Assembly (NCBI GenBank): GCA_001940985.1
Contig: MSHB01000022.1
Span: forward strand, 35,393-99,392
Source of the DNA: Mollicutes bacterium Phil14
Lineage (GTDB): Bacteria > Bacillota_I > Bacilli_A > ML615J-28 > CAG-698
Direction: 5' to 3'
Length of the DNA: 64,000 nt
The notes below the pieces were generated by a model. It made no database searches. It saw only the letters and a program-made list of their open reading frames with translations, and had not been told where the DNA came from. Positions 1 through 64,000 of the stretch are shown piece after piece. Within the stretch, counting starts at the first letter, position 1. The number at the start of each line of letters is the position of its first letter. The position numbers were made by a program, and so were the translations under genes.

Positions 1-93
1 AATAACATCACTATTTTTAAATAATGATTTATAGTGATTAGCCTCTTCACTACTACCACCTTTTCCATGCACATAAACAACAACTTGTTTCAT
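1..93 (-). CDS. N-terminal 31 codons of an unidentified protein (MKQVVVYVHGKGGSSEEANHYKSLFKNSDVI...). The gene runs off the window start.
   Basis: ATG at 93-91 on the minus strand, preceded by an AAGAGG ribosome-binding site. The frame stays open to the window edge. Too short to assign a function. Confidence 0.4.
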   Translation of the reverse strand, partial: MKQVVVYVHGKGGSSEEANHYKSLFKNSDVI

Positions 94-214
94 ATTTAAC
101 CTCTTTAAATTTTTTATTATTTTTCTTATATATTACTTAAATTAGAATATTCTTTCTAAGTCTTATTGCATATTAAAGCTACATTAAAAGACCTACAAAA
201 TATATAGGTCTTCA

Positions 215-1336
215 CTATTTTTTCTTTATTAATTTGCTTTTTTCTTTGTATAATTTCTTATCAGCGCATTCTAAAAATTTTGCTATATCCATTGCATCTT
301 CAAATTTAGAATAACCAATACTTACTTTTAAATCATACTCTTTTTCAGTTGCCATCATAGCAATTTTATCTTTAACATACTCAACAAATTCTTTAACCTT
401 TACTTCATCATCATAGCGACATATGATTACAAATTCATCTCCACCAACTCTTGCTGCATAAACCTTCTTTTCATGTTCTACTTCTTTTAGTGCATCAGCA
501 ACTATGCATAAAACTTTATCACCAACAGTATGCCCATATGTATCATTTATCATTTTAAAATCATCAATATCTAAATATAAGGCATATAGTATTTGATTTG
601 AATTCTTGTGTTTATGGGTAGAAGTTTGATAATCTAAAAAGTTAAGTAAATCAAACCTATTATTCAAATTTGTCAAATAATCTTTAGTTATCTTTTGATT
701 TTGAATTTCAATAAATATACTCATTATCGAAAGTGTAGCACCTATTGCAATAAGTGGGATTCCTTTTAAGAATACTTGTGCTAATCCAAATGCAATAGGA
801 TATATTGCAAATTTAGAAACGCTTCTTGCTTTAATTCTCACTGTATAACTTTTATTTCTAGAAAAAGAAAGATTTCTAATTGATGCAAGTATCATATATC
901 CAAATGTAATTAGAGGTTGAAGAAAATAAAAATCACCTCTTTGATAGCAATTGTTTTCATCAAGGACATATATAATTTTATCAGAAAATGAAAGAAAAAT
1001 TAATATTAATGCTGGTATAAAAGTGATAAAATACCTTATCTTTTTTTGAAAGAATTTTGTATTTAAGAAAATTTCTGAGTATACCAACCAAGTATATGCA
1101 AATACACCTGATGTGGCAAAATATAGGGAGCAACATAAATATACTATAGTTCTATATTTTGTACCATTAAAAATTTTCCAAACGATATCAGAACCAAAGA
1201 AGGACATCATCATTATGAAAACAATATTTAAAACTTTTCTATCTTCTAACTTTTCATGGCTAAACACTTTAATAAACATTAAAAATGATATTGCCATACA
1301 AAAGGCATTTATCTCAATATAAAGTAGTTTTTCCAT
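215..1336 (-). CDS. Membrane-anchored diguanylate cyclase (multi-TM N-terminal domain plus GGDEF domain).
   Basis: 373-aa ORF with about six predicted hydrophobic helices. The C-terminal domain carries an intact RVGGDEF motif (YAARVGGDEFVIICRY) and the upstream DxDxFKxINDxxGH motif typical of GGDEF cyclases. Confidence 0.85.
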   Translation of the reverse strand: MEKLLYIEINAFCMAISFLMFIKVFSHEKLEDRKVLNIVFIMMMSFFGSDIVWKIFNGTKYRTIVYLCCSLYFATSGVFAYTWLVYSEIFLNTKFFQKKIRYFITFIPALILIFLSFSDKIIYVLDENNCYQRGDFYFLQPLITFGYMILASIRNLSFSRNKSYTVRIKARSVSKFAIYPIAFGLAQVFLKGIPLIAIGATLSIMSIFIEIQNQKITKDYLTNLNNRFDLLNFLDYQTSTHKHKNSNQILYALYLDIDDFKMINDTYGHTVGDKVLCIVADALKEVEHEKKVYAARVGGDEFVIICRYDDEVKVKEFVEYVKDKIAMMATEKEYDLKVSIGYSKFEDAMDIAKFLECADKKLYKEKSKLIKKK

Positions 1337-1352
1337 TCCCTCACCACCAATT

Positions 1353-1898
1353 TTATTTCAGTTTTTTATATACTTCGTTTAAAGGAAGTCCCATAACGGT
1401 ATAATAGTCACCATCTATTTTTTCAATAAATTTAGCAAAGATACCTTGAATTGCATATCCACCTGCTTTATCATATGGTTCAGCCGTATTAATATACTCT
1501 TCTATTTCATTTTCGCTCATTTTGCTAATATATACCTTTGTTTTTGTTACAAAAAGGTCGTAGTTAGCGTTATTTTTTTTAATGTAAACAGCTGTTAAGA
1601 CGTGATGATATCTACCATTTAACATAGTTATCATTTTTTTGGCGTCATTTTTATCTTTGGGCTTTTCTAGTATTTCTTTATCTAGTGTTACAATAGTATC
1701 AGCACAAATAACAGTATCATTAGGAAATATTTTTGAAGTTGCAAGTCCTTTTTTTAAAGCTGTCTTTTTTACATACTCTGAAGGACTTCTATATACACTA
1801 ACATCTTCTAAAACGTCTGGAGTGAAGACTTTAAACTCCACTCCTAACATTTCTAATATTTCTTTTCTTCTTGGTGATTTTGACCCTAAAATTACCAT
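1353..1898 (-). CDS. maf: Maf-like nucleoside triphosphate pyrophosphatase (septum formation protein Maf).
   Basis: 181 aa. N-terminus LGSKSPRRKEIL and overall Maf/YhdE family pattern. The stop overlaps the start of the upstream gene. Confidence 0.8.
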   Translation of the reverse strand: MVILGSKSPRRKEILEMLGVEFKVFTPDVLEDVSVYRSPSEYVKKTALKKGLATSKIFPNDTVICADTIVTLDKEILEKPKDKNDAKKMITMLNGRYHHVLTAVYIKKNNANYDLFVTKTKVYISKMSENEIEEYINTAEPYDKAGGYAIQGIFAKFIEKIDGDYYTVMGLPLNEVYKKLK

Positions 1899-2917
1899 TA
1901 TTTTCCTCTAGATTCGATTTTTTCTAATTGAGCTTGTACTTTTTCACATATTAATTTTCGAATTGATTTATCAGGAAATTTACCATCTACAAGTTCTTTT
2001 GCCCAAATGATTGCTCCGGTTGCTGGAGGTACTGTCAAAACTATAATGTTACATTTTTTCTTTGTATATTCATTAATCTTTTCCTTAAAAGTTTCAATTA
2101 GTATTGGATGATCTCCTTTTACCCAAACACTGCCAGCTAAAATTACATCAACACCATCTTGAAAATTAAGGCTTTTTACACAACCACCAGCACTTCTGGC
2201 AAGGTTGTTGGCCATTTCTTTTAATAAGTCAAGTGAAACTTCATCGCCTTTTCTAGCGCATTTAAATACTTTTATTCCTAAGATTCCTAACTCTTTTCTT
2301 TTTCTTGGTAAAACATCACTTATTGCTTCCATCAAATAATATGGATCATCAATTTCTAAATATGAAAAGACGTATTCAGAAAGTAATGTTTTTTTACCAA
2401 AGCGATAGTAATAATTGTATGTTTCAGTAATTGCTCTCCTAGATAGCCAACTTCCACCAGCTTCATCGCCAACAATTCCGCCTATTCCACCAACTTGAAT
2501 ATAAGTGCCATCTTCATCTATTCCACCAGCACTAGTTCCAGTTCCATTTATAGAACATACACCACTACCGTTAGTGCTTCCTGCTTTAATGCCTAAAAAA
2601 GAATCATTAACTACTTTATAATTGGCAAATCCTAATCTAGAAACTACTTCTTCTAGTCTTTTCTTTTGATATGGAGTATCCACACCAGCAAGGCCAAAGA
2701 CAGCCGCACTTATATCATTTACAGTAATATTATTTCTTTCAAACAATTTAGTAAATTCCTCTTTCATCACACGATAGCTACCTTCAAAACTATCAGGTAA
2801 TCCTTCATGAGAACATGTACCTGCTCTATGAAAGTCTATAAAATTACATTCATTATCAAATAAGAAATAATCAGTTTTGGTATTGCCACCATCAACACCA
2901 ATAATATATTTTCTCAT
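1898..2917 (-). CDS. BadF/BadG/BcrA/BcrD-type ATPase, N-acetylglucosamine-kinase-like sugar kinase.
   Basis: 339 aa. N-terminal IIGVDGGNTKTDYFLF phosphate-1 motif of the ASKHA/BadF kinase family. Adjacent to a GH4 glycosidase gene. Confidence 0.65.
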   Translation of the reverse strand: MRKYIIGVDGGNTKTDYFLFDNECNFIDFHRAGTCSHEGLPDSFEGSYRVMKEEFTKLFERNNITVNDISAAVFGLAGVDTPYQKKRLEEVVSRLGFANYKVVNDSFLGIKAGSTNGSGVCSINGTGTSAGGIDEDGTYIQVGGIGGIVGDEAGGSWLSRRAITETYNYYYRFGKKTLLSEYVFSYLEIDDPYYLMEAISDVLPRKRKELGILGIKVFKCARKGDEVSLDLLKEMANNLARSAGGCVKSLNFQDGVDVILAGSVWVKGDHPILIETFKEKINEYTKKKCNIIVLTVPPATGAIIWAKELVDGKFPDKSIRKLICEKVQAQLEKIESRGK

Positions 2918-2920
2918 ATT

Positions 2921-4210
2921 CTATTTTTCCTTTTTAAAGAATTGTGGTAAATGTGCCTTATGAGCTTCTTTTAATTCATCGAAACATGGTTTAGCTTTCT
3001 TATAGTCACCTACTAATGGATTGATAAGTAAAGCTCTCATAGCTTCATTTTCATCACCAGTTAATGCAGCTTTTACAGCATGTTTTTCATATGCTTTCAT
3101 CATTAACATATATTCTTTAATATGTTCATTATTACAATTCGTCTTGATAACTTTAGCACCATCTTTACCAATTCTTGCACAAACCTCAACAGCATCATTA
3201 TCTTGCATGAATGGGATAGCACCATTGTTTAAACAGTTAACTACTTGAATATCATTAATATCATTATATATTGAATTAACTAAATTAATAGCAACTTCAC
3301 TATATCTAGCCCCACCACGTTTACTTAAAAGTTCTGGTTTAGTATGTAATTCACTATTTGAATAAATATCAAGTAATTGTTCTTCAATTTCCATACAAAC
3401 TTCACCACGACATTTTAAAGCTTCTTTTGCTTTAGCAAGTTGTGCATCACGATAATAATAATAAATTAAATATGAAGTGGGAATAGCACCAACAGTTTTA
3501 ATCAATTCATGAGTAAAGTTAAATGCTGGGATGTTTTGCATTACTGCACCATTAATTCCTTCATCAATAGCTTGCTGCAAATAATCAACACCATCTTGTC
3601 TAATTCCAGTAATCCATGCTAAGTGATTTAATCCAACATATTCAATTTCAGCATTAGGTAAATCCATCTTGCTCTTGATTCCATCAATAGTATTAATAGG
3701 AACATTACATAAACCTAACATTTTTATTTTTGTATTATTTAAAACTGCCTCAGCAATCATACCAGAAGGGTTACTAAAGTTAATTAACCATGCATCAGGA
3801 CATAACTCTTCCATACGATGAGCAATTTTCATTATTTCTGGAATAGTTCTCATTCCTTTGAAAAATCCACCGATACCATTAGTTTCTTGACCAATCAAAT
3901 CATACTTTAGAGGTATTTTTTCATCAAGAACTCTTGCTGGAAGTTTTCCAACTCTAATTTGAGCCAAAACAAAATCTGCTTTATCAATTGCTTCATCAAG
4001 TGATTTTGTTAAAATAACTTTGCAATCTAAACCAGCTGCTTTAATCATTCTTTGACTTAAACCACCAACAATATTTAACTTTCTATCTTCAATATCCATC
4101 AAATATAATTCTTTTAAAGGTAAACTATCTTTTTTGTTTATTAGTCCTTCAATCAATTCTGGTGTATATGTACTACCTGAACCAATAATAGCAATTTTTA
4201 AACCTTTCAT
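2921..4210 (-). CDS. Glycoside hydrolase family 4 enzyme (6-phospho-beta-glucosidase or alpha-glucosidase type, NAD+/Mn2+-dependent).
   Basis: 429 aa. N-terminal Rossmann motif KIAIIGSGSTYTPELIEGL typical of GH4 (CelF/LicH/MelA family). Confidence 0.8.
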   Translation of the reverse strand: MKGLKIAIIGSGSTYTPELIEGLINKKDSLPLKELYLMDIEDRKLNIVGGLSQRMIKAAGLDCKVILTKSLDEAIDKADFVLAQIRVGKLPARVLDEKIPLKYDLIGQETNGIGGFFKGMRTIPEIMKIAHRMEELCPDAWLINFSNPSGMIAEAVLNNTKIKMLGLCNVPINTIDGIKSKMDLPNAEIEYVGLNHLAWITGIRQDGVDYLQQAIDEGINGAVMQNIPAFNFTHELIKTVGAIPTSYLIYYYYRDAQLAKAKEALKCRGEVCMEIEEQLLDIYSNSELHTKPELLSKRGGARYSEVAINLVNSIYNDINDIQVVNCLNNGAIPFMQDNDAVEVCARIGKDGAKVIKTNCNNEHIKEYMLMMKAYEKHAVKAALTGDENEAMRALLINPLVGDYKKAKPCFDELKEAHKAHLPQFFKKEK

Positions 4211-4245
4211 ATCATCTTTCTCCTTTTTTATATGATTTATATCTT

Positions 4246-4274
4246 ATTATACCACATTAAATATTTAATTTGAA
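4246..4274 (-). promoter_or_regulatory. Sigma-A-type promoter for the GH4/BadF/maf/GGDEF gene string (TTCAAA, 17 nt, TGgTATAAT).
   Basis: Minus-strand sequence gTTCAAAttaaatatttaatgTGgTATAAT about 35 nt upstream of the GH4 ATG. An AAAAGGAGAAAG ribosome-binding site follows. Confidence 0.5.
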
Positions 4275-4288
4275 CATAAATGTATATT

Positions 4289-4321
4289 TTTTAAAAAAAG
4301 ATGACCATAAAGGCCATCTAA
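4289..4321 (-). terminator. Rho-independent terminator after the 2549-aa gene.
   Basis: Minus-strand hairpin AGAUGGCC-UUUAU-GGUCAUCU with one mismatch, followed by UUUUUUUAAAAAA. It lies directly 3' of the stop at 4327. Confidence 0.6.
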
Positions 4322-4326
4322 CTAAA

Positions 4327-7300
4327 TTACTTATCCCAACTTATATCTTCATCAGTTAATCCCCAATTTCCACCTGATGTTTTTTCATTAACAACTAAAG
4401 CAAATTCTCTAATACGATTTTTTGTTGAACCACTAATAAAGTGATACTTACCATCATATTTATTATTTAAATCTAAATCATGAAGTTTATAAGAATCGCT
4501 ATTCCATCCATATGTTCCTTTAGAACCCGTCGCAAGATATATATCATATTCATATCTTCTTCCATTAATCAAAGTACCATTACTTTCACCTTTATATTTT
4601 GGAGTAATAGCCGTAAAACCATAGCATCCACTATAATTACGTCCAAACGAATACTGATATTTTGTTGCATCAATAGGATAATAAAACATTGACATTTGAT
4701 TATTCAAACCAGTAATATATTTTGTTATGCCTTCTTTATCAAGTTCACTTGCTTCATATGGATATATAATATGATTAGGATCATTTGGATCAATCGTAAC
4801 AGAATAATCAGCTAAATCACCTTGCAATTGATAATTTTTAATGGTAATAACTACTACTTGATTCTTGATTGGAGAACTAGGATCACTGCCCAATACAATA
4901 TTACCATTAGCAAAACGATAATAAATAGTAAATCTAATAGTTAAATTATATAATATATCGCTAGCAGTAATAAAATAATAAACTGTAGATTCTCCATCTT
5001 CAGAAACAATTTTATAAAGAATAACTGTATCTTTCTCTTCATCGTTACCAATAAAATCACCTTTCAATTCAGTTGACCAATTATTAGTATCACTACCATC
5101 CCAATTACTTCCAGTATATCTATATATACTAGAACCAATAGGATTCGTAAATGAAGGACTATAGTCATCTAAACTAATATTAGTAACTTTTCCATCAATT
5201 CTAAAATACCTAACATTATCATTATCAGCACCATCATAATCAATACCACCATAGTAAGTACGTGCATCATAGAGAGTATTGCTTATTTTATTTCCTAACA
5301 TATCTACTTCATATATATTAGGATATACTAAGGTAGTATCACTATCAAGTTGAAAATCTATATCTTCTAAATAAGCACTTTTACCAAGTAATTTATCTAT
5401 TACAATACTTAGCATTTCTTTTTCTTCACCATCACGAACCAAAATAAATTTATAACCTTTTGACCCTGGCTCTAATAATGAAGTAATATTAACAGAATAA
5501 TATGTTCCTATGTTCAAATAAATCTTAGATTTCATCTCTTCTTCATCAAAAACAATTTCATCAAGCAACATTTTAATTTGTCCATTTAATACTTCTCTGT
5601 CAATTTCAAATCCAAAATCAATATCAAATGTTGTTAGTAAATCCTCACGATAAACTATAAATGTAGTACCATATTGAATGTTATTATTTTTATAGACTAC
5701 TATGTTATCTGGTTCACGTTCAACAATTCTATGAACAATAGTATTAATACTACCTACTTCATTTTCAATTACATATGTCATTACATATTCTCTATTACCA
5801 TTAGTATATGTATAATACACACTTGTTTTAATTAATTTTGAAAATTCAGAAACATATATCCTTTCGATTTCAGTATCATCTATCTTTATTACGTAACTAT
5901 CTACATTATTTAAATATGATATCTCTTCTAGATTATTTATAGTTTCAATAGTTAAATCAATGCTGTTAGTCAAACCATATTTAACTTTAGAAAACATATA
6001 TCCAAATTGAATGTAAGTAATAAAATCTGTATCTTTTTCTTCAAGAAATTCTAAAATATTACCACTTATATCATAACTAAAAGTGTTATAAAAAACATTA
6101 GTAATATTATAATATTGAGATTTTTCTTTTGTTATAAATATAGAATAATCTTCTATTATATTATCATAGTAACGATATCTGATTTCATATTCCCCAGATA
6201 TTAACTTATTACTAAAGGAAATTGTGAAACCGAATTGCCTATTATTAAGTTTTACTATTTCTAATTTATAATAAGCACTATCTATCAAAGTATTTTCTCT
6301 GTATAATCCGATAACAGAAAGTTCATATTCACTTGCCAAAACACCATTATTATCAGTGAATAAACACTCTACTTTTCCATCTGGAGAAACATTATTCTTA
6401 ATAATATAACCATTTGTGATTGAATCCACTATGCTACTAGCACTATCAACAACAGCAGAAAAGTCTACTGATAACTCTTCACTTACACACTCAATAATAA
6501 TCTTATAATCTGTTACATATTTTTCAACTAGACTACTAACATTGCAAGCTATTTCAGAATATACACGTATTTTATCTTCAAATTCTAAACGAGAATTTTT
6601 AGTTAAAGTTCCAGATATACTTGCTTCATATATACCATCTAAAACATTACTACTTCTTAAGTTATAATAATTTCTAAAATCATGGTGTTCATTAGCAGTA
6701 ATACCATATTTAGCAATTACTGCATTTTCACTTAATACTGCACTTTTAACATAATAATTCAAATCAGTCTTATTATTAACAAAATTAAAAGCACTATTAG
6801 AAACAGTAAACGTGATTGTTGGTAAACCATACTCATCACTTCCAACAAGCCCTCCTCTTAAAATCGGAGAATTATTATTTTTATCATATAAAACTAAGTC
6901 ATATAAAGTAGAACCATTATCATCTTTTTGTTGGATCAAAGACTTATCACTATAACTAATTTGAAACATTGATTTATAATCTAATAACATTTCCTCAACG
7001 TTTAAACCACTATCTATTAAATCTTTAGAACTTACATTAGACAAATCAATATATTTTATTTCATCCTTCTCATTTAATTTATACAAATCATCAATTTTAA
7101 GATTTCCTGGTAATACATCACCAGCATCTCGACCTTTGGTTGTTGCTAAAACATACATGCCATTTGGTTTATAATTAAGTGATGTTTCATTTTTAAATCT
7201 ATCTGCTAATACATCATTACTAGCTGCATATATATAATTAGCTTGTTCTGAATCCATCAAAGGAAAACTATCACTGAATATATATGTTTTACTAGTATCA

Positions 7301-10300
7301 CTCTTATCATCGGTTACTATTTCAATTTGATATTGACTAATTGTAGAACTACTACTATTAGAACCAATACTTATATTATTTTGTAATAAACTAGCCACAT
7401 TACTAGGATTAGTTACAGTTGCTCTATTACTGCTATAATTTAAGTTAGATACACTAGTATTACCTGATACAACTACATTTCCATTAATAGTAGTATTTAG
7501 ACTAATAGTTTTATTATCTGAACTTTGTTTTTTTACAGTCCTTTGAACAGTTTCAGTTGCATAATTTGAAGTGTAATTGTTACCATTTATATTTTCGTTG
7601 TATGGTGCATATCTTCTTGTACTTGTAGTTATCTCTTCATATTCAAGTGAATCTAACGTAACTGAAGTAATTCTATACGTGTAGTTATTTCCCCAGAAAC
7701 TTCTTGTAATTGTAATAGATTTTATATCACTATCTGTTAAAGCATTTACTAATTCACTTGTAGTAGTACTTCCTGTAGTATAACCAACAACTAATGCTTG
7801 TGTTGTATCATTACTTCTTGCAGAATAATACGTATCTTCTTTTCCTGTTACTTTTAATCTATAAAATATATAAGCTCCATATGAAGAACCATCCACTCTA
7901 CCAATCATATCAACTTTAGAATCCATATTTAAAATATTCACAAAGTTATTTGATTGCATTACACCACTATTACCTCTTTGTAAACGTCCAAATATTCCTC
8001 CAAAACCACGTCTTGCATTAGGATATAATGACAAACTAACTGATTGGCTTGGAAAAATAAATGTGTTTTCATCTTTATAGATATAACTTGTATCACTTGA
8101 ATTATTCATATAATTGCTATTTGTGATATCTTTTAACACGGTATATGTAAAATTACTATAATTACTGTATTTAGCTGCTTTTACTTTTCCATAATGGATA
8201 GCAGTATCAATATTACAATATGTAATAGTAAGGTTACTTGTGTCTGCACTACCTAATACATATGTAGCTCCTACAATTCCACCAGCAACATCAGTTGAAA
8301 CAATAACTCCATGATTTAACATTCTAGTCATTATACATAATCCATATGATATTACTCCACCACTACAAGCAAAAATTCCTGGTCTACGACCTTGAGAAGT
8401 TCCACTGCCGTTGTTTTGGCCACTAGTAACACGAGTTCCATCTAAATTACCTATCTTATTTGAGATTGCGGTAATATTTCCAAAATTCAATCCATTTGAC
8501 AATTTACAATTAGCTATTCTATCGCCATTACCAACTGTGCACCAAGAAAATTTCTTTTGACCATTATTACTAGAATCAATTGATGCAGTTCCCGCGGTTA
8601 ATTCAACTCCCAAAGCAACAGCTAATATTCCACCACTTCTAACATATTGATTAGCTTTTCCTGATATATTACCATTGTTTGAAGAATCAACTATTTGCGC
8701 AGGCTCTACAACTTCATCACTATAACCAGCTAAAATTGTTGCACTAGTATCGGCCATTGCACTAACAACACCACCAAGTGCAAGTCCACCATTATATGCA
8801 AAAACTAATCCACCATATAAACAATTTGGTGTATCACCACCAGCTACATAAGTAGTACCACTACTTGAATTAATATATGTGATATCACCTGAATTAGCAC
8901 AATCTTGTATAAAGTTATAATTAAAAGTAACTATTCCTCCAACGAACGTATTGCACGTACCAATAATAGTTGCCCCATTACCATCATCAGAAGTTATATC
9001 AGCTCTATTCATAGAATTAGTGATTGAACCAACATTTAAATTAAATAATCCTGCTACATAAAGATTATTAGAATTAATAGTTGCCCTGAAACTAGTACTT
9101 GTTTGTGATGTTCCACTAACACCACTAATAGATGTATTCCCACTAATATTACTAGTTATAATCTTGCCTTCATTAATACAATTTATGGCTTTGTAAGTTT
9201 TATTATTTAAACTTGGTAAAATCCAAGATATCCCTGATATATATATATCTTTATTATTGCAAATTCCATTAACTATAATGTTACCACACATTGATACGTT
9301 TTTATAATCAACTTTATTAGCTAAAGTAATGCCTGCTACTTTCATTTCCCCATTGACGTTATTTTCGCCACCATCAATTGTAATATTACCATTGTTTTGA
9401 CAATACAACAATTCACATTCTTTATCATTAACAGACATAAAAAATGATGAGATATTAATACTTTCCACACTTTCATTAAAAAATGTAGAATCATATGTAT
9501 AAGAAGCTTCATTATAAGCTCTTGATAAAATAATACCATTACCATTATCTAATATTGTTGAACTATAATATATATTTCTGTTGTTATTATAACTATTATA
9601 GTTTTCTATTTCAAAACCAGCATTATTAATCATATAAGAAAAGCTAACTTTACTAATATCTGATGTATTTACTCCAATACCAGCTAAATAGTTTTTAGTA
9701 CTTGCGTTGTATTTACTAACAATAATACCATTATTTTCAAATCTACCGCTAATTAAATCACGATTATTTTTTGATATCTTAATTCCATTATTACTTTTTC
9801 CAAACACGCCACCAACATAAATATTAGCCGAAGCACTATTATCTATGGCTCCATTTATGCTACCATCATTTGTTAAGTAAAAATATTCATTGCTAGTTTC
9901 ACTATTATTATTCATATTACCAATAATGCCACCAGCGCAAATAACTACTTCATTTTCAGTAATGACATTGTTAATTGTTTTTATATTAGCATTGTTATAT
10001 GCATATTCAACTCTTAACCCCTTTTCACTACTTCCACCTATTATTCCACCATAATAATATTCTAAAGATGTATTATAATCTGTATAATTGTGCGTAGCAC
10101 TACCATCAATAGCACCATTAAGATTACAAACATAACTAATGTTACCACTTCCGTAGCCAACTATTCCTCCTATACAAGTTTTTCCTAAACCAGAATTACT
10201 AAAATCAAAATAATTAGTATTCTCATTAACTCTATTAGTAATATTTTTAATATTTCCAGAACTCAAATATGCACTAACTATACCAGCATATATCACTTTT

Positions 10301-11976
10301 CCATAATCACTATTATCACCAACTAAAGAAATAGTTGAGTCTATAAAATTAATATTTTTAATTGTTCCCTTGTTTATACCTACTAATCCATAATACACTT
10401 CTTTTTCTGTATAGTGAGAAGTAGTAATATTTAAATTCAATATACACTTATTATTATTGGTATTTGAATCTAAAGAAAAATCATCATCTCCACCTTTTAA
10501 AACTCCTTTAAATTCCGTTTTAGGAGTAGGATAATTAACATTTTTCATATCTATGTTATTATTTAAAACATATGTATGTTCATTAAATTGCTTTCCATAT
10601 GTTTTGCTTTTTAAAGATAAAAGTTTTGAAAATGTAATTAAATCAATATCTTTCTTTATCAAGTAACAATTATTACTTTCATCATATTCTAATCCAAAAA
10701 TTTGAGGCAAACTATCGCTTGCATAGAAATGCCATATTCTCTCATCATTTATTCCCTTTGAACTTAAGCTTACACTATTAATGTTTATATTTTCACCAGT
10801 AGTTATTTTTTCACTACTATATGCGCTTATTCCCAAAACATCAAGATTATCAGTACTAATCAAATCATCGTTATAGCAAACCCCACTAATCTCCCCACTG
10901 TTTTCGCAGACAATAGGATAACTTTTAAATAAATAACTTGAACCACTACTTACTACCCTTTGACTAATGTAATAGGAATTATAAATCTTACCTGTTTTGT
11001 TATTTTTATTTACTAAACCACTAGCATAAAATGTTTGTGTTTGTACTGCTCCTAATTGCAAATTCCAAATAATACCTGAATCATCCAAAGATACACCTGA
11101 ACTAATTTTAGTGCGTTTATCTATAACTGCAGTATTATAAACTAATCCATTATTTTCTCCAACCAAAATTGATGTATTAGTTAATCCATCAGGAATATCT
11201 AATAATTCAAAAATAGGATTTTCAATTATTAAATTGCAAATTATTCCACTTTCACCAACACTTGCAAACATTGAATAATAGTTATTAAGTGCAATATCTA
11301 CTTCTGTACTTTGATCATCTTGATTAAATCTGTAAATCATTGATATATAGTCATATCCAGCCAAATATAAATTCTTTATTTTAAAACCATTACCATCAAA
11401 ACTTCCCGTGAATGGATAATAGTTTCTAGTTTTTTCTTCATCAGGAGTAATAAAATCAATTCCTAATGGAATAAATTGTTTTGACTTCATTTTCGAATAA
11501 TCAATATCATTTATTAAACAATAATTAAAACTTAAAATTGTTTTTATTGTTTTTAAATTTGGATAAATATTAGCTGTTGCTTTATTTTTCCAATTATAAC
11601 AAGCATCAACTGATAGATAGTATAACTCTTCAGGAGTTGATATCGTTACTCGTTTGTCTAAAACAAACTCATTTATTTCATCACTCATTTTTTCATCTCT
11701 AACTGAAGATGATAAAGATGAATCATTCATATACTTCTCAATTATATTATGAATACTATTGTAATCTACCATCTTTTCACTACTAGTAGATTCACTATTA
11801 ATTAAAGCATTAAAAAAAGAAAAATCATTACTAAATTTACTATCAGCAGATACTTTTATGCTATTACCTTTATCAATGAATACACATAAAAATATAAAAA
11901 CAATGATGATAAAAGTTAACAATAATCCTAAACTTTTCTTTGAAATATTTTTAAAATTCATATTAGCACCTACCAA
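4327..11976 (-). CDS. Giant (2549 aa) N-terminally anchored or secreted surface protein. It is rich in Ser/Thr/Asn/Gly and has many G-G-(I/V)-(V/I)-G-type repeats. Putative beta-helical adhesin or matrix protein.
   Basis: Uninterrupted 7.65-kb ORF with an N-terminal hydrophobic signal or anchor (LGLLLTFIIIVFIFLCVF). It has dozens of motifs such as VAGGIVG, CIGGIVGYGSG, YYGGIIGGSS, CAGGIIGN and YVGGVFG. There is no LPxTG motif and no C-terminal TM. Its start overlaps the stop of the upstream TasA-like gene by 7 nt, indicating co-transcription. Confidence 0.8.
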   Translation of the reverse strand: MVGANMNFKNISKKSLGLLLTFIIIVFIFLCVFIDKGNSIKVSADSKFSNDFSFFNALINSESTSSEKMVDYNSIHNIIEKYMNDSSLSSSVRDEKMSDEINEFVLDKRVTISTPEELYYLSVDACYNWKNKATANIYPNLKTIKTILSFNYCLINDIDYSKMKSKQFIPLGIDFITPDEEKTRNYYPFTGSFDGNGFKIKNLYLAGYDYISMIYRFNQDDQSTEVDIALNNYYSMFASVGESGIICNLIIENPIFELLDIPDGLTNTSILVGENNGLVYNTAVIDKRTKISSGVSLDDSGIIWNLQLGAVQTQTFYASGLVNKNNKTGKIYNSYYISQRVVSSGSSYLFKSYPIVCENSGEISGVCYNDDLISTDNLDVLGISAYSSEKITTGENININSVSLSSKGINDERIWHFYASDSLPQIFGLEYDESNNCYLIKKDIDLITFSKLLSLKSKTYGKQFNEHTYVLNNNIDMKNVNYPTPKTEFKGVLKGGDDDFSLDSNTNNNKCILNLNITTSHYTEKEVYYGLVGINKGTIKNINFIDSTISLVGDNSDYGKVIYAGIVSAYLSSGNIKNITNRVNENTNYFDFSNSGLGKTCIGGIVGYGSGNISYVCNLNGAIDGSATHNYTDYNTSLEYYYGGIIGGSSEKGLRVEYAYNNANIKTINNVITENEVVICAGGIIGNMNNNSETSNEYFYLTNDGSINGAIDNSASANIYVGGVFGKSNNGIKISKNNRDLISGRFENNGIIVSKYNASTKNYLAGIGVNTSDISKVSFSYMINNAGFEIENYNSYNNNRNIYYSSTILDNGNGIILSRAYNEASYTYDSTFFNESVESINISSFFMSVNDKECELLYCQNNGNITIDGGENNVNGEMKVAGITLANKVDYKNVSMCGNIIVNGICNNKDIYISGISWILPSLNNKTYKAINCINEGKIITSNISGNTSISGVSGTSQTSTSFRATINSNNLYVAGLFNLNVGSITNSMNRADITSDDGNGATIIGTCNTFVGGIVTFNYNFIQDCANSGDITYINSSSGTTYVAGGDTPNCLYGGLVFAYNGGLALGGVVSAMADTSATILAGYSDEVVEPAQIVDSSNNGNISGKANQYVRSGGILAVALGVELTAGTASIDSSNNGQKKFSWCTVGNGDRIANCKLSNGLNFGNITAISNKIGNLDGTRVTSGQNNGSGTSQGRRPGIFACSGGVISYGLCIMTRMLNHGVIVSTDVAGGIVGATYVLGSADTSNLTITYCNIDTAIHYGKVKAAKYSNYSNFTYTVLKDITNSNYMNNSSDTSYIYKDENTFIFPSQSVSLSLYPNARRGFGGIFGRLQRGNSGVMQSNNFVNILNMDSKVDMIGRVDGSSYGAYIFYRLKVTGKEDTYYSARSNDTTQALVVGYTTGSTTTSELVNALTDSDIKSITITRSFWGNNYTYRITSVTLDSLEYEEITTSTRRYAPYNENINGNNYTSNYATETVQRTVKKQSSDNKTISLNTTINGNVVVSGNTSVSNLNYSSNRATVTNPSNVASLLQNNISIGSNSSSSTISQYQIEIVTDDKSDTSKTYIFSDSFPLMDSEQANYIYAASNDVLADRFKNETSLNYKPNGMYVLATTKGRDAGDVLPGNLKIDDLYKLNEKDEIKYIDLSNVSSKDLIDSGLNVEEMLLDYKSMFQISYSDKSLIQQKDDNGSTLYDLVLYDKNNNSPILRGGLVGSDEYGLPTITFTVSNSAFNFVNNKTDLNYYVKSAVLSENAVIAKYGITANEHHDFRNYYNLRSSNVLDGIYEASISGTLTKNSRLEFEDKIRVYSEIACNVSSLVEKYVTDYKIIIECVSEELSVDFSAVVDSASSIVDSITNGYIIKNNVSPDGKVECLFTDNNGVLASEYELSVIGLYRENTLIDSAYYKLEIVKLNNRQFGFTISFSNKLISGEYEIRYRYYDNIIEDYSIFITKEKSQYYNITNVFYNTFSYDISGNILEFLEEKDTDFITYIQFGYMFSKVKYGLTNSIDLTIETINNLEEISYLNNVDSYVIKIDDTEIERIYVSEFSKLIKTSVYYTYTNGNREYVMTYVIENEVGSINTIVHRIVEREPDNIVVYKNNNIQYGTTFIVYREDLLTTFDIDFGFEIDREVLNGQIKMLLDEIVFDEEEMKSKIYLNIGTYYSVNITSLLEPGSKGYKFILVRDGEEKEMLSIVIDKLLGKSAYLEDIDFQLDSDTTLVYPNIYEVDMLGNKISNTLYDARTYYGGIDYDGADNDNVRYFRIDGKVTNISLDDYSPSFTNPIGSSIYRYTGSNWDGSDTNNWSTELKGDFIGNDEEKDTVILYKIVSEDGESTVYYFITASDILYNLTIRFTIYYRFANGNIVLGSDPSSPIKNQVVVITIKNYQLQGDLADYSVTIDPNDPNHIIYPYEASELDKEGITKYITGLNNQMSMFYYPIDATKYQYSFGRNYSGCYGFTAITPKYKGESNGTLINGRRYEYDIYLATGSKGTYGWNSDSYKLHDLDLNNKYDGKYHFISGSTKNRIREFALVVNEKTSGGNWGLTDEDISWDK

Positions 11977-12680
11977 TCAGTGTCCCAAGGGGTTTTTTCC
12001 AAATCCCAATTATTTTGTGCCCCATCATAATATTGTACTGCTTCGATAATAAATCCAATTTGAAGAAAATATCTACTATCTCTAGTACCAAACATTTTAT
12101 CCGAATAATATTCTTTAATTAAAGGAATTACTAAAGGAGAACTTTCATTAACTCTCTTTACTTTTTCCATACAATAAATAAAGCCATCTTTTTCTCTATT
12201 ATCATAAAATAGGCCACTACTAGATGATTTAAAATTATAATTAAAATCTGTATACCCATCTTGTACAACAGCTAATTCACGAGTAACATCTCCAGTTTTA
12301 TAAAGTAAAGTAAGCTGTTCATATGTAGCAACTCTAAAATATGTATCAACATCACTATATACTTCAACATCAACTCTAAAATTTTCAGCAAAATATATAT
12401 CATCACGAGCAGATATATTAATCTTCACAACTCCAGTTTTAGTAAAATCACTATCTCCTAAATCAGCAGTATAATAAACGGGATCATATATATTACCATC
12501 CTTTTCAAAATAGGTTTTTAATCTTACCTTAACAGTCCCAATGACATACTCTTTATTTTCATTAATTCTACTAGTAATATAAGCAACTGTAGTGCCTACA
12601 AATAGCAAAAAGAATAGTACAATAGCACCAAACATTACTGCCTTTTTAAATCTTAATTTATTTATAATCAAAACAGTCAC
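11970..12680 (-). CDS. Secreted protein with a SipW-cognate-type N-terminus (TasA/camelysin-like paralog).
   Basis: 236 aa. N-terminal basic region, hydrophobic helix, then GTTVAYITS (compare TasA GGGTWAAFND and CalY GGGTFAYFSD). Overlaps the giant gene start. Confidence 0.5.
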   Translation of the reverse strand: MTVLIINKLRFKKAVMFGAIVLFFLLFVGTTVAYITSRINENKEYVIGTVKVRLKTYFEKDGNIYDPVYYTADLGDSDFTKTGVVKINISARDDIYFAENFRVDVEVYSDVDTYFRVATYEQLTLLYKTGDVTRELAVVQDGYTDFNYNFKSSSSGLFYDNREKDGFIYCMEKVKRVNESSPLVIPLIKEYYSDKMFGTRDSRYFLQIGFIIEAVQYYDGAQNNWDLEKTPWDTDW

Positions 12681-12767
12681 TCCTTTCTAAAAACATAAAT
12701 GGGTATTGAAAAAAGCCAATACCCAACCAAACTCTTTAATTAAATAATTGTTAAATAGTATTGAGTA

Positions 12768-13268
12768 TCATTCATCCTTTTGATGTGTTTTTAACAATTT
12801 GTATAATGAATTAAACAAAATCACTAGTACAACAATTATTGCTATTGACAATATAACGAAAGGATTTCTAATAAAATTTATTATAAATCCTAATATAGGA
12901 ATTGAAAAAGCATATATACCTTTTACTTGGCTAGCCTTTATTGGGGCATCATTAGCACTATTTTCATCTATACCTTTAGTTATTATTATATCTTTTTCTT
13001 TATCATAACTAATAACTCGATGAGTAACTGCCTTTCCATCTTCTCTTTCATAAGTTATAATAGTATCATTTTTTATTACGTCATAAACATCACTTTCAGA
13101 AATCTTTTTATAATACATAAGCGAACCTGTATAAATACGTGGTTCCATACTACCTGAAAGTACAATTTTTGCGCGATAATTACATATGTATAATCCTAAA
13201 GAAAATACTATTATAACTGCAAAAAGTCCTATTAATATATATTCAACAATATTTATTACTTTTTTCAT
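12768..13268 (-). CDS. sipW: Signal peptidase I, SipW (ER/archaeal) type.
   Basis: 166 aa. N-terminal TM, catalytic Ser box VLSGSMEP (near-identical to the Bacillus subtilis SipW box), a His box (THRVIS) and a C-terminal TM anchor. Confidence 0.8.
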   Translation of the reverse strand: MKKVINIVEYILIGLFAVIIVFSLGLYICNYRAKIVLSGSMEPRIYTGSLMYYKKISESDVYDVIKNDTIITYEREDGKAVTHRVISYDKEKDIIITKGIDENSANDAPIKASQVKGIYAFSIPILGFIINFIRNPFVILSIAIIVVLVILFNSLYKLLKTHQKDE

Positions 13269-13278
13269 TTTTACTTAT

Positions 13279-13881
13279 CTATTTTGCAAGCCCTGTTGTA
13301 AAATCAATATTTGCCATATTTTCCCATAAAACATATTCTGCTTGTTTTCCTTCAACTACAATAGTAATTGTATATGATTTCCCAGAATAATCATTTCCTA
13401 CTTTGCTTCCATCAAAAGTCATATTTACATTAAAATTTAAAACATCACCAACAGAAGGAACTGTAGCAGCACTAATATTAGCACTATCATCAGTTAATGA
13501 AGTAGGTTTTCCTTTATAATACCAGTAATCACCATCATTTACCCAATCAGAATTTTCATCAAAAGTTATTTCAACTATATCAGTTATTAAATCTGTTTTA
13601 TCTTTTTCAGTAACAGTTATTTTCACTCTTACGTTTGTAGCTACAGTTGATTTATTAGTAATAGTAATAGCATCAGCATTAAAAAGAGGTTGACCAGGTA
13701 CTACTATACTATCACTATTAATATTAAACTGACATTCGTAATTAACATCACCCATAACAAAGTTAATGTTTGAAGTCTTTGTGTCTGTTAACCATGCTAG
13801 AGTTGTTGCTACAAGACCAGCAAGCAAAACAACAATAGCACCACTTAAAAGTATAATTTTCTTTTTTAAATTCTTTTTCAT
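13279..13881 (-). CDS. TasA/camelysin-like secreted protein (SipW-cognate signal peptide).
   Basis: 200 aa. N-terminus ...LLAGLVATTLAWLTDTK. The C-terminal strand TIVVEGKQAEYVLWEN resembles the TasA C-terminal FSFEATQWNG. Confidence 0.6.
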   Translation of the reverse strand: MKKNLKKKIILLSGAIVVLLAGLVATTLAWLTDTKTSNINFVMGDVNYECQFNINSDSIVVPGQPLFNADAITITNKSTVATNVRVKITVTEKDKTDLITDIVEITFDENSDWVNDGDYWYYKGKPTSLTDDSANISAATVPSVGDVLNFNVNMTFDGSKVGNDYSGKSYTITIVVEGKQAEYVLWENMANIDFTTGLAK

Positions 13882-13892
13882 ATTTTTTCCTC

Positions 13893-14501
13893 CTAAGAAA
13901 TATCTATGGCAAAACCTAATTCATTCCATTCAACATAATCTTTTTGTTTTGCTTGAAAAGCTATTTTTATTATTAATTTTACATTTCTGTTTCCCATATT
14001 ACCATAGTTGTCACCATTAACACTTAAACTTTCTAGTACCGTGATACTTGTGCTTTCAGAACCCTTTATTACACTACCACTAATACTATCGCCATCAATA
14101 ATTCCACCATAATACCAACATCCTTTAAAATAAACCCAATCATCACCAATACTAGCTTTTATTTGTTGATTATTGGTATCATCAAATCCATTCCACTTCT
14201 CATTATCAATTGGACTATTTGCATCAGTAACAAATTGATAAAAAAGTTGAAACCTTATTTCAGAATCCACACTACTATGATTTGTTAGTATATATGGGTC
14301 ATTAATCAATGGTTTTTCAGGAACAATATAATCTTGTTCACATAAATTACCAACCAAATCATAACGAACTTCTCCACTAACAAAAACAATAGAGCTACTT
14401 CTTCTTAAAGAAATAAGCCATGCATATGAAGATGTGGCAAGCGTTATAGCTAAAATGAAAAGTGCTATTATGCTAATCAAACTTTTAGCATTTCTTTTCA
14501 T
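13893..14501 (-). CDS. TasA/camelysin-like secreted protein. It is the first gene downstream of c-di-GMP riboswitch copy A.
   Basis: The ORF track gives 13893..14534, but the first 11 codons would lie inside the riboswitch aptamer. An internal ATG at 14501-14499 is preceded by GGAGGA (MKRNAKSLISII...). N-terminus ...LAITLATSSYAWLISLRR. C-terminal IKIAFQAKQKDYVEWN. Confidence 0.6.
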   Translation of the reverse strand: MKRNAKSLISIIALFILAITLATSSYAWLISLRRSSSIVFVSGEVRYDLVGNLCEQDYIVPEKPLINDPYILTNHSSVDSEIRFQLFYQFVTDANSPIDNEKWNGFDDTNNQQIKASIGDDWVYFKGCWYYGGIIDGDSISGSVIKGSESTSITVLESLSVNGDNYGNMGNRNVKLIIKIAFQAKQKDYVEWNELGFAIDIS

Positions 14502-14502
14502 A

Positions 14503-14600
14503 CAATCCTCCGTTTTCTGGCGACTGGCTGTCATACACTAATTAGCTTCAGACCCTATAGTTTTGCGTCATCACTTTTCAGTGATTTTGCCTTTTTCTTT
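14503..14600 (-). promoter_or_regulatory. c-di-GMP-I (GEMM) riboswitch, copy A.
   Basis: Minus-strand RNA AAGGCAAAAUCACUGAAAAGUGAUGACGCAAAACUAUAGGGUCUGAAGC...GACAGCCAGUCG. It has GGCAAA, a perfect 6-bp hairpin capped by a GAAA tetraloop, then GACGCAAAaCUAUAGGG (receptor-like). This matches the Vc2 pattern GGCAAACCAUUCGAAAGAGUGGGACGCAAAGCC. About 75% identical to copy B at 23141-23215. Confidence 0.8.
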
Positions 14601-15242
14601 TTTTATATCCTCAAGTATTTTTTTCCTGATTTTTTCTCTTTCTGCTTCAATAAATTTTTGTTTTTCTTCATCATTTTTCTTATTTTGACTAGCGATTTTT
14701 TCCTCTTTAACCGCTATAAACATTTTTCCTATTTCAATGATTAAAAGAAAGAAAAACAATAACATTAAAATTAAAAATATTAAACTTCTGTGATTTGCAA
14801 TTAAACCACCAATTTTAAACAGTGTTAAAACCTTAACAACTTTTCCCACATAATTTTCCTTAGTAACAAACTCTGTATCAAAAGTACTATTATTAACACC
14901 TTTCATAATAAACGAACCATCTAAATTAACATCAACAATTCTATGAACTATATATATCTTATTGCTTTTTGAATAATAAATAATATCATCACCAATTGTT
15001 AATTTTTCAAATGGCACTTCTTTTGAAAGAATGAAATCACCTTCATTTATTACAGGTTCCATTGAATCAGTTGGTACAACCGAATATATATAACCAAATA
15101 TTTTTGTAGGTTTGTTGTTTTTATAAGCATTAATTCCAACGATTATTATGGCAATAGCCAAAACAAACAATAAACAAGTAAATATCCCTAAGCATTTGCT
15201 GATGATACTTTTTACTTTAGGTTCTTTCATACTATTCACCAA
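14571..15242 (-). CDS. SipW-type signal peptidase I paralog with a C-terminal TM and a charged tail.
   Basis: 223 aa. N-terminal TM, VVPTDSMEPVINEGDFIL Ser box, IVHRIVDV His box, then a second TM (LIFLILMLLFFFLLII) and a K/E-rich tail. The last about 10 codons overlap the riboswitch A aptamer. Confidence 0.7.
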   Translation of the reverse strand: MVNSMKEPKVKSIISKCLGIFTCLLFVLAIAIIIVGINAYKNNKPTKIFGYIYSVVPTDSMEPVINEGDFILSKEVPFEKLTIGDDIIYYSKSNKIYIVHRIVDVNLDGSFIMKGVNNSTFDTEFVTKENYVGKVVKVLTLFKIGGLIANHRSLIFLILMLLFFFLLIIEIGKMFIAVKEEKIASQNKKNDEEKQKFIEAEREKIRKKILEDIKKEKGKITEK

Positions 15243-16017
15243 TACTATTATCTATTATCAAATTTTTAATAACTAATCTTTGATTAGAATAAAACCTGCC
15301 ATCAAAAGATATATCACTAGGAATAATATCTTGATATATACTAGGAAAAATGGGTTCTGGTTGAAACTTTACTGTAAAATATAGCACTACATTTTTGCCA
15401 GCTTCTAATTTAAAATCTTTTAGTAAATAATAATTAGTTAAATCCTCGCCTTCACTATTAATAGTGTTAAAGTATGTAAATTCAGGACTAATCATACTAT
15501 TAGTTGTAATCTTTTTCCATCCCCATTCCTCAATTTTTTCATCGCTTGGAACAGTGATTAATTCATTTTCTTTTTCTTTTATTTCTGTTTTATACGGAAC
15601 TTCAACAAGCAAATCGCATCTATAACTATATGAATATTGTATCTTTTCATAGGCATTTTGATAATCACTTGTAAAGACTCCATCATTAAATCTTTCAGAA
15701 TGCAAATCAGAAAAATAAACATTTAAATTACAAACATCTTTACTTGTATTAGAAAGTATCAAAAGAAATATATTCATCTCTCCTGGCATCGCTTTTTCAG
15801 CAGTATAAGTATCAGATTGAATAATATTGTTACCTATAACTTGTGAGAACTGATATTCATAACCGTTTTCTCCAACACTAGCCACAAAGCTAGCACTATT
15901 ACTTTTAACAGTTACAAACCAAGCATAACCAACACTAACAAAAGCTATTAAAGATAATATGCATGAAAACAAGGCCATTAAAAACATTTTATTTTTAAAC
16001 ATTTTTCTCATCACCAT
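15232..16017 (-). CDS. TasA/camelysin-like secreted protein (SipW-cognate N-terminus).
   Basis: 261 aa. N-terminus ...LIAFVSVGYAWFVTVKSN. Overlaps neighbours at both ends. Confidence 0.55.
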   Translation of the reverse strand: MVMRKMFKNKMFLMALFSCILSLIAFVSVGYAWFVTVKSNSASFVASVGENGYEYQFSQVIGNNIIQSDTYTAEKAMPGEMNIFLLILSNTSKDVCNLNVYFSDLHSERFNDGVFTSDYQNAYEKIQYSYSYRCDLLVEVPYKTEIKEKENELITVPSDEKIEEWGWKKITTNSMISPEFTYFNTINSEGEDLTNYYLLKDFKLEAGKNVVLYFTVKFQPEPIFPSIYQDIIPSDISFDGRFYSNQRLVIKNLIIDNSIGE

Positions 16018-18010
16018 TTTGGTCCTTATTCATTAGTTTAATTAATTTATCTTTATTTTTGCTTTTTTCTTCGTTAGCTTTTTCAATTTCTTTTTGTTTC
16101 AATTCTTTTCTAACTTTTTCTGTTTGTGAGCGAGATTTTTCTTTTTCTTTCAACTTAAATTCTTTAATTTTTTTATCTTGAATTTCTTTTTGTTTTAATT
16201 TCTTTTCTTTTTTAGCCTTTAAGATTTTATCTAAATTAGCTTTTTCCAAAGCAATAATATCATTAACTTTCTTTGAATGAGCAGCTTGCATTTCTTTAAT
16301 TTTTTGTTTAGTTCTTTCTTTTTCATTTTTACTAATTTCACGCATCTTCTCTTTCAAAGTATCATTTATTAGTTTAAGACTATTCTTTGAGTCTTCCTTA
16401 GCCTTAACAACCTTTATTTTTTTACCATCTAAAGTTACCACACTAGAAGTAGCTTTAGCCTTAGCTTTTTTGTATATATCTATTTCTTTATCTAAATTAT
16501 TCTTAACTTCAAAAATAGCATCTTCATTGGTTTTTCCTTCTAAACTTTTAATAAGTTTAGTACTGGCTTTAGCCATATCTTTATTAAGACGTTTCTCAAG
16601 TCGAATTGCATTGTTATAATCAACTTCTTTTACTTCTCTAATTATCTTAGCAATTTGAGCTTTCTTTTTCGTTTCATCAAACTCTTCTTTAGGATCAACA
16701 TCCTTAACAAGTCTTGTAAATATATCTTCGTCTTCTAATTCAAAATATGATTGATATAAAGCATTAGATATATTATTCACCATGCGAATTGCTTGCTTTA
16801 ATGCAACTTCATCACTTGATGCTGTTTTTTTAAATTCATCTATGTTTTTCTTAAACATATTTTTATATTGTTTTAAATAATATTCATTTATACTATTATC
16901 TTCCTTAGAAAGTACTTCTGGATTAGTGATGATATCATCTTCATTTTTCTTAATCTGTTTAGCACTTTTCTTAATTGTCTTTTCATCACTCTTACCATCA
17001 AACTTTGTCTTTCTAACTGATTCATTAGCCTCACTAGAAAGATAGGCAAGCATTGCTGTTTGATTAAATCCATGTTCTATTTTTTTATCTATTTTTTTGT
17101 TCTTTTCTTTTACTATCAAATCATATGCCAACTTATTATATTTATCTAAAAACAACCACAACATATAGCAATTTTTAAAATCAGGATTTTTCATAATAAT
17201 ATTTGTTTGCATAATTGGAGGATTAACTTTAGGGGCATTAATCAATTTCTTGTATAACTCGGAATTTTTATATGCCATTATCATACGATTTAATTTTTCA
17301 ACACGCTTTAGTAAATATAAATTATTTTTTTCGTTTTGACTATTAACAGTTTTCTTGATTACCACATCAACATTTATATTTACCGAAGCATTGTTAATGT
17401 TAAAGTCAGACGATATATTAACATGATTTTTGTTTGATGATAAAACATTATCTTTAATAACATTGTATCTGTTATTTACAAAAACAAACAATCTATCTAT
17501 CAATGTTTTAATAAATCTATTTTCATAAATTGAGAATTCTTGTTCCGCATAACTTGTTAAAATCTTTTTGGGAATTACGTAATTTCCATCTCTTACTTCT
17601 TTTACAAAATGTGTATGTGAAGCAAGATGTCTTACTGATTCAGAATTAATTTTCTTAGCCTTTTCAACAGGAACTATTTCTTGCTCATATCTGATTCCTG
17701 TTTTAGGAGTGTTTGCAATCTTATCAATACTTGGAAAATATGATTCTAATGTTTTTATCCATTCTTCATCAAAAACTTTTGTTTCAATAATATCTTTTTG
17801 ATATATAACTCTATCACCAGATAAATATGAATCATAGAAAAGTTTGGCAAAAGCACTATCCACTTCTAATTCATCTAAATTAGTAGAAACTGTCTCAAAA
17901 TATTCATCTATATCCAAATCATCTGAATTTAAATCTAAAGGAGTTGCCTCACTTTCTTCTTTTTCTTTTTCGTTAACAAAGATATCGTCCATAGCAACCT
18001 CCTTAAACAA
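15995..18010 (-). CDS. 671-aa acidic, coiled-coil protein. Partner of the adjacent McrB-family NTPase. Function unknown.
   Basis: Acidic N-terminus (DLNSDDLDIDEYFE), a central globular region and an extremely K/E-rich predicted coiled-coil C-terminal half. No signal peptide. It sits 6 nt downstream of the AAA_5 gene. Confidence 0.6.
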   Translation of the reverse strand: MFKEVAMDDIFVNEKEKEESEATPLDLNSDDLDIDEYFETVSTNLDELEVDSAFAKLFYDSYLSGDRVIYQKDIIETKVFDEEWIKTLESYFPSIDKIANTPKTGIRYEQEIVPVEKAKKINSESVRHLASHTHFVKEVRDGNYVIPKKILTSYAEQEFSIYENRFIKTLIDRLFVFVNNRYNVIKDNVLSSNKNHVNISSDFNINNASVNINVDVVIKKTVNSQNEKNNLYLLKRVEKLNRMIMAYKNSELYKKLINAPKVNPPIMQTNIIMKNPDFKNCYMLWLFLDKYNKLAYDLIVKEKNKKIDKKIEHGFNQTAMLAYLSSEANESVRKTKFDGKSDEKTIKKSAKQIKKNEDDIITNPEVLSKEDNSINEYYLKQYKNMFKKNIDEFKKTASSDEVALKQAIRMVNNISNALYQSYFELEDEDIFTRLVKDVDPKEEFDETKKKAQIAKIIREVKEVDYNNAIRLEKRLNKDMAKASTKLIKSLEGKTNEDAIFEVKNNLDKEIDIYKKAKAKATSSVVTLDGKKIKVVKAKEDSKNSLKLINDTLKEKMREISKNEKERTKQKIKEMQAAHSKKVNDIIALEKANLDKILKAKKEKKLKQKEIQDKKIKEFKLKEKEKSRSQTEKVRKELKQKEIEKANEEKSKNKDKLIKLMNKDQNGDEKNV

Positions 18011-18015
18011 AACAA

Positions 18016-19572
18016 TTAGCTATTTTTAATAAAATTTTGAATACAATTAATACTTTCTAAGCAAGTATTTTTACCAAACAATTTGTCAAGTAAAGTAATT
18101 AATTGATTTAATTCTTCATGTAAGAAACTTAAATTTAAAGTTTCAAATTTTCTTATAACTTTATATGCCAAAAAGTAATCTAAACCTTGAACATCAGTTC
18201 CACCACACGCTACATAAACTGGAACAAATGTATTAATTTGTTTCATAATACGATTACCAAAAGTTATCTTAAACTCTTTAGTAATAAATTCATCTAGTTT
18301 TTGAATCTTTTCCACTAATTTCGCATCAAGTGGATATGCTTTTATTCCTTCTTGAAAAAGGTGCTCCATATATTCATAATTCATATTAACATTTTCTGTG
18401 TATGGTGCATCAATTAATTCAGCACGGGCATCCATTTCAATAGTTGTTGCACGATCATAAACTTTATCAGTAATTGTAAATGTTGAATCATCACGGTTAG
18501 CTGTACCAACAAACCAAACATTTTGAGGAATCAATAATTTTCCATCAACTAGTTTCTTAGGATCATTTGCTAAAGTATCTGGAACCAAATCTATTTTCCA
18601 TTCATTCTTATCTGGCATTTCCATTATTGATAAAAACTCAGCAAAATAATACTCAATTCTAGCTAAATTCATTTCATCTAAAATAATGAAATTCATATCA
18701 TCGCGATAGCTAGTTTCATAAACAGCTTTCAAAAAATCAGTTTCATTAAACTTTTTAGTGAATTCATTCAAATATCCAATTAACTCAGTTCTATCTCTCC
18801 ATGAAGGTTGAACAGAACAAATTGCCGCATCGTTTTTAAAAAACTTTCCCATCGCATACGGTAAAGATGTTTTACCAGTACCAGATATACCTTGTAAAAT
18901 CAAAATTTTGCTTGTGGCAAGTCCAGCGAAATATGCTCTAATAACTTTTTTATCATAATACAAATGTAATTGTGACGCTGAAAAATTAATAAATCTATTA
19001 ACTAATTCTTGTAAATTAAGCATATCATCAGGTCCCATCATAATTGATGTAATCTTTGTTTTGTATTCTTCATCAACAGCACTAAGTTTAATAAATCTTA
19101 AATCGCTAACAACTTTTTTGTCTTTAGACATTTCATTAGTAAGATTTTCTTCATCACTTTTTTCAGAATAATTATTCACACCACCAAGACCTAAATTAGA
19201 AACCTTTAATGCTAAAATCTTATTCTTTTCATCAATCAATTCTGCAGTCTTAGTATTTAATTGTGATACTTCTTCTAATAAGTCATCTTTCTCTATTTCT
19301 CTTCTTACAAATCTAACATATCTTCTAAGAATTTGGAAAATTCTCAAACCTAAGAAAATAAAGAAAGCAACTATTATAAGCATTGTAATAATTTCACAAA
19401 TCCAATCAAGAGCATTAAACTCATTACTGCCATTGATTAAATCTTCAAAATAACTAACAATATCTTTAAAAAATGCATGAGAAAATGCCTCCCATAATCT
19501 TACAAAGAACATCTTGAAATTATAGAAAAATGTTCTTAAAAAACCTATGAAATACCTAGCGAAGTTTACCAT
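18016..19572 (-). CDS. Membrane-anchored McrB-family (AAA_5) GTPase/ATPase.
   Basis: 518 aa. N-terminal TM (ITMLIIVAFFIFLGLRIF). Walker A ILQGISGTGKTS. McrB-type Walker B with NxxD region FIILDEMNLARIEYYFAEFL (compare McrB IDEINRANxxxxFGEL). Sensor motif VWFVGTANRDDSTFTITDKVYDRATTIEM (compare McrB IIGTMNTADRS). Confidence 0.7.
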   Translation of the reverse strand: MVNFARYFIGFLRTFFYNFKMFFVRLWEAFSHAFFKDIVSYFEDLINGSNEFNALDWICEIITMLIIVAFFIFLGLRIFQILRRYVRFVRREIEKDDLLEEVSQLNTKTAELIDEKNKILALKVSNLGLGGVNNYSEKSDEENLTNEMSKDKKVVSDLRFIKLSAVDEEYKTKITSIMMGPDDMLNLQELVNRFINFSASQLHLYYDKKVIRAYFAGLATSKILILQGISGTGKTSLPYAMGKFFKNDAAICSVQPSWRDRTELIGYLNEFTKKFNETDFLKAVYETSYRDDMNFIILDEMNLARIEYYFAEFLSIMEMPDKNEWKIDLVPDTLANDPKKLVDGKLLIPQNVWFVGTANRDDSTFTITDKVYDRATTIEMDARAELIDAPYTENVNMNYEYMEHLFQEGIKAYPLDAKLVEKIQKLDEFITKEFKITFGNRIMKQINTFVPVYVACGGTDVQGLDYFLAYKVIRKFETLNLSFLHEELNQLITLLDKLFGKNTCLESINCIQNFIKNS

Positions 19573-19599
19573 AATTTATCCTCTTTCAAGAAGAAATAA

Positions 19600-20391
19600 T
19601 TACTCTTTTATTTCTTCATTTTTTTCTTTTTTTTCCAATTCTGCTAGAAGTTCAGCACGCATCTTTTCTTTTTCATTTTCTAATTCAGCTTTAATGCGAG
19701 CAAGTTCATCTTCATGTTCCTTCATCATTGTTTCTTTATTCTTATGATTTTTAATTCTTAAAAAATTCATTACAAGCATTATTGCTTCAAAAACAAAGAA
19801 CAATGCCGTTGGCAATACTATACAAAGCAAGAATCCATTTGATGTTTGCAAGAACTTCATTGTATTGCCTGCACCAGTCCATTTACCAGTATAAACAGCT
19901 TTAATATCTTCATATGATATAGTTTCAAATTTAGCACTACTTAAGTTATCAGGATCATATTTGTATGCAGGGTTCATAGCATATTTATCACCTTGAGTTC
20001 TTATATATTGCTTACCATCACTACCTGTAGAAAAATCTACAATTCTGTGGGTATTAAGAATTGTTCTTCCTATCTCATCAGAATAATAGGCAAATGTAAC
20101 TATATCTCCAATTTCTAATTTACTAACTATTTTTTCTCTATTTTTTTCAGTTATAACTTTAACAAAGATTAAATCTTTTGGAGTAAATGAATCTTCTTCT
20201 TCTCCATCCATTGACGAAGTTTGAACTGTTAAATATCCTTTACCAAAAATACTTGGAATATCTAATTCAGTCTTCATTCCTAAATTACTAATTGAAAATA
20301 TTAATAATATTGCAACGAATAGATAAAACACACAATTCAATACAACACTAACAACCTCCCACCATTTTTTTTCTTTTTTCTCTTCTAACAT
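19600..20391 (-). CDS. Divergent SipW-type signal peptidase paralog with a C-terminal TM and coiled-coil tail.
   Basis: 263 aa. N-terminal TM, Ser box YLTVQTSSMDGEEED (the SM is retained but the usual EP is replaced by DG plus an acidic insert), His box NTHRIVDF, then a TM and a K/E-rich coiled coil. Confidence 0.6.
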   Translation of the reverse strand: MLEEKKEKKWWEVVSVVLNCVFYLFVAILLIFSISNLGMKTELDIPSIFGKGYLTVQTSSMDGEEEDSFTPKDLIFVKVITEKNREKIVSKLEIGDIVTFAYYSDEIGRTILNTHRIVDFSTGSDGKQYIRTQGDKYAMNPAYKYDPDNLSSAKFETISYEDIKAVYTGKWTGAGNTMKFLQTSNGFLLCIVLPTALFFVFEAIMLVMNFLRIKNHKNKETMMKEHEDELARIKAELENEKEKMRAELLAELEKKEKNEEIKE

Positions 20392-20419
20392 ATTGTCCTC
20401 TTTCTAAAACGAAGTTTTA

Positions 20420-20454
20420 TGTATAACAGAGGCAATTAAATGCTTCTGTTATAC
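20420..20454 (-). promoter_or_regulatory. Intra-operon stem-loop (13-bp stem) between the TasA-like genes and the downstream SipW paralog.
   Basis: Minus-strand GUAUAACAGAAGC-AUUUAAUU-GCCUCUGUUAUAC with one mismatch. No U-tract follows, so it is a candidate partial terminator, attenuator or processing site. Confidence 0.35.
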
Positions 20455-20478
20455 ATATTTAATTTTTAAAATATTTTA

Positions 20479-21381
20479 TTAATTTTCACCTAATGTTAAA
20501 CCTAATTTTACTGATAAAATTTGTTTGTATAATGCGTTAATGCAATCATAATCATATCCTTCAAGCCATACAATTACTGTAACTTTTGTAGCTGTTTTTG
20601 AAACAGTACCTAATTTTATATCAGCAGTTCCATTAATTGCTTGTGTAGTATAATTAGTTGAAGCAGGAATATTTGTACTAGTAATTTCAGTTCTAGCCTT
20701 TAAGTAGCCCATTGCTCCAGTTGTATCAGTGTTTGTTTGTAATCCGGCTGTATTATCATTTTGGCCAGCGCCTTTTTCTAAAATAACAGCAGTATTAGTT
20801 CCTAATTTCACCATAACTCTAGCGGCGTTACTAACTTTAAATTTTTCTGTTGCTGTACCTTGCTTAATATCATCACCAACAGTCTTATCAGGTGTCCAAG
20901 AAGAGTTATTACCAGCACCTTCAGTAATTAAAGAATTTGATAAATCTAAATATAATTCTTCTGTATCTTTAGAAGAATCTTGAGCTAATCTAACAGAAAA
21001 TTCTAATTTTAAAATACCAGCAGTTCCTAATATATCTTTAGCATCAGCTAAAGTTCCAATATCAGTTAATGATGCAGATTTTTTTACTGAATCAATTGCA
21101 AATTTTTTAAATTTGCCGTCATTATATGTAACATCGTTAAATGAAACAAAGTTTGCGCTCTTTAAATTAGTGAAATCATCAGAAGTGATTGAAGTTTTCC
21201 AATTAGTATCATCTATACTTACTTCAATACTTCCATCACCAGCTTTAACGCTACCTTCAAATGGATCTACAGAAGCAGTTCTACTTACTACTAACCATGC
21301 ATAAGTACTTGTTCCTAATGCTATAACTGCAAATGCTACAGCAAGACATGCAATAAATAATTTTCTTGATAATTTTTTCAT
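20479..21381 (-). CDS. TasA/camelysin-like secreted protein.
   Basis: 300 aa. N-terminus ...AVIALGTSTYAWLVVSRTAS. The C-terminal VIVWLEGYDYDCINALY motif is shared with the 329-aa and 232-aa paralogs. Confidence 0.6.
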   Translation of the reverse strand: MKKLSRKLFIACLAVAFAVIALGTSTYAWLVVSRTASVDPFEGSVKAGDGSIEVSIDDTNWKTSITSDDFTNLKSANFVSFNDVTYNDGKFKKFAIDSVKKSASLTDIGTLADAKDILGTAGILKLEFSVRLAQDSSKDTEELYLDLSNSLITEGAGNNSSWTPDKTVGDDIKQGTATEKFKVSNAARVMVKLGTNTAVILEKGAGQNDNTAGLQTNTDTTGAMGYLKARTEITSTNIPASTNYTTQAINGTADIKLGTVSKTATKVTVIVWLEGYDYDCINALYKQILSVKLGLTLGEN

Positions 21382-21411
21382 TTCTCTTTTTTCCTTTCAA
21401 ATTTTTAATCA

Positions 21412-22401
21412 TTAATAAGTTTTTTTAGGGGAATAACTTGAACCCATAAATTTTAATTGAACCATTACATTATCTGCAAATATTGCATTAAAGCAATCTG
21501 CATCCCAACCTTCAAGCCATATGTTAACTTTTACTTTTGCTACGTAACTTGGTGTGCCGTCACTATTTATAACTTTTTGAAACCTTGCACACATTGAATC
21601 ATCAGTTTTTGCCTCATATGGATTTTTAAATGTTGTTAGAGAATACTTGGTGTTTGGATATTCTTTAGGAGGATTAAGAATAGTCAATCTTTTTGAATAA
21701 TACTCAAAAGCTCCTGTTTGTACTCCATAACCCATTTTTTCATTTTCACTCGGATCATAAATAATCGAAAGCAAATCTTCTTTTTCATTAACACCAAACT
21801 CATTTTCCAAATTTTCTTCTATGATTGCAATTCTTATTGCGTTTGCAGCATAGTAAGACCCAATTGAACCCTTTTTTATATCTTCTTCTCCATAAGAGAA
21901 GTCAATATCAGATACCCATTTAACCCCCTTCGACACAACAAATGTACCATCAACTTTTTTTGTTTTTGCAATTTCATATGTTATTTCATGACTAACATTA
22001 TCCACCAAAAACAATTCTTTACTTGTTGGATTATCTGTTTTAAACCATAAATCAAAAGATATATAATTATCTTTAGCATCCTTGATTTCTTCACCTTGTT
22101 TAGTAAAGAATTTCTTTCCATCAAGCGAAGTAACATTATATAACTTCGGATTTTTACCAATGATTTTTTCTAAATCTTCTTGTTTTAAACATTCAGAATA
22201 ATTCTTTCCATCAAGTGATACATAAAAACCCGATTCCGCTATAACATTAAGTTGTGCATCTTCAAGTAGCGCTTCATTACTCAATGTTATCCAAGCAAAT
22301 GTTGCTTGACTAAATGCTAAAAACGAAAACATTACTGCGAAAAGTGAAAAATAAAATTTTCTTGTTATATTTTGAATTATATTATTTTTCATCTTTCTCA
22401 C
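21412..22401 (-). CDS. TasA/camelysin-like secreted protein.
   Basis: 329 aa. N-terminus ...FLAFSQATFAWITLSNE. C-terminal VNIWLEGWDADCFNAIF. Confidence 0.6.
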   Translation of the reverse strand: MRKMKNNIIQNITRKFYFSLFAVMFSFLAFSQATFAWITLSNEALLEDAQLNVIAESGFYVSLDGKNYSECLKQEDLEKIIGKNPKLYNVTSLDGKKFFTKQGEEIKDAKDNYISFDLWFKTDNPTSKELFLVDNVSHEITYEIAKTKKVDGTFVVSKGVKWVSDIDFSYGEEDIKKGSIGSYYAANAIRIAIIEENLENEFGVNEKEDLLSIIYDPSENEKMGYGVQTGAFEYYSKRLTILNPPKEYPNTKYSLTTFKNPYEAKTDDSMCARFQKVINSDGTPSYVAKVKVNIWLEGWDADCFNAIFADNVMVQLKFMGSSYSPKKTY

Positions 22402-23080
22402 CAGAATCGATTGCTGAGAATTTCATTTGAATCTTAATCTGACCACCTAATATATCACTTGTTGTATCAGGATCTTGACCTTCTAGCCACATAAATACTG
22501 TATATTTTATTACTTGGTCAGGAAAGAAACCATAAATCTTATCACGCATTATCAATCTTTCATTAACAAATTCTAAACAATCAGGGATATCTTCATACTG
22601 TGCTTCTTTATCATCTTTTGCCATAAATAACATTTCTCGAGAGACACCATCAATTTCTGTAATCACCATAAACCTTATTGCTTTATCAACATTTTTCTTA
22701 ACAGAAGTTATTTGAACATAATAACGCAAATCCGTTGACTGACTACCAAAATTTTTAACATAGAAAGTATATGCCAAATATTTAAAATTTGGATCATTAT
22801 AACTTCCTTCTGCTTTCTTAGCTTCTTCAATATTTAGCATCGTGTATGTTATATCTCTAGCATCGTAAACCGCATCAGCTTGTATTAAAGAGCTAGGATT
22901 AATAAAATCTTTAGTCTGTGACATATATATTTGTTTTTCTTTTAAGTCAGGATCAATTGACATAACAAAATTACCAACATTAGATCCATAAAATGTTAAT
23001 ACTGCAATTATAACTAGTGCTATTCCAAAAACAGTTATTCCCATTTGAAGAAACTTTTTATTCTTAAAAAATGCATTCAT
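22382..23080 (-). CDS. Secreted or anchored protein of the same paralog family (shared C-terminal motif). It is the first gene downstream of riboswitch copy B.
   Basis: 232 aa. N-terminal TM. C-terminal YTVFMWLEGQDPDTTSDILGGQIKIQMKF aligns with the IWLEGWDxDC motif of the 300- and 329-aa paralogs. GAGGTGGTGAG ribosome-binding site. Confidence 0.5.
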   Translation of the reverse strand: MNAFFKNKKFLQMGITVFGIALVIIAVLTFYGSNVGNFVMSIDPDLKEKQIYMSQTKDFINPSSLIQADAVYDARDITYTMLNIEEAKKAEGSYNDPNFKYLAYTFYVKNFGSQSTDLRYYVQITSVKKNVDKAIRFMVITEIDGVSREMLFMAKDDKEAQYEDIPDCLEFVNERLIMRDKIYGFFPDQVIKYTVFMWLEGQDPDTTSDILGGQIKIQMKFSAIDSGEKDEK

Positions 23081-23087
23081 TATGTCT

Positions 23088-23217
23088 CACCACCTCACTT
23101 GAAACAAAAAAGCCAGAAATCTCCACAAAAAATTTGAGATAACTGGCTACCATTTCAGGCCCTATAGCTTTGCGTCACAACCTTTCGATTGCTTTGCCTT
23201 TAACATATACGCTTATT
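23088..23217 (-). promoter_or_regulatory. c-di-GMP-I (GEMM) riboswitch, copy B, with a terminator-type expression platform.
   Basis: Minus-strand aptamer AAAGGCAAAGCAAUCGAAAGGUUGUGACGCAAAGCUAUAGGGCCUGAAAUGGUAGCCAGUU. It contains GGCAAA, a hairpin with a GAAA loop and GACGCAAAGCUAUAGGG. Then comes the hairpin GCCAGUUAUCUC...GGAGAUUUCUGGC followed by UUUUUUGUUU. The terminator's 5' arm overlaps the aptamer's 3' end. Confidence 0.85.
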
Positions 23218-23243
23218 ATACTATGTTTTGGGCTATTTGTCAA
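23215..23243 (-). promoter_or_regulatory. Near-consensus sigma-A promoter (TTGACA, 17 nt, TATAAT) driving riboswitch B and its operon.
   Basis: Minus-strand TTGACAaatagcccaaaacatagTATAAT. The riboswitch GGCAAAG begins about 16 nt after the -10 element. Confidence 0.7.
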
Positions 23244-23280
23244 GAAACACTTACATATTCTCAACATATTTTTCCTACTT

Positions 23281-24753
23281 TTAATCTTCTTCAGTAGTTT
23301 CAATATTTTCTTCTTTCATAATTGGAGAAATTAAGCTCTTTAAACTTCCTTCATTATTAATGTAATTTACTACATCTTCTTGAGGAAGAGGTTTAGAAAA
23401 ATAAAATCCTTGAGCGTATTCAATACCAAATTTTTTAATTTTTTCAACTAATTCGTAGTTTTCTATTCCTTCACAAATAATAAATTTGTTACTGCTTTTA
23501 GCCAAATCTACTAATAGTTCTATATACTTATCTTGAATGAAAGACTCCTCATAGTCAAAAAAAGTTTTATCTAATTTAATAATATCTATAGGAGAATTAC
23601 CTAGTTTTACTAATGTCTTTTGATCAAGACCAACACCATCAACTGCTACTTTGAAACCAAGTTCTTTTAAGTCATTAATATTTTTATATACTATTTCATG
23701 ACGTTCAAACATCGCAAACTCAGCAATTTCAATTGTAATTGCATTAACTGGTATTTTATACTTTTTAGCAACATTTTGGAAAGTAACACCTAAGTTTTCA
23801 CTCACTAATTGTTTGGGGCTTAAATTAAATGATAATTGTAAATTTTTATGAATAAATTGCTTTTTAAGTTCGATATACTCTCTTATCAAAGCTTCAATTC
23901 CCCATATACCAACACCATTAATATCACCTGACTGTTCTAAAATATTAATAAAACTACCTGGATATAAAATACCTAGAGTTGGATGCTTCCACCTAAGCAG
24001 TGCTTCAAATCCATAAATATTATTTTCAGAAATGTTGATAATTGGCTGATAATATAAACAAAATTGATGTTCTTTTATCGCTTGTTTAATTTCATAATAC
24101 AATTGTAAATTTTCAGTATCATTTTTATCGCATTCATCACTATAAATAGTTACATTATTTCCACCACTATTTTTACAATTGAAAACAGCTAAATCTAAAC
24201 TTTTCATTAATTGCTTTAAATTGTGTCCATGATTAGGATAGAAGGCAACACCCACACTTATAGTTGGATTAATGATTGTATCAGAATATATCTTTATATC
24301 AACAGATGCCGCCTCACAAATTTTATTGGCACACTTTAAAACTTCATTTTTATCATAATCTTCTTTAACTAATATTAGAAACCTATCGTCACTAATTCTA
24401 CCAATTAAAGTCCTATTAGGTAAAACACTTCTAATATTTTTAATACTCTCATTTAGTACCTTTTTTCCATTTCCTTCACCAAAAGCATTTTGGATTTCTG
24501 TCATCTTATCATAATCAATCAAAATTAGAGAAAAGAACATATCACTAGGTAATTTGCTAATATAACTGTTTATTGAAGATATTATTTCATTTCTCTTTAA
24601 TACTCCTTCAACAAGACCCGCAACTTCGTTGTGATAATTATGTTTTTCCTTTTTCACTTTAATATATAGTAAAACACCTAAACCGGCTATTATCAATAGA
24701 GCAATCACTGAAAATAAAACATATGCTCCACTATTCCAATTTGCTAAAAACAT
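23281..24753 (-). CDS. Membrane-anchored protein with a degenerate GGDEF domain and an EAL domain. Possible c-di-GMP phosphodiesterase or c-di-GMP-binding regulator.
   Basis: 490 aa. N-terminal TM. The GGDEF position reads RISDDRF (degenerate). The EAL domain has YYQPIINIS...GFEALLRW, but the DDFGTG metal-binding motif reads DGVGLD, so its activity is uncertain. Confidence 0.75.
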   Translation of the reverse strand: MFLANWNSGAYVLFSVIALLIIAGLGVLLYIKVKKEKHNYHNEVAGLVEGVLKRNEIISSINSYISKLPSDMFFSLILIDYDKMTEIQNAFGEGNGKKVLNESIKNIRSVLPNRTLIGRISDDRFLILVKEDYDKNEVLKCANKICEAASVDIKIYSDTIINPTISVGVAFYPNHGHNLKQLMKSLDLAVFNCKNSGGNNVTIYSDECDKNDTENLQLYYEIKQAIKEHQFCLYYQPIINISENNIYGFEALLRWKHPTLGILYPGSFINILEQSGDINGVGIWGIEALIREYIELKKQFIHKNLQLSFNLSPKQLVSENLGVTFQNVAKKYKIPVNAITIEIAEFAMFERHEIVYKNINDLKELGFKVAVDGVGLDQKTLVKLGNSPIDIIKLDKTFFDYEESFIQDKYIELLVDLAKSSNKFIICEGIENYELVEKIKKFGIEYAQGFYFSKPLPQEDVVNYINNEGSLKSLISPIMKEENIETTEED

Positions 24754-24773
24754 AACTTTTCTCCTTTTTGTAA

Positions 24774-27347
24774 TTATTTCTTGTAATTATATTTTTCTAT
24801 TAATTCTAAAGCGTCTTCATAAGGAACAGCTTTACTAATTAAGAAACCTTGAATTACTTCACATCCATTTTTCTTTAAAAATTGATATTGTTTTTCATCT
24901 TCAACGCCTTCAGCTATTATTTTCATATCTAAACTTATAGCTAAAGATATAATCTTTGAAACAATAATTCTTGAACTTTTATCGGTATTAATATATTTAA
25001 TAAATTCCTTATCTATTTTTATTGCATCAATTGGCAAATCTTTTAAGTATAACATCGAACTATAACCAGTACCAAAATCATCTAAGTGAATTATGAAACC
25101 ATGTTTTTTTAATACTTTCATTTTTTCTGCCATCAGTTTTATATTCTGTACTAAAAAAGTTTCTGTAATTTCTAGAGCTATCATATTAGGATTTACTTTT
25201 TCTTCTTCAGTCATTCCTATCATTTGAGTAACAAAACCATCTTGAATAAGTTGGGCAGGAGAAACATTAATTGAAATTGTTATCCCTTGACCTTCAAGTT
25301 TCTTAGCGATTTGTAAAGCTTGTCTTATTATGATTTTTCCAATAGGAATAATCATATTATTCTTTTCTGCTAATTCAATAAAATGCTGTGGAGAGTCATT
25401 AATATATTTAGGATTATTCCATCTAACCAAGGCTTCAAAACCAATAATCTTTCTATTACTAGCATCACATTGTGGTTGAATATAAACTATCAATTCACCT
25501 TTTTTAATCGCTTTACGTAAATCTTCTTCCATTAATTGTTCTTTTTTTATTAATTTACCTAAACTTATATCATAAATTATATAATCAGAAACATTCAAAC
25601 CTTTAGCTTTTTCAAATGCTATTTCAGCATATTCACAAATTGAATTATTATCTAATCCATCATATTTTTCCATTTCAATATTAAATATACCACTATGACA
25701 TCTAATTATTAAGGCATTAGCATCTATTTCTATAGGTTTTTTCAAAGTGTTTTTTAAATTATTCAACCAACTAATTACATCATTATATGTCTCAAGATTT
25801 TTAAATAATACTGCAAATTTGTCTTTACTTAAACAATATAAAATCATATCTTCTTTTAATAGTTCACTAACTAACTTTACAAAATTTAAAACAAGTTTGT
25901 TAATCATTTTATTACCAAAGATACGAGCATATCTCTCTAATGAATCAATACAAAATACTACTAAAGAACTTTCTATTTTTATTCCATTTTTTAAACTTGT
26001 ATTAACCTTCTCTAAATGTTTTTCTAAGTCCTTTAATAAAACTTCTTTTGTTGGGAGATGAGTAATTTCATCATAACTTATTCTCTTCACAGCATAATTC
26101 ATTTCTTCATATTGCTTTGTTACATCATCACCTATTATATAGTTATTAAATCCTATTTTTAAAGAAACTAAATTTATAACAATATTTTTTCCACTCAAAT
26201 CAACCAAGTGAATCATAAAGTGATTATTTTTTTCTATGTTTTCTAATATGTTACCATCACAATAGCAATCAAAATCCATTATATTCTTATAACTATTCCA
26301 ATCAATATTAAGTTTTTTAAAAGCAGAATTTCTATATATTATTTTTCCTTTTTTGTTAACTCTAAAGATATATGGTTTTGAATAATATAAAGATAATCTA
26401 GAAGATTGGATATCTTCATTTTTCTTAAAGCAGACACCAAATAATACTGCTAGCCCAACAACTAGTATCAATGATAATATCGTTAATAATAAAACTAGTG
26501 GAATAATTAACGATTTTTCGAATCCAACCAACTTTTCTTTATAAAAAACAGATATTAAATAAAAGTACTCACTTTGCTCGTTTATAACAATTTTATTATA
26601 TGTTAAATAACATCTTTGTCCTCGAACATAATAGCTATTATCAACACCTTCACTACCATTGATAATCATATCTATTAATTTTTCTTTATCTGAGTTTGTT
26701 GAAACACTGCTTAAATAATCATCATAGAAATAATCGCCTGTTTCTTTACCATTTTGGAAATATATATATCCATTTTTATTAATCAAAAATGCGTCTGGTT
26801 CATACTCTCGCCTCATACTAAATATGGGCATTAAAAATTCGTCTGCTCTAACAATGGCTACCCTATTATCATTAAAAAAGAATATCGCACATTTGCCTAA
26901 ATCGCAATCAGTAAAGGCATCTGTTAAATCGATTACACTAAATTTTTCATATGTAAAATTAGATAGAGAAAAACCACCTTTTATTTTGTGTGTTGAAGTT
27001 TCCAATATCAAATTCGAATTTTTTATTTCGCCAAATATTATATTTTCACAATTTATTAATTCAACATCATTTATATTTTTATTTAAATCTTTTAAAGTCC
27101 TATCGTGATAAGTGTTATAGAATGCATTTAAAGCCATAATATTATAATCTATTTGACTACTAATTGCATCGCTTGTTGAAAGATTATTTACATAAACTGT
27201 ATTTTCAATTCTTTTATCAATATAACCGTCTAGTATATGTTTGTAAAAGTTGTATGATACACCAATTATACATACAAAAACTAGCAAAAACGAAATGAGC
27301 GAACTAACAATAAACTTTTTCATAAATACCCTCTTAGTACACTGCAT
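24774..27347 (-). CDS. Sensor c-di-GMP phosphodiesterase. It has a periplasmic sensor domain between two TMs, a degenerate GGDEF domain and an active-type EAL domain.
   Basis: 857 aa. N-terminal TM, about 250-aa extracytoplasmic region, second TM, GGDEF-fold region lacking the GGDEF motif, then an EAL domain with YIQPQ...GFEALVRW and canonical HLDDFGTGYSS. Confidence 0.8.
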   Translation of the reverse strand: MQCTKRVFMKKFIVSSLISFLLVFVCIIGVSYNFYKHILDGYIDKRIENTVYVNNLSTSDAISSQIDYNIMALNAFYNTYHDRTLKDLNKNINDVELINCENIIFGEIKNSNLILETSTHKIKGGFSLSNFTYEKFSVIDLTDAFTDCDLGKCAIFFFNDNRVAIVRADEFLMPIFSMRREYEPDAFLINKNGYIYFQNGKETGDYFYDDYLSSVSTNSDKEKLIDMIINGSEGVDNSYYVRGQRCYLTYNKIVINEQSEYFYLISVFYKEKLVGFEKSLIIPLVLLLTILSLILVVGLAVLFGVCFKKNEDIQSSRLSLYYSKPYIFRVNKKGKIIYRNSAFKKLNIDWNSYKNIMDFDCYCDGNILENIEKNNHFMIHLVDLSGKNIVINLVSLKIGFNNYIIGDDVTKQYEEMNYAVKRISYDEITHLPTKEVLLKDLEKHLEKVNTSLKNGIKIESSLVVFCIDSLERYARIFGNKMINKLVLNFVKLVSELLKEDMILYCLSKDKFAVLFKNLETYNDVISWLNNLKNTLKKPIEIDANALIIRCHSGIFNIEMEKYDGLDNNSICEYAEIAFEKAKGLNVSDYIIYDISLGKLIKKEQLMEEDLRKAIKKGELIVYIQPQCDASNRKIIGFEALVRWNNPKYINDSPQHFIELAEKNNMIIPIGKIIIRQALQIAKKLEGQGITISINVSPAQLIQDGFVTQMIGMTEEEKVNPNMIALEITETFLVQNIKLMAEKMKVLKKHGFIIHLDDFGTGYSSMLYLKDLPIDAIKIDKEFIKYINTDKSSRIIVSKIISLAISLDMKIIAEGVEDEKQYQFLKKNGCEVIQGFLISKAVPYEDALELIEKYNYKK

Positions 27348-27420
27348 TTAGTATAGCATTTACAAATATAATTGTCAAATGTTTAAATAAAGCTTTTTTA
27401 AACTTTAAATACGAAACTAT

Positions 27421-27453
27421 TAAAAAAAGTCATTTTAGATAAACTAAAATGAC
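27421..27453 (-). terminator. Rho-independent terminator downstream of the S4-domain gene.
   Basis: Minus-strand hairpin GUCAUUUUAG-UUUAUC-UAAAAUGAC followed by UUUUUUUA. Confidence 0.6.
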
Positions 27454-27460
27454 ATTACAA

Positions 27461-27715
27461 TTAATTTTCAACAACGCTTATAACCTCATACATGTCAGAA
27501 GCATCATCTTTTTTCACTGTTTGTTGAAGAGATAAAACTTTAACAACCATTTTTTTCTTAAAATAGTTAATTTCAATTATATCTCCAATCTTCAACTCCG
27601 TACTAGGTTTAGCAACTCTACCATTAACATTAATCCTACTAGCATCACTGACGTCTTTTGCTACAGTTCTTCTTTTAATAATTCGTGAGACTTTTAAAAA
27701 CTTATCTAATCTCAT
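27461..27715 (-). CDS. S4-domain RNA-binding protein (Hsp15/YabO-like).
   Basis: 84 aa, [21 protein letters not shown]..., typical of small S4-fold proteins. Co-oriented immediately downstream of ftsH. Confidence 0.7.
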
Positions 27716-27717
27716 AA

Positions 27718-29805
27718 TTATTTATCTTCAGATTTGTTATTATCATTATCGTCTTCTAAAGCTTTACGATAAGATTCTTCAACATCATCATTTTTACTAT
27801 CTGTAGTTTGAGGAGCATCATTTGAATCTTGTTTTGCTTTTTCCATTGCTTCAAATTGGCGGCGATAAATATCTTGAAGTTCAGCTTCTTTTTCTTTAGC
27901 AATTCTTACTGCTTCTTCTTTAGCTTTCTTCTTTTCCCACCATTCTAAGCGTCCTGTATTAACAAGTTCGTAGATATCTTCTTTTGTTAATGTTTCAATT
28001 TCTCTTAAATGGTATGCTATATTTTCTAATAAGTCTTTATTTTCAGATAAGACTTTTTTACCACGTTCATAGCATTCCTCAATAATTCTTTTAACTTCAT
28101 GGTCTATTTCTAGAGCCATTTGATCAGAGAAATTCTTTTCACTCATATAGTCTCTACCTAAAAATACTGAATGATTACCTCTTTCATATTGAACTGGTCC
28201 TAATAAACTCATACCATATTCAGTAACCATAGCACGAGCAATAGCTGTAGCTTTTTGGAAATCATTATGAGCACCAGTAGTTATTTCGCCACACATCAAT
28301 TCTTCAGAAATTCTACCACCTAAAAGTCCAGTAATAGTATCTAATAATCCTTGACGAGTTTCTAAGAATTTTTCTTCTTCTGGTGTCATTAAGGCATATC
28401 CACCTGCTTCACCACGAGGAACAATAGTAACTTTTTGAACTATTTCTGCATTTTCAAGTTTTACGCCAAGTACTGCATGACCAGCTTCATGGTATGAAAC
28501 CATTGTCTTTTCTTTGTCTGTATATTTTCTACTTCTTTTTGCAGGTCCCATTAGAACTCTGTCTATAGCTTCATCAATATCATAAATTTTAATTTCTTTA
28601 CGATTTTCTCTTGCGGCAAGCAATGCTGCTTCATTTAATAAATTCTCTAAATCAGCACCACTAAAACCAGGAGTTCTACGTGAAATATCATCAAGATTAA
28701 TCTTAGGTGATAAGTGCTTATTACGAGCATGAACTTTTAATATTTCAGTTCTACCTTTGACATCAGGATTTGAAATTCTAATTTGTCTATCGAATCGACC
28801 TGGACGAAGTAAAGCTGGGTCTAAAACGTCAACTCTATTAGTAGCGGCCATAACAATAACACCACTATTTTCACTAAATCCATCCATTTCAACTAATAAT
28901 TGGTTAAGTGTTTGTTCTCTTTCATCATGTCCACCACCAAGTCCTGCACCTCTTTGACGACCTACAGCATCGATTTCATCAATAAAAACGATACATGGAG
29001 CACTTTGTTTTGCAGTCTTGAACATATCACGAACACGGCTAGCACCTACACCAACAAACATTTCTACGAAGTCACTACCAGAAATTGAATAAAATGGTAC
29101 TTTAGCTTCTCCAGCAACCGCCTTAGCAAGCAAAGTTTTACCTGTTCCTGGAGGGCCTACAAGTAGTACACCTTTAGGAATTCTTGCCCCAATTTCAAAG
29201 TACTTCTTAGGATTTCTTAAAAAGTCGATAATTTCTTCTAATTCTTCTTTTTCTTCATCACAACCAGCAACATCTTTGAATGTCTTGTCTGTTTTCTTAT
29301 TTAAGCGAGCTCTAGTTTTACCAAATTCAAAGGCTTTATTATTGCTATTATTAACATTTTTGCTCATAAAAACAATGAATGCAATAATTAAAACAATTGG
29401 TAACACAACCATAAAAATAATACTTACCCAATCAACAGGATTTAAAGTAATAATTTCTGGGTTAATGTTATATTTTTCCATTGCCTCAGGTGTTAATAGA
29501 TTTTCTCTTGTTGTAGTTTGATCTAAAAGAATAGTAAACTTTCTTGTTTCACCATTTGCATCTAGATATCTACCAGTTATACGATAAAAGTTTCTGTTTT
29601 CACTTCCACCAGCTGGTTGAATAATAATTTTTTGGAATCTTCCTTCCTCTAACAAACCATAGAAATCTTTTTGTGTTAACTCATCAGCTTTATTAAGCGT
29701 TCTGCCAACTAACCAACCGATTCCTATTATTACTAATACGAGTATAATAATGACCCCAATGTCTGATTTTTTCATTTTTCTTTGATTAGGTGTTTTTGGT
29801 GTCAC
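27718..29805 (-). CDS. ftsH: ATP-dependent zinc metalloprotease FtsH.
   Basis: 695 aa. Two N-terminal TMs, Walker A GPPGTGKT, second region of homology, HEAGHA zinc-binding motif and an acidic C-terminal tail. Confidence 0.95.
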
Positions 29806-29819
29806 TATAACCCACCTCC

Positions 29820-30359
29820 TTATTTTTCATAAACTGATCTTTTTAATACACCTACATATGGTAAGTTACGATATAATTCATCGTAATCTAATCCAAATCC
29901 AACAACAAACTTTCCAGGAATTTCTTGACCAACATAATCAGGATATAAATTTGGTACTGTCCTTCCAGAAGGTTTATCTAATAAAGTTGCAACTCTTATA
30001 CTTTTAGCTTTGCGATCTTTAAGTAAATTCTTGATTTCTTGAATAGTTAAGCCACTATCAACGATATCTTCAACAATTATTACATCTCTATCAACTAAAG
30101 GAGTACTAGTATCTTTAGTAATAGTAACTGCTCCAGTTGAATGAACGCCGCTATAACTAGAAACCTTCATAAAATCAACTTCCATTTCGATATCAATATG
30201 CTTCATTAATTCAGCTAAAAATGGTACCGAACCTTTCAATAAACCAATAAGTAATGGCTTCTTGCCAGCGTAGTCATGAGATATTTGTTTTCCTATTCTC
30301 TCAGCAATTGCTACGATTTCCTCATTAGTTAACAATACTTCTTCAATAAAATCATGCAT
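29820..30359 (-). CDS. hpt: Hypoxanthine-guanine phosphoribosyltransferase.
   Basis: 179 aa. PRPP-binding motif VIIVEDIVDSGLT. Sits in the conserved Firmicutes tilS-hpt-ftsH arrangement. Confidence 0.9.
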   Translation of the reverse strand: MHDFIEEVLLTNEEIVAIAERIGKQISHDYAGKKPLLIGLLKGSVPFLAELMKHIDIEMEVDFMKVSSYSGVHSTGAVTITKDTSTPLVDRDVIIVEDIVDSGLTIQEIKNLLKDRKAKSIRVATLLDKPSGRTVPNLYPDYVGQEIPGKFVVGFGLDYDELYRNLPYVGVLKRSVYEK

Positions 30360-31686
30360 AATTTTCCTCCACTCTTATGATAATATTGCAGTCTTCAATA
30401 GGACTCAAAATACTACTTTTTTTAACTCCAAAGACTATTAAGACATTGTCATCTTTGTCAACTGCCAACAAGATATTCTCTCTTCTTGAAAGAGTAACTT
30501 TAGAATCAATTAACAAATCTTTAATTTTTTTAGTTTGTTTACCTTTCCCTACGATGATTTTATCTCCAGGCTTCCTTGAGCGTATATGAATTGGTAACTC
30601 TTGCATATTATAACACAACTCATTAGATTTTGTAACAAAATTATCTTTTTTTTCTAATACATTTATACAAATACTGTCATTTACTACATATCTACCTAAC
30701 TTAGTAATTTCAATATCTATATCAATTGCCTCATCAATACAACTTAAAAAACTAATCTTATTATATTCTTTCAAGAAAACAATACCTTTATATTTGTTTT
30801 TAAAATTCTTTTTACTACTATTAATCCACTTAATAAATTCTAAAATATTTTTAGATGAAAATTTATGTTTCTTTAACATTTCAAATAAAACTTCTTTTTG
30901 CATATATAAACTCAAACACATAAATTCATCTTTATCAAAACTAAAGCCATTGTTTTCAATTCTTATTTTTTCTTTAATGAAATTATCTCTAACTCTATCA
31001 ATTTCTAGACTAGCATCATTTACTTGATTAGAAAATTCCAAGAACTTTTTAACACAACCACTTTCTATTTCTTTTAAATTAGGTAAAACCAAATGGCGAA
31101 TTTTATTTCTTGTATAATCTAGATGACTATTACTTTCATCTTCATAATAAATAAAATTTGTTCTCGCTTGATATTCTTTTATATCTTTTCTTTCTAAATC
31201 TAAAAAAGGTCTAATAACATACATATCTCTAACTTTAGTAATATGTTTCATAGCGCTATAGCCTTCTAAAGAACTACCTCTTAAAATTCTCATTATAATT
31301 GTTTCAACCAAATCATCACCATGATGAGCTAAACACAAGATATTACATCCTTCTTTTTCCATTACCTCATAAAAGAAATCATATCTATAACTTCTAGCAA
31401 CAGCTTGAAAATTATCAACATTAGTAAACTTCAAACTTTTTGTATAACATTTAAGACCATTTTTTAGGCAAAAATCTTTTATAAATGCTTCTTCTAATAT
31501 TGATTGTTCTCTTCTATTATGATTAACATGACAGACAATAATATCTAAATTTTTGTCTTCTCTAATTTCTAAAAAAGAATGTAATAAAGCCATAGAATCT
31601 ATTCCCGTTGAAACTGCTATTACAATCTTTTGATTTTCAATATTAAAATTATTTTCTTTAAAAAAATTCAATAAATACTTTTTCAT
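30352..31686 (-). CDS. tilS: tRNA(Ile)-lysidine synthetase TilS.
   Basis: 444 aa. N-terminal PP-loop SGGxDS variant (VIAVSTGIDSMALL). Positioned upstream of hpt-ftsH. Confidence 0.85.
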   Translation of the reverse strand: MKKYLLNFFKENNFNIENQKIVIAVSTGIDSMALLHSFLEIREDKNLDIIVCHVNHNRREQSILEEAFIKDFCLKNGLKCYTKSLKFTNVDNFQAVARSYRYDFFYEVMEKEGCNILCLAHHGDDLVETIIMRILRGSSLEGYSAMKHITKVRDMYVIRPFLDLERKDIKEYQARTNFIYYEDESNSHLDYTRNKIRHLVLPNLKEIESGCVKKFLEFSNQVNDASLEIDRVRDNFIKEKIRIENNGFSFDKDEFMCLSLYMQKEVLFEMLKKHKFSSKNILEFIKWINSSKKNFKNKYKGIVFLKEYNKISFLSCIDEAIDIDIEITKLGRYVVNDSICINVLEKKDNFVTKSNELCYNMQELPIHIRSRKPGDKIIVGKGKQTKKIKDLLIDSKVTLSRRENILLAVDKDDNVLIVFGVKKSSILSPIEDCNIIIRVEENYA

Positions 31687-31811
31687 AATTAACCTACTTT
31701 TAAATATTATATACTAAAATAATGAAAAAATAAAGTATTATATACTTATAAACAAAGATTTAATAATCAAAATTAATTGATCATTAAATCACTTTGTAAG
31801 AGGAAAAAATT

Positions 31812-32105
31812 TTAAAGTGGTAAGTCTTTCCTTACAAACTTAACAGTTCCTAGTATATAACCTATTAAACCAAGTCCTAATAGACATCCAAATTTCCAAA
31901 TAAATGCCGTTGTTTCTTCTAATATTGAAACAACATCAAACATAGATATTATAGTAATATAATTGAAATAATTCAAAGAATCAAGTCTTACAACTGATGG
32001 AATAGTTTTACTACCGAATAGGCCTAAAATTGCGGCTACTAAAGCAAAAATACTTAAACCACCACCAATAGCCATTGAGCCACTATCAACTTGACCAGAA
32101 ATCAA
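31812..32105 (-). CDS. Small hydrophobic protein (97 aa). Possibly a remnant of the permease partner of the truncated ABC ATPase.
   Basis: 2-3 predicted TM helices. Start overlaps the stop of the upstream ABC ATPase ORF by 4 nt. Confidence 0.3.
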   Translation of the reverse strand: MISGQVDSGSMAIGGGLSIFALVAAILGLFGSKTIPSVVRLDSLNYFNYITIISMFDVVSILEETTAFIWKFGCLLGLGLIGYILGTVKFVRKDLPL

Positions 32106-32695
32106 ATTGTTTTTCCTCTTTCTTTTTCTTGATGTATAAATTCAATAAAGCGTTCTTGCATAACTGGGTCTAACCCACTTGTAGGTTCATCTAAAATCAA
32201 GACATCAGGATCACTCATAAATGCAACAACAACCGCCAATTTTCTTTTAACCCCTAAACTCATTCTTTTGGTTTCACCATTTAATGCTATTTCATCTAAT
32301 TCAAATAAATCTAATAACATTTTTAATCTTTCATTAATATGTATGCCTTGTAAATCTTGCATCATTTTAATGAATTCTTTTCCTGTTATTCCTGCGGGCA
32401 AAGCTATTTCACCTGGTATATAACCTACTTTAGCCAAAATTTCATAATGCTTATTAAATGTTTCATAGCCAAAAATTTTTGTACTCCCACTATCTGGTTT
32501 AGAAAATCCCATCAGATGACTGATTGTTGTAGACTTCCCTGCCCCATTAGGTCCTAAGAAACCAAAAACTTCGCCCTTTTCAACATCTATACTTACGCCA
32601 AAAACTCCACGACCAGAGCCATAATCCTTAGTTAAATTTTTAACTTCTATTATGCTCATTTTTCCTCCTTTTTTCAACACTGTTAACATTTTCAC
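32102..32695 (-). CDS. ABC transporter ATP-binding protein, C-terminally truncated (no H-loop). Possible decaying gene.
   Basis: 197 aa. Walker A GPNGAGKST, Q-loop, signature LSLGVKRKL, Walker B and D-loop LILDEPTSGLD. The ORF ends at TGA right after ...ERGKTI. No H-loop sequence is present in any downstream frame. Confidence 0.55.
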   Translation of the reverse strand: MKMLTVLKKGGKMSIIEVKNLTKDYGSGRGVFGVSIDVEKGEVFGFLGPNGAGKSTTISHLMGFSKPDSGSTKIFGYETFNKHYEILAKVGYIPGEIALPAGITGKEFIKMMQDLQGIHINERLKMLLDLFELDEIALNGETKRMSLGVKRKLAVVVAFMSDPDVLILDEPTSGLDPVMQERFIEFIHQEKERGKTI

Positions 32696-32798
32696 ATTGT
32701 TGAATTATAATATATATAACAATAATTGCAAAGAACAATTTTTTAATCACTGTAAAAAAATCAACACTTTTTATTAAATTGTTAAAAAGGAGTAAAAT

Positions 32799-33377
32799 AT
32801 GAAAGTTAGAAATCTAAATAACTCATCAAAAAAGACAAAAGCTTTAATTAAAAAGACCTTTGCGGAGATGATGTCAGAAAAAAAAGAATTAGGAAAAATT
32901 TCAGTGAGTGAACTAGTAAAAAGAGCCGATATAAACAGAGGGACGTTTTATGCTCACTATGATGATATCTACTGCGTAGCAGAAGATTATGAAAATGAAT
33001 TAATTGATACTTTTTTTAGTAAAGCAAAACTAATAAAATCTACTAATTATGAAGATTTTATGGATTCATTTTTTAATTATATTGAAGAAAATAATGAAAA
33101 CTACAAAATGCTTTGTAAATCTAATGATTTTCTTTTTGCAGCAAAAAAGCTATCAACAATCGCCAGCAACAAATTCATTGAACTTTTTAATAATGATTCA
33201 AGATTAAAAAATAAAGATTTTTTAAATATTGAAATTAATGTTTTTATAGAAGGTCTACTTTGTGAATATGTTAAATACTGTCGAGGTTATTCAGAAAATG
33301 GCATTACACAATTATATGAATATACAAAATATTGGGTTAAAAACTTTGTTAATAAAAGATTCGGAGAACAATTATAA
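32799..33377 (+). CDS. TetR/AcrR-family transcriptional regulator.
   Basis: 192 aa. N-terminal HTH pattern ISVSELVKRADINRGTFYAHYDD. Divergent from the ABC ATPase gene. The only convincing plus-strand gene in the window. Confidence 0.8.
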   Translation: MKVRNLNNSSKKTKALIKKTFAEMMSEKKELGKISVSELVKRADINRGTFYAHYDDIYCVAEDYENELIDTFFSKAKLIKSTNYEDFMDSFFNYIEENNENYKMLCKSNDFLFAAKKLSTIASNKFIELFNNDSRLKNKDFLNIEINVFIEGLLCEYVKYCRGYSENGITQLYEYTKYWVKNFVNKRFGEQL

Positions 33378-33917
33378 AAAATACTACTTCAACAATTAAT
33401 ATGTATGTAAATAATGACAATGATTTTCTTTCAACGTATTCATTAGATGGCAATCCTGTTATATCTAGTGAAGTTGCTAGTTTTTTGGAAAATAGTGCTA
33501 AACAGTTCCACCCCAAAGAAGAACTTACTCTTAATATATAGCAATTGCATTGATGAAAAAGAAAAAAATCTTTACAAAAAAGCTATCAAGAATTATTTTA
33601 ATTTACAAATCAAATCATGTGATTTTGCCCTGAAAAGAAAAAGTATTGTTGGTATCTCATTTTCATTAATAGGTATATTATGTTTATTTTTTCTAGTTTA
33701 AATATCAAACAAATTTGGATTGAATGCATTAACATTTTTGCTTGGGTATTTGTTTGGGGGGGGAGTAGATCAACTATTTATCGAAAGAGGTATTTTACTT
33801 TTCCAAAGAAAAAGATTAATTTCTTTTTTGAATATGGATATCATTTTCTTTAATAAAAATTAAAAATAAAAATGCGAATTAGAAATGATATATATCAAAT
33901 CAACAATTCGCATTTTT

Positions 33918-35018
33918 TTATTTATTTAATCCATTAATATTTTTTAAAACATTTGTTGGGAAAGTTGCAATCTTTAGTTTTTCTAAATATCTGCTTTTAA
34001 TTCCTTCTTGAATCATCTTATCTAACAAAGTCGTAAAATCTAGTTCATCAAAAAGATAAAAAGCAAGAGATCCGGGAATAGAGTTTATTTCATTAACAAA
34101 TAGTTTTTTACTATCTAAATCATATAAATAATCAACTCTAATTACTCCACGAACAGAAAAACTTTTGGCTATTTTTTTAGTTGTTTTCGTAATTTCATCT
34201 TTTAAATCAAGATTTTCAAATTCAGCTGGAAATACTCTACTAACATCTACTCCTTCATACTTGTTAGCAAATGTTAAAAACTCTTTTGCTCCTTTTATTT
34301 CTTCTATTGCACTACAACTATCACCTAAAATAGCTTGATTATATTCTCTATAATTTGTCAAACACTTTTCCACTATTATTTCTTTGTCATACTTAAAAGC
34401 AGTGTTTAAAGCCCAAAACAAATCTTCTTCATTTTTAACTTTAAAAATTCCAATACTTGAACCTAAACTACAAGCTTTAATTATAACTGGAAAACCAAGA
34501 CTAGTAATTGATTTCAAACATTCATTAGCGTGTAAGACCCAGTCACTTTCTAAAATGTGAACATATTCAATATTATTAATATCATAATAATTTAACAATA
34601 CTTTCGTTATATGTTTATTTTGAAAAATGCTAGCACTTAAAACTGGACATGATGAATATGCAACTCCTAATGTTTCTAAAAAACCAGCAATTGTTCCATC
34701 TTCAACATTTTTACCATGAACTGCTGGAATAACAAAATCTATTTCTCTTTTTTTCTTAATTAAGCCTTCTCTTTGTAAATAAAGCTTATTCCCCTTATTT
34801 ATAAAATAGACGTCTTTCCCAAAAACATCATGCCTAAATGTTTCAATTTTATCAAAGTCACTATTTTCTAATAAACGATAATCATTAGTTAAATAAATAG
34901 GTATTACATTATACTTATTTTTATCTAAAGCATTTATTGTTTGAATGGCAGTAATGGTTGATATATCTTTTTCAACGCTATTTCCTCCAAACAATACAAC
35001 AATATTTTGTTTTTCCAA
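33918..35018 (-). CDS. ddl: D-alanine--D-alanine ligase.
   Basis: 366 aa ATP-grasp protein. N-terminal VVLFGGNSVEKDISTITA Ddl signature. Adjacent to a murF-like gene. Confidence 0.85.
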   Translation of the reverse strand: MEKQNIVVLFGGNSVEKDISTITAIQTINALDKNKYNVIPIYLTNDYRLLENSDFDKIETFRHDVFGKDVYFINKGNKLYLQREGLIKKKREIDFVIPAVHGKNVEDGTIAGFLETLGVAYSSCPVLSASIFQNKHITKVLLNYYDINNIEYVHILESDWVLHANECLKSITSLGFPVIIKACSLGSSIGIFKVKNEEDLFWALNTAFKYDKEIIVEKCLTNYREYNQAILGDSCSAIEEIKGAKEFLTFANKYEGVDVSRVFPAEFENLDLKDEITKTTKKIAKSFSVRGVIRVDYLYDLDSKKLFVNEINSIPGSLAFYLFDELDFTTLLDKMIQEGIKSRYLEKLKIATFPTNVLKNINGLNK

Positions 35019-35152
35019 TAAATTCCCTCCATATCAATACAATATATGCTTTTAAATAATAAATATATCATTTATTTATTTAAATTATGCTATTTATAGT
35101 ATTTTTTAAACTTAAAAACAAATTAAAAAGCACCACTAAGTGATGCTTAAAT

Positions 35153-36694
35153 TTATATTTTATATATATCTGTAATATCATTTTCAATCAATAATATTTT
35201 TTCTTTTTTAATACCTTTATATATATCAAATCCTTCATTAAAACTATTAACAATAGCTACATTATCATAACCTAATTCTTCTAAACCCTTCTGAATATAA
35301 CTTGATGCTTTATTTTTAACTAAAATTACCATATCACAAGATTCTTTTATATATTTAGCAAGAGAATAGTTAATTTCTTCTTCTAATTTGCCTCCTTCAA
35401 CAATCCCCGGAGTTATTAAAACTTTGTATGAGTCAAACATCTTCAAAGTATCTAAGGCATTCCTAAATCCGACTTTATTAGAGTTGTAACTATCGTTTAA
35501 CACAAGCTCATCATAAAAGTATTCTAATTTCAAACGGTTTTTCTCTCCATCATACATTAAAATTCCTTTTTCAATTGAACTTTTTTTAACATTAAAAACC
35601 TTTGCCATAGCTATTGCACACAAAATATTATAAATATTATGCCATCCTAAAATTTTAGTCACAATAGAATAATTTTCATCTCGACTAATCACTTCAAACT
35701 TTAGTCCTTCGCGATTATAGACAATATTTTGTGCCTTAAAATCGGCGTTTTCGTTTATTGCTACAGTTATTTTGTTTTTATATTTTTCTGATTCTTTTTT
35801 TATATTTTTATCATCTATATTTAACACTACTTTTTTAGTACTACTTGCTAAAAGCATTTTCTCATTAATTATGTTATCTAAACTTTTAAAAGTTTCTAAA
35901 TGCTGTTCTCCTATCGCAGTAACAATACCATAATCAGGTTTTACCAAATCAATCAAACGTTTTATATCATTTTTTTCACTAGCACCAAATTCAAAAATTG
36001 CTACCTCTGTATTTTTACTCATATTTTCATTAACACTTAAACAAATACCATTTAAAGTATTATAAGACTTTTCAGTTCTAAATGTTATAAACTCTTCTTT
36101 TAAAATATTATATAAAATTGCTTTTGTTGAAGTTTTTCCATAACTACCAGTAATTGCAATCTTTTTACAACCAATACGCTTTAGTTTTTTCTGACATTTT
36201 ACTTTATAAAACAAATATATTCCTTTTTCTATTGGTAACATTAAACAAGAAGATATAAAAACTAAAATGTTTTCAAATAAAATCAAAATAATAATAGCAG
36301 ATAACAACTCTTTAAGATTAAATTTCACTAATATCAAAGTCGCTAAAAGACTATTCACTATTAAAATTCCAATATATAATCTTATTATTCTTGTTGTGAA
36401 CTTTAATTTAACAATCTTTTTTTCTTTTTTTTTCAAAACTAAAAATAAAGAACCTATCAAGACAAACAATATCATTCCGTATATCTTATCACTTATAAAT
36501 ATTAATGGAATCATTGCTAAAAACAAATAGTTTTTATTTTTAAATTTATAATAATCCTTAAATATTTTTTTATAACCAGACAAATGATAATGAGCTTGTT
36601 GGTAGATTTGTAAAATATCATTAGTTATTCTTACTAAAACTAAAACACCCATCACAATTGATAAATATTCTAATATATTTCTTAATATTTCCAT
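35153..36694 (-). CDS. murF: MurF-like Mur ligase (UDP-MurNAc-tripeptide--D-Ala-D-Ala ligase family) with an unusual roughly 170-aa N-terminal transmembrane region.
   Basis: 513 aa. Residues about 1-170 are hydrophobic helices. The Mur ligase central domain follows with KIAITGSYGKTSTKAIL and TEKSYNTLNGICLSV (compare MurF TEGNxNNxIGxPLT), then a C-terminal domain. The usual N-terminal UDP-MurNAc-tripeptide-binding domain is absent. Confidence 0.65.
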   Translation of the reverse strand: MEILRNILEYLSIVMGVLVLVRITNDILQIYQQAHYHLSGYKKIFKDYYKFKNKNYLFLAMIPLIFISDKIYGMILFVLIGSLFLVLKKKEKKIVKLKFTTRIIRLYIGILIVNSLLATLILVKFNLKELLSAIIILILFENILVFISSCLMLPIEKGIYLFYKVKCQKKLKRIGCKKIAITGSYGKTSTKAILYNILKEEFITFRTEKSYNTLNGICLSVNENMSKNTEVAIFEFGASEKNDIKRLIDLVKPDYGIVTAIGEQHLETFKSLDNIINEKMLLASSTKKVVLNIDDKNIKKESEKYKNKITVAINENADFKAQNIVYNREGLKFEVISRDENYSIVTKILGWHNIYNILCAIAMAKVFNVKKSSIEKGILMYDGEKNRLKLEYFYDELVLNDSYNSNKVGFRNALDTLKMFDSYKVLITPGIVEGGKLEEEINYSLAKYIKESCDMVILVKNKASSYIQKGLEELGYDNVAIVNSFNEGFDIYKGIKKEKILLIENDITDIYKI

Positions 36695-36720
36695 ACATTT
36701 CCTTTCAAATTACCTATATT

Positions 36721-36802
36721 ATAGCAGCCATTTTATTTATCGCCAATAAAATTCAAAAGAATAGATAAAAACTTCTCTTTTTCATCCATATAACTAAAAT
36801 GC
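36721..36802 (-). pseudogene. Remnant of an alpha/beta-hydrolase gene: the last about 25 codons only (...WHFSYMDEKEKFLSILLNFIGDK*). It is homologous to the C-terminus of the intact gene at 40751..41515.
   Basis: About 90% nucleotide identity to 40755-40817. The translation matches the C-terminus of the 254-aa hydrolase (GHFSYIDEKEKFLSILLNFICS). Confidence 0.6.
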
Positions 36803-36895
36803 CACAAGATTTTAAATTATTAAAAAATAAATTTCTTTTATATTAAATATTATGTGATTCGTTATTACTTATGATTAAAATATATTAAAATATGT
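36721..36895. repeat. Direct repeat, copy L. It fuses the 3' end and the 5' UTR/promoter region of the alpha/beta-hydrolase gene with the gene body deleted.
   Basis: 36747-36802 matches 40759-40817. 36847-36895 matches 41518-41565 (AAATATTATGTGATT...TACTTATGATTA...). Copy R surrounds the intact hydrolase gene. Confidence 0.65.
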
Positions 36896-36926
36896 TATTC
36901 ATCAATCAATTTGATAGCATCTTTAA

Positions 36927-38723
36927 CTATTCATCAGCATTTTCAATTATGTATCTTTTATATTGTGATGTATACCATTTTTTATATAATCCATTTTTAT
37001 TAAACAATTCATTATGATTCCCAATTTCACACACCTTGCCATTATCTAAAATTATTATTTTATCAGCTTCCTTAGAATTAGCTATCATATGAGAAACTGT
37101 CAATGAACTTACTTCACCTTTTTCATTATAGATATTTCTAAATATCTTATCTTCTGTATAAATATCCAATGATGCTGATGGTTCATCCAAAATATAGTAT
37201 TTATTGTTAGTAAAATATGTTCTTGCCAAAGAAGTAAGTTGCCATTGTCCACCAGACATTTCGATTCCATCATCATAATATATACCAATAACTGTATCAA
37301 TTCCTTTTTCCCATGTAGAAACCAAATCAAATATTCCACTTTTCAAACAAGATTGTTTTATTAATTCATCATTATTTATTTCATTAAAATTTGATAAGGC
37401 TATAATTTCTCGAAAAGGAAGAGAATAGTTTATATAGTTTTGAAATAAAACAGCAAACTTTTTTCTAATAGTAGAAAAGTCATAATCATAAATATTTTTA
37501 TCATTTAATAAAATACTACCTCTCTCTATTTTATAAAAACACAACAATAATTTTATAATTGTTGACTTACCTGATCCATTGCTTCCTAACAAGGCAACTT
37601 TTTCTCCTGGTTCAATAGTAAATGAACAATCTTTCAAAACATAATAATTGGTATTTGGATATTTAAACCATACATTTTTAAATTCAATTTTGGGAATTGA
37701 TTTATCTTGCTTTAAACAACCTTTTTTTTCATACAAAATATTTTCATTAAAAAAATCATTTACAATAGAAACGTTATTAACATCATATAAAAAATTATTA
37801 AAATCAGAAAATATCAAATTTAAATTATCTTGAAAGTTAGTAATAATTCCTAAATAATACGATATTAAAGCAATTGTGATAGTTCCAATTTTGTACTGTT
37901 GTACAAAGACAATCAAAGAAAAAATATAGATCAATATTCCAAAAAATCTAACAAAATCGGAACTTCGGCTCTCTTTATTTTTAAAATGAAATTGATTATT
38001 ACTTAACTCGCTTTCTAGCGTTTCTATCTTTTCATAAAAAAAATCTTTATTATTAAACATTCTGGTTTCATAATTTGTAATTTTATTTTCTATAATTCCT
38101 TTATAATATAATATTTTTTTTGAAATTTTTTGAACGTTATTTGTATGTTCATTCTTCTTCTTAACCATATAATTACTTAAAAAAATTAATATTGGTAATG
38201 CTAATATAGCAATAATAAAGATACCTATATTTATCTTAATTAACACTAATATTAGCATGATTGAAGATATAAAATCACTTATTAAACTCAAAGTATTCCA
38301 TCCAATATCAGCAAAGTCATCATACTTACTTCTAATAAATTTCATTTTATCATTTAATGAACATTCTTCATAATATCTTTGATCAATGTTCCTCATTTTT
38401 TTTATAATATTTTTTTCTAAAAAAAACATCATATTCTCATTATATCTATCATTGATATAAATGTCGACTGGATTTAATACTTTTTTAAAAGAATATGCAA
38501 ATATCAATAACAAAGACAAAATCACAATTTCTTTATGAACCACATTGTTAACTTCAAATTGCGAAATTATATTACTTAAAATCTTAGAATAAAATATCCC
38601 ACTAAACGTAAATAACAAAGATATTACAATTTTAAGTATACAAAAAAAGGGACTTGCTAAAAAAGAAATTTTAACAGATTTCAATAATTCAATTATTTTT
38701 TTCTTCATTTGACCCTCCATCAA
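36927..38723 (-). CDS. ABC exporter, fused transmembrane domain plus ATPase (second subunit of a heterodimeric pair).
   Basis: 598 aa. Six N-terminal TMs then an NBD with LLGSNGSGKST, LSGGQWQ and ILDEPSASLD. Confidence 0.85.
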   Translation of the reverse strand: MMEGQMKKKIIELLKSVKISFLASPFFCILKIVISLLFTFSGIFYSKILSNIISQFEVNNVVHKEIVILSLLLIFAYSFKKVLNPVDIYINDRYNENMMFFLEKNIIKKMRNIDQRYYEECSLNDKMKFIRSKYDDFADIGWNTLSLISDFISSIMLILVLIKINIGIFIIAILALPILIFLSNYMVKKKNEHTNNVQKISKKILYYKGIIENKITNYETRMFNNKDFFYEKIETLESELSNNQFHFKNKESRSSDFVRFFGILIYIFSLIVFVQQYKIGTITIALISYYLGIITNFQDNLNLIFSDFNNFLYDVNNVSIVNDFFNENILYEKKGCLKQDKSIPKIEFKNVWFKYPNTNYYVLKDCSFTIEPGEKVALLGSNGSGKSTIIKLLLCFYKIERGSILLNDKNIYDYDFSTIRKKFAVLFQNYINYSLPFREIIALSNFNEINNDELIKQSCLKSGIFDLVSTWEKGIDTVIGIYYDDGIEMSGGQWQLTSLARTYFTNNKYYILDEPSASLDIYTEDKIFRNIYNEKGEVSSLTVSHMIANSKEADKIIILDNGKVCEIGNHNELFNKNGLYKKWYTSQYKRYIIENADE

Positions 38724-40479
38724 ATTTTTTCATTTGAAAATTGTAAAAATTATAATATTCACCCTTGCGAGACATTAACTCACTATGTGTGCCTTCTTCA
38801 TAAATTTTTCCATCTTTAAGCAAAAGTATTTTTGAAGACATCTTCCCCACAAAAATTCTATGAGATATTAAAAAAACTGTATGCTCATTAGATAATTCTG
38901 AGTATTTTTTAAACAATCGATCCTCAGCTTCAACATCTAAAGAAGCTGATGGTTCATCTAAAATAATGATATCTGATTTCTTAAAGTTCATTCTTGCTAG
39001 TGCTAATTTTTGCCATTCTCCTCCTGATAATTCTCTCCCATTATCATCAAATTTTTTAGAAATATTAGTCTCTAAATCTCTGTCAGAAAAAACATCTAAT
39101 AAATCAGCATCTTTAATAGCTTTTAATATATCTTCATCATTATTAATATTTTTCAAATCGCTTATGGCGATACTTTCTCTTAGTGACAACGAATACTTCC
39201 CAAAGTTTTGAAATAATGTCCCGATTTTTTCTCTTACAGAAGATAAATTATATTTCTCCAATTCTATTCCATTAATTTTTATACTGCCAGATAATGGTTT
39301 ATATAGTCCTAAAATTAATTTTACAACCGTACTTTTACCAGAACCATTTGTTCCAAGTAGACAAACTGTATCTCCTCTGTTGACTTTAAAACTAACTCCA
39401 TTAAGGACTAGTTGACTAGAGTTAGGATATTTAAAATACACATCATTTAATTCTAAAGTTTTGAAATCTTTCAAACAAATCCCTTCACTTGTATTATAAT
39501 TTCCACCTTGATTAATAAATTTGTAATATTTATCGTAATATAAAAAGAACCTATAACTTTGCCCCAAAACATTATTAACAAAACCTATTGAATATACATA
39601 TACCAACGAAACTATTGATACATAAAATTGTATATCACTAATAGCTATTCCATTATTAAATGCTTTTGTAAAAATTCTAATTATAACAATTCCAAAAGGT
39701 ATAATTGGTATTAATTTTATAATAATAGACAATATCATATTTTTTCTTGCTAACATTTCATTTTTATCTATATATTCTTTTTTCTCACAAAAATATTTCT
39801 TCTCAATATACTCATATGAATCGTATAATTTCATATCCCTAATAGGCACCCCATCTGTTAACATCCATCTATAATAAGCTGTTTTTCTAATGTCCGGTAT
39901 CATTTCAATATGCCAATCATCTAATTTTTTACCAAATATGAAACTTATAATTGAACAAGGTATAATTGAAACAATAAATAATATACCACCATAAAAATCA
40001 TATCCAATTAAAACATATGAATAATAAAAAAATATAATTATGCTTGTAACTTGACTCACCATAAGTAACGGGGAATTAACCATAACATTTATAGATCTTT
40101 TTATAGTCGCAATAATATTATAATACCTTGGATTTTCTAAGCATTCACAATCAATGGTCAATAACTTATCATAAAAAACTTTTTGAAAATGTCTTTTAAA
40201 ATTAAAATTAATTTTGACAGTTATTAATCTTTTTATACGTTTGAATATATAAGTTAACAAAAACGCGGCAACAATTAGACATATATATACATATATAATA
40301 TCAAAATCATTTGTTAAAAAACTATCAATTATTTTTTTTACTATTAATGTATCTATATAAGGACATACATATATAGCAAATGATAAAAAACAATATGACA
40401 AAAATAATAATTTGTTTTGAATAAATATAAATTTAATTATATAATTAATTTTTTTTATTTTTTTCAATACTACCTCCAA
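38689..40479 (-). CDS. ABC exporter, fused transmembrane domain plus ATPase (first subunit). Overlaps its partner by 35 nt.
   Basis: 596 aa. Six TMs then an NBD with LLGTNGSGKST, LSGGEWQKLALAR and ILDEPSASLD. Confidence 0.85.
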   Translation of the reverse strand: MEVVLKKIKKINYIIKFIFIQNKLLFLSYCFLSFAIYVCPYIDTLIVKKIIDSFLTNDFDIIYVYICLIVAAFLLTYIFKRIKRLITVKINFNFKRHFQKVFYDKLLTIDCECLENPRYYNIIATIKRSINVMVNSPLLMVSQVTSIIIFFYYSYVLIGYDFYGGILFIVSIIPCSIISFIFGKKLDDWHIEMIPDIRKTAYYRWMLTDGVPIRDMKLYDSYEYIEKKYFCEKKEYIDKNEMLARKNMILSIIIKLIPIIPFGIVIIRIFTKAFNNGIAISDIQFYVSIVSLVYVYSIGFVNNVLGQSYRFFLYYDKYYKFINQGGNYNTSEGICLKDFKTLELNDVYFKYPNSSQLVLNGVSFKVNRGDTVCLLGTNGSGKSTVVKLILGLYKPLSGSIKINGIELEKYNLSSVREKIGTLFQNFGKYSLSLRESIAISDLKNINNDEDILKAIKDADLLDVFSDRDLETNISKKFDDNGRELSGGEWQKLALARMNFKKSDIIILDEPSASLDVEAEDRLFKKYSELSNEHTVFLISHRIFVGKMSSKILLLKDGKIYEEGTHSELMSRKGEYYNFYNFQMKKFDGGSNEEKNN

Positions 40480-40565
40480 ATTTTTTTATTAATGTAAGAA
40501 TACTATACTTTAAAAAAAGACCCTTGATTAACTCAAGAGTCATAACATTTTAATTGATTAATATT

Positions 40566-40634
40566 TTAAAACAAACATACCACAAAGAGATATGATTGAT
40601 AGGAAATTAAAATTGTTGATGACTCTTTTTTCAT
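40566..40634 (-). CDS. Small ORF (22 aa, MKKESSTILISYQSYLFVVCLF) with a strong ribosome-binding site, immediately upstream of the ABC exporter pair.
   Basis: AAAAAGGAGGTATTTGAT precedes the ATG. It lies between a consensus-like promoter and the ABC genes. Not in the ORF track because it is below the length cutoff. Confidence 0.3.
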   Translation of the reverse strand: MKKESSTILISYQSYLFVVCLF

Positions 40635-40687
40635 ATCAAATACCTCCTTTTTGGATATTTTTTTAAAATATATTTACTTATGTCTAA

Positions 40688-40716
40688 ATTCTATCACATT
40701 AATAAATAAAATGCAA
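40688..40716 (-). promoter_or_regulatory. Sigma-A-type promoter (TTGCAT, 17 nt, TAGAAT) for the small ORF and ABC exporter pair.
   Basis: Minus-strand TTGCATtttatttattaatgtgaTAGAAT about 50 nt upstream of the small-ORF ATG. Confidence 0.5.
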
Positions 40717-40750
40717 GATTTTTGTATTCTAAAGTTATCATACATCTTAA

Positions 40751-41515
40751 CTAAGAACAAATAAAATTCAAAAGAATAGATAAAAACTTCTCTTTTTCAT
40801 CTATATAACTAAAATGCCCACCACGATAAAAAACTTTCATTTCACTTCCGTTGATTAAATTATTCATTGTTTTGCTATCATTTAGAGGTACTTCTTTATC
40901 AAAAACGCTTCCAATAACTAAAGTTTTACATTTAATCATTTTCATTTCTTTCTTTAAGTCCTTTTTAACAACTTTTTTAAAAGTGCCTCTCATATTATAT
41001 GAAAGCATATTATAATCCCTTGATCCATTTTTTCTAATAAAACTATCATAATTTTTATTATTAAAAACATAAACCATTAGTTTTTTTATCTTGTATAAAT
41101 AAAGCTTTGAGTAATACTTAAAATTATGGTGGCAAATGCCAGCAGCATTAACTAAAACAATCCCCTCAACGTTAAAACTGCTAGCATATTTAATTGCTAC
41201 TCTTCCTCCAAAAGAATGTCCAACAAGTATAACTTTATCAATTTTTTCTTCTTTTATTAATTGGTGCAAGTGATTACTATAATCATCTACACCTATTGCT
41301 TTGTTTGGTTCATCACTTAAACCAAATCCTAAAAAGTCAACATTATAAATATTATACTTTATCCCACTTTCTTTTATTTTTTCAATAACATAATCAAAAG
41401 TATTATGGCTTTGACCCCATCCATGTAAAAAAATAATACTTAGAGAATCATCACTATCTAGATGTTTCTCATAATACATATCACCATTTTTTGTTTTTAT
41501 ATATAAATCTCTCAT
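40751..41515 (-). CDS. Alpha/beta-fold hydrolase (esterase/lipase family).
   Basis: 254 aa. GHSFGG nucleophile elbow (GxSxG), with IFLHGWGQS near the N-terminus. Confidence 0.8.
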   Translation of the reverse strand: MRDLYIKTKNGDMYYEKHLDSDDSLSIIFLHGWGQSHNTFDYVIEKIKESGIKYNIYNVDFLGFGLSDEPNKAIGVDDYSNHLHQLIKEEKIDKVILVGHSFGGRVAIKYASSFNVEGIVLVNAAGICHHNFKYYSKLYLYKIKKLMVYVFNNKNYDSFIRKNGSRDYNMLSYNMRGTFKKVVKKDLKKEMKMIKCKTLVIGSVFDKEVPLNDSKTMNNLINGSEMKVFYRGGHFSYIDEKEKFLSILLNFICS

Positions 41516-41600
41516 ACTAAATATTATGTGATTAATTGCTACTTATGATTATAAAATATATCAAAATAAATAAAAAGGACTTTTTAAGCCCTTTATATTG

Positions 41601-43703
41601 TCATTCATTCTTTTTAAACAAACCATATTTTAAAACCTTATCATTAAAATCTTTATACTTTAAAACAGTATCGATTGCATCTTGAGGTTTTATTATTGGA
41701 TATCCACTATAGTTCTTATCATAACATACTTCCTTAGAAACACCAGAAATAGTTACACCATCTAAAATGATATCCATATTCCTTGGGTTATATCCATATG
41801 TGACTTCGTCTGATAAAATATCAACACCGAAACTATATTTATTATCTAAATTAAATAAATTAGATATTGTTCTAGATATTGAATTATGACTTCTTACTAA
41901 ATGATATGGTTCTAAAGAAAATTCTGTTGTTTCACTACCATCATAGATAATAAATGGTACTTCAAGTAACATTCTTCTTTCAATAAGCTCTTGATATTCA
42001 TTTCCCTCTTCAAGCATATCATTAATGTCATTACTTAAGATATCTTTGTTTTCATAAAACATATTATATATATCTATTCCACATCCATGATCGCCATACA
42101 TAATAACAACAGTATCTTCTAATAATCCTGTTTCTTCTAATTTTTTTAGCGCTTTACCAATTGCAAAATCGCTATATGAAGCATGTTCTAAATATGCCAT
42201 ATATTGTTCATCAATTGCATTATATCCTAAAGGAAATATTCTTTCCTTTTCTAAGAACATATTTTTACCTTCATCAGTTAATAACCCTTTATCACTAAAG
42301 CTCATTTCATATGGCATATGACAAGAAATAGTTATTGCAAAATTGAAAATCGGCTTATTAAGTTCATCTCTTTTTTGCTTCATAAGTTCTATATTGTATT
42401 CTAAAAAGTCAACATCATTAACCCAAGTATGCACTAATCTATTTTCATCATATACTCCTACACTTTGTAATACTCTTTCATCAATATGTTCATTAAACCC
42501 ATATAGTGTTGGATGTAATGTGCTTCTTAAATAGAATGTACCAATATTAGCATGAGATGAATAACTATAATATCCCTTTTGGTTAAATAACTTAGGAATT
42601 GTTTCATAATCTGTGTTTTCAGCATATTCATAAACAGTATAAGAATATCCAGTCGGATAAAGACCTGTCAAAACTGTAAACTCAGCATCACTAGTATTAC
42701 CAATTCCTACAGTTGTATAGTAATTATCAAAGTAAGCACTCGATGTTTTTTTAACTAATCTATTTAAATTAGGAGTAACTTCTTTTATTTCCCCATTAAC
42801 ATTAACCTTAAGGCCAATCAAAAAGTTATTCATCGATTCGATTTGAATTAGAAGTAAGTTCTTCCCTTCAAACACTCCTTTATATTTCTTATTATTTAAC
42901 TCTTCTTTGACTTCATCAGTTAGATATTTTTCAAGTTCGCTAGAAACATTTTTAATTTTATCATCAGTAGGATTTTTATCACTAAAGAACAAATAATCAG
43001 CTACTTCATAGAAATAATAATTAACTACTCCAATAGTTTGAACACCTTCAGCAACCAATTTTAAATCTTCATAACCTTTTTGTTTTGTTTCTCCTCGATA
43101 AAATGCTGTTGATGATACCATAGAAATAATACCAAAAACAATTAATGCAAAAGCTAAATATAGTCTTTTTGTTTCTCCAATCAATTGATGACCTTTAACT
43201 TGAGGAGACACTTTAATTTTCTTATGAGCAAAAACAAACCAAACAACTATCAATATTAAAAGTGGTAACATAAACAAAAATTGTGCATTTCTAATAAGCG
43301 TTAACAAAGAAGAAAGCAAAAAGATAAATGCATCTCCACCACTATCTCCAGAAAATGATTTCAAATTCCAAATTGAAGGGAATGTTTTGTAATAAGAATA
43401 ATACACACTTATTACTAACATAAAAAAGGAAGTTATTCCAGTTACCCATATTAAATACTTTCCTGCTCTAATGTCACTTTTAAATATAAAAATAGCAAAT
43501 CCCAAAGAAAGAATTAAAAATCCTAAATCGCCAAAAAAACATGATAGAAAAGTGGCAAAAGTTTTAGGTAAAACCAGCATATCACGAACATATATCTTGC
43601 TATTAATCACATATAAATTTAAGAAATTCAATAATAAAAACAGCCCTATAAATATAATTTTAAAACCATTTTCACTTTTAAGGAAATTTTTAATCTTTTC
43701 CAT
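41601..43703 (-). CDS. LTA-synthase-family (LtaS-like) sulfatase-superfamily membrane protein.
   Basis: 700 aa. Five N-terminal TMs followed by a large extracytoplasmic alkaline-phosphatase/sulfatase-fold domain (architecture of LtaS/YfnI). Confidence 0.75.
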   Translation of the reverse strand: MEKIKNFLKSENGFKIIFIGLFLLLNFLNLYVINSKIYVRDMLVLPKTFATFLSCFFGDLGFLILSLGFAIFIFKSDIRAGKYLIWVTGITSFFMLVISVYYSYYKTFPSIWNLKSFSGDSGGDAFIFLLSSLLTLIRNAQFLFMLPLLILIVVWFVFAHKKIKVSPQVKGHQLIGETKRLYLAFALIVFGIISMVSSTAFYRGETKQKGYEDLKLVAEGVQTIGVVNYYFYEVADYLFFSDKNPTDDKIKNVSSELEKYLTDEVKEELNNKKYKGVFEGKNLLLIQIESMNNFLIGLKVNVNGEIKEVTPNLNRLVKKTSSAYFDNYYTTVGIGNTSDAEFTVLTGLYPTGYSYTVYEYAENTDYETIPKLFNQKGYYSYSSHANIGTFYLRSTLHPTLYGFNEHIDERVLQSVGVYDENRLVHTWVNDVDFLEYNIELMKQKRDELNKPIFNFAITISCHMPYEMSFSDKGLLTDEGKNMFLEKERIFPLGYNAIDEQYMAYLEHASYSDFAIGKALKKLEETGLLEDTVVIMYGDHGCGIDIYNMFYENKDILSNDINDMLEEGNEYQELIERRMLLEVPFIIYDGSETTEFSLEPYHLVRSHNSISRTISNLFNLDNKYSFGVDILSDEVTYGYNPRNMDIILDGVTISGVSKEVCYDKNYSGYPIIKPQDAIDTVLKYKDFNDKVLKYGLFKKNE

Positions 43704-44358
43704 ATGATTTCAACCTCACTTTCTCAATCAAAAAACGATTTAGCAAAATAAAAACTAATATAACAAAAAATATAATTAGATTTGCTAAACTCGTACTATT
43801 AATTTTTTCTAAAAATACTATTAATAATACAGAAAAAAGCAATATACAAAAAAATGCTACTTTAGAGTTCAATTTTAAAAGTCCTAATAAAAATCCTACT
43901 AAACATGATAATGCTAATAGTTCCATCAAAAAAAGCAATCCCTTTTCAGCAAATATCTTAAATACTGATGCATGCACACCACTAAAATAGTCATCAACCA
44001 AAACATAAAACAAGCTTAAGAACAATGTAATAATAATAACTTGCCCAATTTTTTTAAATGAATCATAAAAGATTTCTTTTCTAGTCAAACCAAAGCATAA
44101 TTGAAACTTAAATGATTTCTTCCCTTGAGAATAAGTATAAGTAATGCCGCCTAAGATTGCACTTATATACAAACTTCTAATCAAATCATAAGAATCAACA
44201 ATAGTATTACCTCTATTAATATCTCTTAAAAGAACTATAGAAACTAAAATTAGTGAACATATAATAATAATTATCGCAATTAGTTGCACATAATACAAAT
44301 CAAATATCGTTTTTTTATTCTTTGGCATATGCTTCACCTCGATATTTGTCAATATCAT
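43690..44358 (-). CDS. Polytopic membrane protein, function unknown.
   Basis: 222 aa with about six hydrophobic helices. Overlaps both neighbours (operon with 44315..45151 and LtaS-like). Confidence 0.5.
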   Translation of the reverse strand: MILTNIEVKHMPKNKKTIFDLYYVQLIAIIIIICSLILVSIVLLRDINRGNTIVDSYDLIRSLYISAILGGITYTYSQGKKSFKFQLCFGLTRKEIFYDSFKKIGQVIIITLFLSLFYVLVDDYFSGVHASVFKIFAEKGLLFLMELLALSCLVGFLLGLLKLNSKVAFFCILLFSVLLIVFLEKINSTSLANLIIFFVILVFILLNRFLIEKVRLKSYGKD

Positions 44359-45151
44359 ATATTGATATTACTTTATATTTTATTTTTCTCTTATCAAAAT
44401 CTTTTAATTCTTCTTTTGAATAATCATTCAAACATATAACATTATTATAAATGCCATTACAAATAATATTTCTTAATCTAATGTTTTCTTCTATAACAAT
44501 CAAAGTATCACTACCATTTACTAAAAGCACTTTATTATCTCTTGTAAAAAACAATACTTTATCAAGATATCCTTTAAAGTTACTAATATTATCAAGCTTT
44601 AAAATAACATTATTATATCTAGTTTTATTAGTTATCTCTTTAACTATTATATCTTTTCTTTCATCGAGCACTTTATAAGTTGGATTAGATATAATTAAAT
44701 TCTTTTTATCAATACAATTAAGAAGTGAAAAGTTTACTAATGTATTACCTACCTCACTAAATTTATATTCAACATCAACAGTTGTCTCTTGACGTATTTT
44801 AAATTCTTTTATCCACTTCTTAAACTTATCTTGATCAAACTCAATTTGAAATCTATTAATAAAATTTTCAGCAATAAATTCTTTTTTTAATGTATTAGTA
44901 TATACTAAAGAAAAATCTAAAAAAACTCGATTTTTAAAGTAATTCAAATTATCAAAAACATCTTTCCCTAAGTTTTTACAACTCCCACATTTTTTATTTA
45001 TGCTATTTATCCCACTAATAATAAATAAAAACTCATCAATCTTTTTTTCTTGAATTACATCACTATATATCCCTATTACTTCTCTATCGAAGAAAGATAT
45101 ATTAATAGTAGTATCTTTTATTATTAAATTTTCAATTTCAATATAAGCCAT
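44315..45151 (-). CDS. Hypothetical cytoplasmic protein (278 aa).
   Basis: Long ORF with no recognisable motif. Co-oriented and overlapping the downstream membrane protein gene. Confidence 0.45.
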   Translation of the reverse strand: MAYIEIENLIIKDTTINISFFDREVIGIYSDVIQEKKIDEFLFIISGINSINKKCGSCKNLGKDVFDNLNYFKNRVFLDFSLVYTNTLKKEFIAENFINRFQIEFDQDKFKKWIKEFKIRQETTVDVEYKFSEVGNTLVNFSLLNCIDKKNLIISNPTYKVLDERKDIIVKEITNKTRYNNVILKLDNISNFKGYLDKVLFFTRDNKVLLVNGSDTLIVIEENIRLRNIICNGIYNNVICLNDYSKEELKDFDKRKIKYKVISIYDIDKYRGEAYAKE

Positions 45152-45289
45152 ACTCTCACCTTAACAAATATATTTTACCATTTTTCATTTGAAAAATAAA
45201 GCCTTTTAATCTCAAGTGACAAATTAAAGGCAATTGTAATAAAAAAAGTTTATATATCAATTTAGAAAATATATAAACTTTCATGATAT

Positions 45290-45958
45290 TTAAAAGTTTT
45301 TCAAAATAAACATTCTTCTTGGATAGTCTTTTTCTCTTTCACTCAAAACAAATTCTTTATACTCAACAAATTCAAAATATTGTTTAAATATATTTATCCA
45401 TTCTCCATTTGTCTTTAAGTTGCCTCTAAAAATGCTATCTTTATATATGCAACAATCTTTTTTAACATATCCTATTGACTGTAAAAACTCAAAAGAAAAA
45501 TCAGGATTGATAGCAATCATTAAATAGCCATTAGGTTTAACAGCTAAACTCAAATCTTTTAATACATCATAAATAATGTTATCTGGCAAAACATCAACTA
45601 AATTTATTGACATACAAAAATCAAATTCATTTTGATAATTTTTTAAACAATTCTGATCCCCAACAATAAATTCTATATTTTTTATGTTACTAAGTTCAGT
45701 AACCTTAGAAGCACATTCTATTCCATTGATAGATTGATCAATTCCAATACCTTTTTTAAAAGCAGTAGTATAACTAGCTTCTATTAATGCCCAACCACTT
45801 CCACAACCAAAATCTAAAACTTTACTGTTTTCATTAATATATTTTTTTAATGTTGAATTAAAATTATCATCGTTAATCCATTTGCCATTAATTTTATAAA
45901 CTTCATCTGATTTTAAAGCTTTATTCCAAAAATCTAATAATTTCAAATATTGTTCCAT
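45290..45958 (-). CDS. Class I SAM-dependent methyltransferase.
   Basis: 222 aa. Motif I VLDFGCGSGW and motif post-I pattern. Confidence 0.75.
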   Translation of the reverse strand: MEQYLKLLDFWNKALKSDEVYKINGKWINDDNFNSTLKKYINENSKVLDFGCGSGWALIEASYTTAFKKGIGIDQSINGIECASKVTELSNIKNIEFIVGDQNCLKNYQNEFDFCMSINLVDVLPDNIIYDVLKDLSLAVKPNGYLMIAINPDFSFEFLQSIGYVKKDCCIYKDSIFRGNLKTNGEWINIFKQYFEFVEYKEFVLSEREKDYPRRMFILKNF

Positions 45959-46037
45959 AATCTACCTCTTAACGTAATAATTATACCATACTTTCATATT
46001 TTAAAATTTTTAAAAATAATAAAAGGGGCATATACCC

Positions 46038-48545
46038 CTAATATTTTTTAGAAATCTTTCGGCTTGTTAAAAGGATAGAAAATCCAACTGACAAGACTAT
46101 CTCAAAGAAAATAATCATAAATTCAAGCGCATTAGTCCCAACAATATCCAAATCAACAACAACTCGATTAGATATATACTTTGAAACAGGTTCTTTTATT
46201 ATTATAAATGTTATTATTGTTATTATTAGGACTATAACTCCTATTATTAACCCCTGAAAACTTAGATTTTTCAATATGTTTTTTTTACTAGCACCTAATG
46301 TCAATAATATCTTGTTTTGCTTATTAGTCTCATCAAACAATATCAATAAATAATTAGTAAATAGTCCTATTGATAATAGTGATAACGCAAACGATAAAAT
46401 TAGAACAATTACTAATACATTATCTAAAACATTTCTTATTTTATCAACCTTAATTGTATAAATGTTACAATAATCATATCCATTTTCTCTTAATTTTGTA
46501 ATATCACTTTTATCAAAACTAATAACAAATCTTCTATATGGAAAGGCTTGAAGTTCGCTACGCAACTTGCTAGTAGTAGCATCATTAACAAAAAACTTTC
46601 CTTTACTATTTTCTGTATACCCTACTATCTTAAGTTCTACCTTTTTTTCTTTAGCCCTACAATTTATACCATATTCAATATTAATAGGAAATATATCATC
46701 GCTTTTAAAATATTCATCAATAAGTTCTTCCATTGCTAATTCATAGAAATAATAATAATTCTTTTCATCTTCAATATCTTTATTATTAATAATATACTCT
46801 AAATACTTACTACCAGTAGGAAATCTTCTATCTCCTGCTTCATATAAAGCTGCGTGTTCTTTAAAAACAGCTTTTTCCATATTGTTTTCTATTTTTAATC
46901 GATATTCATAAATAATATCTAAATCTACAATTGCCTCATTATCAAGCAATTCAGTTTTTTCATCGTCAAAATAAACTATATTGGTCAAATCCGTATAATT
47001 ATTAATAAAACCAGTTTTGTTACTACTTTTCAAGTCTTCATATAACAAGTCTTTACTAAAATTTTGCAATGTGTAAGTGATTTTTGATATATTAGTATTG
47101 TTAATATCAAGTTTTTCGTTATTTACGCCACTATAAACAAACAATATATCATTTAAGCTCCAATACATGCTTTCATAAATTCTATTACTATCACAAAAAT
47201 CACTCTTAATGATACCTACTATTTCAAATTCATAGTTTTCGTCCCTAATACGCTTACCTATTATATCTTGATAATCGCTAATAAAACAAATGTTATTATC
47301 ATACTGATAACCATATTTTTTGTATTCAAGGAATATATTTTCAGATAATACAACTTCATCACTTGAAATAGGTAATCTACCATAAAGCATTTCTAACTTT
47401 AAATCATTAAAGATAGTTTCATTTATTTCCATAAAACTAGCATATTCTTTGCTAGCAGTTCCATCTAGAAACATATCTGAATATATAAATGACCTATCGT
47501 AAAAAATGGGATAAGCATTAATTCCTATTTCTTCTAATTTTTTAATGTCATCTTTTGACAAATCATAACCAAGCGCAGTATTTCTATAGTAAATATTAAT
47601 ATCATATGGTGTTTCTATACCGCTAATCATAGAATGTGTAAATCCATCTTCTTCCATTTTACTTAAAATAAAATCTGTTTTATCAAAAAGTGTAGCAGAT
47701 AAAACTATACTCAACATAGAAAAAGATATACTAGATACTAATATCATTAAAATAAGTCTTTTTACTTTTAATCTTAAATTCTTTATTCCTAATTTTAACG
47801 CTTTTAGATTACTTAAACCTTTACTTTTAGTATTTATTTCTAGTCTTTTTTCTTCCTTAATAGTATCAGTATTAATATTTCCTATTACTTCTTTTATCTT
47901 GCCTTCTTCTATTCTTACTATTATATCTCCATATTCTTTTGCATACTCTTCATTATGACTTACTACTATTACTAAATGGTCTTTTGATATCTCTTTTAGT
48001 ATATCTAATATCTGTCTCCCTGTTTTATTATCCAATGCCCCTGTTGGTTCATCTGCTAATATTAATCTTGGTTTTTTTATTAAAGCTCTCGCTATTGTTA
48101 CTCTTTGTTTTTCTCCTCCTGAAAGTTCATTAATCATTTTCTTTTCATATCCACTTAAATTAACTTTCTTTAAGTTTTCTTTTATTTCTAAATCATTAAT
48201 TTTCTTTCCTTGGAGTTCATAACTTAATGCTATATTATCATATACATCAAATTCTTCTATTAGATTATACTCTTGAAATATAAAACCTATTTCTCTACTT
48301 CTATATACATTTGCTTCTGTTTCACTTAATTTACTTATATCTATTCCATCTACTATTATTTTACCTTCATCAAATGTATCTAATTTCCCTATTAGATTTA
48401 AAAGTGTTGTCTTTCCACTTCCTGTTTCTCCTAATATAAAACACATTCCTTTATCTGGTAAATCTAAATTAATATTATCAAGTGCTACTTTTTTCTCTTT
48501 TCTTTTTGAAATATATACTTTCTTTACCTTTTTTATTTCTATCAT
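46038..48545 (-). CDS. MacB-like ABC transporter: N-terminal ATPase fused to an FtsX-type permease.
   Basis: 835 aa. N-terminal NBD ([28 protein letters not shown]), then a TM, a large extracytoplasmic domain and C-terminal FtsX-like TM helices. Confidence 0.8.
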
Positions 48546-48727
48546 TTCTAACCCCTTTTTTTTAACTAAATATCACTTACAACATATTCAAAATTTTAAG
48601 TTATAAAAATTTATGGCTTGTAATTTGCAATCTCTTAAAAAGATATCTTACAAGTATTAATTTATATTGTTACTTTTTAATATAAAAAATATGTACTGAT
48701 GACTATCATAATCTAACAGCATTCAGT

Positions 48728-48787
48728 TTAATTGAATAAATAAATGATAAAAAATAAAATTGGAGTTGTAGTTATTATTATTTTCAT
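48728..48787 (-). CDS. Small ORF (19 aa, MKIIITTTPILFFIIYLFN) with a strong ribosome-binding site, upstream of the MacB-like transporter.
   Basis: GGAAGGAGATTATTT precedes the ATG. A near-consensus promoter lies 35-70 nt upstream. Confidence 0.25.
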   Translation of the reverse strand: MKIIITTTPILFFIIYLFN

Positions 48788-48828
48788 AAATAATCTCCTT
48801 CCTATTAACGTACTCTAATTCTAACATT

Positions 48829-48857
48829 TTTTACAATTTTTGTCAATTTTTAAAAAA
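48829..48857 (-). promoter_or_regulatory. Sigma-A promoter (TTGACA, 17 nt, TAGAAT) upstream of the small ORF and the MacB-like gene.
   Basis: Minus-strand TTGACAaaaattgtaaaaaatgtTAGAAT. Confidence 0.55.
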
Positions 48858-49148
48858 GGATGTGATTTTATATTATAAATTTGCATAAAAAAGTCAAAAC
48901 CTATACCAGTTTCGACTAATTTGTTGCAAATAAATTGCCGAGCTTGAATTTCTAATTTTTTTTCATTGGAAAATTCAATCTGTATTCAGCGACGCATCGC
49001 CTTTCCACCTTTGCAATTATTATACATCGTTTTTTTATAAATGTTAACATTTTTTATTTTTTTATAAAGTATAAATATAACAATGCATTAATACTATGCA
49101 TATTTTTATTTAATCTAATAACATATTTCTTTATTATAAAAAGAGCTA

Positions 49149-50573
49149 TTAACCAATAGCTCCATTCATTTCTAGTTTTATTAATTGATTTAGTTCTATC
49201 GCATATTCCATTGGAAGTTCTTTTGAGAATGGTTCAATGAATCCCATAACTATCATTTCTAAAGCTTGAGATTCTGTCAATCCTCTACTCATCAAATAGA
49301 ATAATTGATCTTCACTTACTTTTGATACTGTTGCTTCATGTTCAATTCTTGCTTTTTGATTTTGCACAAAATTAAATGGAATAGTATCACTCTTAGATTT
49401 ATCATCCAAAATTATTGTATCACACTCTACATGGCTTCTTGCTCCAATAGCATTTACTCCATGTTTAACAGTTCCACGATAATTTACCACTCCGCCACCA
49501 CGACAAATTGATTTTGAAATAATCGTACTAGTAGTATTAGGAGCAAGGTGAATCATTTTAGCTCCTGTATCTTGAAATTGTCCACTTCCAGCAAATGCAA
49601 TAGAAATTGTAGTTCCTTTTGCACCTTCACCTTTAAGGATACATGCTGGATATTTCATATTTAACATTGATCCAATATTTCCATCAATCCATTCCATATG
49701 AGCAAATGATTCGCATAAGGCACGTTTTGTTACTAAGTTGACAATATTGTTAGACCAATTTTGAACTGTAGAATATCTACAATATCCTCTGTCTTTAATA
49801 TATATCTCGACTACAGCTGCATGCAAAGAATCTTTTGAATATATTGGGGCAGTACATCCTTCAACATAATTCAAACTTGCACCTTCATCAACGATTATTA
49901 ATGTTCTTTCAAATTGACCCATTTGTTCAGAATTTATTCTAAAATATGATTGCAATGGTTTATCTAGTTTAACACCTTTAGGAACATATATAAATGATCC
50001 ACCACTCCATACAGCAGAATTTAAAGCTGCATACTTGTTATCACTATAAGGAACAACTTTACCAAAATATTCTTTTACTAAATCTGGATACAATCTAACT
50101 GCTGTATCAGTATCACAGAATAATACACCTAAACTTTCTAATTCCTTTAAAGTATTATGATATACTACTTCTGATTCAAACTGTGTTGACACACCAGCTA
50201 AATATTTCTTTTCTGCTTCTGGTATTCCTAATTTATCAAATGTGTCTTTGATCTTTTCAGGAACATCATTCCAATCCTTTTCAACCTTTTTGCTTGATTT
50301 TATATAATATGTATAATCATCAAAATCAATAAAATCTAGGTTAGGTCCAAAATCAGGTTGAGGCATTTCCACAAACTTTTTATAGGCTTTTTTTCTAAAC
50401 TCTAGCATCCAATCAGGTTCATTTTTAAATTTAGAAATTGCTTCAACAACCTCTAAGCTCAAACCTTTACCTGTGTTAAAGATATCATCAGTTTCAGTTT
50501 TAAAACCGTATTTATAATCACCTATTATTTTTTCAATTTTCTTATTGTTATCATTATTCATCATGTTCACCAT
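49149..50573 (-). CDS. sufB: Fe-S cluster assembly protein SufB.
   Basis: 474 aa. Last gene of the sufCDSUB order. Conserved SufB C-terminal core. Confidence 0.9.
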
Positions 50574-50997
50574 TAAGTAGCTTTTCTAAAGCTTTCCAAG
50601 AAATAGTTGCACACTTAATACGAGCTGGAAATTTACTAACCCCCTCATAGACAAGTGCCTCTTCTAATTCTTCTTCATCTTCAATTTTTTCACCTTTCAT
50701 CATTGAAAAGTATTTATTGATAATATCTTTTGCTTCATCAACAGTTTTTCCACTTAAAACTTCAGTCAATACACTGGCGCTAGAGCAACAAATAGAACAT
50801 CCTTGCCCATTGTGACGAACTTCTTTTATTACGCCGTTTTCAATGTTTGCTTCAATTGTTATGTCATCTCCACAAGATGGATTTTTCAAATGAATATGTG
50901 GGTACCCTTTTAATCCTTTATTACGAGGATTTTTATAATGATCCATTATTACTTGACGATATAAGTTCTCAATATTATTCATTGTTTTCACCTTCAA
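50554..50997 (-). CDS. sufU: Fe-S cluster assembly scaffold/sulfur-transfer protein SufU (IscU-like).
   Basis: 147 aa. NPSCGDDI and [10 protein letters not shown] cysteine motifs. Confidence 0.9.
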
Positions 50998-52237
50998 ACT
51001 GACTAAAAAACTCTATGCATTCTTTTACTCTTTCTACAAATTTATCCACATCATTATAATCATTATAAATATAAAATGAGCCTCGAAGTGTTCCAACAAC
51101 CCCTAACCATTTTGTTATTAATTGAGCACAATGATGTCCAGCTCTTAAGCAAATGTTTGCTTCATCAAAGATTGTTGAGGCATCATGAGGATGTACTCCT
51201 TTGATATTAAAAGCAAGTATTGCTAATTCGCTTGTTTTATTATATATTTCTATTCCTTTTATATCTTTTAATTTATCTAAAGCATATTGATGTAGAGTAT
51301 GGCAATGTTCATTAATATTATCAAAGCCTAAACTTTCAATAAAGTCAATAGCTTCTCCTAATCCAATAACCTCAGCGATTGCTGGTGTACCAGTTTCAAA
51401 TCTGAACGGGATATCTTTTACAGTTACACAATCTAAGCATACCTCATCATTCATATCTCCACCATATTCTAATGGTTCTAATTTTTCTAATATTTCCTTT
51501 TTACCATACAATACTCCAACGCCTGTTGGTCCCATCATTTTGTGTGATGAAAAAGCTAAAAAGTCGCAATCAAGTTTTTTAACATCGATTTTAAAGTGAG
51601 CTACAGCTTGAGCGGCATCAACGATAACTTTTGCACCAACTTCATGAGATAATTTAATAATCTCTTCAATTGGTGTGACATATCCCATAACATTAGAAAC
51701 GTATGTCAACGCTACTACCTTAACGTTTTCGTCTAAAGCTTGCTTAAAAGCATCAATTGTAATTCTTCCTTCTTCATTAAGTTTAACATAACGAAGAGTA
51801 GCTTTCTTTCTTTCACATAGTTTCATCCAAGGTAAAACTGAACTATGATGTTCAAGTTCACTAGTAATGACAACGTCTCCTTCTTTTAAATACTTTTCTC
51901 CATATGTTAAAGCAATAAAGTTTAAGGCTTCACTTACATTTCTTTTAAATACAATTTCAGAAAAACTAGCATTTAAAAATTTACTTACCTTTTCTCTAGC
52001 TTCATCATATGCTTCTGTTGCTTCATAACTTAGTCTATAGACGCCTCTGTGAATATTAACACCATACTTCTCATAATATTCATTCATTTTGTCTAAGACA
52101 CATTTTGGTTTTAATGACGTAGCACCAGTATCCAAATATACTAAATCAGGATGATTTTGATATATTGGAAACATCTCACGAATTTTTTTTACATCAAACA
52201 TTTTCTTCACCCTTTTTATAAAACCTTTTTTATCCAA
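50975..52237 (-). CDS. sufS: Cysteine desulfurase SufS (PLP-dependent).
   Basis: 420 aa. Class V aminotransferase fold, SSHKMMGPTG Lys-PLP region, RAGHHCA active-site Cys loop. Confidence 0.9.
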   Translation of the reverse strand: MDKKGFIKRVKKMFDVKKIREMFPIYQNHPDLVYLDTGATSLKPKCVLDKMNEYYEKYGVNIHRGVYRLSYEATEAYDEAREKVSKFLNASFSEIVFKRNVSEALNFIALTYGEKYLKEGDVVITSELEHHSSVLPWMKLCERKKATLRYVKLNEEGRITIDAFKQALDENVKVVALTYVSNVMGYVTPIEEIIKLSHEVGAKVIVDAAQAVAHFKIDVKKLDCDFLAFSSHKMMGPTGVGVLYGKKEILEKLEPLEYGGDMNDEVCLDCVTVKDIPFRFETGTPAIAEVIGLGEAIDFIESLGFDNINEHCHTLHQYALDKLKDIKGIEIYNKTSELAILAFNIKGVHPHDASTIFDEANICLRAGHHCAQLITKWLGVVGTLRGSFYIYNDYNDVDKFVERVKECIEFFSQFEGENNE

Positions 52238-53103
52238 TCTAAACTATAAGACTTCACACTTTCATCTTTTAGTTCATTAATAAAAGGATGAATAAACCCT
52301 TCAACAATCAATCTTTCACTATTTTCTCTAGTAAGTCCTCTACTCATTAAGTAATATAACTCTTCTTCGTCTATTGCTCCAATTGATGCTCCATGACTTG
52401 CCATACAATCATACTCATCAATTACAAGCCAAGGATTAGCACTAATTTGAGATGTTTCATCTAACAAAATTCCTTTTGTTTTTTGATTTAAATTTGTACC
52501 ATTAGAACCTTTCAAAATTGTTCCATTAGTATTCATATGAATAACAGAGTTATTCTTACTTATACAATAATTATGCATTTCAGAAGAACTGTTACGAACA
52601 CTATGAATAGTATTGAAATTGAAAATTTGACTCTTACCACTACTATTAATAACAATATCTAAAGAATCAATTTTGCTATTTTCTGCTAACAAATCAAATT
52701 CTTGATTATATAAAACATCAGACAAAATTGCAGTTATATTCTTATTTTCAATATATGCACCTTCATATATCTCTGTCTTGACATTTATCCTAATATTAGA
52801 CGCATTTTCGCTTTTCTTAAAACTTAAATATTCTAATTTACTATTTTCCTTACAAGTAATATTGATATTAATCAAAACATCACTTTTGATTTCATAAAAT
52901 ATTTCTTCTAAATGAACCACTTTATCTTTATCAATTACTAAATTAATATTTGTATCTTTATCAATAAAATGAATTACCTTAAGATTCATTGACTCACTGA
53001 TATTTAAACTTGCGCCACTGCTTTCAACTATTTCACCGTTTTTTAAGATTATATAGTCACTATCTTTAACTATATCTTTCAAAGAATCAACCATTTTTAA
53101 CAT
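52216..53103 (-). CDS. sufD: Fe-S cluster assembly protein SufD (short form, 295 aa).
   Basis: Its position between sufC and sufS and its C-terminal similarity to SufB/SufD (LYYLMSRGL...) support the call. It is shorter than the typical roughly 430-aa SufD. Confidence 0.75.
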   Translation of the reverse strand: MLKMVDSLKDIVKDSDYIILKNGEIVESSGASLNISESMNLKVIHFIDKDTNINLVIDKDKVVHLEEIFYEIKSDVLININITCKENSKLEYLSFKKSENASNIRINVKTEIYEGAYIENKNITAILSDVLYNQEFDLLAENSKIDSLDIVINSSGKSQIFNFNTIHSVRNSSSEMHNYCISKNNSVIHMNTNGTILKGSNGTNLNQKTKGILLDETSQISANPWLVIDEYDCMASHGASIGAIDEEELYYLMSRGLTRENSERLIVEGFIHPFINELKDESVKSYSLDWIKKVL

Positions 53104-53104
53104 C

Positions 53105-53944
53105 TTATTTTGCCTCTGTTTTTTTCTTAATTGCGCAGCTACCTAAAACAACATGTTGTTTTCTTTCTTCTTCTTCGTCTTCAAGTCCTAATTCTTCTTT
53201 CAACCAATCATAACCTAAAGCATCAATCTTAGCTATTAACTCTTTTCCACCTGTTTTAACTATTCTACCATTCATCATAATATGAACATAATCAACATTA
53301 ATATAGTCTAATAGTCTTTCATAGTGAGTAATAATTAATGCCCCAAAATCATCACCACGCATATTATTAACATTTTCACCAACTACTTTTAAGGCATCAA
53401 CATCAAGTCCAGAATCAATTTCATCTAAAATAGCAAAATTTGGTTTTAACATTTTCATTTGTAAAATTTCATTACGTTTCTTTTCCCCACCACTGAAACC
53501 TTCATTTAGATATCTATGTGGAAGATCGCTTCTCATCTTCAAATCGCTTACAGCTTTATCCAAAGACTTGATAAACTTAAACAAAGATACATGTTCATCT
53601 TCACCTAATCTTGCTTGCATTGCTGTTTTTATAAAATCAGAATTAGTAACACCGCTAATTTCATTAGGATATTGCATTGCTAAAAATATACCTTTTCTAC
53701 TTCTTTCATCAACTTTCATATCTAAAAGATTTTCGCCATCTAAAGTTATTGTTCCATCAGTAACTTCATATTTATAGTGTCCCATTATAGTTGATGCTAA
53801 AGTACTCTTACCAGTACCATTAGGTCCCATTATTGCGTGCATTTCTCCAGTTTTTATAGTTAAATCAACGCCTTTTAAAATTTCTTTTCCTTCCACACTA
53901 ACATGTAAATTTTTAATTTCTAATACTTTTGCCATTTTCTTCAC
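53105..53944 (-). CDS. sufC: Fe-S cluster assembly ATPase SufC.
   Basis: 279 aa ABC-type ATPase. GPNGTGKST, LNEGFSGGEKKR, LDEIDSGLD. Confidence 0.9.
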   Translation of the reverse strand: MKKMAKVLEIKNLHVSVEGKEILKGVDLTIKTGEMHAIMGPNGTGKSTLASTIMGHYKYEVTDGTITLDGENLLDMKVDERSRKGIFLAMQYPNEISGVTNSDFIKTAMQARLGEDEHVSLFKFIKSLDKAVSDLKMRSDLPHRYLNEGFSGGEKKRNEILQMKMLKPNFAILDEIDSGLDVDALKVVGENVNNMRGDDFGALIITHYERLLDYINVDYVHIMMNGRIVKTGGKELIAKIDALGYDWLKEELGLEDEEEERKQHVVLGSCAIKKKTEAK

Positions 53945-53989
53945 CTTATTTGTTATTATATTTTATTGTTTAAGTAAATAATAGTTTTA

Positions 53990-54030
53990 TATTTCTATTA
54001 TAACAGATTTTATTTTTTTTGCATTAAATA
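53990..54030 (-). promoter_or_regulatory. Putative extended -10 promoter (TGtTATAAT) for the suf operon.
   Basis: Minus-strand ...AATCTGTTATAAT... about 60 nt upstream of the sufC ATG. The -35 element is weak. Confidence 0.35.
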
Positions 54031-54096
54031 TGCTAATTTTTTTATATTAAAAATCTACCATAAAAATGGTAGAAGTATTTTAGAGTATATGTATTT

Positions 54097-54699
54097 TTAA
54101 AATTTGTCTACCCACTCATCAAAATATGCTACAACATCATCATATGCTAATGAGTCAGATGTAGCTTGCAAAATCTCTTCGCGAACATGTTGATAATTTT
54201 TATCCCAATCATTCAAATTAACATCTTTTGAATTTTCATCATAATGATAAGTATTATAACAAATTATCATTATCATCTCTTCAACCAGATCATCACACAA
54301 AGTTTTTATTTCTTCTTGCATATCGTGCAATTCTTTGTTTTTTTCATTCCATTCTTTAAAGAAATCTTTAGCCGCATTATCAGTCTTTTTATAGCTTATA
54401 ATTGCTAAAACTAAAAGTGCTAAACAAATAGCATATAAACCGCCAATTAAATATTCATTCTTTAGCCCACCTAAAATAAAGTAAACTGTTAAAACCACAA
54501 GCAAGCATATGCATATACCAATTAAATATATCTTATTTTTAATTCTTTTTTTAGTTTGATCAAAAATTGGCCAATATGCTTCACTTACTGCTTTGTAATC
54601 CACAGCGTATTTATCTTTTAAGTTGTGTAGTCTTACTACTTGTTCTTTGTATTTTTCATTTCTTTTTATTTCTTTATGACTATTTTGCATAATTATCAC
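54097..54699 (-). CDS. Hypothetical membrane protein (200 aa, two central TM helices).
   Basis: Continuous ORF. A terminator-like hairpin (CUACCAUUUUUAUGGUAG plus U-tract) lies at about 54055-54075 downstream. Confidence 0.45.
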   Translation of the reverse strand: MIIMQNSHKEIKRNEKYKEQVVRLHNLKDKYAVDYKAVSEAYWPIFDQTKKRIKNKIYLIGICICLLVVLTVYFILGGLKNEYLIGGLYAICLALLVLAIISYKKTDNAAKDFFKEWNEKNKELHDMQEEIKTLCDDLVEEMIMIICYNTYHYDENSKDVNLNDWDKNYQHVREEILQATSDSLAYDDVVAYFDEWVDKF

Positions 54700-54739
54700 C
54701 TATACTATTTTATCATAAAAAATAAAAATGTAAATCGTT

Positions 54740-55156
54740 TTAAGAAAAAACAACTAACATCGTTCCAACAATTAAGACAATTAATCCTATTATTGTCATT
54801 ATGGTTAGTTTTTCTTTCAAAAAAATTGCTGAAATAAAAGTAGAGAAAACTATACTAAACCTATCTATTGCTACAACCTTAATAACTGTTCCTTTTTTAA
54901 GGGCCAGAAAATAAAAAACCCATGTAAAGAATGTTGCAAAAGATGCCAAAGCAATATACTTCCATTCCCTTGGCGATATATCTTTTATGTTTTTTCCTTT
55001 ATTCATAAATAATATTAAAATCCATAGAAGTATAAATACCATACTTGTTCTTAAGCCTGTTACCAAAGTTGAATCTAAATTCTTTAAACCAACTTTCATA
55101 AAAATCGTCATCAAACTAGCAAATAAACTAGATAAAATTGCAAATATTAACCACAT
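54740..55156 (-). CDS. Small EamA/DMT-family membrane protein (4-TM half transporter).
   Basis: 138 aa with four hydrophobic helices. The pattern is similar to single EamA-domain proteins. Confidence 0.55.
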   Translation of the reverse strand: MWLIFAILSSLFASLMTIFMKVGLKNLDSTLVTGLRTSMVFILLWILILFMNKGKNIKDISPREWKYIALASFATFFTWVFYFLALKKGTVIKVVAIDRFSIVFSTFISAIFLKEKLTIMTIIGLIVLIVGTMLVVFS

Positions 55157-55275
55157 AAAATCACCACTATTAAATTACTAGTACTTATTATTTCCAAATT
55201 AAAATATAAACATACATATAGTAATAAAAATAAAAACTAGCCAAGTATTTTATGACTAGTTTTATATATAATTTT

Positions 55276-57669
55276 TTAAGCTCTTAAAGTTGCTTGATAT
55301 CTCTTTTCTAATTCTTTTAATATCTTATTAACTTTAGAGTTAATTACATCATCTGTTAATGTTTCATATGATGTAAATGTTAATTTAATAGCTAATGATT
55401 TTTCATCTTCTGCCACTTTATCACCAACGTACAAATCGAATATCTTAACATCACTTAACAATTTCTTATCAACACTAATAATTGTATCAATAATATCACT
55501 TGCATTAATATTCTTTTTCATTACTAAAGCGATATCTCTTTCTACGCTTGGCACTTTACTAATTGGTTTATAAATTACTGTTTCAAGTTCATTATTTAAG
55601 ATTTCATTTAATTTTATTTCAGCTACATAAACATCTTTCAAATCTTCTTTTTGAGCAAATTTAGGATGTAGCGCTCCAACATAACCACATAACTTGCCAT
55701 TGTAATGAATAGTAGCAGTTCTTAATGGATGCATCTCTTGACATTCTTTTTCAAGTGGACGATATTCAAATTTTATTTTCAAATTCTTAAATGCTGTATC
55801 AATTATTCCTTTAATTAAATAGAAATCACATTTTTCAACATTTCCACGCCATAAAAGCGAACTAAAATTATTACTCATAACTATTGAAAGAGTTTCTTCT
55901 TCAATAAACTTATTGTTCTTTTCATAATATACTTTACCAATTTCATAACTAGCTACGTCTTTAATCTTACGGTTAGTACAATATTTCATATAGTCAATAA
56001 TACTTGGTACTAATCCTTTTCTCATTTCGCTATGATCACTACTAATAGGATGCATCAACTTAATTGGATTAGATTCTGTATCGTGCAATATTGTAAACGT
56101 CTTATTTTCTTGCTCACTAACTAATGAATAAGTAATTACTTCGTTTAATCCCATATCAACTAAAGTATGTTTTAGTTCTTTTCTATTCTTTTGATAATTA
56201 GTTAACAAACCACTTCTACTATCATTAGGTAAAGTCAAAGGCATTTTTTCATATCCATATATACGACCAACTTCTTCAACCAAATCAGAAGGAATCGTTA
56301 TATCCATTCTTCTACTTGGAACTAAAACTTTAATATTTTTGCCTTCTATTTCACATTTAAAGTTAAGACGTTTAAAAATATCTATAATTTCTTCATCTTT
56401 TAATTCTATTCCAAGTCTAGATGAAATAAATTCATTTGTAACAATGATTTCTTTATTTTCTTTTTCTTTTTCACCTTTAAAACTAATGTTTTTACTTACC
56501 TTAGCATTAGCTAAAGTCTTGAATAAATAAGTTGCATACTCTAATGCTAACTCACATCTATTAGTGTCAACACCTTTTTCATAGCGATTAGATGATTCAC
56601 TTCTTAATCCTAATCTACTAGATGTAAGCCTAATGCATGTTGAATCAAAAACAGCAGTTTCTAATACCATATCTTTAGTATCAGTTGTTATTTCAGTATC
56701 AAGGCCGCCCATAACACCAGCTATTGCTACAGGTTTTTCTCCATCAGTAATAACTATATCATTTTTATTTAATGTTCGTAAATTATTATCTAAAGTAGTA
56801 ATTTTCTCATCTTCATTTGCTTTTCTTACTACTATTTTATTTCCTAATTTTTGATAATCAAAAGCGTGTAATGGTTGACCAAAAAGAGCTAAAATATAAT
56901 TTGTTATATCAACAACATTATTAATAGGTCTAACTCCAAAACTAATCAAACGTGAACGAAGCCATCTTGGAGATTCTTGAATTTTCAAATCTTTAAATAC
57001 TCTAGCATAGTATACTTTACAATCACTTGTTTGAATTTCAACATTAACACTATCTTCAAGCTCACCCTTTACTAAATCAAATGCAATTGGTTTTAAAGGA
57101 CGATTGAATACTGCACTTACTTCATAAGCAACTCCTAGCATACTTAAAAGATCCCCACGATTAGGAGTTAATCCTAATTCTATAACTTCATCTTCTAATT
57201 CTAAGCACTTTAAGGCATCATCACCTGGAGTAACTTTATCTTTGAAATAATAGATACCATTTTGATATTCTTCACTAATATATTTAGATTCTAATCCTAT
57301 TTCTTTTAATGAACATAACATTCCAAATGATTCAACACCACGAATCTTTGATTTTTTAATTTTGAAATCACCTGGTAAAACGGCATCTAGCATTGCTACT
57401 ATTACAAATAATCCAGCCTTTACATTAGGTGCTCCACATACAATTTGTAATACTTCGTCTCCAACATTTACCTTACAAATATGCAAGTGATCTGAATCTG
57501 GATGATCTACACATTCTAAAACTTCACCAACTACTAAATTAGTGCCACTAACAACTTTTGTAACTCCCTCAACTTCTGTTGAATATAAACTTAAAGTATT
57601 AACTATATCTTCTTTTGACAAACCCTCAAGGTCAACTAATTCTTTTAACCAATTTAATTTTACGTTCAT
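55276..57669 (-). CDS. pheT: Phenylalanine--tRNA ligase beta subunit.
   Basis: 797 aa. N-terminal tRNA-binding (EMAP-like) domain, B3/B4 and B5 domains and a C-terminal FDX-ACB domain. Directly downstream of pheS. Confidence 0.9.
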   Translation of the reverse strand: MNVKLNWLKELVDLEGLSKEDIVNTLSLYSTEVEGVTKVVSGTNLVVGEVLECVDHPDSDHLHICKVNVGDEVLQIVCGAPNVKAGLFVIVAMLDAVLPGDFKIKKSKIRGVESFGMLCSLKEIGLESKYISEEYQNGIYYFKDKVTPGDDALKCLELEDEVIELGLTPNRGDLLSMLGVAYEVSAVFNRPLKPIAFDLVKGELEDSVNVEIQTSDCKVYYARVFKDLKIQESPRWLRSRLISFGVRPINNVVDITNYILALFGQPLHAFDYQKLGNKIVVRKANEDEKITTLDNNLRTLNKNDIVITDGEKPVAIAGVMGGLDTEITTDTKDMVLETAVFDSTCIRLTSSRLGLRSESSNRYEKGVDTNRCELALEYATYLFKTLANAKVSKNISFKGEKEKENKEIIVTNEFISSRLGIELKDEEIIDIFKRLNFKCEIEGKNIKVLVPSRRMDITIPSDLVEEVGRIYGYEKMPLTLPNDSRSGLLTNYQKNRKELKHTLVDMGLNEVITYSLVSEQENKTFTILHDTESNPIKLMHPISSDHSEMRKGLVPSIIDYMKYCTNRKIKDVASYEIGKVYYEKNNKFIEEETLSIVMSNNFSSLLWRGNVEKCDFYLIKGIIDTAFKNLKIKFEYRPLEKECQEMHPLRTATIHYNGKLCGYVGALHPKFAQKEDLKDVYVAEIKLNEILNNELETVIYKPISKVPSVERDIALVMKKNINASDIIDTIISVDKKLLSDVKIFDLYVGDKVAEDEKSLAIKLTFTSYETLTDDVINSKVNKILKELEKRYQATLRA

Positions 57670-57678
57670 AGTTACCTC

Positions 57679-58701
57679 CTAAAATTGCTTCAAGAAACGA
57701 GGATCTGAGATATAGAAATTTCTAATATCATCAATACCATGTTTCAACATTGTAATTCTTTCAATTCCAATACCAAAAGCAAAACCTTTATATACATCTG
57801 GATCATATCCAGCCATTTTCAAAACATTAGGATGAACACTTCCTCCACCTAACACTTCAATCCAACCACTGCCTTTGCAAAGTGGACAACCCTTACCACC
57901 ACATTTGAAGCAAGTTACATCAACTTCAACGCTTGGTTCAGTAAAAGGAAAGTATGATGGTCTAAATCTAATTTTACAATTCTCACCTAACATTTTTTTC
58001 ATAAGCAAACTTAAAGTTCCCTTTAAATCACTCATTTTTATATCTTTATCTACTACTAGTCCTTCAAGTTGCATAAATTGATGTGAATGAGTTGCATCAT
58101 CATCATCACGGCGATATACCTTACCAGGGCATATTACTTTAATTGGACTACCTTTTGCTTTTAACATAGTTCTTGCTTGAACTGGAGAAGTATGAGTTCT
58201 AAGCAAAATATTAGGATTAATATAAAAAGAATCTTGCATATCACGGGCAGGATGATCATGAGGAAGATTCATCATCTCAAAGTTATACAAATCTTCTTCT
58301 ACTTCAGGGCCTTCAACTACATCATATCCCATCCCTACAAATATTTCTTCCATTTCTTCGATAGTTTTTGTTAACACATGCAAGTTTCCTAAAGGAATAT
58401 CTTTACCAGGTAAAGTTACATCAATAGCTTCACTTTTTAGTTTGCGTTCAACTTCTTCTTCTTTAATTTTTTCAAGACGTTTATTAACTTCTTCTTCAAT
58501 CATGTTCTTGAATTCATTAACTTTTTGTCCAATTTCTTTTTTCATATCGCCACTAAACTCACGCATATGAGACATAATTTCTTGTAATGGACTCTTCTTT
58601 CCTAAATACAAAGCTTTAGTTTCATTTAATTCTTGAATGCTTTTAGCTTCTTGAATTTTTTTCTTTGCAATCTCTCGCATTTCTAATAATTTTGTAATCA
58701 T
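57679..58701 (-). CDS. pheS: Phenylalanine--tRNA ligase alpha subunit.
   Basis: 340 aa. Class II aaRS motifs ([23 protein letters not shown]). GGAGGAAAGAA ribosome-binding site. Confidence 0.9.
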
Positions 58702-58704
58702 TTC

Positions 58705-58955
58705 TTTCCTCCAAATAAAAAATCCTTAGAAAATTAATTCTAAGGACGAAATCTTCGCGGTACCACCTTAGTTCAAAATACAAATGTATTTTGCACCTCA
58801 ACTGTAAAATTAACGCTTTTACTTAAACGGACTCTATTAAAGCCACTCCAAGGGTGAATTCATAGGGTTTTTACTATAAGAAATTTCAGCTACATTCTTA
58901 CTCTCTGAAAATAAAAACTAATCTACTACTACTTCCTTATCACAGTATTATATAC
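58705..58955 (-). promoter_or_regulatory. T-box leader (tRNA-Phe-responsive riboswitch) upstream of pheST, with a terminator/antiterminator.
   Basis: The minus-strand leader contains an AG-box (CAGAGAG), a candidate specifier region with UUC (GAAAUUUCUUA) and the conserved T-box sequence AAGGUGGUACCGCG. A terminator hairpin CCUUAGAA-UUAAUU-UUCUAAGG plus UUUUUUAUUU follows. A promoter TTGATT...TATAAT lies at about 58960-58990. Confidence 0.85.
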
Positions 58956-59000
58956 AGATATTATACCACTATTATAATTTTAATCAAGAACTTTTTATTC

Positions 59001-60641
59001 TTATCTTACGTATTTATACTGTTTTTTTATGATATTCATAGCATCAGAAAGACTCATTTTATTTTTTATAACATCAGTTCTCCAAAAACTTTTTGGACTA
59101 TATTTTATATCTTTAATAGAATATAAATCAACCACTTTGTTTTTTACAGGAATAATATGCAAGTCACTAGAAGAATATAAAGAAGAACCTATTTTATATA
59201 ACTTATCATATTTATACTCTTTAAAAGTAGTTGCATCATATATTTTATAATCTTCTTGTAACAAGTAAAAATATACGATTATATAATCTTGGCTCAAAAA
59301 GAAATTTCTTGCACTATCTAAATTTCTATATTCATCTAATTCTATTAACAAATTAATTGTTTCATCACTTTTAATGTTACTAAAAATGTCTTCAACAACT
59401 TTACATGTTAAAAGCATATGTTTTTTACTATTACTATCAATATATGGATTTTCATCAACAGAAATAACTTCTAATTGAGCAAATGATTGTCCATCTTCTT
59501 TCTTATAACTATTATAAAAAATTGATATACATCCAAGGTCTTTTACATTAATCCATAAGGTACGTAGACTATCATATAACTTTTCAAGTGACATACCATC
59601 AGTTATATATTTACTATAATTAGAATATTTTGTAACATCTCTTGTATATACTGAAACTTCTTCAATCGCATGTAAATTAACTTTATTATCTTTTATAGGA
59701 ATTATACTTAAAAAGTTTTCCAAACATGTGATATACATTTTTTCTTCGTATTGTAATTCCATATAATAACATAGAACATAATCTTGATTCAAAAGAAATT
59801 CTCTTGCACTTTCAAAATCTTTAAAATTATTTAAATCTATAAAAAGTTCTACTTTGCTTCGTCTTTCTTTTCTTTCAAAAAAGTCTTCAACTATTCTACA
59901 ATTTGCTATAAGATATTTTCTATCTTCTTCTCGATATACTCCTTCTAATATATTTTCTATTTTGAAAAGTGATAAAGCGCAATTATCAAAATCAGCATAT
60001 ACTTCTTCAATAGAACGATTATTTTCGAAACTTGTTGAAAAAGTTCTTAGATTTTGTTTTACATCTTCAAGACTCATATTATTTCTTATATAATCTTGAT
60101 ATGGAAAAGCACTATTTTGTTTTCTTACTTTACCTATTGCTTTTAAATCTACTTTATTATCTTTAATAGGAATTATACTTACTACACTATCAAGACATGT
60201 TCTATATGTTTTACTAAGGGCTAATTCTTCTAATGTAGCTTCATCATATACTTTATAACGATCTTCAAATAATAAAGTAAAATAAGCAATGATATAGTCT
60301 TGATTTAATAATACTTCTTTTATAGCCTCAACACTTTTATATTCACTTATATCTATTAAAAGATCTATAACTCTTCCATTAAGAAGTGAATCATAAAAAT
60401 CTTCGATAACTTTACACTTCACTTTTATGTATTCAATTGTTTCATCATCATTAGTATGCTTATATTTATTATCACTAATATCAATTACTTCTAATTGGGC
60501 AAATGATCTTCTCATCTTTTTTTCATATACTTCTTCAATAGATACATCTAAATACTTTTTATCAATGCTTTCTTCTTTTTCCTTACAAGCGAATAACATA
60601 AGACAAAAAGCAAGCATAAATAATGTTAGAATCTTTTTCAT
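59001..60641 (-). CDS. Lipoprotein with three tandem internal repeats of about 170 aa, function unknown.
   Basis: 546 aa. Signal peptide with lipobox LFAC. Three repeats, each containing ...SFAQLEVI(D/S)...KVxEDF...LLNQDY(I/V)... followed by ...IIPIKDNKVDL... Confidence 0.65.
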   Translation of the reverse strand: MKKILTLFMLAFCLMLFACKEKEESIDKKYLDVSIEEVYEKKMRRSFAQLEVIDISDNKYKHTNDDETIEYIKVKCKVIEDFYDSLLNGRVIDLLIDISEYKSVEAIKEVLLNQDYIIAYFTLLFEDRYKVYDEATLEELALSKTYRTCLDSVVSIIPIKDNKVDLKAIGKVRKQNSAFPYQDYIRNNMSLEDVKQNLRTFSTSFENNRSIEEVYADFDNCALSLFKIENILEGVYREEDRKYLIANCRIVEDFFERKERRSKVELFIDLNNFKDFESAREFLLNQDYVLCYYMELQYEEKMYITCLENFLSIIPIKDNKVNLHAIEEVSVYTRDVTKYSNYSKYITDGMSLEKLYDSLRTLWINVKDLGCISIFYNSYKKEDGQSFAQLEVISVDENPYIDSNSKKHMLLTCKVVEDIFSNIKSDETINLLIELDEYRNLDSARNFFLSQDYIIVYFYLLQEDYKIYDATTFKEYKYDKLYKIGSSLYSSSDLHIIPVKNKVVDLYSIKDIKYSPKSFWRTDVIKNKMSLSDAMNIIKKQYKYVR

Positions 60642-60661
60642 TTTTTACCTCCTACTTTTAA

Positions 60662-62599
60662 TTAATTTTCATCTTTAAGTTTTTTCTTATCAAATTCTGA
60701 TAGTTCACCTTCATTTTTAATTAGTATAATTACACCATTAGGCAAAATATATCTATCACCTTCATTAAACATATTTAAACCATTTAATTTTCTATCCGTA
60801 ATAATAAATCCTATTTCAGCTTGCCCATTGCATAGTAAGCATGTTGCAAATCTATCACCAGATGTGAAAGAGTCACTAGAAACTACATGTCCTTGATTTA
60901 CTGAAATACCACAACAGCAGAAAGCTTTATGCTTTGTATAATTTAACCAATCATATTCATGATTATAATTATGGTTAATATAACTAGTACTGATACTGTA
61001 ATTTATGCTACCACTATTATTAACATTACTAACAACTGCATATAGTTCAACTATATCACTACCAACATTATTTAAATCAATACTATATTGATTATTTGCT
61101 CCTACATTACCATAAATTATATTATGATTACCTGAACTATCTATTGTATATATCTGCACTTTACCACCACTACTGTCAAAATTAACCGTCAAATTCATAG
61201 AGTGGCTATTTACTGAAGAAGGAACACTTATTTTATAATAATTGCTAGCATAATAATCTACTGAATTGTTAGTAGAACTAGCAGACCCGTTTAAATATCT
61301 CATAAGTGGTAAACCATCAGAATAATCATAATCTAAATAATAGCTGTACCATTCATATGGTTTTGTTAAATATGTTGCCATTTTTATGTATACATCTTCA
61401 AAACTACCACTACTATTTGCTGATATTCCATTTGTAACAATTGTTTTCAATTGAGAAAAATTAGGAACACCTTCAAATAACTTATATTGTTCATATATTG
61501 ATTCTATTGTGCTAATTCCCCCAAATTCATTTTCTATCGTTATAGGGAAAAGAACTGAAGAGTACCCTCCTGTTTCAGTTATAGAAGTTTCTAATAAGTT
61601 ATCTAGGTAATTGTAAATATAACTTTGTGTTTCAGAAAAATCATCGCAAACGACTGTTGGTGCCCAAGATGCAAAGGCCTCAGTGAACCACCCATGTTGA
61701 CGATTATATGCACTTTGAATAGCATGAAAGTATTCATGTACAATTGTTGCTTCTACACTATTGATCAAAGAATAAAAACCGTATATCGTAATATAAGTTG
61801 CACGTGCATTTGGATTGCTACTAGGATTACTAACACCAATATTAGATCCAAGAATTTGACCATTATAATTATGATCTAATATCAAGCGATACTTGCTATA
61901 ATTTTCTTCAAGTACAGGTGTTTCAAAACCAAAATTTATAAACTGTTGCCTAATTGTTTCACAGTAATTTGCCACATTTTGTGCTTTATATTGTTGTATA
62001 TGGGTTTCATCATAATATATTATAAAATTATCACTTTGATAAGATGAAAGTTGTGTATCACTATTATCTACTAACGTACCATCAGCACTTCGATATTGAA
62101 ACAAAACATTTTCTACCTTTTGTGATAAAGCATCATTCTTAACATCACTTGATTCATAATATTCTCTTAGTTCATCATATACCATTGTCAAACAACTAGT
62201 ATTTTTAAAATTTTTGTTGCTAAGCAAATCGCAATAACTTTCAATCTTATCTTGATATGATATTATTCCTTCTTCGCATAACCAACTTGCGATATCATAT
62301 TTGCTTTTTTTATCGAAATTATAATAATCATTGATTTTTTTTACTGAATTTTTGACTAATACAGTTCCATCTATATTAAACACATCATCATCTATTATAG
62401 AAGAAATTATTTCTTTTTTCGAAGAATTAATCTTCAATATCTTCGCTTTAGATAAAGCTTCTATTTTATTTTCGATACTACATTCATTTTTTTCAAAATC
62501 AATTGCACTTATATTATTACTACTTGTAGAAAATAATACATTTAGCATTAATGCTAAACATATAAATATGAAAACTTTTTTAATTATTTTTTTAAGCAT
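60662..62599 (-). CDS. Secreted putative zinc metallopeptidase (HExxH) with a Cys-rich C-terminal region.
   Basis: 645 aa. N-terminal signal peptide. The HEYFH motif (TIVHEYFHAIQ) is followed by EAFASW. C-terminal HKAFCCCG...CLLCNG cysteine cluster. Confidence 0.6.
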   Translation of the reverse strand: MLKKIIKKVFIFICLALMLNVLFSTSSNNISAIDFEKNECSIENKIEALSKAKILKINSSKKEIISSIIDDDVFNIDGTVLVKNSVKKINDYYNFDKKSKYDIASWLCEEGIISYQDKIESYCDLLSNKNFKNTSCLTMVYDELREYYESSDVKNDALSQKVENVLFQYRSADGTLVDNSDTQLSSYQSDNFIIYYDETHIQQYKAQNVANYCETIRQQFINFGFETPVLEENYSKYRLILDHNYNGQILGSNIGVSNPSSNPNARATYITIYGFYSLINSVEATIVHEYFHAIQSAYNRQHGWFTEAFASWAPTVVCDDFSETQSYIYNYLDNLLETSITETGGYSSVLFPITIENEFGGISTIESIYEQYKLFEGVPNFSQLKTIVTNGISANSSGSFEDVYIKMATYLTKPYEWYSYYLDYDYSDGLPLMRYLNGSASSTNNSVDYYASNYYKISVPSSVNSHSMNLTVNFDSSGGKVQIYTIDSSGNHNIIYGNVGANNQYSIDLNNVGSDIVELYAVVSNVNNSGSINYSISTSYINHNYNHEYDWLNYTKHKAFCCCGISVNQGHVVSSDSFTSGDRFATCLLCNGQAEIGFIITDRKLNGLNMFNEGDRYILPNGVIILIKNEGELSEFDKKKLKDEN

Positions 62600-63165
62600 T
62601 GTTTTTATCTCCTATCATATATTTTTTTGTATCGATTTAATAATTTTATTTAATAAAGTATTCAATAATATGCGTTAGAAATCTGGTTAATTTAATTTAT
62701 AAACTTAACCAAACAAAAGTGCAGAAGATTATTGTCCCATTAAATAAATAAATTTTTCTTTTTTTAAAAAAATCATTTGCTTCACCACCAACCTATTCTT
62801 TCCAATCTCATTATATCAATATTTACTTTTCTTGTCAAATATATGATTTTTTAAAGTTATATTATCTTTTTTTCACAAATAATTGTATTATAAGAAAAGA
62901 ATTTTTTAACTACAAAATTAAATTAAAATAAGAATTATATATATGCAAGTACTAATAAAGCATTAATAATAAATTTTGAAAAAATAAGTAAAAACTTTGG
63001 TTTTATTAAATAGTATATAAAGGTTGTACTTTTAATGGTTATAACATCATACATTGCTAGTCCCCAACACAACATTATTAATATTGTTATCCATATCTTA
63101 TCTTTTTCTTTGATATTAAATTTTGATATAGTTTTAAAATGTCAATACTTTTTTAAAAAAATAAA

Positions 63166-63205
63166 AAAAGCTATGATTAATATAATTAAAAATCACAGCT
63201 TTAAT
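63166..63205 (-). terminator. Rho-independent terminator downstream of the partial ABC exporter gene.
   Basis: Inverted repeat AAAGCUGUGAUU...AAUCAUAGCUUU with one mismatch, followed by a U-rich run on the minus strand. Confidence 0.5.
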
Positions 63206-63212
63206 TTTAAAA

Positions 63213-64000
63213 TTATTGATAACTATCTTTTTCAAATTGCATCATATATAAATTATAATACTTACCTTTTTGTTTTAATAATGATTGATGATCACCTTGT
63301 TCTATTATTCTACCATTTTGGAAAACAAATATTTTGTTTGCATGTTGGATAGTTGACAAACGATGAGCTACCATTATCATAGTATTATTATTAATAATCT
63401 TTTCTAAAGAGTCTTGAATAATACTTTCAGTTTGAGTATCGATATTAGATGTTGCTTCATCTAAAATAATTAATTTTGGTTTATGAGCAACTGTTCTAGC
63501 AAATGATATTAGTTGTCTTTCACCAAGTGATAGATTGTTTCCTCTTTCATAAACTTCTTCATTTAAACCTTTTGGTTTTTTATTTATTATTGGAGTCAAA
63601 CAAACCTCATCGCAAGCTTTTTGGATATCTTTATCAGTAATTCTATCATCATCTAAATTAATATTAGACTTAATGCTTCCGCTAAATAAGAATACATCTT
63701 GTAACATTTGTCCAATTTGACTTCTCAGTGAAGATAACTTAATCTTTTTGATATCTATTCCATCGATTAGAATTTCTCCTTTTTGGATATCATAGTTTCT
63801 TGTTATTAATGATAGTATTGTTGTTTTGCCACTTCCTGTTGCCCCAACAAACGCCACAACATCTTTAGCATTAATTTTAAATGATACATCTTTTAATATC
63901 CATTCATCTTCAACATACTTAAACCAAACATTTTTAAATTCAATGTTTCCTTGTAAATCAATATCAATAGCGTCTTTATCTTCTTTTATTTCACTTTCCA
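63213..64000 (-). CDS. ABC exporter ATPase domain (C-terminal part of a fused TMD-NBD protein). The gene continues beyond the window end.
   Basis: The ORF track starts it at a GTG (63857). The frame stays open upstream to position 64000 (...NVWFKYVEDEWILKDVSFKINAKDVVAFVGATGSGKTT). It has Walker A, LSLGERQ signature and ILDEATSNID. Confidence 0.8.
   Translation of the reverse strand, partial: ESEIKEDKDAIDIDLQGNIEFKNVWFKYVEDEWILKDVSFKINAKDVVAFVGATGSGKTTILSLITRNYDIQKGEILIDGIDIKKIKLSSLRSQIGQMLQDVFLFSGSIKSNINLDDDRITDKDIQKACDEVCLTPIINKKPKGLNEEVYERGNNLSLGERQLISFARTVAHKPKLIILDEATSNIDTQTESIIQDSLEKIINNNTMIMVAHRLSTIQHANKIFVFQNGRIIEQGDHQSLLKQKGKYYNLYMMQFEKDSYQ

Follow-up and report, generated by a model that had tools for sequence, protein, structure and literature searches.

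The window analysed here is a 64,000-nucleotide stretch of contig MSHB01000022.1 from Mollicutes bacterium Phil14, and all of the features described below lie on its minus strand. A promoter-like site with 12 of 12 consensus positions (TTGACA-17-TATAAT; 23215-23243) and a c-di-GMP-I riboswitch aptamer (23135-23208; Rfam RF01051, 62.6 bits against a gathering score of 35, E 2.9e-10) precede what appears to be a core operon coding, in this order, for T232, T329 and T300 (predicted to be related secreted beta-sandwich proteins), the signal peptidase SP263, a McrB-like GTPase, a DUF2357 protein, the optional T261 and a further signal peptidase, SP223. A second riboswitch-headed unit would contain smaller secreted proteins, the peptidase SP166 and a giant surface protein.

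The original prediction of three ER/archaeal-type Ser-His peptidases was borne out, as the open reading frames lie exactly where it had placed them and both the quoted motifs and profile matches confirm their nature: SP166 (166 aa; 12768-13268), a canonical short SipW-type peptidase with a short tail, carries KIVLSGSMEP, AVTHRVI and KGIDENSAND; SP223 (223 aa; 14571-15242) carries VVPTDSMEP and YIVHRIV; and SP263 (263 aa; 19600-20391) carries VQTSSMDGEEEDSF and NTHRIV. The similarity greatly exceeds what chance would give: with the NCBIfam model TIGR02228 for archaeal-type signal peptidase I, whose cut-off is 51.85 bits, SP166 scored 78.9 bits (E 3.6e-22), SP223 81.4 bits (E 6.3e-23) and SP263 33.8 bits (E 2.7e-8), the last being under the cut-off. 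SP166 and SP223 matched human SEC11A/C directly, whereas SP263 needed a family profile to do so (E 4.6e-14) and, as a single sequence, gave no match in a PDB search. Comparison of SP263 with the canonical SipW-type profile by hhalign gave a probability of 99.9% (E 3.7e-31), and its AF2 model, with pLDDT above 90 across the whole catalytic domain including the insertion described below, found SEC11C as its best structural match with Foldseek. Alignment to human SEC11A and to named SipW proteins puts the Ser and His of all three peptidases in register, SP263 included, so that the loss of register proposed as a refutation of the original prediction did not occur. Each contains one N-terminal and one C-terminal hydrophobic segment, the second being followed by a K/E-rich tail in SP223 and SP263 (helical and about 50 aa long in SP263). 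Judged by their sequences, the three are ancient paralogs (pairwise identity 22-27%) and homologues of ER/archaeal-type signal peptidase I.

SP263 had been singled out for a divergent catalytic box that might indicate altered specificity or a non-catalytic role. Its box B does differ and lacks Glu-Pro, but the difference is a conserved insertion of the whole class (DGEE in SP263, next to Ser60-Met61), with a motif, SMxG[DN]xx[DN]SF, that 41 of 69 members from the loci and 86 of the 142 best database representatives carry, the Ser/His/Gly-Asp core being always intact. Ser, Met and His (here Ser60, Met61 and His115, the last followed by Arg116) are each kept in 67/68 members, so that a non-catalytic role is unlikely, and the Gly-Asp aspartate (Gly134-Asp135) is kept in 63/68. 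The pattern SM...H[RKT] is present in 141 of the 142 best database representatives, and overall identity within the class falls to about 30%. This near-invariance indicates at the sequence level that the catalytic core is under purifying selection, and SP263 represents a conserved, probably active subfamily (monophyletic for 68/68 members in a neighbor-joining tree) rather than a decayed copy. The catalytic oddities lie not in the missing Glu-Pro but in the third triad residue of SP263 and in a Val of SP223. SP263 has Lys154 in the alignment column that corresponds to the triad Asp (SEC11A D122), a column occupied by Asp in just 21 of 68 members of its class; Glu156, two residues away, is conserved in the subclade of this locus. 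SP223 has Ser-Met-Glu-Pro, His-Arg and the Asp of that column, and Val replaces the structural Gly-Asp aspartate (KGVNN). In SP166, the counterpart of Asp122 is shifted by one residue.

Two genes between the peptidases, overlooked earlier, form the pair that defines the system. The McrB-like GTPase (18016-19572), recognised from PDB and PADLOC matches and from alignment, has the Walker A motif GISGTGKTS, the Walker B motif ILDEMN and the signature N359-x-D361-D362 (NxD), preceded by one transmembrane segment (52-84) and a conserved juxtamembrane coiled coil. It matches McrB in the PDB (6hz4, E 4.4e-5) and the PADLOC defence-candidate model PDC-M26A (E 7e-38), no other gene of the locus is as well conserved (74, 61 and 42% identity), and it is encoded in at least 578 GTDB species hits. 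A DivIC match of its N-terminus, which bears on an FtsB-like assignment, is weak and comes from one orthologue only (E 0.043). The DUF2357 (McrC-N) protein (15995-18010; Pfam PF09823, E 3.3e-10) has a long K/E-rich C-terminal region, and a test for transmembrane segments found none. Of its 22 orthologues, 11 matched DUF2357, and a search of the same 22 for nuclease families returned 0 matches.

Related loci, about 80 in number and mostly from Acholeplasmatales and Izemoplasmatales, share this arrangement. In 60/67 loci the GTPase gene is immediately preceded by a gene of the SP263 class, in 62/70 it is immediately followed by the DUF2357 gene, and in 45/47 a gene of the SP223 class comes no more than 3 kb after the DUF2357 gene; the median intergenic gaps around the pair are 35 (between the SP263-class gene and the GTPase), 14 and 19 nt. 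The SP166 class was found in only 4 of 83 loci and occupies here the separate downstream unit. Since the SP263 and SP223 types flank the pair in nearly all loci, the three paralogs within 8 kb noted in the original prediction, which are indeed paralogs, are to be seen as two old core components and one rare accessory copy. A local expansion was considered and rejected given their low pairwise identity and the separate conservation of the SP263 and SP223 types.

The core-operon riboswitch is followed on its 3' side by a GCCAG...CTGGC hairpin with a T-run, resembling a terminator, and in 17 of the 18 related loci tested a riboswitch of this class likewise precedes the first gene. The aptamer of the second unit (14516-14601; RF01051, 70.5 bits, E 3.4e-12) overlaps the final 30 nt of the SP223 open reading frame, and its position is also occupied in loci L001, L009, L019, L022, L027 and L038. 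A stable hairpin lies between the T300 and SP263 genes (20418-20457; RNA fold -22.6 kcal/mol, z -6.8) and a terminator-like hairpin with a T-run after the SP166 gene (12700-12725). Directly upstream of the operon are two genes for GGDEF/EAL proteins of 490 and 857 aa (23281-27347), putatively making or degrading c-di-GMP; a homologue occurs upstream in 22 of the 37 loci whose flanks are long enough. Riboswitches of this kind, like GGDEF/EAL genes, are characteristic of systems that regulate adhesion and biofilms. The riboswitches at the head of the two units, conserved as they are in the related loci, suggest a regulated production of fibres and not a defence function.

Seven neighbouring genes had been proposed to code for cognate substrates. 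The motif [ST]x[FYLV]A[WY] does close the N-terminal hydrophobic segment in six of the seven, T232 being different, and only T200 passes TIGR04088 (20.2 bits, cut-off 19). T232 (22382-23080), secreted or anchored and of a class that occurs upstream in 35 of the 37 loci with sufficient flanking sequence, has its own N-terminal motif (..LTFYGSNVGNFV..; conserved as TFYGxNxGNFV) and shares the C-terminal motif WLEGxDxD with T329 and T300. T329 (21412-22401; signal-peptide end ..SQATFAWITL) and T300 (20479-21381; ..ALGTSTYAWLVV) are putative fibre subunits, T300 the putative major one, and A[WYF][LIVFM] is present in 64/67 members of the T329 class; the similarity of these secreted proteins to fibre-subunit folds is weak. 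The others are T261 (15232-16017; ..VSVGYAWFVT), T213 (13893-14534; ..LATSSYAWLIS), for which the ATG at 14501, on the 3' side of the riboswitch, is the probable start, T200 (13279-13881; ..VATTLAWLTD), with a signal peptide of the SipW-dependent type, and T236 (11970-12680; ..VGTTVAYITS). Beyond them, a 2,549-aa protein (4327-11976) with an N-terminal hydrophobic segment, whose counterpart in L001 has 3,172 aa, gave no family match and may be a surface adhesin or the cargo of the accessory unit. Substrate specialisation among the peptidases is plausible; a search for covariation between box-B type and substrate cleavage motif found none.

The reading that we favour, and hold to be reasonably likely, is that of a chromosomal surface-fibre locus of the CoCoPALM type, switched by c-di-GMP riboswitches in wall-less, Acholeplasma-like bacteria. 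The riboswitches would respond to c-di-GMP as ON switches. Most likely, all three peptidases work as Ser-His enzymes on the membrane's outer face, where they would cleave the special signal peptides right behind ..T[FY]A, and the resulting N-terminus W[FI][TS]L could, by analogy with TasA, serve as a donor strand in fibre growth. Speculatively, the cytoplasmic coiled-coil tails of SP263 and SP223 might dock on the GTPase/McrC-N complex at its juxtamembrane coiled coil, GTP hydrolysis then gating or driving subunit processing or polymerisation. SP166 would serve the accessory unit only. Counted against the fibre reading were the TIGR02228 score of SP263, Lys154 in its Asp column and the fact that McrBC relatives are otherwise defence systems.

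SP263 could instead be a pseudo-peptidase, acting as a membrane scaffold or adaptor that ties subunits to the GTPase by its tail while SP223 and/or SP166 cleave. Its score beneath the curated family cut-off, the lack of a single-sequence PDB match, a box B without Glu-Pro, a lysine in an Asp column that is poorly conserved class-wide, and the peptidase-independent function of the B. subtilis SipW tail would all fit such a role. However, a pseudo-enzyme is expected to lose its catalytic residues, and the near-invariance of Ser, Met, His-Arg and Gly-Asp in the 68 locus members and of the core in 141/142 database representatives therefore argues against it; moreover, the insertion is itself a conserved motif, the model retains the peptidase fold at high confidence, and Glu156 is conserved close to the Asp column. 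We consider this explanation unlikely. That the GTPase/DUF2357 pair is an unrelated mobile insertion in an ordinary sipW-tasA-like operon, with redundant and interchangeable peptidases, is most improbable. McrBC systems are commonly mobile, one fold is common to the three peptidases, and most predicted substrates have a single cleavage motif, but the pair keeps its position and short gaps across about 80 loci in which peptidase identity has dropped to 30%, its GTPase is the best conserved gene, and the flanking peptidase classes are conserved separately.

The whole locus might also be an anti-phage or stress defence of the McrBC/CoCoNuT lineage, in which the pair senses infection and the peptidases and secreted proteins are effectors or remodel the surface. 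Other members of the NxD McrB clade of the GTPase are predicted defence systems (Bell et al. 2024), and the PDC-M26A match agrees with this. Against it stand the 22 McrC-N orthologues, none of which matched a nuclease, a housekeeping chromosomal context (FtsH, TilS, PheT), a gene order stable over at least 80 species of one lineage where a patchy, island-like spread is not seen, and control elements of the adhesion and biofilm type, and we regard a defence role as quite improbable.

The locus matches the CoCoPALM class in its sequence features. This class, named in 2024 and otherwise uncharacterised, combines an NxD McrB-like GTPase having an N-terminal transmembrane segment and coiled coil, a coiled-coil McrC-N (DUF2357) protein and adjacent signal-peptidase-family genes; it was described in one paragraph, the details being left for a "forthcoming publication" (Bell et al. 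2024), and no later paper among those searched uses the name. Every feature of that description is present here and nothing in the paper contradicts membership. What the present analysis adds to it is that two distinct peptidase classes flank the pair, that box B carries an insertion, that the secreted subunits are conserved, that control lies with c-di-GMP riboswitches and that the loci are concentrated in Acholeplasmatales and Izemoplasmatales.

As in tapA-sipW-tasA of B. subtilis, ER-type Ser-His peptidases are encoded among the putative fibre proteins that they would process, whose special signal peptides end in T-aromatic-Ala. SipW, too, possesses a C-terminal tail in the cytoplasm, which there plays a second role that is not proteolytic. 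In contrast to B. subtilis, there are three peptidases instead of one, none of which reaches the cut-off of the Bacillus SipW equivalog model NF046067 (81.7, 63.6 and 40.3 against 190); two have coiled-coil tails of about 50 aa and are partnered with the GTPase/McrC-N pair; the SP263 class has a 4-residue insertion in box B; and riboswitches take the place of SinR/AbrB control. SEC11A and SEC11C (PDB 7p2p, 7p2q) share the fold, with Ser56, His96-Arg97 and Gly115-Asp116 in register; the accessory subunits of the signal peptidase complex are absent here, SP223 lacks the salt-bridge residue Asp116, and Asp122 is matched in SP223 and, one residue shifted, in SP166, SP263 having Lys154 instead. Several peptidases per cell acting on different surface-structure precursors have precedents in archaea, namely Sec11a/Sec11b of Haloferax and FlaK versus EppA of Methanococcus, although no NTPase linkage exists there and FlaK and EppA are aspartic prepilin peptidases, not S26 enzymes. 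Finally, type IV pili and archaella work on a comparable principle: genes for a dedicated leader peptidase and for a hexameric NTPase of the cytoplasm accompany those for their filament subunits. This is a functional analogy between unrelated proteins, since those machines employ an aspartic peptidase, a PilB-type ATPase, alpha-helical pilins and a membrane platform, whereas the locus of Phil14 combines S26 Ser-His peptidases, an AAA+ McrB-type GTPase and predicted beta-sandwich subunits.

The window has a GC content of about 27%, and nearly all of its genes lie on the minus strand. The three signal peptidase ORFs of the original prediction, encoding proteins of 263, 223 and 166 aa, were found at 19600-20391, 14571-15242 and 12768-13268 (-), each with the motifs quoted for it. 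Against TIGR02228, the NCBIfam model of archaeal-type signal peptidase I (MEROPS S26B; cut-off 51.85 bits), the 166-aa protein scored 78.9 bits (E 3.6e-22) and the 223-aa protein 81.4 bits (E 6.3e-23), both above the cut-off, and the 263-aa protein scored 33.8 bits (E 2.7e-8), under it. None of the three reached the 190-bit cut-off of NF046067, the NCBIfam equivalog model of Bacillus SipW (81.7, 63.6 and 40.3 bits for the 166-, 223- and 263-aa proteins), and they are SipW-type in a broad sense only. Pfam matches of the three to S26 and S24 families were all sub-threshold.

Human SEC11A and SEC11C were aligned directly by the 166-aa and 223-aa proteins. A PDB search with the single sequence of the 263-aa protein returned nothing relevant; a profile built from 31 of its relatives aligned its Ser-Met, His-Arg and Gly-Asp with those of SEC11A (E 4.6e-14) and matched the canonical SipW-type profile in hhalign with 99.9% probability (E 3.7e-31). 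In a joint alignment with SEC11A and four Bacillaceae proteins named signal peptidase I at NCBI, one of which is a named SipW, the Ser, Met, His and box-E Gly columns were invariant. The nucleophile Ser of box B (Ser-Met) is in register with SEC11A Ser56 in all three proteins, as is the His of box D (His-Arg, not Lys) with His96. The ER/archaeal-type Ser-His signature claimed for the three thus matches the columns of both SEC11A and the named SipW, and the comparison with SipW and Sec11 sequences proposed as a check places the Ser and His of the 263-aa protein in register, not out of it. Family matches and invariant columns together confirm the observation of three peptidases; the interpretation put on them in the original prediction is supported in part.

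An AF2 model of the 263-aa protein (pLDDT 83.7 overall, above 90 across the catalytic domain including the box-B insert) comprises an N-terminal transmembrane (TM) helix, a beta domain and a long helix (184-262) spanning a second TM segment and the tail. Its best Foldseek match in the PDB was SEC11C (7p2q_A, E 3.3e-4, probability 1.0), with the C-terminal domain of lambda repressor next, and the predicted fold is the signal-peptidase or LexA-like beta fold. The peptidases are ordinary in fold; their interest lies in the system to which they belong and in the third catalytic residue of the 263-aa enzyme.

The triad of human SEC11A is Ser56/His96/Asp122, with Asp116-Arg97 as a structural salt bridge; reviews give Ser47/His87/Asp106 for SipW and report that one of two Asp residues suffices in archaeal enzymes. 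Box E of the 166-aa protein (KGIDENSAND) has both Asp residues and a one-residue insertion, and that of the 223-aa protein (KGVNNSTFD) has Val at the D116 position, a feature common to five members of its class, with Asp present at D122. The 263-aa protein keeps the Gly-Asp pair, which is followed by a loop of about 15 residues, and its D122 column is occupied by Lys154 in the multiple alignment and again in the profile-profile one. Two residues further on, Glu156 is the conserved acid in the subclade of the class to which the window protein belongs (motif [YF]-[EQ]-x-[VI]). Glu156 or another acid may complete a triad in this enzyme, or it may work as a Ser-His dyad. These deviations at the D116 and D122 columns appear to be real irregularities of these peptidases.

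Residue counts were taken from MAFFT columns anchored on SEC11A, with 68 sequences in the 263-aa class and 57 in the 223-aa class. Ser56, Met57 and His96 are each conserved in 67/68 and 57/57 members, respectively. The corresponding counts are 60/68 and 49/57 for Arg97, 64/68 and 57/57 for Gly115, 63/68 and 44/57 for Asp116, and 21/68 and 48/57 for Asp122. The absence of the box-B Glu-Pro from the 263-aa protein, pointed out in the original prediction, stands, with a conserved, class-wide insertion, SMxG[DN]xx[DN]SF, in its place; the non-catalytic role suggested along with it is disfavoured by the 67/68 conservation of Ser, Met and His. By hhalign, DGEE of the 263-aa protein is a four-residue insert; within Asp-Ser-Phe, the Asp is paired with the canonical Pro and the Phe with the Phe or Leu of canonical enzymes. 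Izemoplasmatales members of the class retain the canonical SMxP[TV]F.

Searched against 1.84 billion cluster representatives, the profile of the 263-aa class recovered 1,025 proteins at E <= 1e-30. SM...H[RKT] is intact in 141 of the 142 best new representatives, and among these 141 the SMxG-type insert is seen in 86, SMxP in 24 and an insert of another kind in 31. The peptidase described as divergent is typical of a large and conserved class. Ser and His conservation, the conserved insert and the AF2 model with its SEC11C match argue for a functional, specialised enzyme and not a relic. A decayed copy was considered and rejected on conservation (67/68 class members; 141/142 representatives). 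Three members of the class, at L056 1382-2788, L057 546-1547 and L064 340-1281 in related loci, are 313-468 aa long and have insertions of up to about 50 residues after Ser-Met. Since some members carry such far longer insertions, box B is an insertion hotspot of the class. Covariation of its box-B type with the substrate P1 residue was sought in the 263-aa class and none was found.

The interval between the 263-aa and 223-aa peptidase genes holds two genes on which the original prediction made no comment. The first (18016-19572, -) encodes a 518-aa McrB-type AAA+ GTPase, which aligns with E. coli McrB in the PDB (E 4.4e-5) over a stretch that includes both Walker motifs and the signature motif, and matches the PADLOC model PDC-M26A at E 7e-38. 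Its motif N359-x-D361-D362 is invariant in four orthologues and agrees with the observation that NxD usually has E or a second D after it (Bell et al. 2024). A single TM segment (52-84) precedes a strongly conserved, coiled-coil-like stretch with heptad-like character. In Pfam searches for FtsB/DivIC at this N-terminus the window protein was unmatched, and only the L002 orthologue gave a DivIC match (E 0.043). The second gene (15995-18010, -) encodes a 671-aa protein with an McrC N-terminal domain (DUF2357, PF09823, E 3.3e-10) and a long K/E-rich C-terminal region, and has no TM segment. DUF2357 was matched by 11 of its 22 orthologues, none of the 22 matched a nuclease family, and a PDB sequence search with the protein gave no match.

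Genomic context was read from three homologues of the 263-aa peptidase (P0006, P0032 and P0064; 66, 48 and 31% identity), whose loci share one gene order with the window. Alignment of the GTPase, the locus gene with the highest conservation, against GTDB species genomes gave at least 578 confirmed matches. The best 80 of these belong mostly to Acholeplasmataceae, Anaeroplasma, Mariniplasma and Izemoplasmatales, with a few records titled Clostridia, and include the cultured Acholeplasma granularum ATCC 19168. When the window proteins were mapped on all loci, a stable order emerged: EAL/GGDEF and GGDEF-EAL genes, the secreted proteins T232, T329 and T300/T329 (named by length in aa), the 263-aa class, the GTPase, DUF2357, optional small secreted proteins and the 223-aa class. 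Among loci with enough flank, the 263-aa class lies immediately upstream of the GTPase in 60/67 (median gap 35 nt), DUF2357 immediately downstream of it in 62/70, and the 223-aa class within 3 kb downstream in 45/47, as direct neighbour in 28. Only 4 of 83 loci have a member of the 166-aa class.

The presence of three paralogs within 8 kb does not reflect a recent local expansion: pairwise identity is only 22-27%, the 263-aa class is monophyletic in a neighbour-joining tree (68/68), and the classes are separately syntenic. The three peptidases are instead old, separately maintained lineages. A reading in which the McrB/DUF2357 pair is a defence island inserted at this site was also considered and was rejected because of the synteny across loci. 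Some loci depart from the common order. L026 (Tenericutes bacterium HGW-Tenericutes-2) has no DUF2357 match, and its GTPase gene is followed by a 2,329-aa ORF whose closest window protein is the giant 2,549-aa protein. The DUF2357 gene was also undetected by phmmer in L033, L035, L040, L042, L043 and L048.

Two c-di-GMP-I riboswitches (Rfam RF01051, gathering score 35 bits) were found in the window. One (23135-23208, -; 62.6 bits) lies between a perfect sigma-70-like promoter and T232, at the head of a core unit that runs to the 223-aa peptidase gene; the other (14516-14601, -; 70.5 bits) lies between the 223-aa peptidase gene and T213, ahead of an accessory unit. With the neighbouring GGDEF/EAL genes, the two riboswitches point to two c-di-GMP-controlled units. 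A terminator-like GCCAG...CTGGC hairpin with TTTTTTG can be read after the first aptamer (23103-23145, -). Because the 5' arm of this hairpin overlaps the 3' end of the aptamer, the first riboswitch is probably an ON switch. The T213 ORF (13893-14534, -) has its mechanical start, 14534, inside the second aptamer. Given the position of that riboswitch between the 223-aa gene and T213, the true start is likely the ATG at 14501, which has GGAGG ahead of it and gives a protein beginning MKRNAKSL. Of 18 related loci tested, 17 carry at least one c-di-GMP riboswitch ahead of the first gene, often as a tandem of two or three, and six have a second one after the 223-aa-class gene. The window has GGDEF/EAL genes on the upstream side, as do 22 of the 37 loci whose flanks are long enough.

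The accessory unit consists of T213, T200, the 166-aa peptidase, a terminator-like site, T236 and the 2,549-aa protein. The terminator-like site is a hairpin with a T-run (12700-12725, -) between the 166-aa peptidase and 236-aa genes, and it may set the giant-protein genes apart from the other genes of the unit. A very stable hairpin without a clear T-run on the coding strand (20418-20457; about 16 predicted paired bases, -22.6 kcal/mol, z -6.8) lies between the T300 and 263-aa genes, and L002 has a c-di-GMP riboswitch (9773-9849) at the equivalent position. Three c-di-GMP turnover proteins are encoded within 27 kb (215-1336, 23281-24753 and 24774-27347, all -): one GGDEF, one GGDEF-EAL and one of 857 aa, in which the C-terminal half, with its EAL domain, is matched by phosphodiesterase models. 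The L001 homologue of the 857-aa gene has another riboswitch (1668-1743) ahead of it. Nearby are also genes for a Mur-ligase middle-domain protein (35153-36694, -) and a sulfatase-family, LtaS-like protein (41601-43703, -), mildly unexpected if the host is wall-less like its Acholeplasma-type relatives.

Each of the seven neighbouring secreted proteins has one N-terminal hydrophobic segment. In T329- and T300-class proteins the end of this segment, ..ALGT[ST]T[FY]AWF[TS]L, is highly conserved (64/67 and 23/26), and looser versions occur in T261, T213, T200 and T236; by eye, a T-x-aromatic-Ala-Trp/Tyr end is present in six of the seven. The T232 class has a distinct motif, ..[VI]T[FY]YG[QN]NxGNFV, and T232, T329 and T300 share a C-terminal WLEGxDxD. 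T200 alone passes the cut-off of 19 for TIGR04088, the SipW-dependent-type signal peptide model (20.2 bits). No window protein matches the TasA/camelysin family PF12389, which was matched by only 3 of 78 orthologues of the secreted proteins (best E 3.3e-6); one orthologue gave a weak match to the BsaA family. The 2,549-aa protein (4327-11976, -) has an N-terminal hydrophobic segment, its gene shares 7 nt with the end of the 236-aa gene, and it matched nothing in Pfam and NCBIfam. A 3,172-aa counterpart occupies the same position in L001.

Both core classes of peptidase, the 263-aa and the 223-aa, have a second TM helix followed by a K/E-rich helical tail of 40-60 aa at the C-terminus. The motif LExEKEK[IM]Rx[EQ][IL]L recurs in the tails of the 263-aa class (36/68 by strict pattern), and a similar stretch is found in the tail of the window's 223-aa protein. 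The 166-aa class has only about 15 residues past its TM segment. In B. subtilis, the 20 cytoplasmic residues at the C-terminus of SipW are known to serve a second function that does not depend on the peptidase.

McrBC GTPases are known as motors of restriction and defence, and in the prevailing view TasA-type fibres need no energy source for their assembly. The present locus ties the themes of McrB-type GTPase and TasA-type fibre together, in an arrangement conserved in hundreds of Acholeplasma-like species. As a tentative proposal, whose parts taken jointly we consider rather unlikely all to hold, it may encode a new filament-assembly machine, in which coiled coils would physically link a membrane-tethered ring of McrB-type GTPase, together with the McrC-N protein as its activator, to two dedicated signal peptidases. 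Donor-strand polymerisation of beta-sandwich subunits, coupled to their cleavage at the membrane of a wall-less cell and switched on by c-di-GMP, would be gated or powered by the hydrolysis of GTP. Catalysis in the 263-aa class would then rely on a Ser-His dyad or on a third residue other than the canonical one. In the mechanism that we favour, the riboswitches would open when c-di-GMP is high. Signal peptides would retain the subunits after export, while the two tail-bearing peptidases dock via their cytoplasmic coiled coils onto the membrane-tethered GTPase/McrC-N complex. The docked peptidases would cut after T[FY]A, freeing N-termini that extend the fibre, with the GTPase gating or driving this cleavage or extension step, and the accessory proteins would be processed by the 166-aa enzyme.

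Other explanations were weighed against this mechanism. The 263-aa protein might act as a pseudo-peptidase scaffold, the locus as a whole might be a defence system, or the GTPase pair might be an unrelated insertion among redundant peptidases. The evidence from conservation, from synteny and from regulation speaks against each of the three, and all are disfavoured. If the proposed filament-assembly machine is real, it would put the McrBC motor to work outside defence and form surface fibres by a new route. A functional link between GTPase and fibre would give an McrB-type GTPase a job outside defence, explain c-di-GMP-regulated surface fibres of wall-less Bacillota and define two specialised signal-peptidase subfamilies, one of them with an altered active-site surround.

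Among known systems, the locus resembles the sipW-tasA operon in encoding a dedicated ER-type peptidase beside putative fibre subunits with a special signal peptide; it differs in that its peptidases are not SipW equivalogs. The other comparison is with CoCoPALM, the name given in a single paragraph to a clade of NxD McrB-like GTPases, whose analysis was deferred (Bell et al., eLife 2024). In the literature searched we found no later papers that use the name or describe the combination. The window locus has the NxD-clade McrB-like GTPase, the adjacent coiled-coil-bearing McrC homologue, here the DUF2357 protein with its K/E-rich region, and the association with the signal peptidase family, as a flanking pair that is found in related loci too. 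For the FtsB-like fusion of TM segment and coiled coil, the window GTPase offers TM 52-84 and a heptad-like stretch, with no Pfam DivIC match. Because three of the four stated features are present, we file the locus as a member of this named but barely described CoCoPALM kind.

Follow-up and report, generated by a model that had tools for sequence, protein, structure and literature searches.

A predicted c-di-GMP-I riboswitch in an uncommon intercistronic position behind a SipW-type signal peptidase gene

Why should an operon that begins with a c-di-GMP riboswitch carry another aptamer of the same class deep in its interior, at a junction where the upstream reading frame runs straight into it? 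The question is raised by a 64,000-nucleotide stretch of contig MSHB01000022.1 from Mollicutes bacterium Phil14, hereafter the window, in whose coordinates all positions are given. We call the aptamer at the operon head copy B and the internal one copy A. Copy A is an ordinary riboswitch class in an uncommon intercistronic placement, and its way of working we infer from comparison of related loci, from folding, and from the layout of the genes around it. We give about an even chance to the reading that copy A is carried on a read-through transcript and acts there on translation as an ON switch, controlling the gene for a 202-amino-acid (aa) protein that resembles the substrates of SipW peptidases.

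The locus and its two aptamers

The features on which the argument turns are these, in order from the operon head.

23215..23243, minus strand: sigma-70-type promoter TTGACA-17-TATAAT (12/12), preceding copy B
23135..23208, minus strand: c-di-GMP-I aptamer copy B (RF01051, 62.6 bits), at the operon head
23105..23148, minus strand: predicted intrinsic terminator of copy B, with the aptamer 3' strand as its 5' arm (AGCCAG)
19600-20391: sipW1, encoding a SipW-type peptidase
14571..15242, minus strand: sipW2, encoding a SipW/archaeal-type signal peptidase I (TIGR02228), an open reading frame of 223 aa
14516..14601, minus strand: c-di-GMP-I (GEMM-I) aptamer copy A (RF01051), with its core GGCAAA...GUCGCC at 14591-14519
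14571..14591, minus strand: overlap of the sipW2 coding sequence and the aptamer core, GGC AAA AUC ACU GAA AAG UGA, read as GKITEK and stop
14506..14511, minus strand: Shine-Dalgarno (SD) sequence GGAGGA of the 202-aa gene, 10 nt past the last aptamer pair (14522)
13893..14501, minus strand: gene for the 202-aa secreted protein, first behind the aptamer, with a SipW-substrate-like signal peptide (...ATSSYAW...)
13279..13881, minus strand: gene for a 200-aa paralogous secreted protein (TIGR04088), 11 nt after the 202-aa gene
12768..13268, minus strand: sipW3, encoding the third SipW-type peptidase (166 aa; TIGR02228, 78.9 bits), which closes the module
12700..12725, minus strand: terminator-like hairpin after sipW3 and ahead of the genes for a 236-aa and a 2549-aa protein

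The first unit in the window runs from copy B through genes for proteins of 232, 329, and 300 aa to sipW1. A middle block then encodes a 518-aa protein, a 671-aa DUF2357 protein, a 261-aa secreted protein, and SipW2, and the second unit comprises copy A, the genes for the 202- and 200-aa proteins, sipW3, and the hairpin at 12725-12700. Copy A is best seen as the leader of this second module, fused directly behind the middle block. Two GGDEF-EAL genes lie immediately upstream of the operon, and at least six small proteins encoded at the locus have signal peptides ending in ...(Y/F/L)AW. By eye, the 518-aa protein of the middle block contains a P-loop motif.

Relatives of this locus are few. Among 5.8 billion sequences, the 202-aa protein has only seven homologue clusters (57-99% identity), all of 197-202 aa save one fragment from a frameshifted assembly, and the contigs that encode them (L001 to L011) preserve the gene order of the window throughout the locus. 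Neither the 202-aa family, searched as a protein pattern, nor the copy A aptamer, searched as a DNA pattern, was found in GTDB representatives or JGI metagenomes, and a look through public assemblies for a SipW protein identical to that of the window gave no record. The comparisons of copy A below therefore draw on a sample of five lineages.

Copy B is, on sequence and folding, a textbook transcriptional ON switch. Its predicted terminator (AGCCAG-UUAUCUC...GAGAU-UU-CUGGCU-UUUUUU) shares AGCCAG with the aptamer and disappears from the fold when the aptamer is enforced, which argues for ON polarity. A perfect TTGACA-17-TATAAT stands at the operon head of L001 too. In L001 and L004 the head carries two tandem aptamer-terminator units in addition to the internal copy; the head in the window carries one.

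How far copy A could reach is bounded by the hairpin after sipW3. A reading of this DNA from its letters and open reading frames alone (the sequence-only reading) had supposed that copy A gates the distal half of the locus, giant protein included. We find this doubtful, because the hairpin, conserved in all lineages, parts the 236-aa and 2549-aa genes from sipW3; it is flagged as a terminator in L007, and its U-tract is weaker in L001 and L005. The direct target of a translational switch at copy A would be the 202-aa gene only, with perhaps its tightly spaced followers.

Copy A and its junction with the flanking genes

The identity of copy A is clear. Rfam cmscan matches the minus strand at 14516-14601 to RF01051 with 70.5 bits (E = 8.6e-12; gathering score, 35 bits) across the full model (positions 1-87 of 87), and RF01051 is the top-scoring family inside clan CL00126. 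The sequence-only reading had recognized a GEMM-I aptamer here, correctly, and had placed it at 14503-14600; the sequence that it quoted is present. The first hairpin, AUCACU-GAAA-AGUGAU, is capped by a GNRA tetraloop, and the second, GGGUCUGAAG...GUAUGACAGCC, holds a tetraloop-receptor-like internal loop; both align to the consensus. The segments aGGCAAA, GACGCAAA, and GUCGCC likewise agree with the Rfam consensus and are unchanged across all lineages. The ligand contacts, which we take from Vc2 structures, would be the G before GCAAA, the first A after GACGC, and the C after the P3 3' strand, presumably equivalent to G20, A47, and C92 in Vc2 numbering.

The same element recurs wherever the locus does. 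All seven of the related loci have an RF01051 match at the equivalent junction of sipW and the next gene (70.8-74.5 bits). Between lineages, the aptamer is 90-99% identical at the nucleotide level, compared with 74-79% for sipW2 and 71-78% for the downstream gene (71-79% for the flanking coding sequences overall), a difference that argues strongly for selection acting on the RNA. Variation in the aptamer core is confined, in the alignment of related loci, to the distal loop of P3 and one base next to the tetraloop. A covariation check against RF01051 had been proposed; the match to the full model stands, and the related loci yield no covariation for the aptamer helices because P2 and the other paired regions are invariant. 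Copy A is thus a real and conserved element of the c-di-GMP-I class and, as judged from its sequence and conservation, almost certainly functional.

The upstream gene, sipW2, matches TIGR02228 with 81.4 bits (cut-off, 51.85) over residues 20-168. Its score of 63.6 bits against the SipW-Bacillus equivalog NF046067 lies below the cut-off of 190, so we class it as SipW-type and not as an orthologue of Bacillus subtilis SipW. Homologues begin at the residue aligned with M5, and the true start is therefore probably the ATG at 15230, giving 219 aa. At its other end, the last seven sipW2 codons, stop included, lie within the aptamer core, so that the claim of an overlap between copy A and the 3' end of a SipW-like coding sequence holds. 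The coding part of the aptamer amounts to 21 nt counted from GGCAAA or to 31 nt of the Rfam model, and the stop codon UGA (14573-14571) falls in the 3' strand of the GAAA-capped hairpin.

What is conserved at this junction is proximity and not the overlap as such. In the window, L001, L005, and L006, sipW2 shares the frame and the UGA inside the aptamer, and its C-terminal GKITEK/R is translated aptamer. In a single lineage represented by L007, L010, and L011, a 4-nt insertion brings sipW2 to a TAA 2 nt before GGGCAAA, which indicates that the overlapped residues are dispensable for the peptidase. No spacer intervenes in any of the five lineages: the stop ranges from 2 nt ahead of the aptamer core to 21 nt within it. 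The abutment of sipW2 and the aptamer is, from these alignments, conserved, and the overlap appears to be an incidental by-product of compaction: the reading frame would simply run on to its first stop, which happens to fall in the aptamer. Judging by ribosome footprint sizes, a ribosome terminating on sipW2 would cover the first hairpin (P2) in every lineage.

On the downstream side, the aptamer stands closer to the next gene than the roughly 20 nt to the GGAGGA that had been estimated; as listed above, 10 nt separate the last pair from the SD. No lineage departs from GGAGG or AUG, and the linker between aptamer and SD (7-10 nt) varies in sequence and length. The choice of the start at 14501 over one at 14534, made earlier from the sequence, is supported. 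In all homologues the alignment begins with MKRNAK at the counterpart of the ATG at 14501 (14501-14499), gene callers give them 197-202 aa, and the AUG at 14534 is that of the conserved aptamer motif UAUGACAGCC; its equivalent is in frame in four sequences, owing to linker length only, and out of frame in L005 and L006.

The 202-aa protein has no Pfam or NCBIfam match and no sequence relative in the PDB. Its predicted structure is beta-rich (pLDDT 68), and a Foldseek search of the model against the PDB returned no significant fold match, with TasA (5of1) at rank 17 (E = 0.17, TM = 0.32). A TasA/CalY/camelysin-like fiber subunit was considered for this protein and is unsupported by the family, PDB sequence, and fold searches. 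Only the type of its signal peptide (...SSYAW...) and its sipW neighborhood suggest a SipW substrate. The 200-aa protein scores 20.2 bits against TIGR04088 (SipW-dependent-type signal peptide; cut-off, 19).

Transcription through the junction and control of the 202-aa gene

Two questions decide how copy A works: which transcript it belongs to, and what ligand binding changes in that transcript. Transcription reading through from upstream is, in our estimate, about twice as probable a source of the aptamer RNA as an internal promoter. From sipW1 (20391) to sipW3 (12768), adjacent genes overlap or are separated by at most 11 nt, save at the junction that the aptamer fills. The TATAAA that had been put forward as a weak internal promoter (14607-14602, minus strand) precedes the core by 10 nt, in L001 as well as in the window. 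It has no -35 element, and in L005, L006, L007, and L010 (three of the five lineages) its position reads GATTCA or AATTCT. No sigma-A-like promoter occurs at a consistent position in the 250 nt upstream of copy A in six sequences. We accordingly set the suggestion of an internal promoter at this TATAAA aside.

The alternative that survives best is that copy A nevertheless heads its own transcript, from a promoter inside the 3' end of sipW2. Copy A would then be an ordinary 5'-leader element, and the aptamer, the 202- and 200-aa genes, sipW3, and the terminator would form a self-contained module that the upstream gene merely overlaps. This is possible, though we find it doubtful. Units in which an aptamer is followed by small "AYW/AW" secreted proteins and then by sipW exist in distant metagenome-assembled genomes (MAGs) of Bacillota, Bacilli, and Mycoplasmatota, and the window has two such aptamer-to-sipW modules, the later one ending in the terminator-like hairpin. 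The TATAAA of the window and L001 would also fit. So might the sipW2 tail, in which synonymous variation is about half of that expected: the last ~40 codons show 35 synonymous differences among 260 pairs, versus 74.9 expected from the per-amino-acid rates of five neighboring genes, and the rate at K/E codons is 0.08, compared with 0.18-0.42 in other K/E-rich tails. Yet other 30-codon windows reach 0/60 synonymous differences too, and the pairs, drawn from five lineages, are non-independent; we treat the reduction as a weak signal, unexplained and not clearly beyond window-to-window scatter, and not as promoter evidence. Against a separate transcript there are, besides, the missing -35, the replacement of TATAAA in most lineages, the want of any candidate at a consistent position in the six sequences, and the need for a transcription start site within ~10 nt of the aptamer core.

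Terminator scans of the window (minus strand), L001, and L007 found no terminator-like structure after copy A, in line with what had been noted from the sequence. A hidden terminator in the first 100 nt of the 202-aa gene was considered and rejected: by eye there is a 7-bp AUGCUAA/UUAGCAU hairpin without an adjacent U-run, its arms are not conserved in L005, L006, L007, L010, and L011, and the scans flag nothing there. With its SD 10 nt from the aptamer, the junction has the layout classic for translational switches. Given that distance and the lack of a terminator, control of translation initiation at the 202-aa gene is the most likely mode of action.

Folding is consistent with such control. 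When folding is left unconstrained, the ensemble pairs the SD and AUG chiefly with the 3' strand of the aptamer, through GUAUGAC-AG-CCA with UGG-AGG-GUCAUAU in L001, L005, L006, L010, and L011 and through CAGUC/GAUUG plus CC/GG in the window. Enforcing the aptamer raises the probability that the AUG is unpaired in six of six sequences (from 0.48 to 0.57 in the window and from 0.17 to 0.87 in L005); SD accessibility barely changes and is lowered in L001, L005, and L006. In register, 92.9% of the alignment cells of the masking helix are paired, versus 13-50% when the partner is slid, and in the lineage of the window two one-sided changes retain pairs as wobbles; two-sided covariation is absent from the alignment, and the same sequences had served to define the helix.

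The control that decides the matter came out negative. Of the 1024 spacers of 5 nt that could stand between GGAGG and AUG, all of which we enumerated, 236 in the window (49-183 in the other lineages) pair with the aptamer 3' strand at least as well as the observed one. About half of the SD-AUG nucleotides pair on average with the C-rich aptamer strand irrespective of the spacer. Because the observed spacer is unexceptional among the 1024, SD masking looks like a generic consequence of proximity and composition. A selected anti-SD/anti-AUG helix, which appeared good by eye and under the register-shift controls, did not stand out in the exhaustive enumeration, and we make no claim for it. Masking of the SD by the aptamer strand remains a plausible and workable mechanism, not a demonstrably selected one. 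Translational control, one of the options raised earlier from the sequence, is plausible.

With these elements, translational control by copy A might proceed as follows. The aptamer would be transcribed within a polycistronic RNA that starts at the operon-head promoter and passes the copy B riboswitch. In the ligand-free state, GGAGG and the AUG region would be paired to the C-rich aptamer 3' strand (GUAUGAC-AG-CC / CAGUCGCC); binding of c-di-GMP would hold this strand in the aptamer, leaving the start site open and the gene ON. The two genes closely behind the 202-aa gene could be controlled along with it. The locus would then use c-di-GMP twice, for transcription past the head and for translation of the second set of subunits. 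ON polarity at copy A would be coherent with the ON switch at copy B and with the two GGDEF-EAL genes upstream. Two points could count against this proposal. Ribosomes terminating on sipW2 must unwind the first hairpin, perhaps disturbing ligand sensing, and a stable aptamer 10 nt from the SD might hinder binding of the 30S subunit, which would give an OFF switch.

Control of RNA fate offers a different explanation, one that we consider unlikely. Here the ligand would alter how the RNA is cut by endonucleases, or how stable it is, at the sipW2/202-aa junction, or else Rho-dependent termination within the 202-aa gene, and the amounts of the structural proteins would be uncoupled from those of the upstream enzymes. 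RNase Y processing of the B. subtilis tapA-sipW-tasA transcript has been reported, which counts in its favor, as do the lack of an intrinsic terminator and the weak, non-specific support for SD masking. Transcripts of unequal abundance are known from SipW operons: in Clostridium perfringens, bicistronic sipW-bsaA and read-through polycistronic mRNAs are both made (PMC7395162). The locus itself, in contrast, has no cleavage-site or rut-site feature that we could find, and its spacing of aptamer and SD is that of a translational switch.

The closeness of sipW2 to the aptamer invites a further suggestion, to which we assign a low probability: that the abutment is functional. The ribosome footprint would always fall on P2, given stops from 2 nt before to 21 nt inside the core. 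Ribosomes finishing sipW2 must unwind the first hairpin, and might so periodically strip off c-di-GMP, which the aptamer otherwise binds almost irreversibly, and reset the switch, making copy A a translation-reset intercistronic riboswitch. Output of the second subunit set would then depend jointly on c-di-GMP and on the rate of upstream translation.

It is quite improbable, in our judgment, that copy A is an OFF switch whose ligand-bound aptamer blocks docking of the 30S subunit, so that c-di-GMP represses the second module. The very short linker is compatible with such a block, and in L001, L005, and L006 the SD becomes no more accessible once the aptamer is enforced; the AUG, however, becomes more accessible in every lineage. 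Beside a copy B built as an ON switch, an OFF switch in the same operon would be odd, and c-di-GMP usually induces matrix and adhesin genes. That copy A is a relic of the fusion of two modules, without present function, is scarcely credible: its internal position, its overlap with coding sequence, and the want of a recognizable expression platform besides the SD would suit a relic, but the aptamer is far better conserved than the neighboring coding DNA (90-99% versus 71-79%), its core positions are invariant in five lineages, and all copies match the full model at ~70 bits or more.

Known systems and distant relatives

Copy A resembles other RF01051 riboswitches (Vc2 of Vibrio cholerae, Cd1 of Clostridioides difficile, and Bc2 of Bacillus thuringiensis) in its match to the full model, its GAAA-capped hairpin, and its receptor-like P3, and also in its company of surface, adhesion, and matrix genes and of GGDEF/EAL genes. 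The familiar c-di-GMP-I examples sit in 5' leaders behind a promoter. Copy A, unlike them, lies between cistrons, ~8.7 kb along an array of genes; the upstream open reading frame runs into it, no terminator follows, and the SD is 7-10 nt away. Nor does it show the promoter of its own that marks a 5'-leader riboswitch, as the 250 nt upstream in six sequences hold no conserved sigma-A-like -35/-10 pair.

Tandem c-di-GMP-I riboswitches are known, for example, the triple-tandem Bc3-5 of B. thuringiensis, and the locus described here likewise has several aptamers for one ligand in series on a transcription unit. It differs in that the third sensor lies kilobases downstream between genes and probably acts on translation, not on termination. 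The B. subtilis pyr operon has PyrR attenuators in its leader and in the pyrR-pyrP and pyrP-pyrB intercistronic regions, a closer parallel in that one signal is sensed repeatedly, at the operon head and at internal intercistronic sites. The pyr sites are protein-dependent attenuators with terminators, whereas here the RNA would sense the ligand directly and the internal site is terminator-free.

Two sipW operons invite comparison, and neither is known to be under a riboswitch. B. subtilis tapA-sipW-tasA is controlled by SinR. The C. perfringens sipW-bsaABCRSD operon is under the protein regulators BsaR/S, with no riboswitch described, and a terminator after its subunit genes permits read-through into the distal genes (PMC7395162). 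Like both of these operons, the locus sets a SipW peptidase beside secreted proteins that are its presumed substrates, which in those operons are polymer-forming. It differs from both in having three sipW paralogues and a 2549-aa protein, and from tapA-sipW-tasA in that its presumed substrates lack detectable sequence or fold similarity to TasA. Full-text searches of one paper library turned up no paper that links sipW to a c-di-GMP riboswitch, nor any occurrence of "intercistronic riboswitch," "internal riboswitch," or similar phrases; in the C. perfringens sipW paper, the terms "riboswitch" and "c-di-GMP" are confined to the reference list (PMC7395162).

If copy A does act on translation in a read-through transcript, the operon would read one second messenger at two or three points, transcriptionally at the head and translationally in the middle. 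Such an arrangement could make the response steep or staged, with the enzymes and first subunits produced at lower c-di-GMP and the second set only if the signal persists. It would also provide a clear natural case of an intercistronic riboswitch that is crossed by upstream ribosomes, and would bear on how riboswitches cope with translation where RNA polymerase outruns ribosomes.

Beyond the close relatives, the aptamer-to-sipW unit recurs. Of six distant sipW loci in GTDB MAGs, which span Bacillota, Bacilli, and Mycoplasmatota, five have an aptamer of the c-di-GMP-I clan followed by two to three small "AYW" secreted proteins and then sipW; some of these aptamers score best as the GGC variant, RF03167. 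These five loci suggest that SipW-dependent surface proteins form a widespread c-di-GMP regulon, so far undescribed, in Bacillota and their relatives. Elsewhere in the window, apart from the sipW locus, a T-box leader lies at 58739-58952.

Aptamers at distant sipW loci

A c-di-GMP-I or c-di-GMP-I-GGC aptamer lies 1 to 2 kb upstream of sipW in five of the six distant sipW loci that we examined, all of which are at 28 to 43% identity and come from metagenome-assembled genomes of Bacillota, Bacilli, and Mycoplasmatota. The aptamers (c-di-GMP-I or c-di-GMP-I-GGC) are as follows:

L012, 557-630
L013, 722-797
L014, 1034-1110
L015, 1342-1423
L016, 1078-1159

In L012 and L016, the loci for which open reading frames were listed, the stretch from aptamer to sipW encodes two or three small secreted proteins, whose signal peptides have the form ...AYW or ...SFW. 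These loci suggest that c-di-GMP riboswitches are widely associated with SipW-substrate modules, an association on which our literature searches returned nothing.

The operon head and its upstream neighbors

Two genes that each encode both GGDEF and EAL domains sit directly upstream of the riboswitch-controlled operon:

23281-24753, minus strand, GGDEF+EAL protein, 490 aa
24774-27347, minus strand, GGDEF+EAL protein, 857 aa

A GGDEF-EAL gene occupies the equivalent place in three related loci (L001, L003, and L004). We compared the operon head of the window (23060-23330) with those of L004 (860-1290; ~99% identity to the window) and L001 (1090-1470; 72%). The window has one aptamer-terminator unit, whereas L004 and L001 each have two in tandem. 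Because the junction maps within the repeated aptamer, either recombination deleted one unit or the assembly collapsed the repeat.

L004 (GCA_021628625.1, JAJXSM010000002.1) is the sole NCBI genome with the riboswitch/sipW locus of the window. There, the locus is split into dozens of short open reading frames, and homopolymer lengths differ from those of the window. L004 looks like a frameshift-rich assembly, and this accounts for how little of the protein family can be seen in genome databases.

Elements between and within the sipW genes

A hairpin sits in the gap that separates sipW1 from the gene for the 300-aa subunit:

20418-20457, perfect palindromic hairpin, 15 to 17 bp

The hairpin recurs at the equivalent place in L001 (4071-4103), with no obvious coding-strand U-run. 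It may act as a partial terminator or stabilize the RNA at the end of module 1, the first module, led by copy B. In the same gap, the related locus L007 has a promoter-like site (2689-2717; 11/12 match, extended -10).

Synonymous variation in the last ~40 codons of sipW2 (about 14592-14710, minus strand) is roughly half of expectation (35 versus 74.9 same-amino-acid pairs), and for Lys/Glu codons the fraction of differing pairs is 0.08, versus 0.18 to 0.42 in comparable tails. The signal is a weak one, and this tail has no conserved promoter motif.

Mid-operon and distal proteins

15995-19572, minus strand, genes for a 518-aa protein and a 671-aa DUF2357 protein, mid-operon
4327-11976, minus strand, 2549-aa protein with a signal/anchor-like N-terminal segment
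58739-58952, minus strand, T-box leader (RF00230, 104.8 bits)

The 518-aa protein, which has no Pfam match, carries an N-terminal hydrophobic segment and, by eye, a GISGTGKT P-loop; the DUF2357 protein has a long tail rich in Lys/Glu. The rest of the operon around them consists of secreted proteins and signal peptidases. The 2549-aa protein, whose gene is preceded by the conserved hairpin and the 236-aa protein gene, yields no Pfam domain hit at E<=0.001, and its size is kept in L001, L007, and L010 (2539 to 2560 aa).

Follow-up and report, generated by a model that had tools for sequence, protein, structure and literature searches.

The name CoCoPALM was given in a 2024 survey, in one paragraph, to an arrangement in which an NxD-type McrB GTPase carries a fused N-terminal transmembrane (TM) helix and coiled coil, with an adjacent McrC homologue carrying helical or coiled-coil extensions and with signal-peptidase genes inside the operon, in Bacillota hosts (PMC11090510). 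Details were deferred there to a 'forthcoming publication'; we found no later publication on CoCoPALM and no experiment on any member. The CoCoNuT systems (coiled-coil nuclease tandems; PMC11090510) also have coiled-coil extensions and often a McrC homologue with a lost or inactive nuclease, but they always carry a HEPN or other nuclease, often a helicase, and long soluble coiled coils. Canonical McrBC of E. coli and T. gammatolerans (PDB 6hz4, 6ut5, 6ut6) is encoded in the order B then C, and combines an AAA+ GTPase bearing an N-terminal DNA-reader domain with a McrC subunit that has an N-terminal DUF2357 domain and a PD-(D/E)xK nuclease. Among surface-fibre operons, tapA-sipW-tasA of B. subtilis and sipW-bsaABC of C. 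perfringens (PMC11580942) encode a SipW-type peptidase and several secreted, paralogous beta-sandwich subunits with SipW-type signal peptides, and are without an NTPase.

The window analysed here is a stretch of 64,000 nucleotides from Mollicutes bacterium Phil14 (contig MSHB01000022.1, positions 35,393 to 99,392). A first-pass annotation had reported a membrane-anchored McrB-family NTPase and a coiled-coil partner between positions 15995 and 19572 of the window, and both reading frames are present there on the minus strand. The features of the operon and its upstream neighbours are as follows.

23281..27347, minus: two GGDEF-EAL membrane proteins of 490 and 857 aa, encoded immediately upstream of the operon; they adjoin the cassette in many loci
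23215..23243, minus: perfect sigma-70-type consensus TTGACA-17-TATAAT upstream of T1 (consensus match only)
22382..23080, minus: T1, 232 aa, membrane-anchored or secreted, first gene of the operon
21412..22401, minus: T2, 329 aa, secreted beta-sandwich protein, weakly TasA-like
20479..21381, minus: T3, 300 aa, paralogue of T2
20418..20457: 17-bp hairpin in the T3-SipA spacer
19600..20391, minus: SipA, SipW-type signal peptidase with two TM helices (NCBIfam SipW, 2.4e-10)
18016..19572, minus: McrB-type AAA+ NTPase, 518 aa (motifs, phmmer, orthologue alignment)
15995..17992, minus: nuclease-less McrC homologue, 665 aa (DUF2357, strand/helix model, homologue alignment)
15232..16017, minus: T4, 261 aa, secreted, signal peptide ending YAWF; the gene begins inside the 3' end of the McrC-like gene
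14571..15242, minus: SipB, SipW-type signal peptidase with K/E-rich cytoplasmic C-tail (TIGR02228, 81 bits, above cutoff)
13893..14534, minus: T5, 213 aa, secreted, TasA/camelysin-like family (family alignment)
13279..13881, minus: T6, 200 aa, secreted, TasA/camelysin-like (TIGR04088, 20.2 bits against a cutoff of 19)
12768..13268, minus: SipC, third SipW-type signal peptidase, 166 aa, short tail (TIGR02228, 78.9 bits, above cutoff)
11970..12680, minus: T7, 236 aa, secreted, T5/T6 family
4327..11976, minus: giant surface protein, 2549 aa, N-terminal signal/anchor, last gene of the cluster

The TTGACA-17-TATAAT site is likely the promoter of the operon, the hairpin may act in attenuation or stabilise the mRNA, and the start of SipB is likely the ATG at 15230. 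All seven T proteins are secreted or membrane-anchored, six with SipW-type signal peptides (that of T6 being of the SipW-dependent type) and three TasA/camelysin-like. A C-terminal WLEGxD motif is common to T1, T2 and T3; T1 is without the A-W cleavage motif and was detected in 55 of 82 related loci from Acholeplasmatales, Izemoplasmatales and several Clostridia, which form our synteny set. In the family alignment of T5, T6 and T7, Pfam Peptidase_M73 matches two of 17 members (best E 3.3e-6), and sequence similarity to TasA itself is marginal. PDB 8aur, cited alongside TasA donor-strand exchange, was the top match. No Pfam domain was detected in the giant protein, and giant proteins occupy the syntenic position in many related loci. 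Compared with tapA-sipW-tasA and sipW-bsaABC, this operon has in addition a McrBC-derived pair and a giant protein, and it encodes three peptidases, two of them with long cytoplasmic tails. SipA, encoded immediately upstream of the NTPase gene, has a K/E-rich C-tail of about 50 aa on the cytoplasmic side; tails of SipA and SipB orthologues are 37-46 aa long and contain about 40% K+E. Of the orthologues, 68 of 69 for SipA and all 61 for SipB retain the catalytic Ser and His, indicating that both are probably active peptidases.

The NTPase is composed of an N-tail (residues 1-55), a TM helix (about 58-82), a basic patch, a coiled coil (about 90-125) and the AAA+ domain. The single hydrophobic segment at about 58-82 bears out the anchor of the first-pass annotation; its location at the extreme N terminus does not hold, because the 55-aa tail precedes it. 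The TM helix is found in all 82 orthologues at about residues 50-70, with a net charge of -0.9 before it and +2.4 after it, and the predicted topology leaves the N-tail outside, with the basic patch, the coiled coil and the AAA+ domain in the cytoplasm. Walker A GISGTGKTS (228-236), Walker B ILDEMNLA (297-304) and GTANRDDS (356-363) were read as before and are near-invariant, being kept, the last as GTAN[KRNQ]DDS, in 75-82 of the 82 orthologues; the signature residues N359-R-D361-D362 are of the N-x-D-D form of the NxD clade and differ in this from canonical McrBC. Membership in the McrB family was supported by phmmer against PDB, in which residues 205-399 match the AAA+ domain of E. coli McrB (E=4.4e-5), and by the PADLOC model PDC-M26A (7e-38), but Pfam AAA_5, the family named at first, stayed below threshold (E=0.025). 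Beyond its own family, the nearest relatives are CoCoNuT-like GTPases of the NxD clade on plasmids, 37-38% identical (E 3e-65), which carry GTAN[HQ]DE and are paired with DUF2357 proteins; a helicase gene follows one of them. Unlike CoCoNuT NTPases, the one here is membrane-anchored and has signal peptidases as partners. HMMER did not reproduce the FtsB homology that the literature claims for the N-terminal module. By homology, the 518-aa protein is an NxD-clade McrB-type AAA+ GTPase, held at the cytoplasmic face of the membrane by a single TM helix.

The partner had been described as an acidic protein of 671 aa. This length counts from a TTG; the ATG at 17992, 7 nt after AAGGAGG, gives 665 aa, the length also called for identical database proteins, and the protein has a pI of 9.15, its acidic part being limited to residues 1-30. 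Behind this acidic tip follow a DUF2357 N-domain (about 48-250), a helical region (about 300-480) and a Lys/Glu-rich tail (481-665; 28% Lys, pI 9.8). Pfam DUF2357 scores 3.3e-10, above cutoff, a relationship to McrC that had been overlooked. The earlier statement that the partner is without PD-(D/E)xK was upheld by Pfam; past residue 215 the model is helical with one strand only, no conserved D...(D/E)xK was found among 31 homologues, and DUF2357 was the only domain seen in distant ones. No PADLOC model matched the partner. The tail is acidic in 15 of 50 orthologues, and its charge is thus not conserved; in A. laidlawii and several other orthologues, the protein ends in a Rho_N (SAP/HeH-like) domain, PF07498. 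The partner is a McrC homologue that has lost the nuclease, keeps the N-terminal DUF2357 domain and carries a long helical, Lys/Glu-rich tail. In McrBC, this domain is inserted in the McrB hexamer, where it stimulates hydrolysis. The NTPase and partner genes, described at first as translationally coupled, do not overlap; a 23-nt spacer with its own Shine-Dalgarno sequence lies between them. The overlap is at the other end of the partner gene, whose last 23 nt are shared with T4.

The order SipW-like, McrB-like, McrC-like, SipW-like recurs in the 82 loci, flanked by secreted TasA-like proteins, the giant protein and the two GGDEF-EAL genes. A Sip gene lies directly upstream of the NTPase in 58 of 68 loci, McrC directly downstream in 65 of 71, and the second Sip gene within three genes after McrC in 48 of 50. 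Full-length homologues (44-90% identity) are found in hundreds of genomes, which argues against a chance finding; in species-representative genomes we confirmed at least 590 stretches. Identity is about 53-68% in Acholeplasmataceae, 48-51% in Izemoplasmatales and 44-53% in Clostridia, and thus roughly tracks taxonomy. Against A. laidlawii, the NTPase (61%) is the best-conserved protein of the operon, compared with McrC (48%), Sip (33-40%) and the secreted proteins (24-34%). Exactly two genes, McrC and SipB, are missing from six otherwise identical operons that retain the NTPase, indicating that an operon can do without a McrC-like subunit in cis; the same two are fused in frame in one Ruminococcus MAG, a case known from that single MAG. 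This joint loss and fusion suggest that McrC and SipB are functionally coupled. Taken as a whole, the two genes make up a conserved core within an operon of signal peptidases and TasA-like surface-fibre proteins. The locus fits the definition of CoCoPALM, a name missed by the first-pass annotation, and nothing contradicts its membership. The published paragraph mentions neither the SipW substrates of TasA/camelysin type nor the giant surface protein nor the GGDEF-EAL genes conserved nearby; nor does it say that the nuclease is lost completely, that McrC and SipB are lost together or fused, or that the system is widespread in the wall-less Acholeplasmatales and Izemoplasmatales.

We consider it probable that the membrane-tethered NTPase and its nuclease-less McrC-like subunit serve the fibre operon as a platform working with the flanking peptidases. 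The most likely function, we infer, is that of an NTP-driven platform on the cytoplasmic face, coupled to the two signal peptidases for processing or assembly of fibre subunits. The NTPase would form a tethered hexamer, be activated by the McrC-like subunit and dock on SipA and SipB through the charged helices; NTP hydrolysis would then power or gate the processing of the fibre subunits, their extraction from the membrane and their polymerisation. Such a scheme would work like type IV pili and type II secretion, in which one operon supplies a hexameric NTPase on the cytoplasmic side of the membrane, a dedicated prepilin peptidase and several subunits with hydrophobic N-terminal leaders. The likeness is one of working and not of homology: the NTPase here is of the AAA+ McrB clade instead of PilB/GspE, the peptidase of the Ser-His SipW type instead of aspartyl, the subunits beta-sandwich proteins instead of alpha-beta pilins, and a PilC-like platform is absent.

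TasA-type fibres polymerise by donor-strand exchange, to our knowledge without an NTPase, and the motor may therefore not be needed for polymerisation itself. This would suit a quality-control or regulatory AAA+ machine, in which the tethered hexamer and McrC-like adaptor control the two peptidases while polymerisation is spontaneous, for instance by gating substrate access, by clearing cleaved signal peptides or stalled precursors, or as a c-di-GMP-responsive checkpoint. Gene context and conservation fit it equally well, the GGDEF-EAL genes are conserved beside the operon, and dispensability of McrC and SipB in the six operons agrees with an accessory layer. However, the top conservation of the NTPase and its retention where McrC and SipB are lost argue that its role is central and not accessory, and no PilZ or similar c-di-GMP-binding domain was detected in the NTPase or the partner; we regard such a machine as rather unlikely.

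Descent from a DNA-translocating restriction GTPase, the Lys-rich tail and the terminal Rho_N domains would also agree with a nucleic-acid function kept from McrBC, the hexamer and tail binding DNA or RNA so that the fibre is coupled to DNA uptake or export (such as matrix eDNA), or nucleoid or mRNA is tethered at the assembly site. The acidic tails among the orthologues, the TM helix and coiled coil in place of the DNA reader, with no DNA-binding domain detected on the NTPase, and an operon in which no competence or nuclease gene was detected make this improbable. Pili are common phage receptors, and a true anti-phage McrBC-type pair sitting in, or guarding, a pilus operon would account for the PDC-M26A match and the plasmid-borne relatives. 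We hold this to be highly improbable: in contrast to canonical McrBC, the partner has neither nuclease nor other effector, in contrast to CoCoNuTs there is no nuclease at all, and the plasmid and phage matches are all below 40% identity and confined to the AAA+ domain, no close copy being found. Of the two readings offered by the first-pass annotation, an inserted defence pair is thus rejected, and a repurposed motor is supported, since the pair is chromosomal, inherited in step with taxonomy between housekeeping flanks (tilS, hpt, ftsH) and outside any defence island, always linked to SipW-type genes and fixed in its operon position in 82 loci across several orders.

The McrB-type NTPase and its McrC-like partner, which the first-pass annotation had singled out as a pair, are encoded as genes 5 and 6 of an operon otherwise filled with genes for SipW-type signal peptidases and for secreted or membrane-anchored proteins (T1 to T7). 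With about 27% GC the window is AT-rich; its ORFs of 120 aa or more are all on the − strand but one, and for positions 32000 to 64000 the analysis covered the list of ORFs. The organization of the operon and its surroundings, in the order of transcription, is as follows.

Features of the operon and its neighbourhood
23281..27347, −: two membrane GGDEF-EAL genes, directly upstream of the operon
23215..23243: perfect match to TTGACA-17-TATAAT, upstream of T1
20479..23080, −: genes 1 to 3, T1, T2 and T3, secreted or membrane-anchored proteins
20418..20457: 17-bp hairpin in the 87-nt spacer between T3 and SipA, with a weak T-run after it on the − strand
Gene 4: SipA, SipW-type signal peptidase
18016..19572, −: gene 5, McrB-type NTPase, 518 aa
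15995..17992, −: gene 6, nuclease-less McrC-like partner, 665 aa
Gene 7: T4, secreted protein
Gene 8: SipB, SipW-type signal peptidase
Genes 9 and 10: T5 and T6, secreted proteins
Gene 11: SipC, SipW-type signal peptidase
Between SipC and T7: terminator-like site
Gene 12: T7, secreted protein
4327..11976, −: gene 13, giant protein of 2549 aa, with a terminator-like site after it
215..1336, −: another GGDEF gene, downstream of the cluster at the start of the window

As judged from its sequence, the NTPase is a catalytically intact, McrB-type enzyme anchored in the membrane, the AAA+ domain being cytoplasmic. Walker A (GISGTGKTS) and Walker B (ILDEMNLA) are intact in all 82 orthologues, and the signature GTANRDDS is represented by GTAN[KRNQ]DDS in 75 of the 82, with N359-R-D361-D362 invariant in 33 homologues. 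This signature aligns without gaps with the GTAN[HQ]DE of 37-38%-identical relatives. The NRDD alone could also be read as NxxD, and its phmmer alignment to the NTAD of E. coli McrB is likewise gap-free. In the phmmer search against PDB sequences, residues 205-399 matched the AAA+ domain of E. coli McrB (E=4.4e-5), and the PADLOC model PDC-M26A matched the NTPase at 7e-38. No Pfam or NCBIfam model scored above its cutoff, AAA_5 being sub-threshold (E=0.025).

The N-terminal portion consists of an aromatic-rich tail (residues 1-55), a TM helix that is the sole strongly hydrophobic segment of the protein (about 58-82), and, past the sequence RRYVRFVRRE, a heptad-like stretch (about 90-125). The helix and the heptad-like segment are kept in 27 sequences, and the orthologues share both the position of the helix and the asymmetry of charge on its two sides (+2.4 after, −0.9 before). 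Pfam and PDB searches detected no DNA-binding domain in this region, and a profile of the N-terminal module matched only generic coiled coils in PDB. Homology to FtsB/DivIC was not supported, DivIC being matched by one of the 27 sequences (E=0.013).

The partner is an McrC homologue that lost its nuclease. The ORF extends over 671 codons from a TTG (15995..18010, −), and an ATG at 17992 is located 7 nt after AAGGAGG; identical proteins in the databases are annotated with 665 aa. The gap from the NTPase gene is 23 nt, and the end of the partner gene overlaps the next gene by 23 nt. Pfam DUF2357, the N-terminal domain of McrC, was detected in residues 93-179 above the gathering score (3.3e-10). 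The loss of the nuclease is concluded from this match together with the structure model, the alignment and the distant homologues. An AlphaFold2 model of residues 1-480, made from 31 homologues, gave a mean pLDDT of 74 (about 80-90 over residues 30-330); the part that follows the N-domain consists of helices and one short strand, with a helical region at 300-480, and no alpha-beta-beta-beta-alpha-beta nuclease core is present. The alignment of partner homologues contains no conserved D...(D/E)xK pattern or catalytic triad, and Pfam analysis of ten distant homologues identified DUF2357 in four, Rho_N in one, Peptidase_S26 in one and a nuclease domain in none. The search against PDB sequences returned no match. 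These results bear out the initial observation that the partner is without an evident PD-(D/E)xK motif.

The partner had also been described as acidic and very K/E-rich. The latter is right, but the protein is basic (pI 9.15) and acidic only in its first 30 residues. The tail outside the model (residues 481-665, 28% Lys) is predicted, from composition only, to be helical or a coiled coil. The charge of this tail varies, being basic in 33 and acidic in 15 of 50 orthologues. Some McrC-like proteins carry at the C-terminus a Rho_N domain (PF07498, SAP/HeH-like), as observed for the 777-aa protein of Acholeplasma laidlawii (L001:11552-13885) and for the homologues P0190, P0195, P0204, P0210 and P0222, and these ends hint at binding of nucleic acid or another ligand by the tail.

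The three SipW-type genes of the operon differ in their scores against TIGR02228: SipB (81 bits) and SipC (79 bits) are above the cutoff and SipA (33.8 bits) is below it. The catalytic Ser and His are kept in 68 of 69 SipA orthologues and in all 61 SipB orthologues, and both proteins are predicted to be active peptidases. Since these residues are conserved, the idea that SipA and SipB are inactive chaperones like the SipA of S. pyogenes was rejected. Both have cytoplasmic C-tails (median lengths 46 residues for SipA and 37 for SipB) with about 40% K+E.

The operon also encodes putative substrates of the SipW type. T6 scored 20.2 bits against the NCBIfam model for SipW-dependent signal peptides, TIGR04088 (cutoff 19), and Pfam Peptidase_M73 (camelysin/TasA family) was matched by two of 17 members of the T5/T6/T7 family (best E 3.3e-6). 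A profile of T5-T7 gave only noise against PDB, and the T2 family gave nothing by Foldseek, PDB profile search or Pfam. Therefore, 'TasA-like' appears a reasonable label for T5-T7 and a tentative one for T1-T4. T1, T2 and T3 have in common a C-terminal W-L-E-G-x-D motif, and the T2 family shows no variation at W295, E297, G298 and D300. As the cleavage-site motif A-[WY]-[LFI], which the others carry, is missing from T1, this protein may stay anchored in the membrane as a possible base of the fibre.

Full-length homologues of the NTPase with about 60% identity were found in A. laidlawii, A. hippikon, Peloplasma and many Acholeplasmataceae MAGs, the nearest relatives (62-68% identity) being in 'Bacilli bacterium' and Acholeplasmataceae MAGs. 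Among the 755 clusters that match the NTPase at E<=1e-30 in a 50%-identity library, only about the first twenty cover the entire protein with its N-terminal module. Synteny extends over the whole operon in A. laidlawii and Peloplasma. In comparison with A. laidlawii, conservation is highest for the NTPase (61% identity), followed by the McrC-like protein (48%), the peptidases (33-40%) and the secreted proteins (24-34%). By scanning one genome per species, at least 590 stretches were confirmed, and 80 loci with 44-68% identity were kept, from Acholeplasmatales, Izemoplasmatales, Anaeroplasma, Christensenellaceae, Oscillospiraceae, Ruminococcus and Lachnospiraceae. Four MAGs (those of loci L004, L007, L020 and L058) are labelled Bacteroidales, Staphylococcaceae or Treponema; because their NTPases share 53-63% identity with that of the window, these labels are probably errors of binning or naming and not a real phyletic spread.

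The order T1 / T2 / T2 or T3 / SipA / NTPase / McrC-like / (T4) / SipB recurs across 82 loci, often preceded by two GGDEF-EAL genes and followed by a giant gene. A Sip gene lies immediately upstream of the NTPase in 58 of 68 evaluable loci, the McrC gene immediately downstream in 65 of 71, and a second Sip gene within three genes downstream in 48 of 50, so that the NTPase and its partner are flanked by two peptidases in a conserved cassette. At six loci (L022:9276-20649, L027, L028, L029, L035 and L036) exactly the McrC-like and SipB genes are missing from an operon of otherwise the same gene order. Two of these short operons coexist in one MAG each with a full operon (L035 with L008, L036 with L021), and the two NTPase copies within each MAG are 64-66% identical. 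Furthermore, a Ruminococcus sp. MAG (RGIG6565; JAFXNC010000023.1; L082:7353-10307, +) encodes an in-frame fusion of an McrC homologue with a SipW-type peptidase, in the order McrC N-domain, long E/R/K-rich helix, TM helix, Peptidase_S26 with SMEPS, TM helix and K/E tail. This fusion may represent a Rosetta-stone link of McrC-like and SipB, or possibly an assembly error since it comes from one MAG only. The co-loss at six loci and the fusion together argue that McrC-like and SipB act together.

In a recent survey, the name CoCoPALM was given to a large clade of NxD-type McrB GTPases that carry a fused FtsB-like TM and coiled-coil domain, and its analysis was deferred to a later paper (Bell et al., eLife 2024, PMC11090510). 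The NxD motif usually has E or another D after it (PMC11090510), a rule that fits the N-R-D-D of the window NTPase and the N-x-D-E of its nearest relatives. The McrB-like AAA+ GTPase, the NxD signature, the adjacent DUF2357 McrC homologue, the operonic signal peptidases and the TM plus coiled-coil architecture of CoCoPALM are all present here; thus all its testable defining features were found, with the sole exception of the homology to FtsB, and the pair is a member of this class, already named and uncharacterised. Two supplementary files of that survey do not mention CoCoPALM, Acholeplasma, FtsB or signal peptidase. Our literature search found no follow-up paper on CoCoPALM, no report linking McrB-like proteins with TasA, and nothing on PDC-M26 or on the A. 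laidlawii operon; in the one paper it found with both McrB and SipW, mcrB appears just in a strain genotype.

The first-pass annotation left two alternatives, a repurposed AAA_5 motor or an McrBC-like defence pair inserted in the operon. Canonical McrBC has a PD-(D/E)xK nuclease in McrC and an N-terminal reader of modified DNA on McrB, whereas the window partner has no such nuclease and the NTPase carries the tail, TM helix and coiled coil in place of the reader. Canonical systems are also patchy and located in defence islands or on mobile elements. In contrast, the operon described here shows no sign of a defence island: its position is fixed across orders and its flanks are housekeeping genes, with ftsH, hpt and tilS farther out upstream, and sugar-metabolism genes and maf downstream. 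CoCoNuT systems include a tightly associated HEPN or other nuclease and often a helicase, but neither a nuclease nor a helicase domain was detected in any gene from 4327 to 27347. No close copy of the NTPase was found on plasmids or phages. The nearest relatives on plasmids, 37-38% identical over the AAA+ domain, are GTPases of about 800 aa that have a long extension at the N-terminus and the motif GTAN[HQ]DE; as each is followed by a DUF2357 protein, and one also by a helicase-related gene, they are classified by these features as CoCoNuT-like. The inserted defence pair was rejected on the lack of a nuclease, the fixed synteny across orders, the housekeeping flanks and the absence of close plasmid or phage copies, and a true defence role is the least likely of the functions considered for this McrBC-derived pair. 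A nucleic-acid-linked role would agree with the Lys-rich tail of the McrC-like protein and with the Rho_N domains of some orthologues, but the charge of the tail is not conserved. A regulatory or quality-control role is a further rival explanation. Repurposing of the motor is the right reading of the pair.

By analogy with the established structures of McrBC, the NTPase would form a hexamer into which the DUF2357 domain of the partner inserts to stimulate hydrolysis. From the context of the operon, the charged helices of SipA, NTPase, McrC-like and SipB could hold all four in one membrane complex, which might use NTP hydrolysis to drive or gate the maturation and polymerisation of fibre subunits, and perhaps participate also in display of the giant protein, with c-di-GMP controlling the complex. 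In its full form, we propose as possible rather than probable that the pair is the engine of a hitherto unrecognised class of bacterial surface-filament machinery. In this class a membrane-tethered AAA+ GTPase hexamer, activated by a nuclease-less McrC and physically coupled to two SipW-type peptidases, would supply the energy with which TasA-like subunits are extracted and polymerised and a giant adhesin is displayed, c-di-GMP being the controlling signal, and the machinery would be ancient and vertically inherited in wall-less Acholeplasmatales, Izemoplasmatales and several Clostridia.

If this tentative proposal is true, a restriction enzyme has been turned into a pilus motor, a clear case of exaptation of the McrBC defence motor for cell-surface biogenesis. 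An NTP-dependent step would be added to the assembly of TasA-type fibres, which to our knowledge is currently thought to need none. Known SipW/TasA-type fibre systems employ a Ser-His peptidase of the SipW type (archaeal/ER-type) and build their fibres from subunits joined by donor-strand exchange; the window operon carries three such peptidase genes. The proposed function would also give a lead to the main surface structure of Acholeplasma-like bacteria, which are wall-less and for which we know of no described pilus or fibre system. The existence of the class is no surprise to a specialist who knows the 2024 census and its name, yet the proposed passage from restriction enzyme to surface assembly is striking and directly testable: with SipA, NTPase, McrC-like and SipB as the conserved core, the joint loss of McrC and SipB and the fusion give concrete predictions.

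With respect to expression, the promoter-like match upstream of T1 and the hairpin between T3 and SipA suggest that T1-T3 are strongly transcribed and that read-through into the genes for the machinery is attenuated. The GGDEF-EAL pair and the further GGDEF gene suggest control of the fibre system by c-di-GMP in a mollicute-related lineage, and the GGDEF-EAL pair upstream of the operon is also kept in A. laidlawii and in Clostridia loci. The giant protein has an N-terminal hydrophobic anchor, abundant N, S, G and I repeats and no Pfam domain; it may act as an adhesin or as a surface protein associated with the fibre. Many related loci encode giants of 1.1-2.5 kaa in a syntenic position.

Follow-up and report, generated by a model that had tools for sequence, protein, structure and literature searches.

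Two GGDEF-EAL genes lie immediately 5' of a short minus-strand leader in a 64,000-nt stretch of DNA from Mollicutes bacterium Phil14 (the whole stretch is called the window here). The arrangement is conserved in relatives, and the leader opens onto a set of genes that includes SipW-type signal peptidases. Does this leader sense c-di-GMP, and if it does, would the signal switch the genes behind it on or off? An earlier note had read it as a GEMM-I riboswitch in which ligand-stabilized folding of the aptamer precludes a terminator. The analysis supports this ON-switch reading, for which we infer the ligand dependence: the leader, termed copy B, is very probably a class I c-di-GMP riboswitch, complete and close to its promoter, and works as a transcriptional ON-switch that depends on c-di-GMP. 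The support comes from the physical overlap of aptamer and terminator, from the conservation of this overlap among orthologous units and from the likeness to the Bc3-5 riboswitches of Bacillus thuringiensis. The leader comprises four elements:

23215..23243, minus strand: sigma-70-type promoter (TTGACA at 23243-23238, 17-nt spacer, TATAAT at 23220-23215)

23135..23208, minus strand: c-di-GMP-I (GEMM-I) aptamer, copy B, 74 nt (Rfam cmscan, RF01051)

23102..23148, minus strand: intrinsic terminator, the candidate expression platform (5' arm 23148-23136, 12-nt loop 23135-23124, 3' arm 23123-23111)

about 23096-23087, minus strand: Shine-Dalgarno sequence GAGGUGGUGA (region GAGGUGGUGAG, 23086-23096), as read from the sequence, ahead of the ATG at 23080

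The promoter reaches a score of 12/12 in the promoter scan; only two perfect matches, this one included, occur in the 64-kb window, against 0.26 expected. In the relatives L161, L168, L171 and L013, a promoter occupies the equivalent place 5' of the first aptamer. Transcription is predicted, from spacing only, to start near A23208, and 16 nt past the -10 box GGCAAAGC starts at 23198. The gene 5' of the leader ends at 23281, and a terminator of its own is absent between this point and the promoter. The promoter and its spacing, the hairpin, the U-run, the ribosome-binding site and the ATG were all recovered on the minus strand as the earlier note had described them.

Copy B is almost certainly a GEMM-I aptamer. 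It aligns with model positions 1-87 of 87 of RF01051 at 62.6 bits (E 7.4e-10, Rfam cmscan), close to double the gathering score (35), and scores 82.5 bits against R1, a model built in this analysis. Together with covariation, this covariance alignment bears out the family assignment that had been proposed. Copy B is a riboswitch of textbook type, picked up by Rfam at its default thresholds, and the window holds a second GEMM-I copy, A, at 14601-14516 (70.5 bits, Rfam).

The anatomy of copy B can be followed by comparison with Vc2, the structural reference from the Vibrio cholerae tfoY leader. Equivalent positions were assigned from the Rfam consensus alignment and from the RCCAU and GUCAU variants among relatives. 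By this numbering, G23198 corresponds to G20 and A23171 to A47, the intercalating adenine; both columns are invariant in 114/114 aptamers, and the roles of G20 and A47 in ligand contact have been described for Vc2 (PMC5888326). The first hairpin is closed by G23197-C23172 and C23196-G23173, the equivalents of G21-C46 and C22-G45, and the GAAA-capped helix at 23192-23177 has a 6-bp stem (GCAAUC/GGUUGU) with its tetraloop at 23186-23183. In the Rfam alignment, the junction is GACGCAAAG, whose leading A is A23171, and the second hairpin (23169-23141) is shortened, its distal helix lacking 13 consensus positions. At its tip, the receptor-like strands (CCUGAA/AUGG) follow one another without a break and align with the consensus CUAAg/uAuG. 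Judged by alignment, copy B has both the GNRA tetraloop on hairpin 1 and a tetraloop-receptor motif in hairpin 2.

The two hairpins flank the GGCAAA...GACGCAAA junction, as GEMM-I requires, and copy B keeps every position that is invariant in the family. Its P1 (AUAUG/CAAAU) is weak, contains an A-A mismatch and lies 2 nt off the family's AUG/CAU register. The aptamer's start and its GAAA-capped hairpin had been recognized correctly, but GACGCAAAGC, labelled as receptor-like, is not the tetraloop receptor: the label is wrong because this segment, in the Rfam alignment, is the ligand-binding J2/3 junction with the A47 equivalent.

Covariation among relatives gives independent weight to the first of the two hairpins. 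When 114 distinct related aptamers were aligned with MAFFT (alignment A2) and scored against the GEMM-I structure, standard pairs filled 92.5% of cells, compared with 79.3% in column shuffles (0/500 as high as observed) and 14-44% with partners slid by 1-3 columns. In the GNRA-capped helix, 6/6 pairs change on both sides, so that the alignment to GEMM-I yields a helix with covariation support, the lack of which the earlier note had named as evidence against its reading. The second helix is almost invariant, with both-side changes in 1/9 pairs, and since its base hardly varies, covariation is of little help there. Across the family, 71.5% of cells pair in the short P1 (AAUG/CAUU).

One feature of GEMM-I membership, a C where Vc2 has C92, is not found in copy B. 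Specifically, A-U-C follows the second helix, and U23139 aligns with the consensus C. This is the usual state among the relatives: the position is U in 91/114 related aptamers (copy B included) and C in 23/114, and the G20 position is G in 114/114. The register of U92 is supported by the relatives themselves, a minority of which read R-C-CAU and the majority G-U-CAU, with CAU pairing with the 5' AUG as a short P1. Smith and colleagues reportedly described in 2010 that C92U is a variant common in nature and still able to bind c-di-GMP, by a wobble pair with the ligand. The U at this position leaves membership in GEMM-I standing, because the site is known to vary, G20 and C92 being less conserved than A47 (PMC9049102).

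The pocket nevertheless raises the question whether a genuine aptamer might here be tuned to a different or additional ligand, such as 3',3'-cGAMP with its adenine opposite U92, or bind c-di-GMP with much weaker affinity, in which case the switch would report something besides ordinary c-di-GMP levels. In Vc2, the ligand's G-beta is bound by C92 in a Watson-Crick pair (PMC5888326), and the prevalence of U here next to an invariant G20 is what such retuning could look like. A G20A/C92U double mutant binds c-di-AMP (PMC7288161), and changes at G20 switch natural GEMM-I RNAs to c-AMP-GMP (PMC9481103). Against this, the ligand could pair with U92 through a G-U wobble, the site is among the less conserved ones (PMC9049102), and the C92U mutant of Vc2, weakened in vivo, still responds to raised c-di-GMP (bioRxiv 10.1101/617340). 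Two GGDEF-EAL genes, furthermore, flank the switch in all close relatives, which favors c-di-GMP as the ligand. We consider a pocket retuned in this way quite improbable for copy B, and altered specificity or a raised threshold of the U92 pocket in general to be similarly or only slightly less doubtful.

Returning to the ON-switch reading, its core is an intrinsic terminator that shares sequence with the aptamer. The 5' arm, AGCCAGUUAUCUC (AGCCAG-UU-AUCUC), and the 3' arm, GAGAUUUCUGGCU (GAGAU-UU-CUGGCU), form a hairpin of -15.4 kcal/mol by direct folding (z-score -5.2; 0/200 shuffles fold as well), and the U-tract UUUUUUGUUU follows directly and runs to 23102. A built-in terminator scan of 22500-23800 called no terminator, because it limits loops to 3-8 nt and the loop of this hairpin has 12 nt. 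Owing to this loop and to the UU/UU internal loop, the terminator may be leaky.

The stretch at about 23148-23135 is used twice, as the P3 3' strand and junction in the aptamer and as the 5' arm in the terminator. Specifically, the 5' arm takes in the 3' strand of the second helix (CCAGUU), two junction nucleotides including U92 and the next three bases. Since it reuses both this strand and a ligand-site nucleotide, aptamer and terminator are mutually exclusive. The observation that had first suggested the switch, namely that the terminator arm GCCAGUU is the same sequence as the end of the aptamer, is directly visible and holds: each fold excludes the other.

Folding the leader with and without constraint, a check put forward in the earlier note, gives -26.7 kcal/mol for the terminator state and -15.4 kcal/mol with the aptamer enforced, so that the ligand-free RNA prefers the terminator. 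In the minimum-energy fold of the full leader, the terminator is formed, the second aptamer helix is open and only the first hairpin is kept; with the aptamer enforced, all that is left downstream is a 5-bp AU-rich hairpin, 8 nt from the U-tract. Folds of the growing transcript place these states in order: the aptamer is the minimum-energy fold to about nt 92, and the terminator displaces it at nt 96-98.

These data are compatible with a model in which RNA polymerase would start near 23208 and complete the 74-nt aptamer before the terminator. Bound c-di-GMP would hold both the three-helix junction and the second helix's 3' strand (CCAGUU, then A-U-C) in the aptamer fold. The GC-rich base of the emerging 3' arm would then be left unpaired, a stable hairpin next to the U-tract could not form, and polymerase would read through into the operon of SipW-type peptidases and secreted proteins. 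If c-di-GMP is missing, the emerging 3' arm would strand-invade the second aptamer helix and build the terminator hairpin before the U-tract, and transcription would stop about 25-30 nt 5' of the start codon. The window for ligand binding would be short, because only about 12-24 nt separate completion of the aptamer from the invading strand. Ligand binding and the efficiency of termination are the steps that we infer in this model.

The direction of the switch follows from the same architecture. Folding revealed no separate anti-terminator element in the copy B leader, and where a terminator competes directly with the aptamer, a stabilized aptamer means no terminator and hence read-through. 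Might the leader nonetheless be an OFF-switch, or have its main effect on translation or RNA stability and not on termination of transcription? OFF-switching is frequent among class I c-di-GMP riboswitches, one case being Vc2, which affects RNA stability (bioRxiv 10.1101/617340), and the minimum-energy fold of the full leader pairs its extreme 5' end with bases adjoining the start codon. The Shine-Dalgarno sequence, however, does not pair with aptamer sequences, and its region has no predicted role in the switch. Among orthologous units, the terminator and U-run are kept in 83%, but the distance from terminator to ribosome-binding site and the sequence between them vary. With neither an anti-terminator nor pairing of the Shine-Dalgarno sequence with the aptamer, OFF-switching and translational control were rejected, and we regard them as very improbable.

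How widely the ON-switch design is kept was examined in homologues of gene 1, the first gene of the operon. Pattern scans based on a family alignment gathered them from 80 genome loci and 80 metagenome loci, and five exact-protein look-ups supplied the closest relatives. The loci come mostly from MAGs of Acholeplasmatales, 'Tenericutes' and Bacilli, from Mariniplasma and from the cultured Peloplasma aerotolerans (strain M4Ah, locus L009), which has two units, with more distant ones in Clostridia. Sufficient upstream sequence was available for 156 loci, 86 of which have 1-4 aptamers directly 5' of gene 1: 43 loci have one, 19 have two, 23 have three and 1 has four (L013, with its units in tandem), next to 70 with none. 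In the 14 loci that were tested, 41/41 aptamers exceed the Rfam threshold, with 54-69 bits. The design of aptamer plus terminator accordingly recurs 5' of the orthologous operon in many genomes of Acholeplasmatales and Bacilli.

The overlap itself is conserved as well. A hairpin that runs from the aptamer's AGCCAG to a U-run was found in 100/120 distinct orthologous units, compared with 63/2400 (2.6%) of shuffled downstream controls. In several of the remaining units, the terminator begins a few bases later (GUUGC or GUUGUC), yet still overlaps the 3' end of the aptamer. The distal arm of the terminator shows compensatory pairs at position 9 (GC/GU/AU), 10 (UA/CG), 11 (CG/AU) and 12 (AU/UA), and the stems of other relatives read GUCAU/AUGAC, ACCAU/GUGGU and similar pairs. 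In the closest relative, L161, whose gene 1 is 80% identical, there are two units where the window has one; of these two, the promoter-distal one is orthologous to copy B and shares its AUCUC/GAGAU terminator stem. The idea that the overlap is incidental, with the hairpin a constitutive terminator or attenuator of the upstream EAL-gene transcript and the aptamer a decaying relic, could draw on the upstream gene's lack of a terminator before the promoter, on the weak P1 and on the single unit of the window against two in L161, but it is the least credible reading, given that the hairpin sits 3' of a perfect promoter and of an aptamer that retains all invariant positions and scores far above threshold, and that the overlap recurs across lineages sharing only 30-45% protein identity.

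A transcriptional ON-switch of this build has experimentally proven precedents, and it is the match to them that makes the ON-switch reading of copy B well supported. The c-di-GMP-I riboswitches Bc3, Bc4 and Bc5 of Bacillus thuringiensis CT-43 were described by Zhou et al. 2016, Bc3-5 lying in the 5'-UTR of cspABCDE (PMC4759541). Their terminator draws on C245, the C of the ligand site, together with the strand of P1 and a portion of P3, and induction of a diguanylate cyclase turns reporters on (PMC4759541). Bc3-5 and copy B share the Rfam class, a terminator 5' arm that takes part of the P3 3' strand, a ligand-site nucleotide and P1, and the ON logic. They also share control of cell-surface or secreted proteins and, if the relatives of copy B with their 2-4 tandem units are counted, a tandem arrangement. 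They differ in that the window has a single unit with a shortened second helix, in that Bc4 has a C at the ligand site (C245) where copy B has U, and in what is controlled, namely cell-wall-anchored surface proteins there and SipW-type peptidases with an unassigned protein family here. Switching was demonstrated with reporters for Bc3-5 and is predicted from sequence for copy B.

Vc2 is alike in its three-helix aptamer, GNRA tetraloop, core and G20/A47 equivalents. In contrast to copy B, it has a longer P3, C92 in place of U and no intrinsic terminator, and its behavior is that of an OFF-switch or an element of RNA stability (bioRxiv 10.1101/617340). The tandem arrays of the relatives, in turn, resemble those in the survey by Sherlock et al. 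2022, in which c-di-GMP-I units that each have a terminator of their own rank as the most frequent tandem riboswitch arrangement known, at 347 doublets and 12 triplets (PMC9481103). The relatives of copy B are likewise doublets or triplets of independent aptamer-terminator units, of the 'pseudo-cooperative' type; copy B differs as a singlet, and the four units of L013 are a number unmentioned in that survey (PMC9481103). The GEMM-I class, the ON-switch design and the tandem use are all already published, and copy B adds nothing new to RNA biology. It is ordinary because its class, its mechanism and the type of function it regulates, surface or secreted proteins, all have precedents.

The value of the finding lies mainly in annotation, as the riboswitch ties an operon of eight genes, nearly without family assignments, to c-di-GMP as a 'settle down' signal. 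In the literature searched, no paper linked c-di-GMP riboswitches with Acholeplasma. The genes, all on the minus strand, are:

22382..23080: gene 1, 232 aa, with an N-terminal transmembrane helix, a beta-sandwich domain and a WLEGQDPD motif; no Pfam family

21412-22401 and 20479-21381: two paralogous secreted proteins (putative operon)

19600-20391: SipW-like signal peptidase (SipW E 2e-10, archaeal-type signal peptidase I E 3e-8, below both curated cut-offs)

18016-19572: AAA-type ATPase (putative operon)

15995-18010: DUF2357 protein (putative operon)

15232-16017: SipW-signal protein (putative operon)

14571-15242: second SipW-like peptidase (TIGR02228, 81 bits, above cut-off)

The genes at 14571..22401 probably form one transcription unit with gene 1, since the gaps between these same-strand genes are short. 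Gene order is conserved in L161, L162, L165, L168, L171 and L007, and synteny with the window reaches as far as Mariniplasma, where protein identity is about 40%: two GGDEF-EAL genes are followed by the leader, gene 1 and two paralogues, and then come a SipW-like peptidase, an ATPase (about 515 aa) and a DUF2357 protein (about 660 aa). In L168 and L171, a GEMM-I element is also present 5' of the GGDEF-EAL pair; in the window, there is none at this place, only a terminator and a promoter.

Searches with Pfam, NCBIfam and PADLOC assigned to the operon proteins only SipW-type peptidases, a single signal-peptide match (TIGR04088), DUF2357 and a candidate-defence ATPase model, and found no TasA/camelysin family match among them. 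The description as an 'exoprotein operon' nevertheless proved broadly right, because the operon combines SipW-type peptidases with proteins that have SipW-type signal peptides; 'fibre or matrix operon' would be a reasonable, more tentative description. The link to c-di-GMP probably extends to a second cluster, behind copy A, which holds a 200-aa paralogue (13279-13881) that passes TIGR04088, the SipW-dependent signal peptide model, and a third SipW-like gene.

The working hypothesis is that the operon makes a matrix or fibre at high c-di-GMP, and it would cover an uncharacterised protein family in hundreds of genomes of Acholeplasmatales, Bacilli and Clostridia. The interest of copy B comes from this context: a widespread secreted-protein operon without assigned families, the pocket with U92 and, in relatives, as many as four units in tandem. 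Does the G20/U92 pocket, present in about 80% of the aptamers of this operon family, mark a functionally distinct GEMM-I subclass that gates an undescribed SipW-processed fibre system? This more ambitious idea is unlikely; if true, the subclass might have a deliberately high c-di-GMP threshold, sharpened by the 2-4 tandem units in relatives, or might accept 3',3'-cGAMP with its adenine opposite U92. The system gated in this way would consist of jelly-roll subunits with the WLEGxDxDC motif, the AAA-type ATPase and the DUF2357 protein, and would be widespread in Acholeplasmatales-like bacteria.

At the protein level, the families of gene 1 and gene 3 are homologous (hhalign probability 98%, E 1.5e-13) and have the C-terminal WLEGxDxDC motif in common; neither matched a Pfam family. 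Members of the gene 3 family carry a SipW-type signal peptide. The AlphaFold2 model of gene 1 has a mean pLDDT of 89.7, and its relatives are metagenomic and MAG sequences only. Named beside gene 1 and gene 3 were the AbpA bundling pilin (7ueg), the TasA fibre (8aur), the Sulfolobus acidocaldarius 0406 filament (7pnb) and CanX (9h8b). Additionally, several proteins of the operon have G-T-x-T-[FY]-A-W-[LFI](-T) at the N-terminus, and 73 orthologues show conservation of this motif.

Some of the loci related to copy B, the GEMM-I (c-di-GMP-I) aptamer with overlapping terminator that precedes the SipW/secreted-protein operon and its first gene (gene 1), carry repeated aptamers.

L013 5457-5910 (MAG Acholeplasmataceae bacterium SMBSF03, JAIOQX010000003.1): tandem array of four units, each a complete aptamer plus terminator
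L136 2361-2543: back-to-back GEMM-I aptamer pair
L137 737-900: back-to-back GEMM-I aptamer pair
L154 5710-5886: back-to-back GEMM-I aptamer pair

In L013, all four units follow a single promoter, with the gene 1 orthologue downstream; a 2022 survey of tandem riboswitches mentions only doublets and triplets for c-di-GMP-I (PMC9481103). The paired aptamers of L136, L137 and L154 are spaced by 0-6 nt with no terminator between them, and L136 and L137 carry one terminator-like hairpin 3' of the second aptamer; these pairs may constitute a dual-aptamer, single-platform arrangement and not independent tandem switches. Many short-read contigs, such as L162-L167, L097, L083 and L125, end inside the aptamer just 5' of gene 1. 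The repeated riboswitch units are probably break points of short-read assemblies, so that tandem copy numbers taken from such contigs would be underestimates.

At the position equivalent to the Vc2 ligand contact C92 (column 91 of alignment A2; window 23139), 91 of the 114 distinct aptamers of the operon family carry U, and the G20-equivalent is G in all 114. In copy A, the window's second GEMM-I aptamer, the C92-equivalent is the canonical C.

14516-14601 (flanks 14495-14610), minus strand: GEMM-I copy A, 70.5 bits
13893-14501, 13279-13881, 12768-13268, 11970-12680 and 4327-11976: second cluster behind copy A, the last encoding a 2549-aa protein

The last codons of a SipW-like ORF (14571-15242) overlap the start of copy A, which is without a terminator and is followed within about 15-20 nt by GGAGG and an ATG at 14501, likely the true start of the gene behind it. 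Copy A may act translationally, or it may serve the second cluster as an internal checkpoint.

Directly upstream of the copy B leader lie two GGDEF-EAL genes.

23281-24753, minus strand: GGDEF-EAL protein
24774-27347, minus strand: GGDEF-EAL protein

The GGDEF signature is degenerate in the two proteins (SDDRF and SKDKF). With EAL and DDFGTG retained, the larger protein (857 aa) is probably active as a phosphodiesterase; in the smaller one (490 aa), EAL is present and VDGVGLD replaces DDFGTG. A further GEMM-I riboswitch lies 5' of the gene pair in the related loci L168 and L171; at this place in the window there is a promoter only and no GEMM-I riboswitch.

The operon itself includes three paralogues and an adjoining pair of genes.

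22382-23080 (gene 1), 21412-22401 and 20479-21381, minus strand: paralogous family
18016-19572, minus strand: 518-aa P-loop ATPase, Walker A GISGTGKTS
15995-18010, minus strand: DUF2357 protein of 671 aa, its long tail rich in Lys and Glu

The paralogues share the C-terminal motif W-[LI]-E-G-x-D-x-[DE]-(C); the family has no sequence relative in Pfam or PDB, and its relatives are encoded in 487 genome and 414 metagenome stretches. The ATPase matches the PADLOC candidate-defence model PDC-M26A (E 7e-38), and the ATPase/DUF2357 pair is kept at the same operon place in five related loci (L161, L165, L168, L171 and L007).

Elsewhere, the window holds a T-box leader (58739-58952, minus strand; 104.8 bits, gathering score 93) and, at 62810-62838 on the minus strand, its only perfect TTGACA-N17-TATAAT promoter match besides that of copy B.
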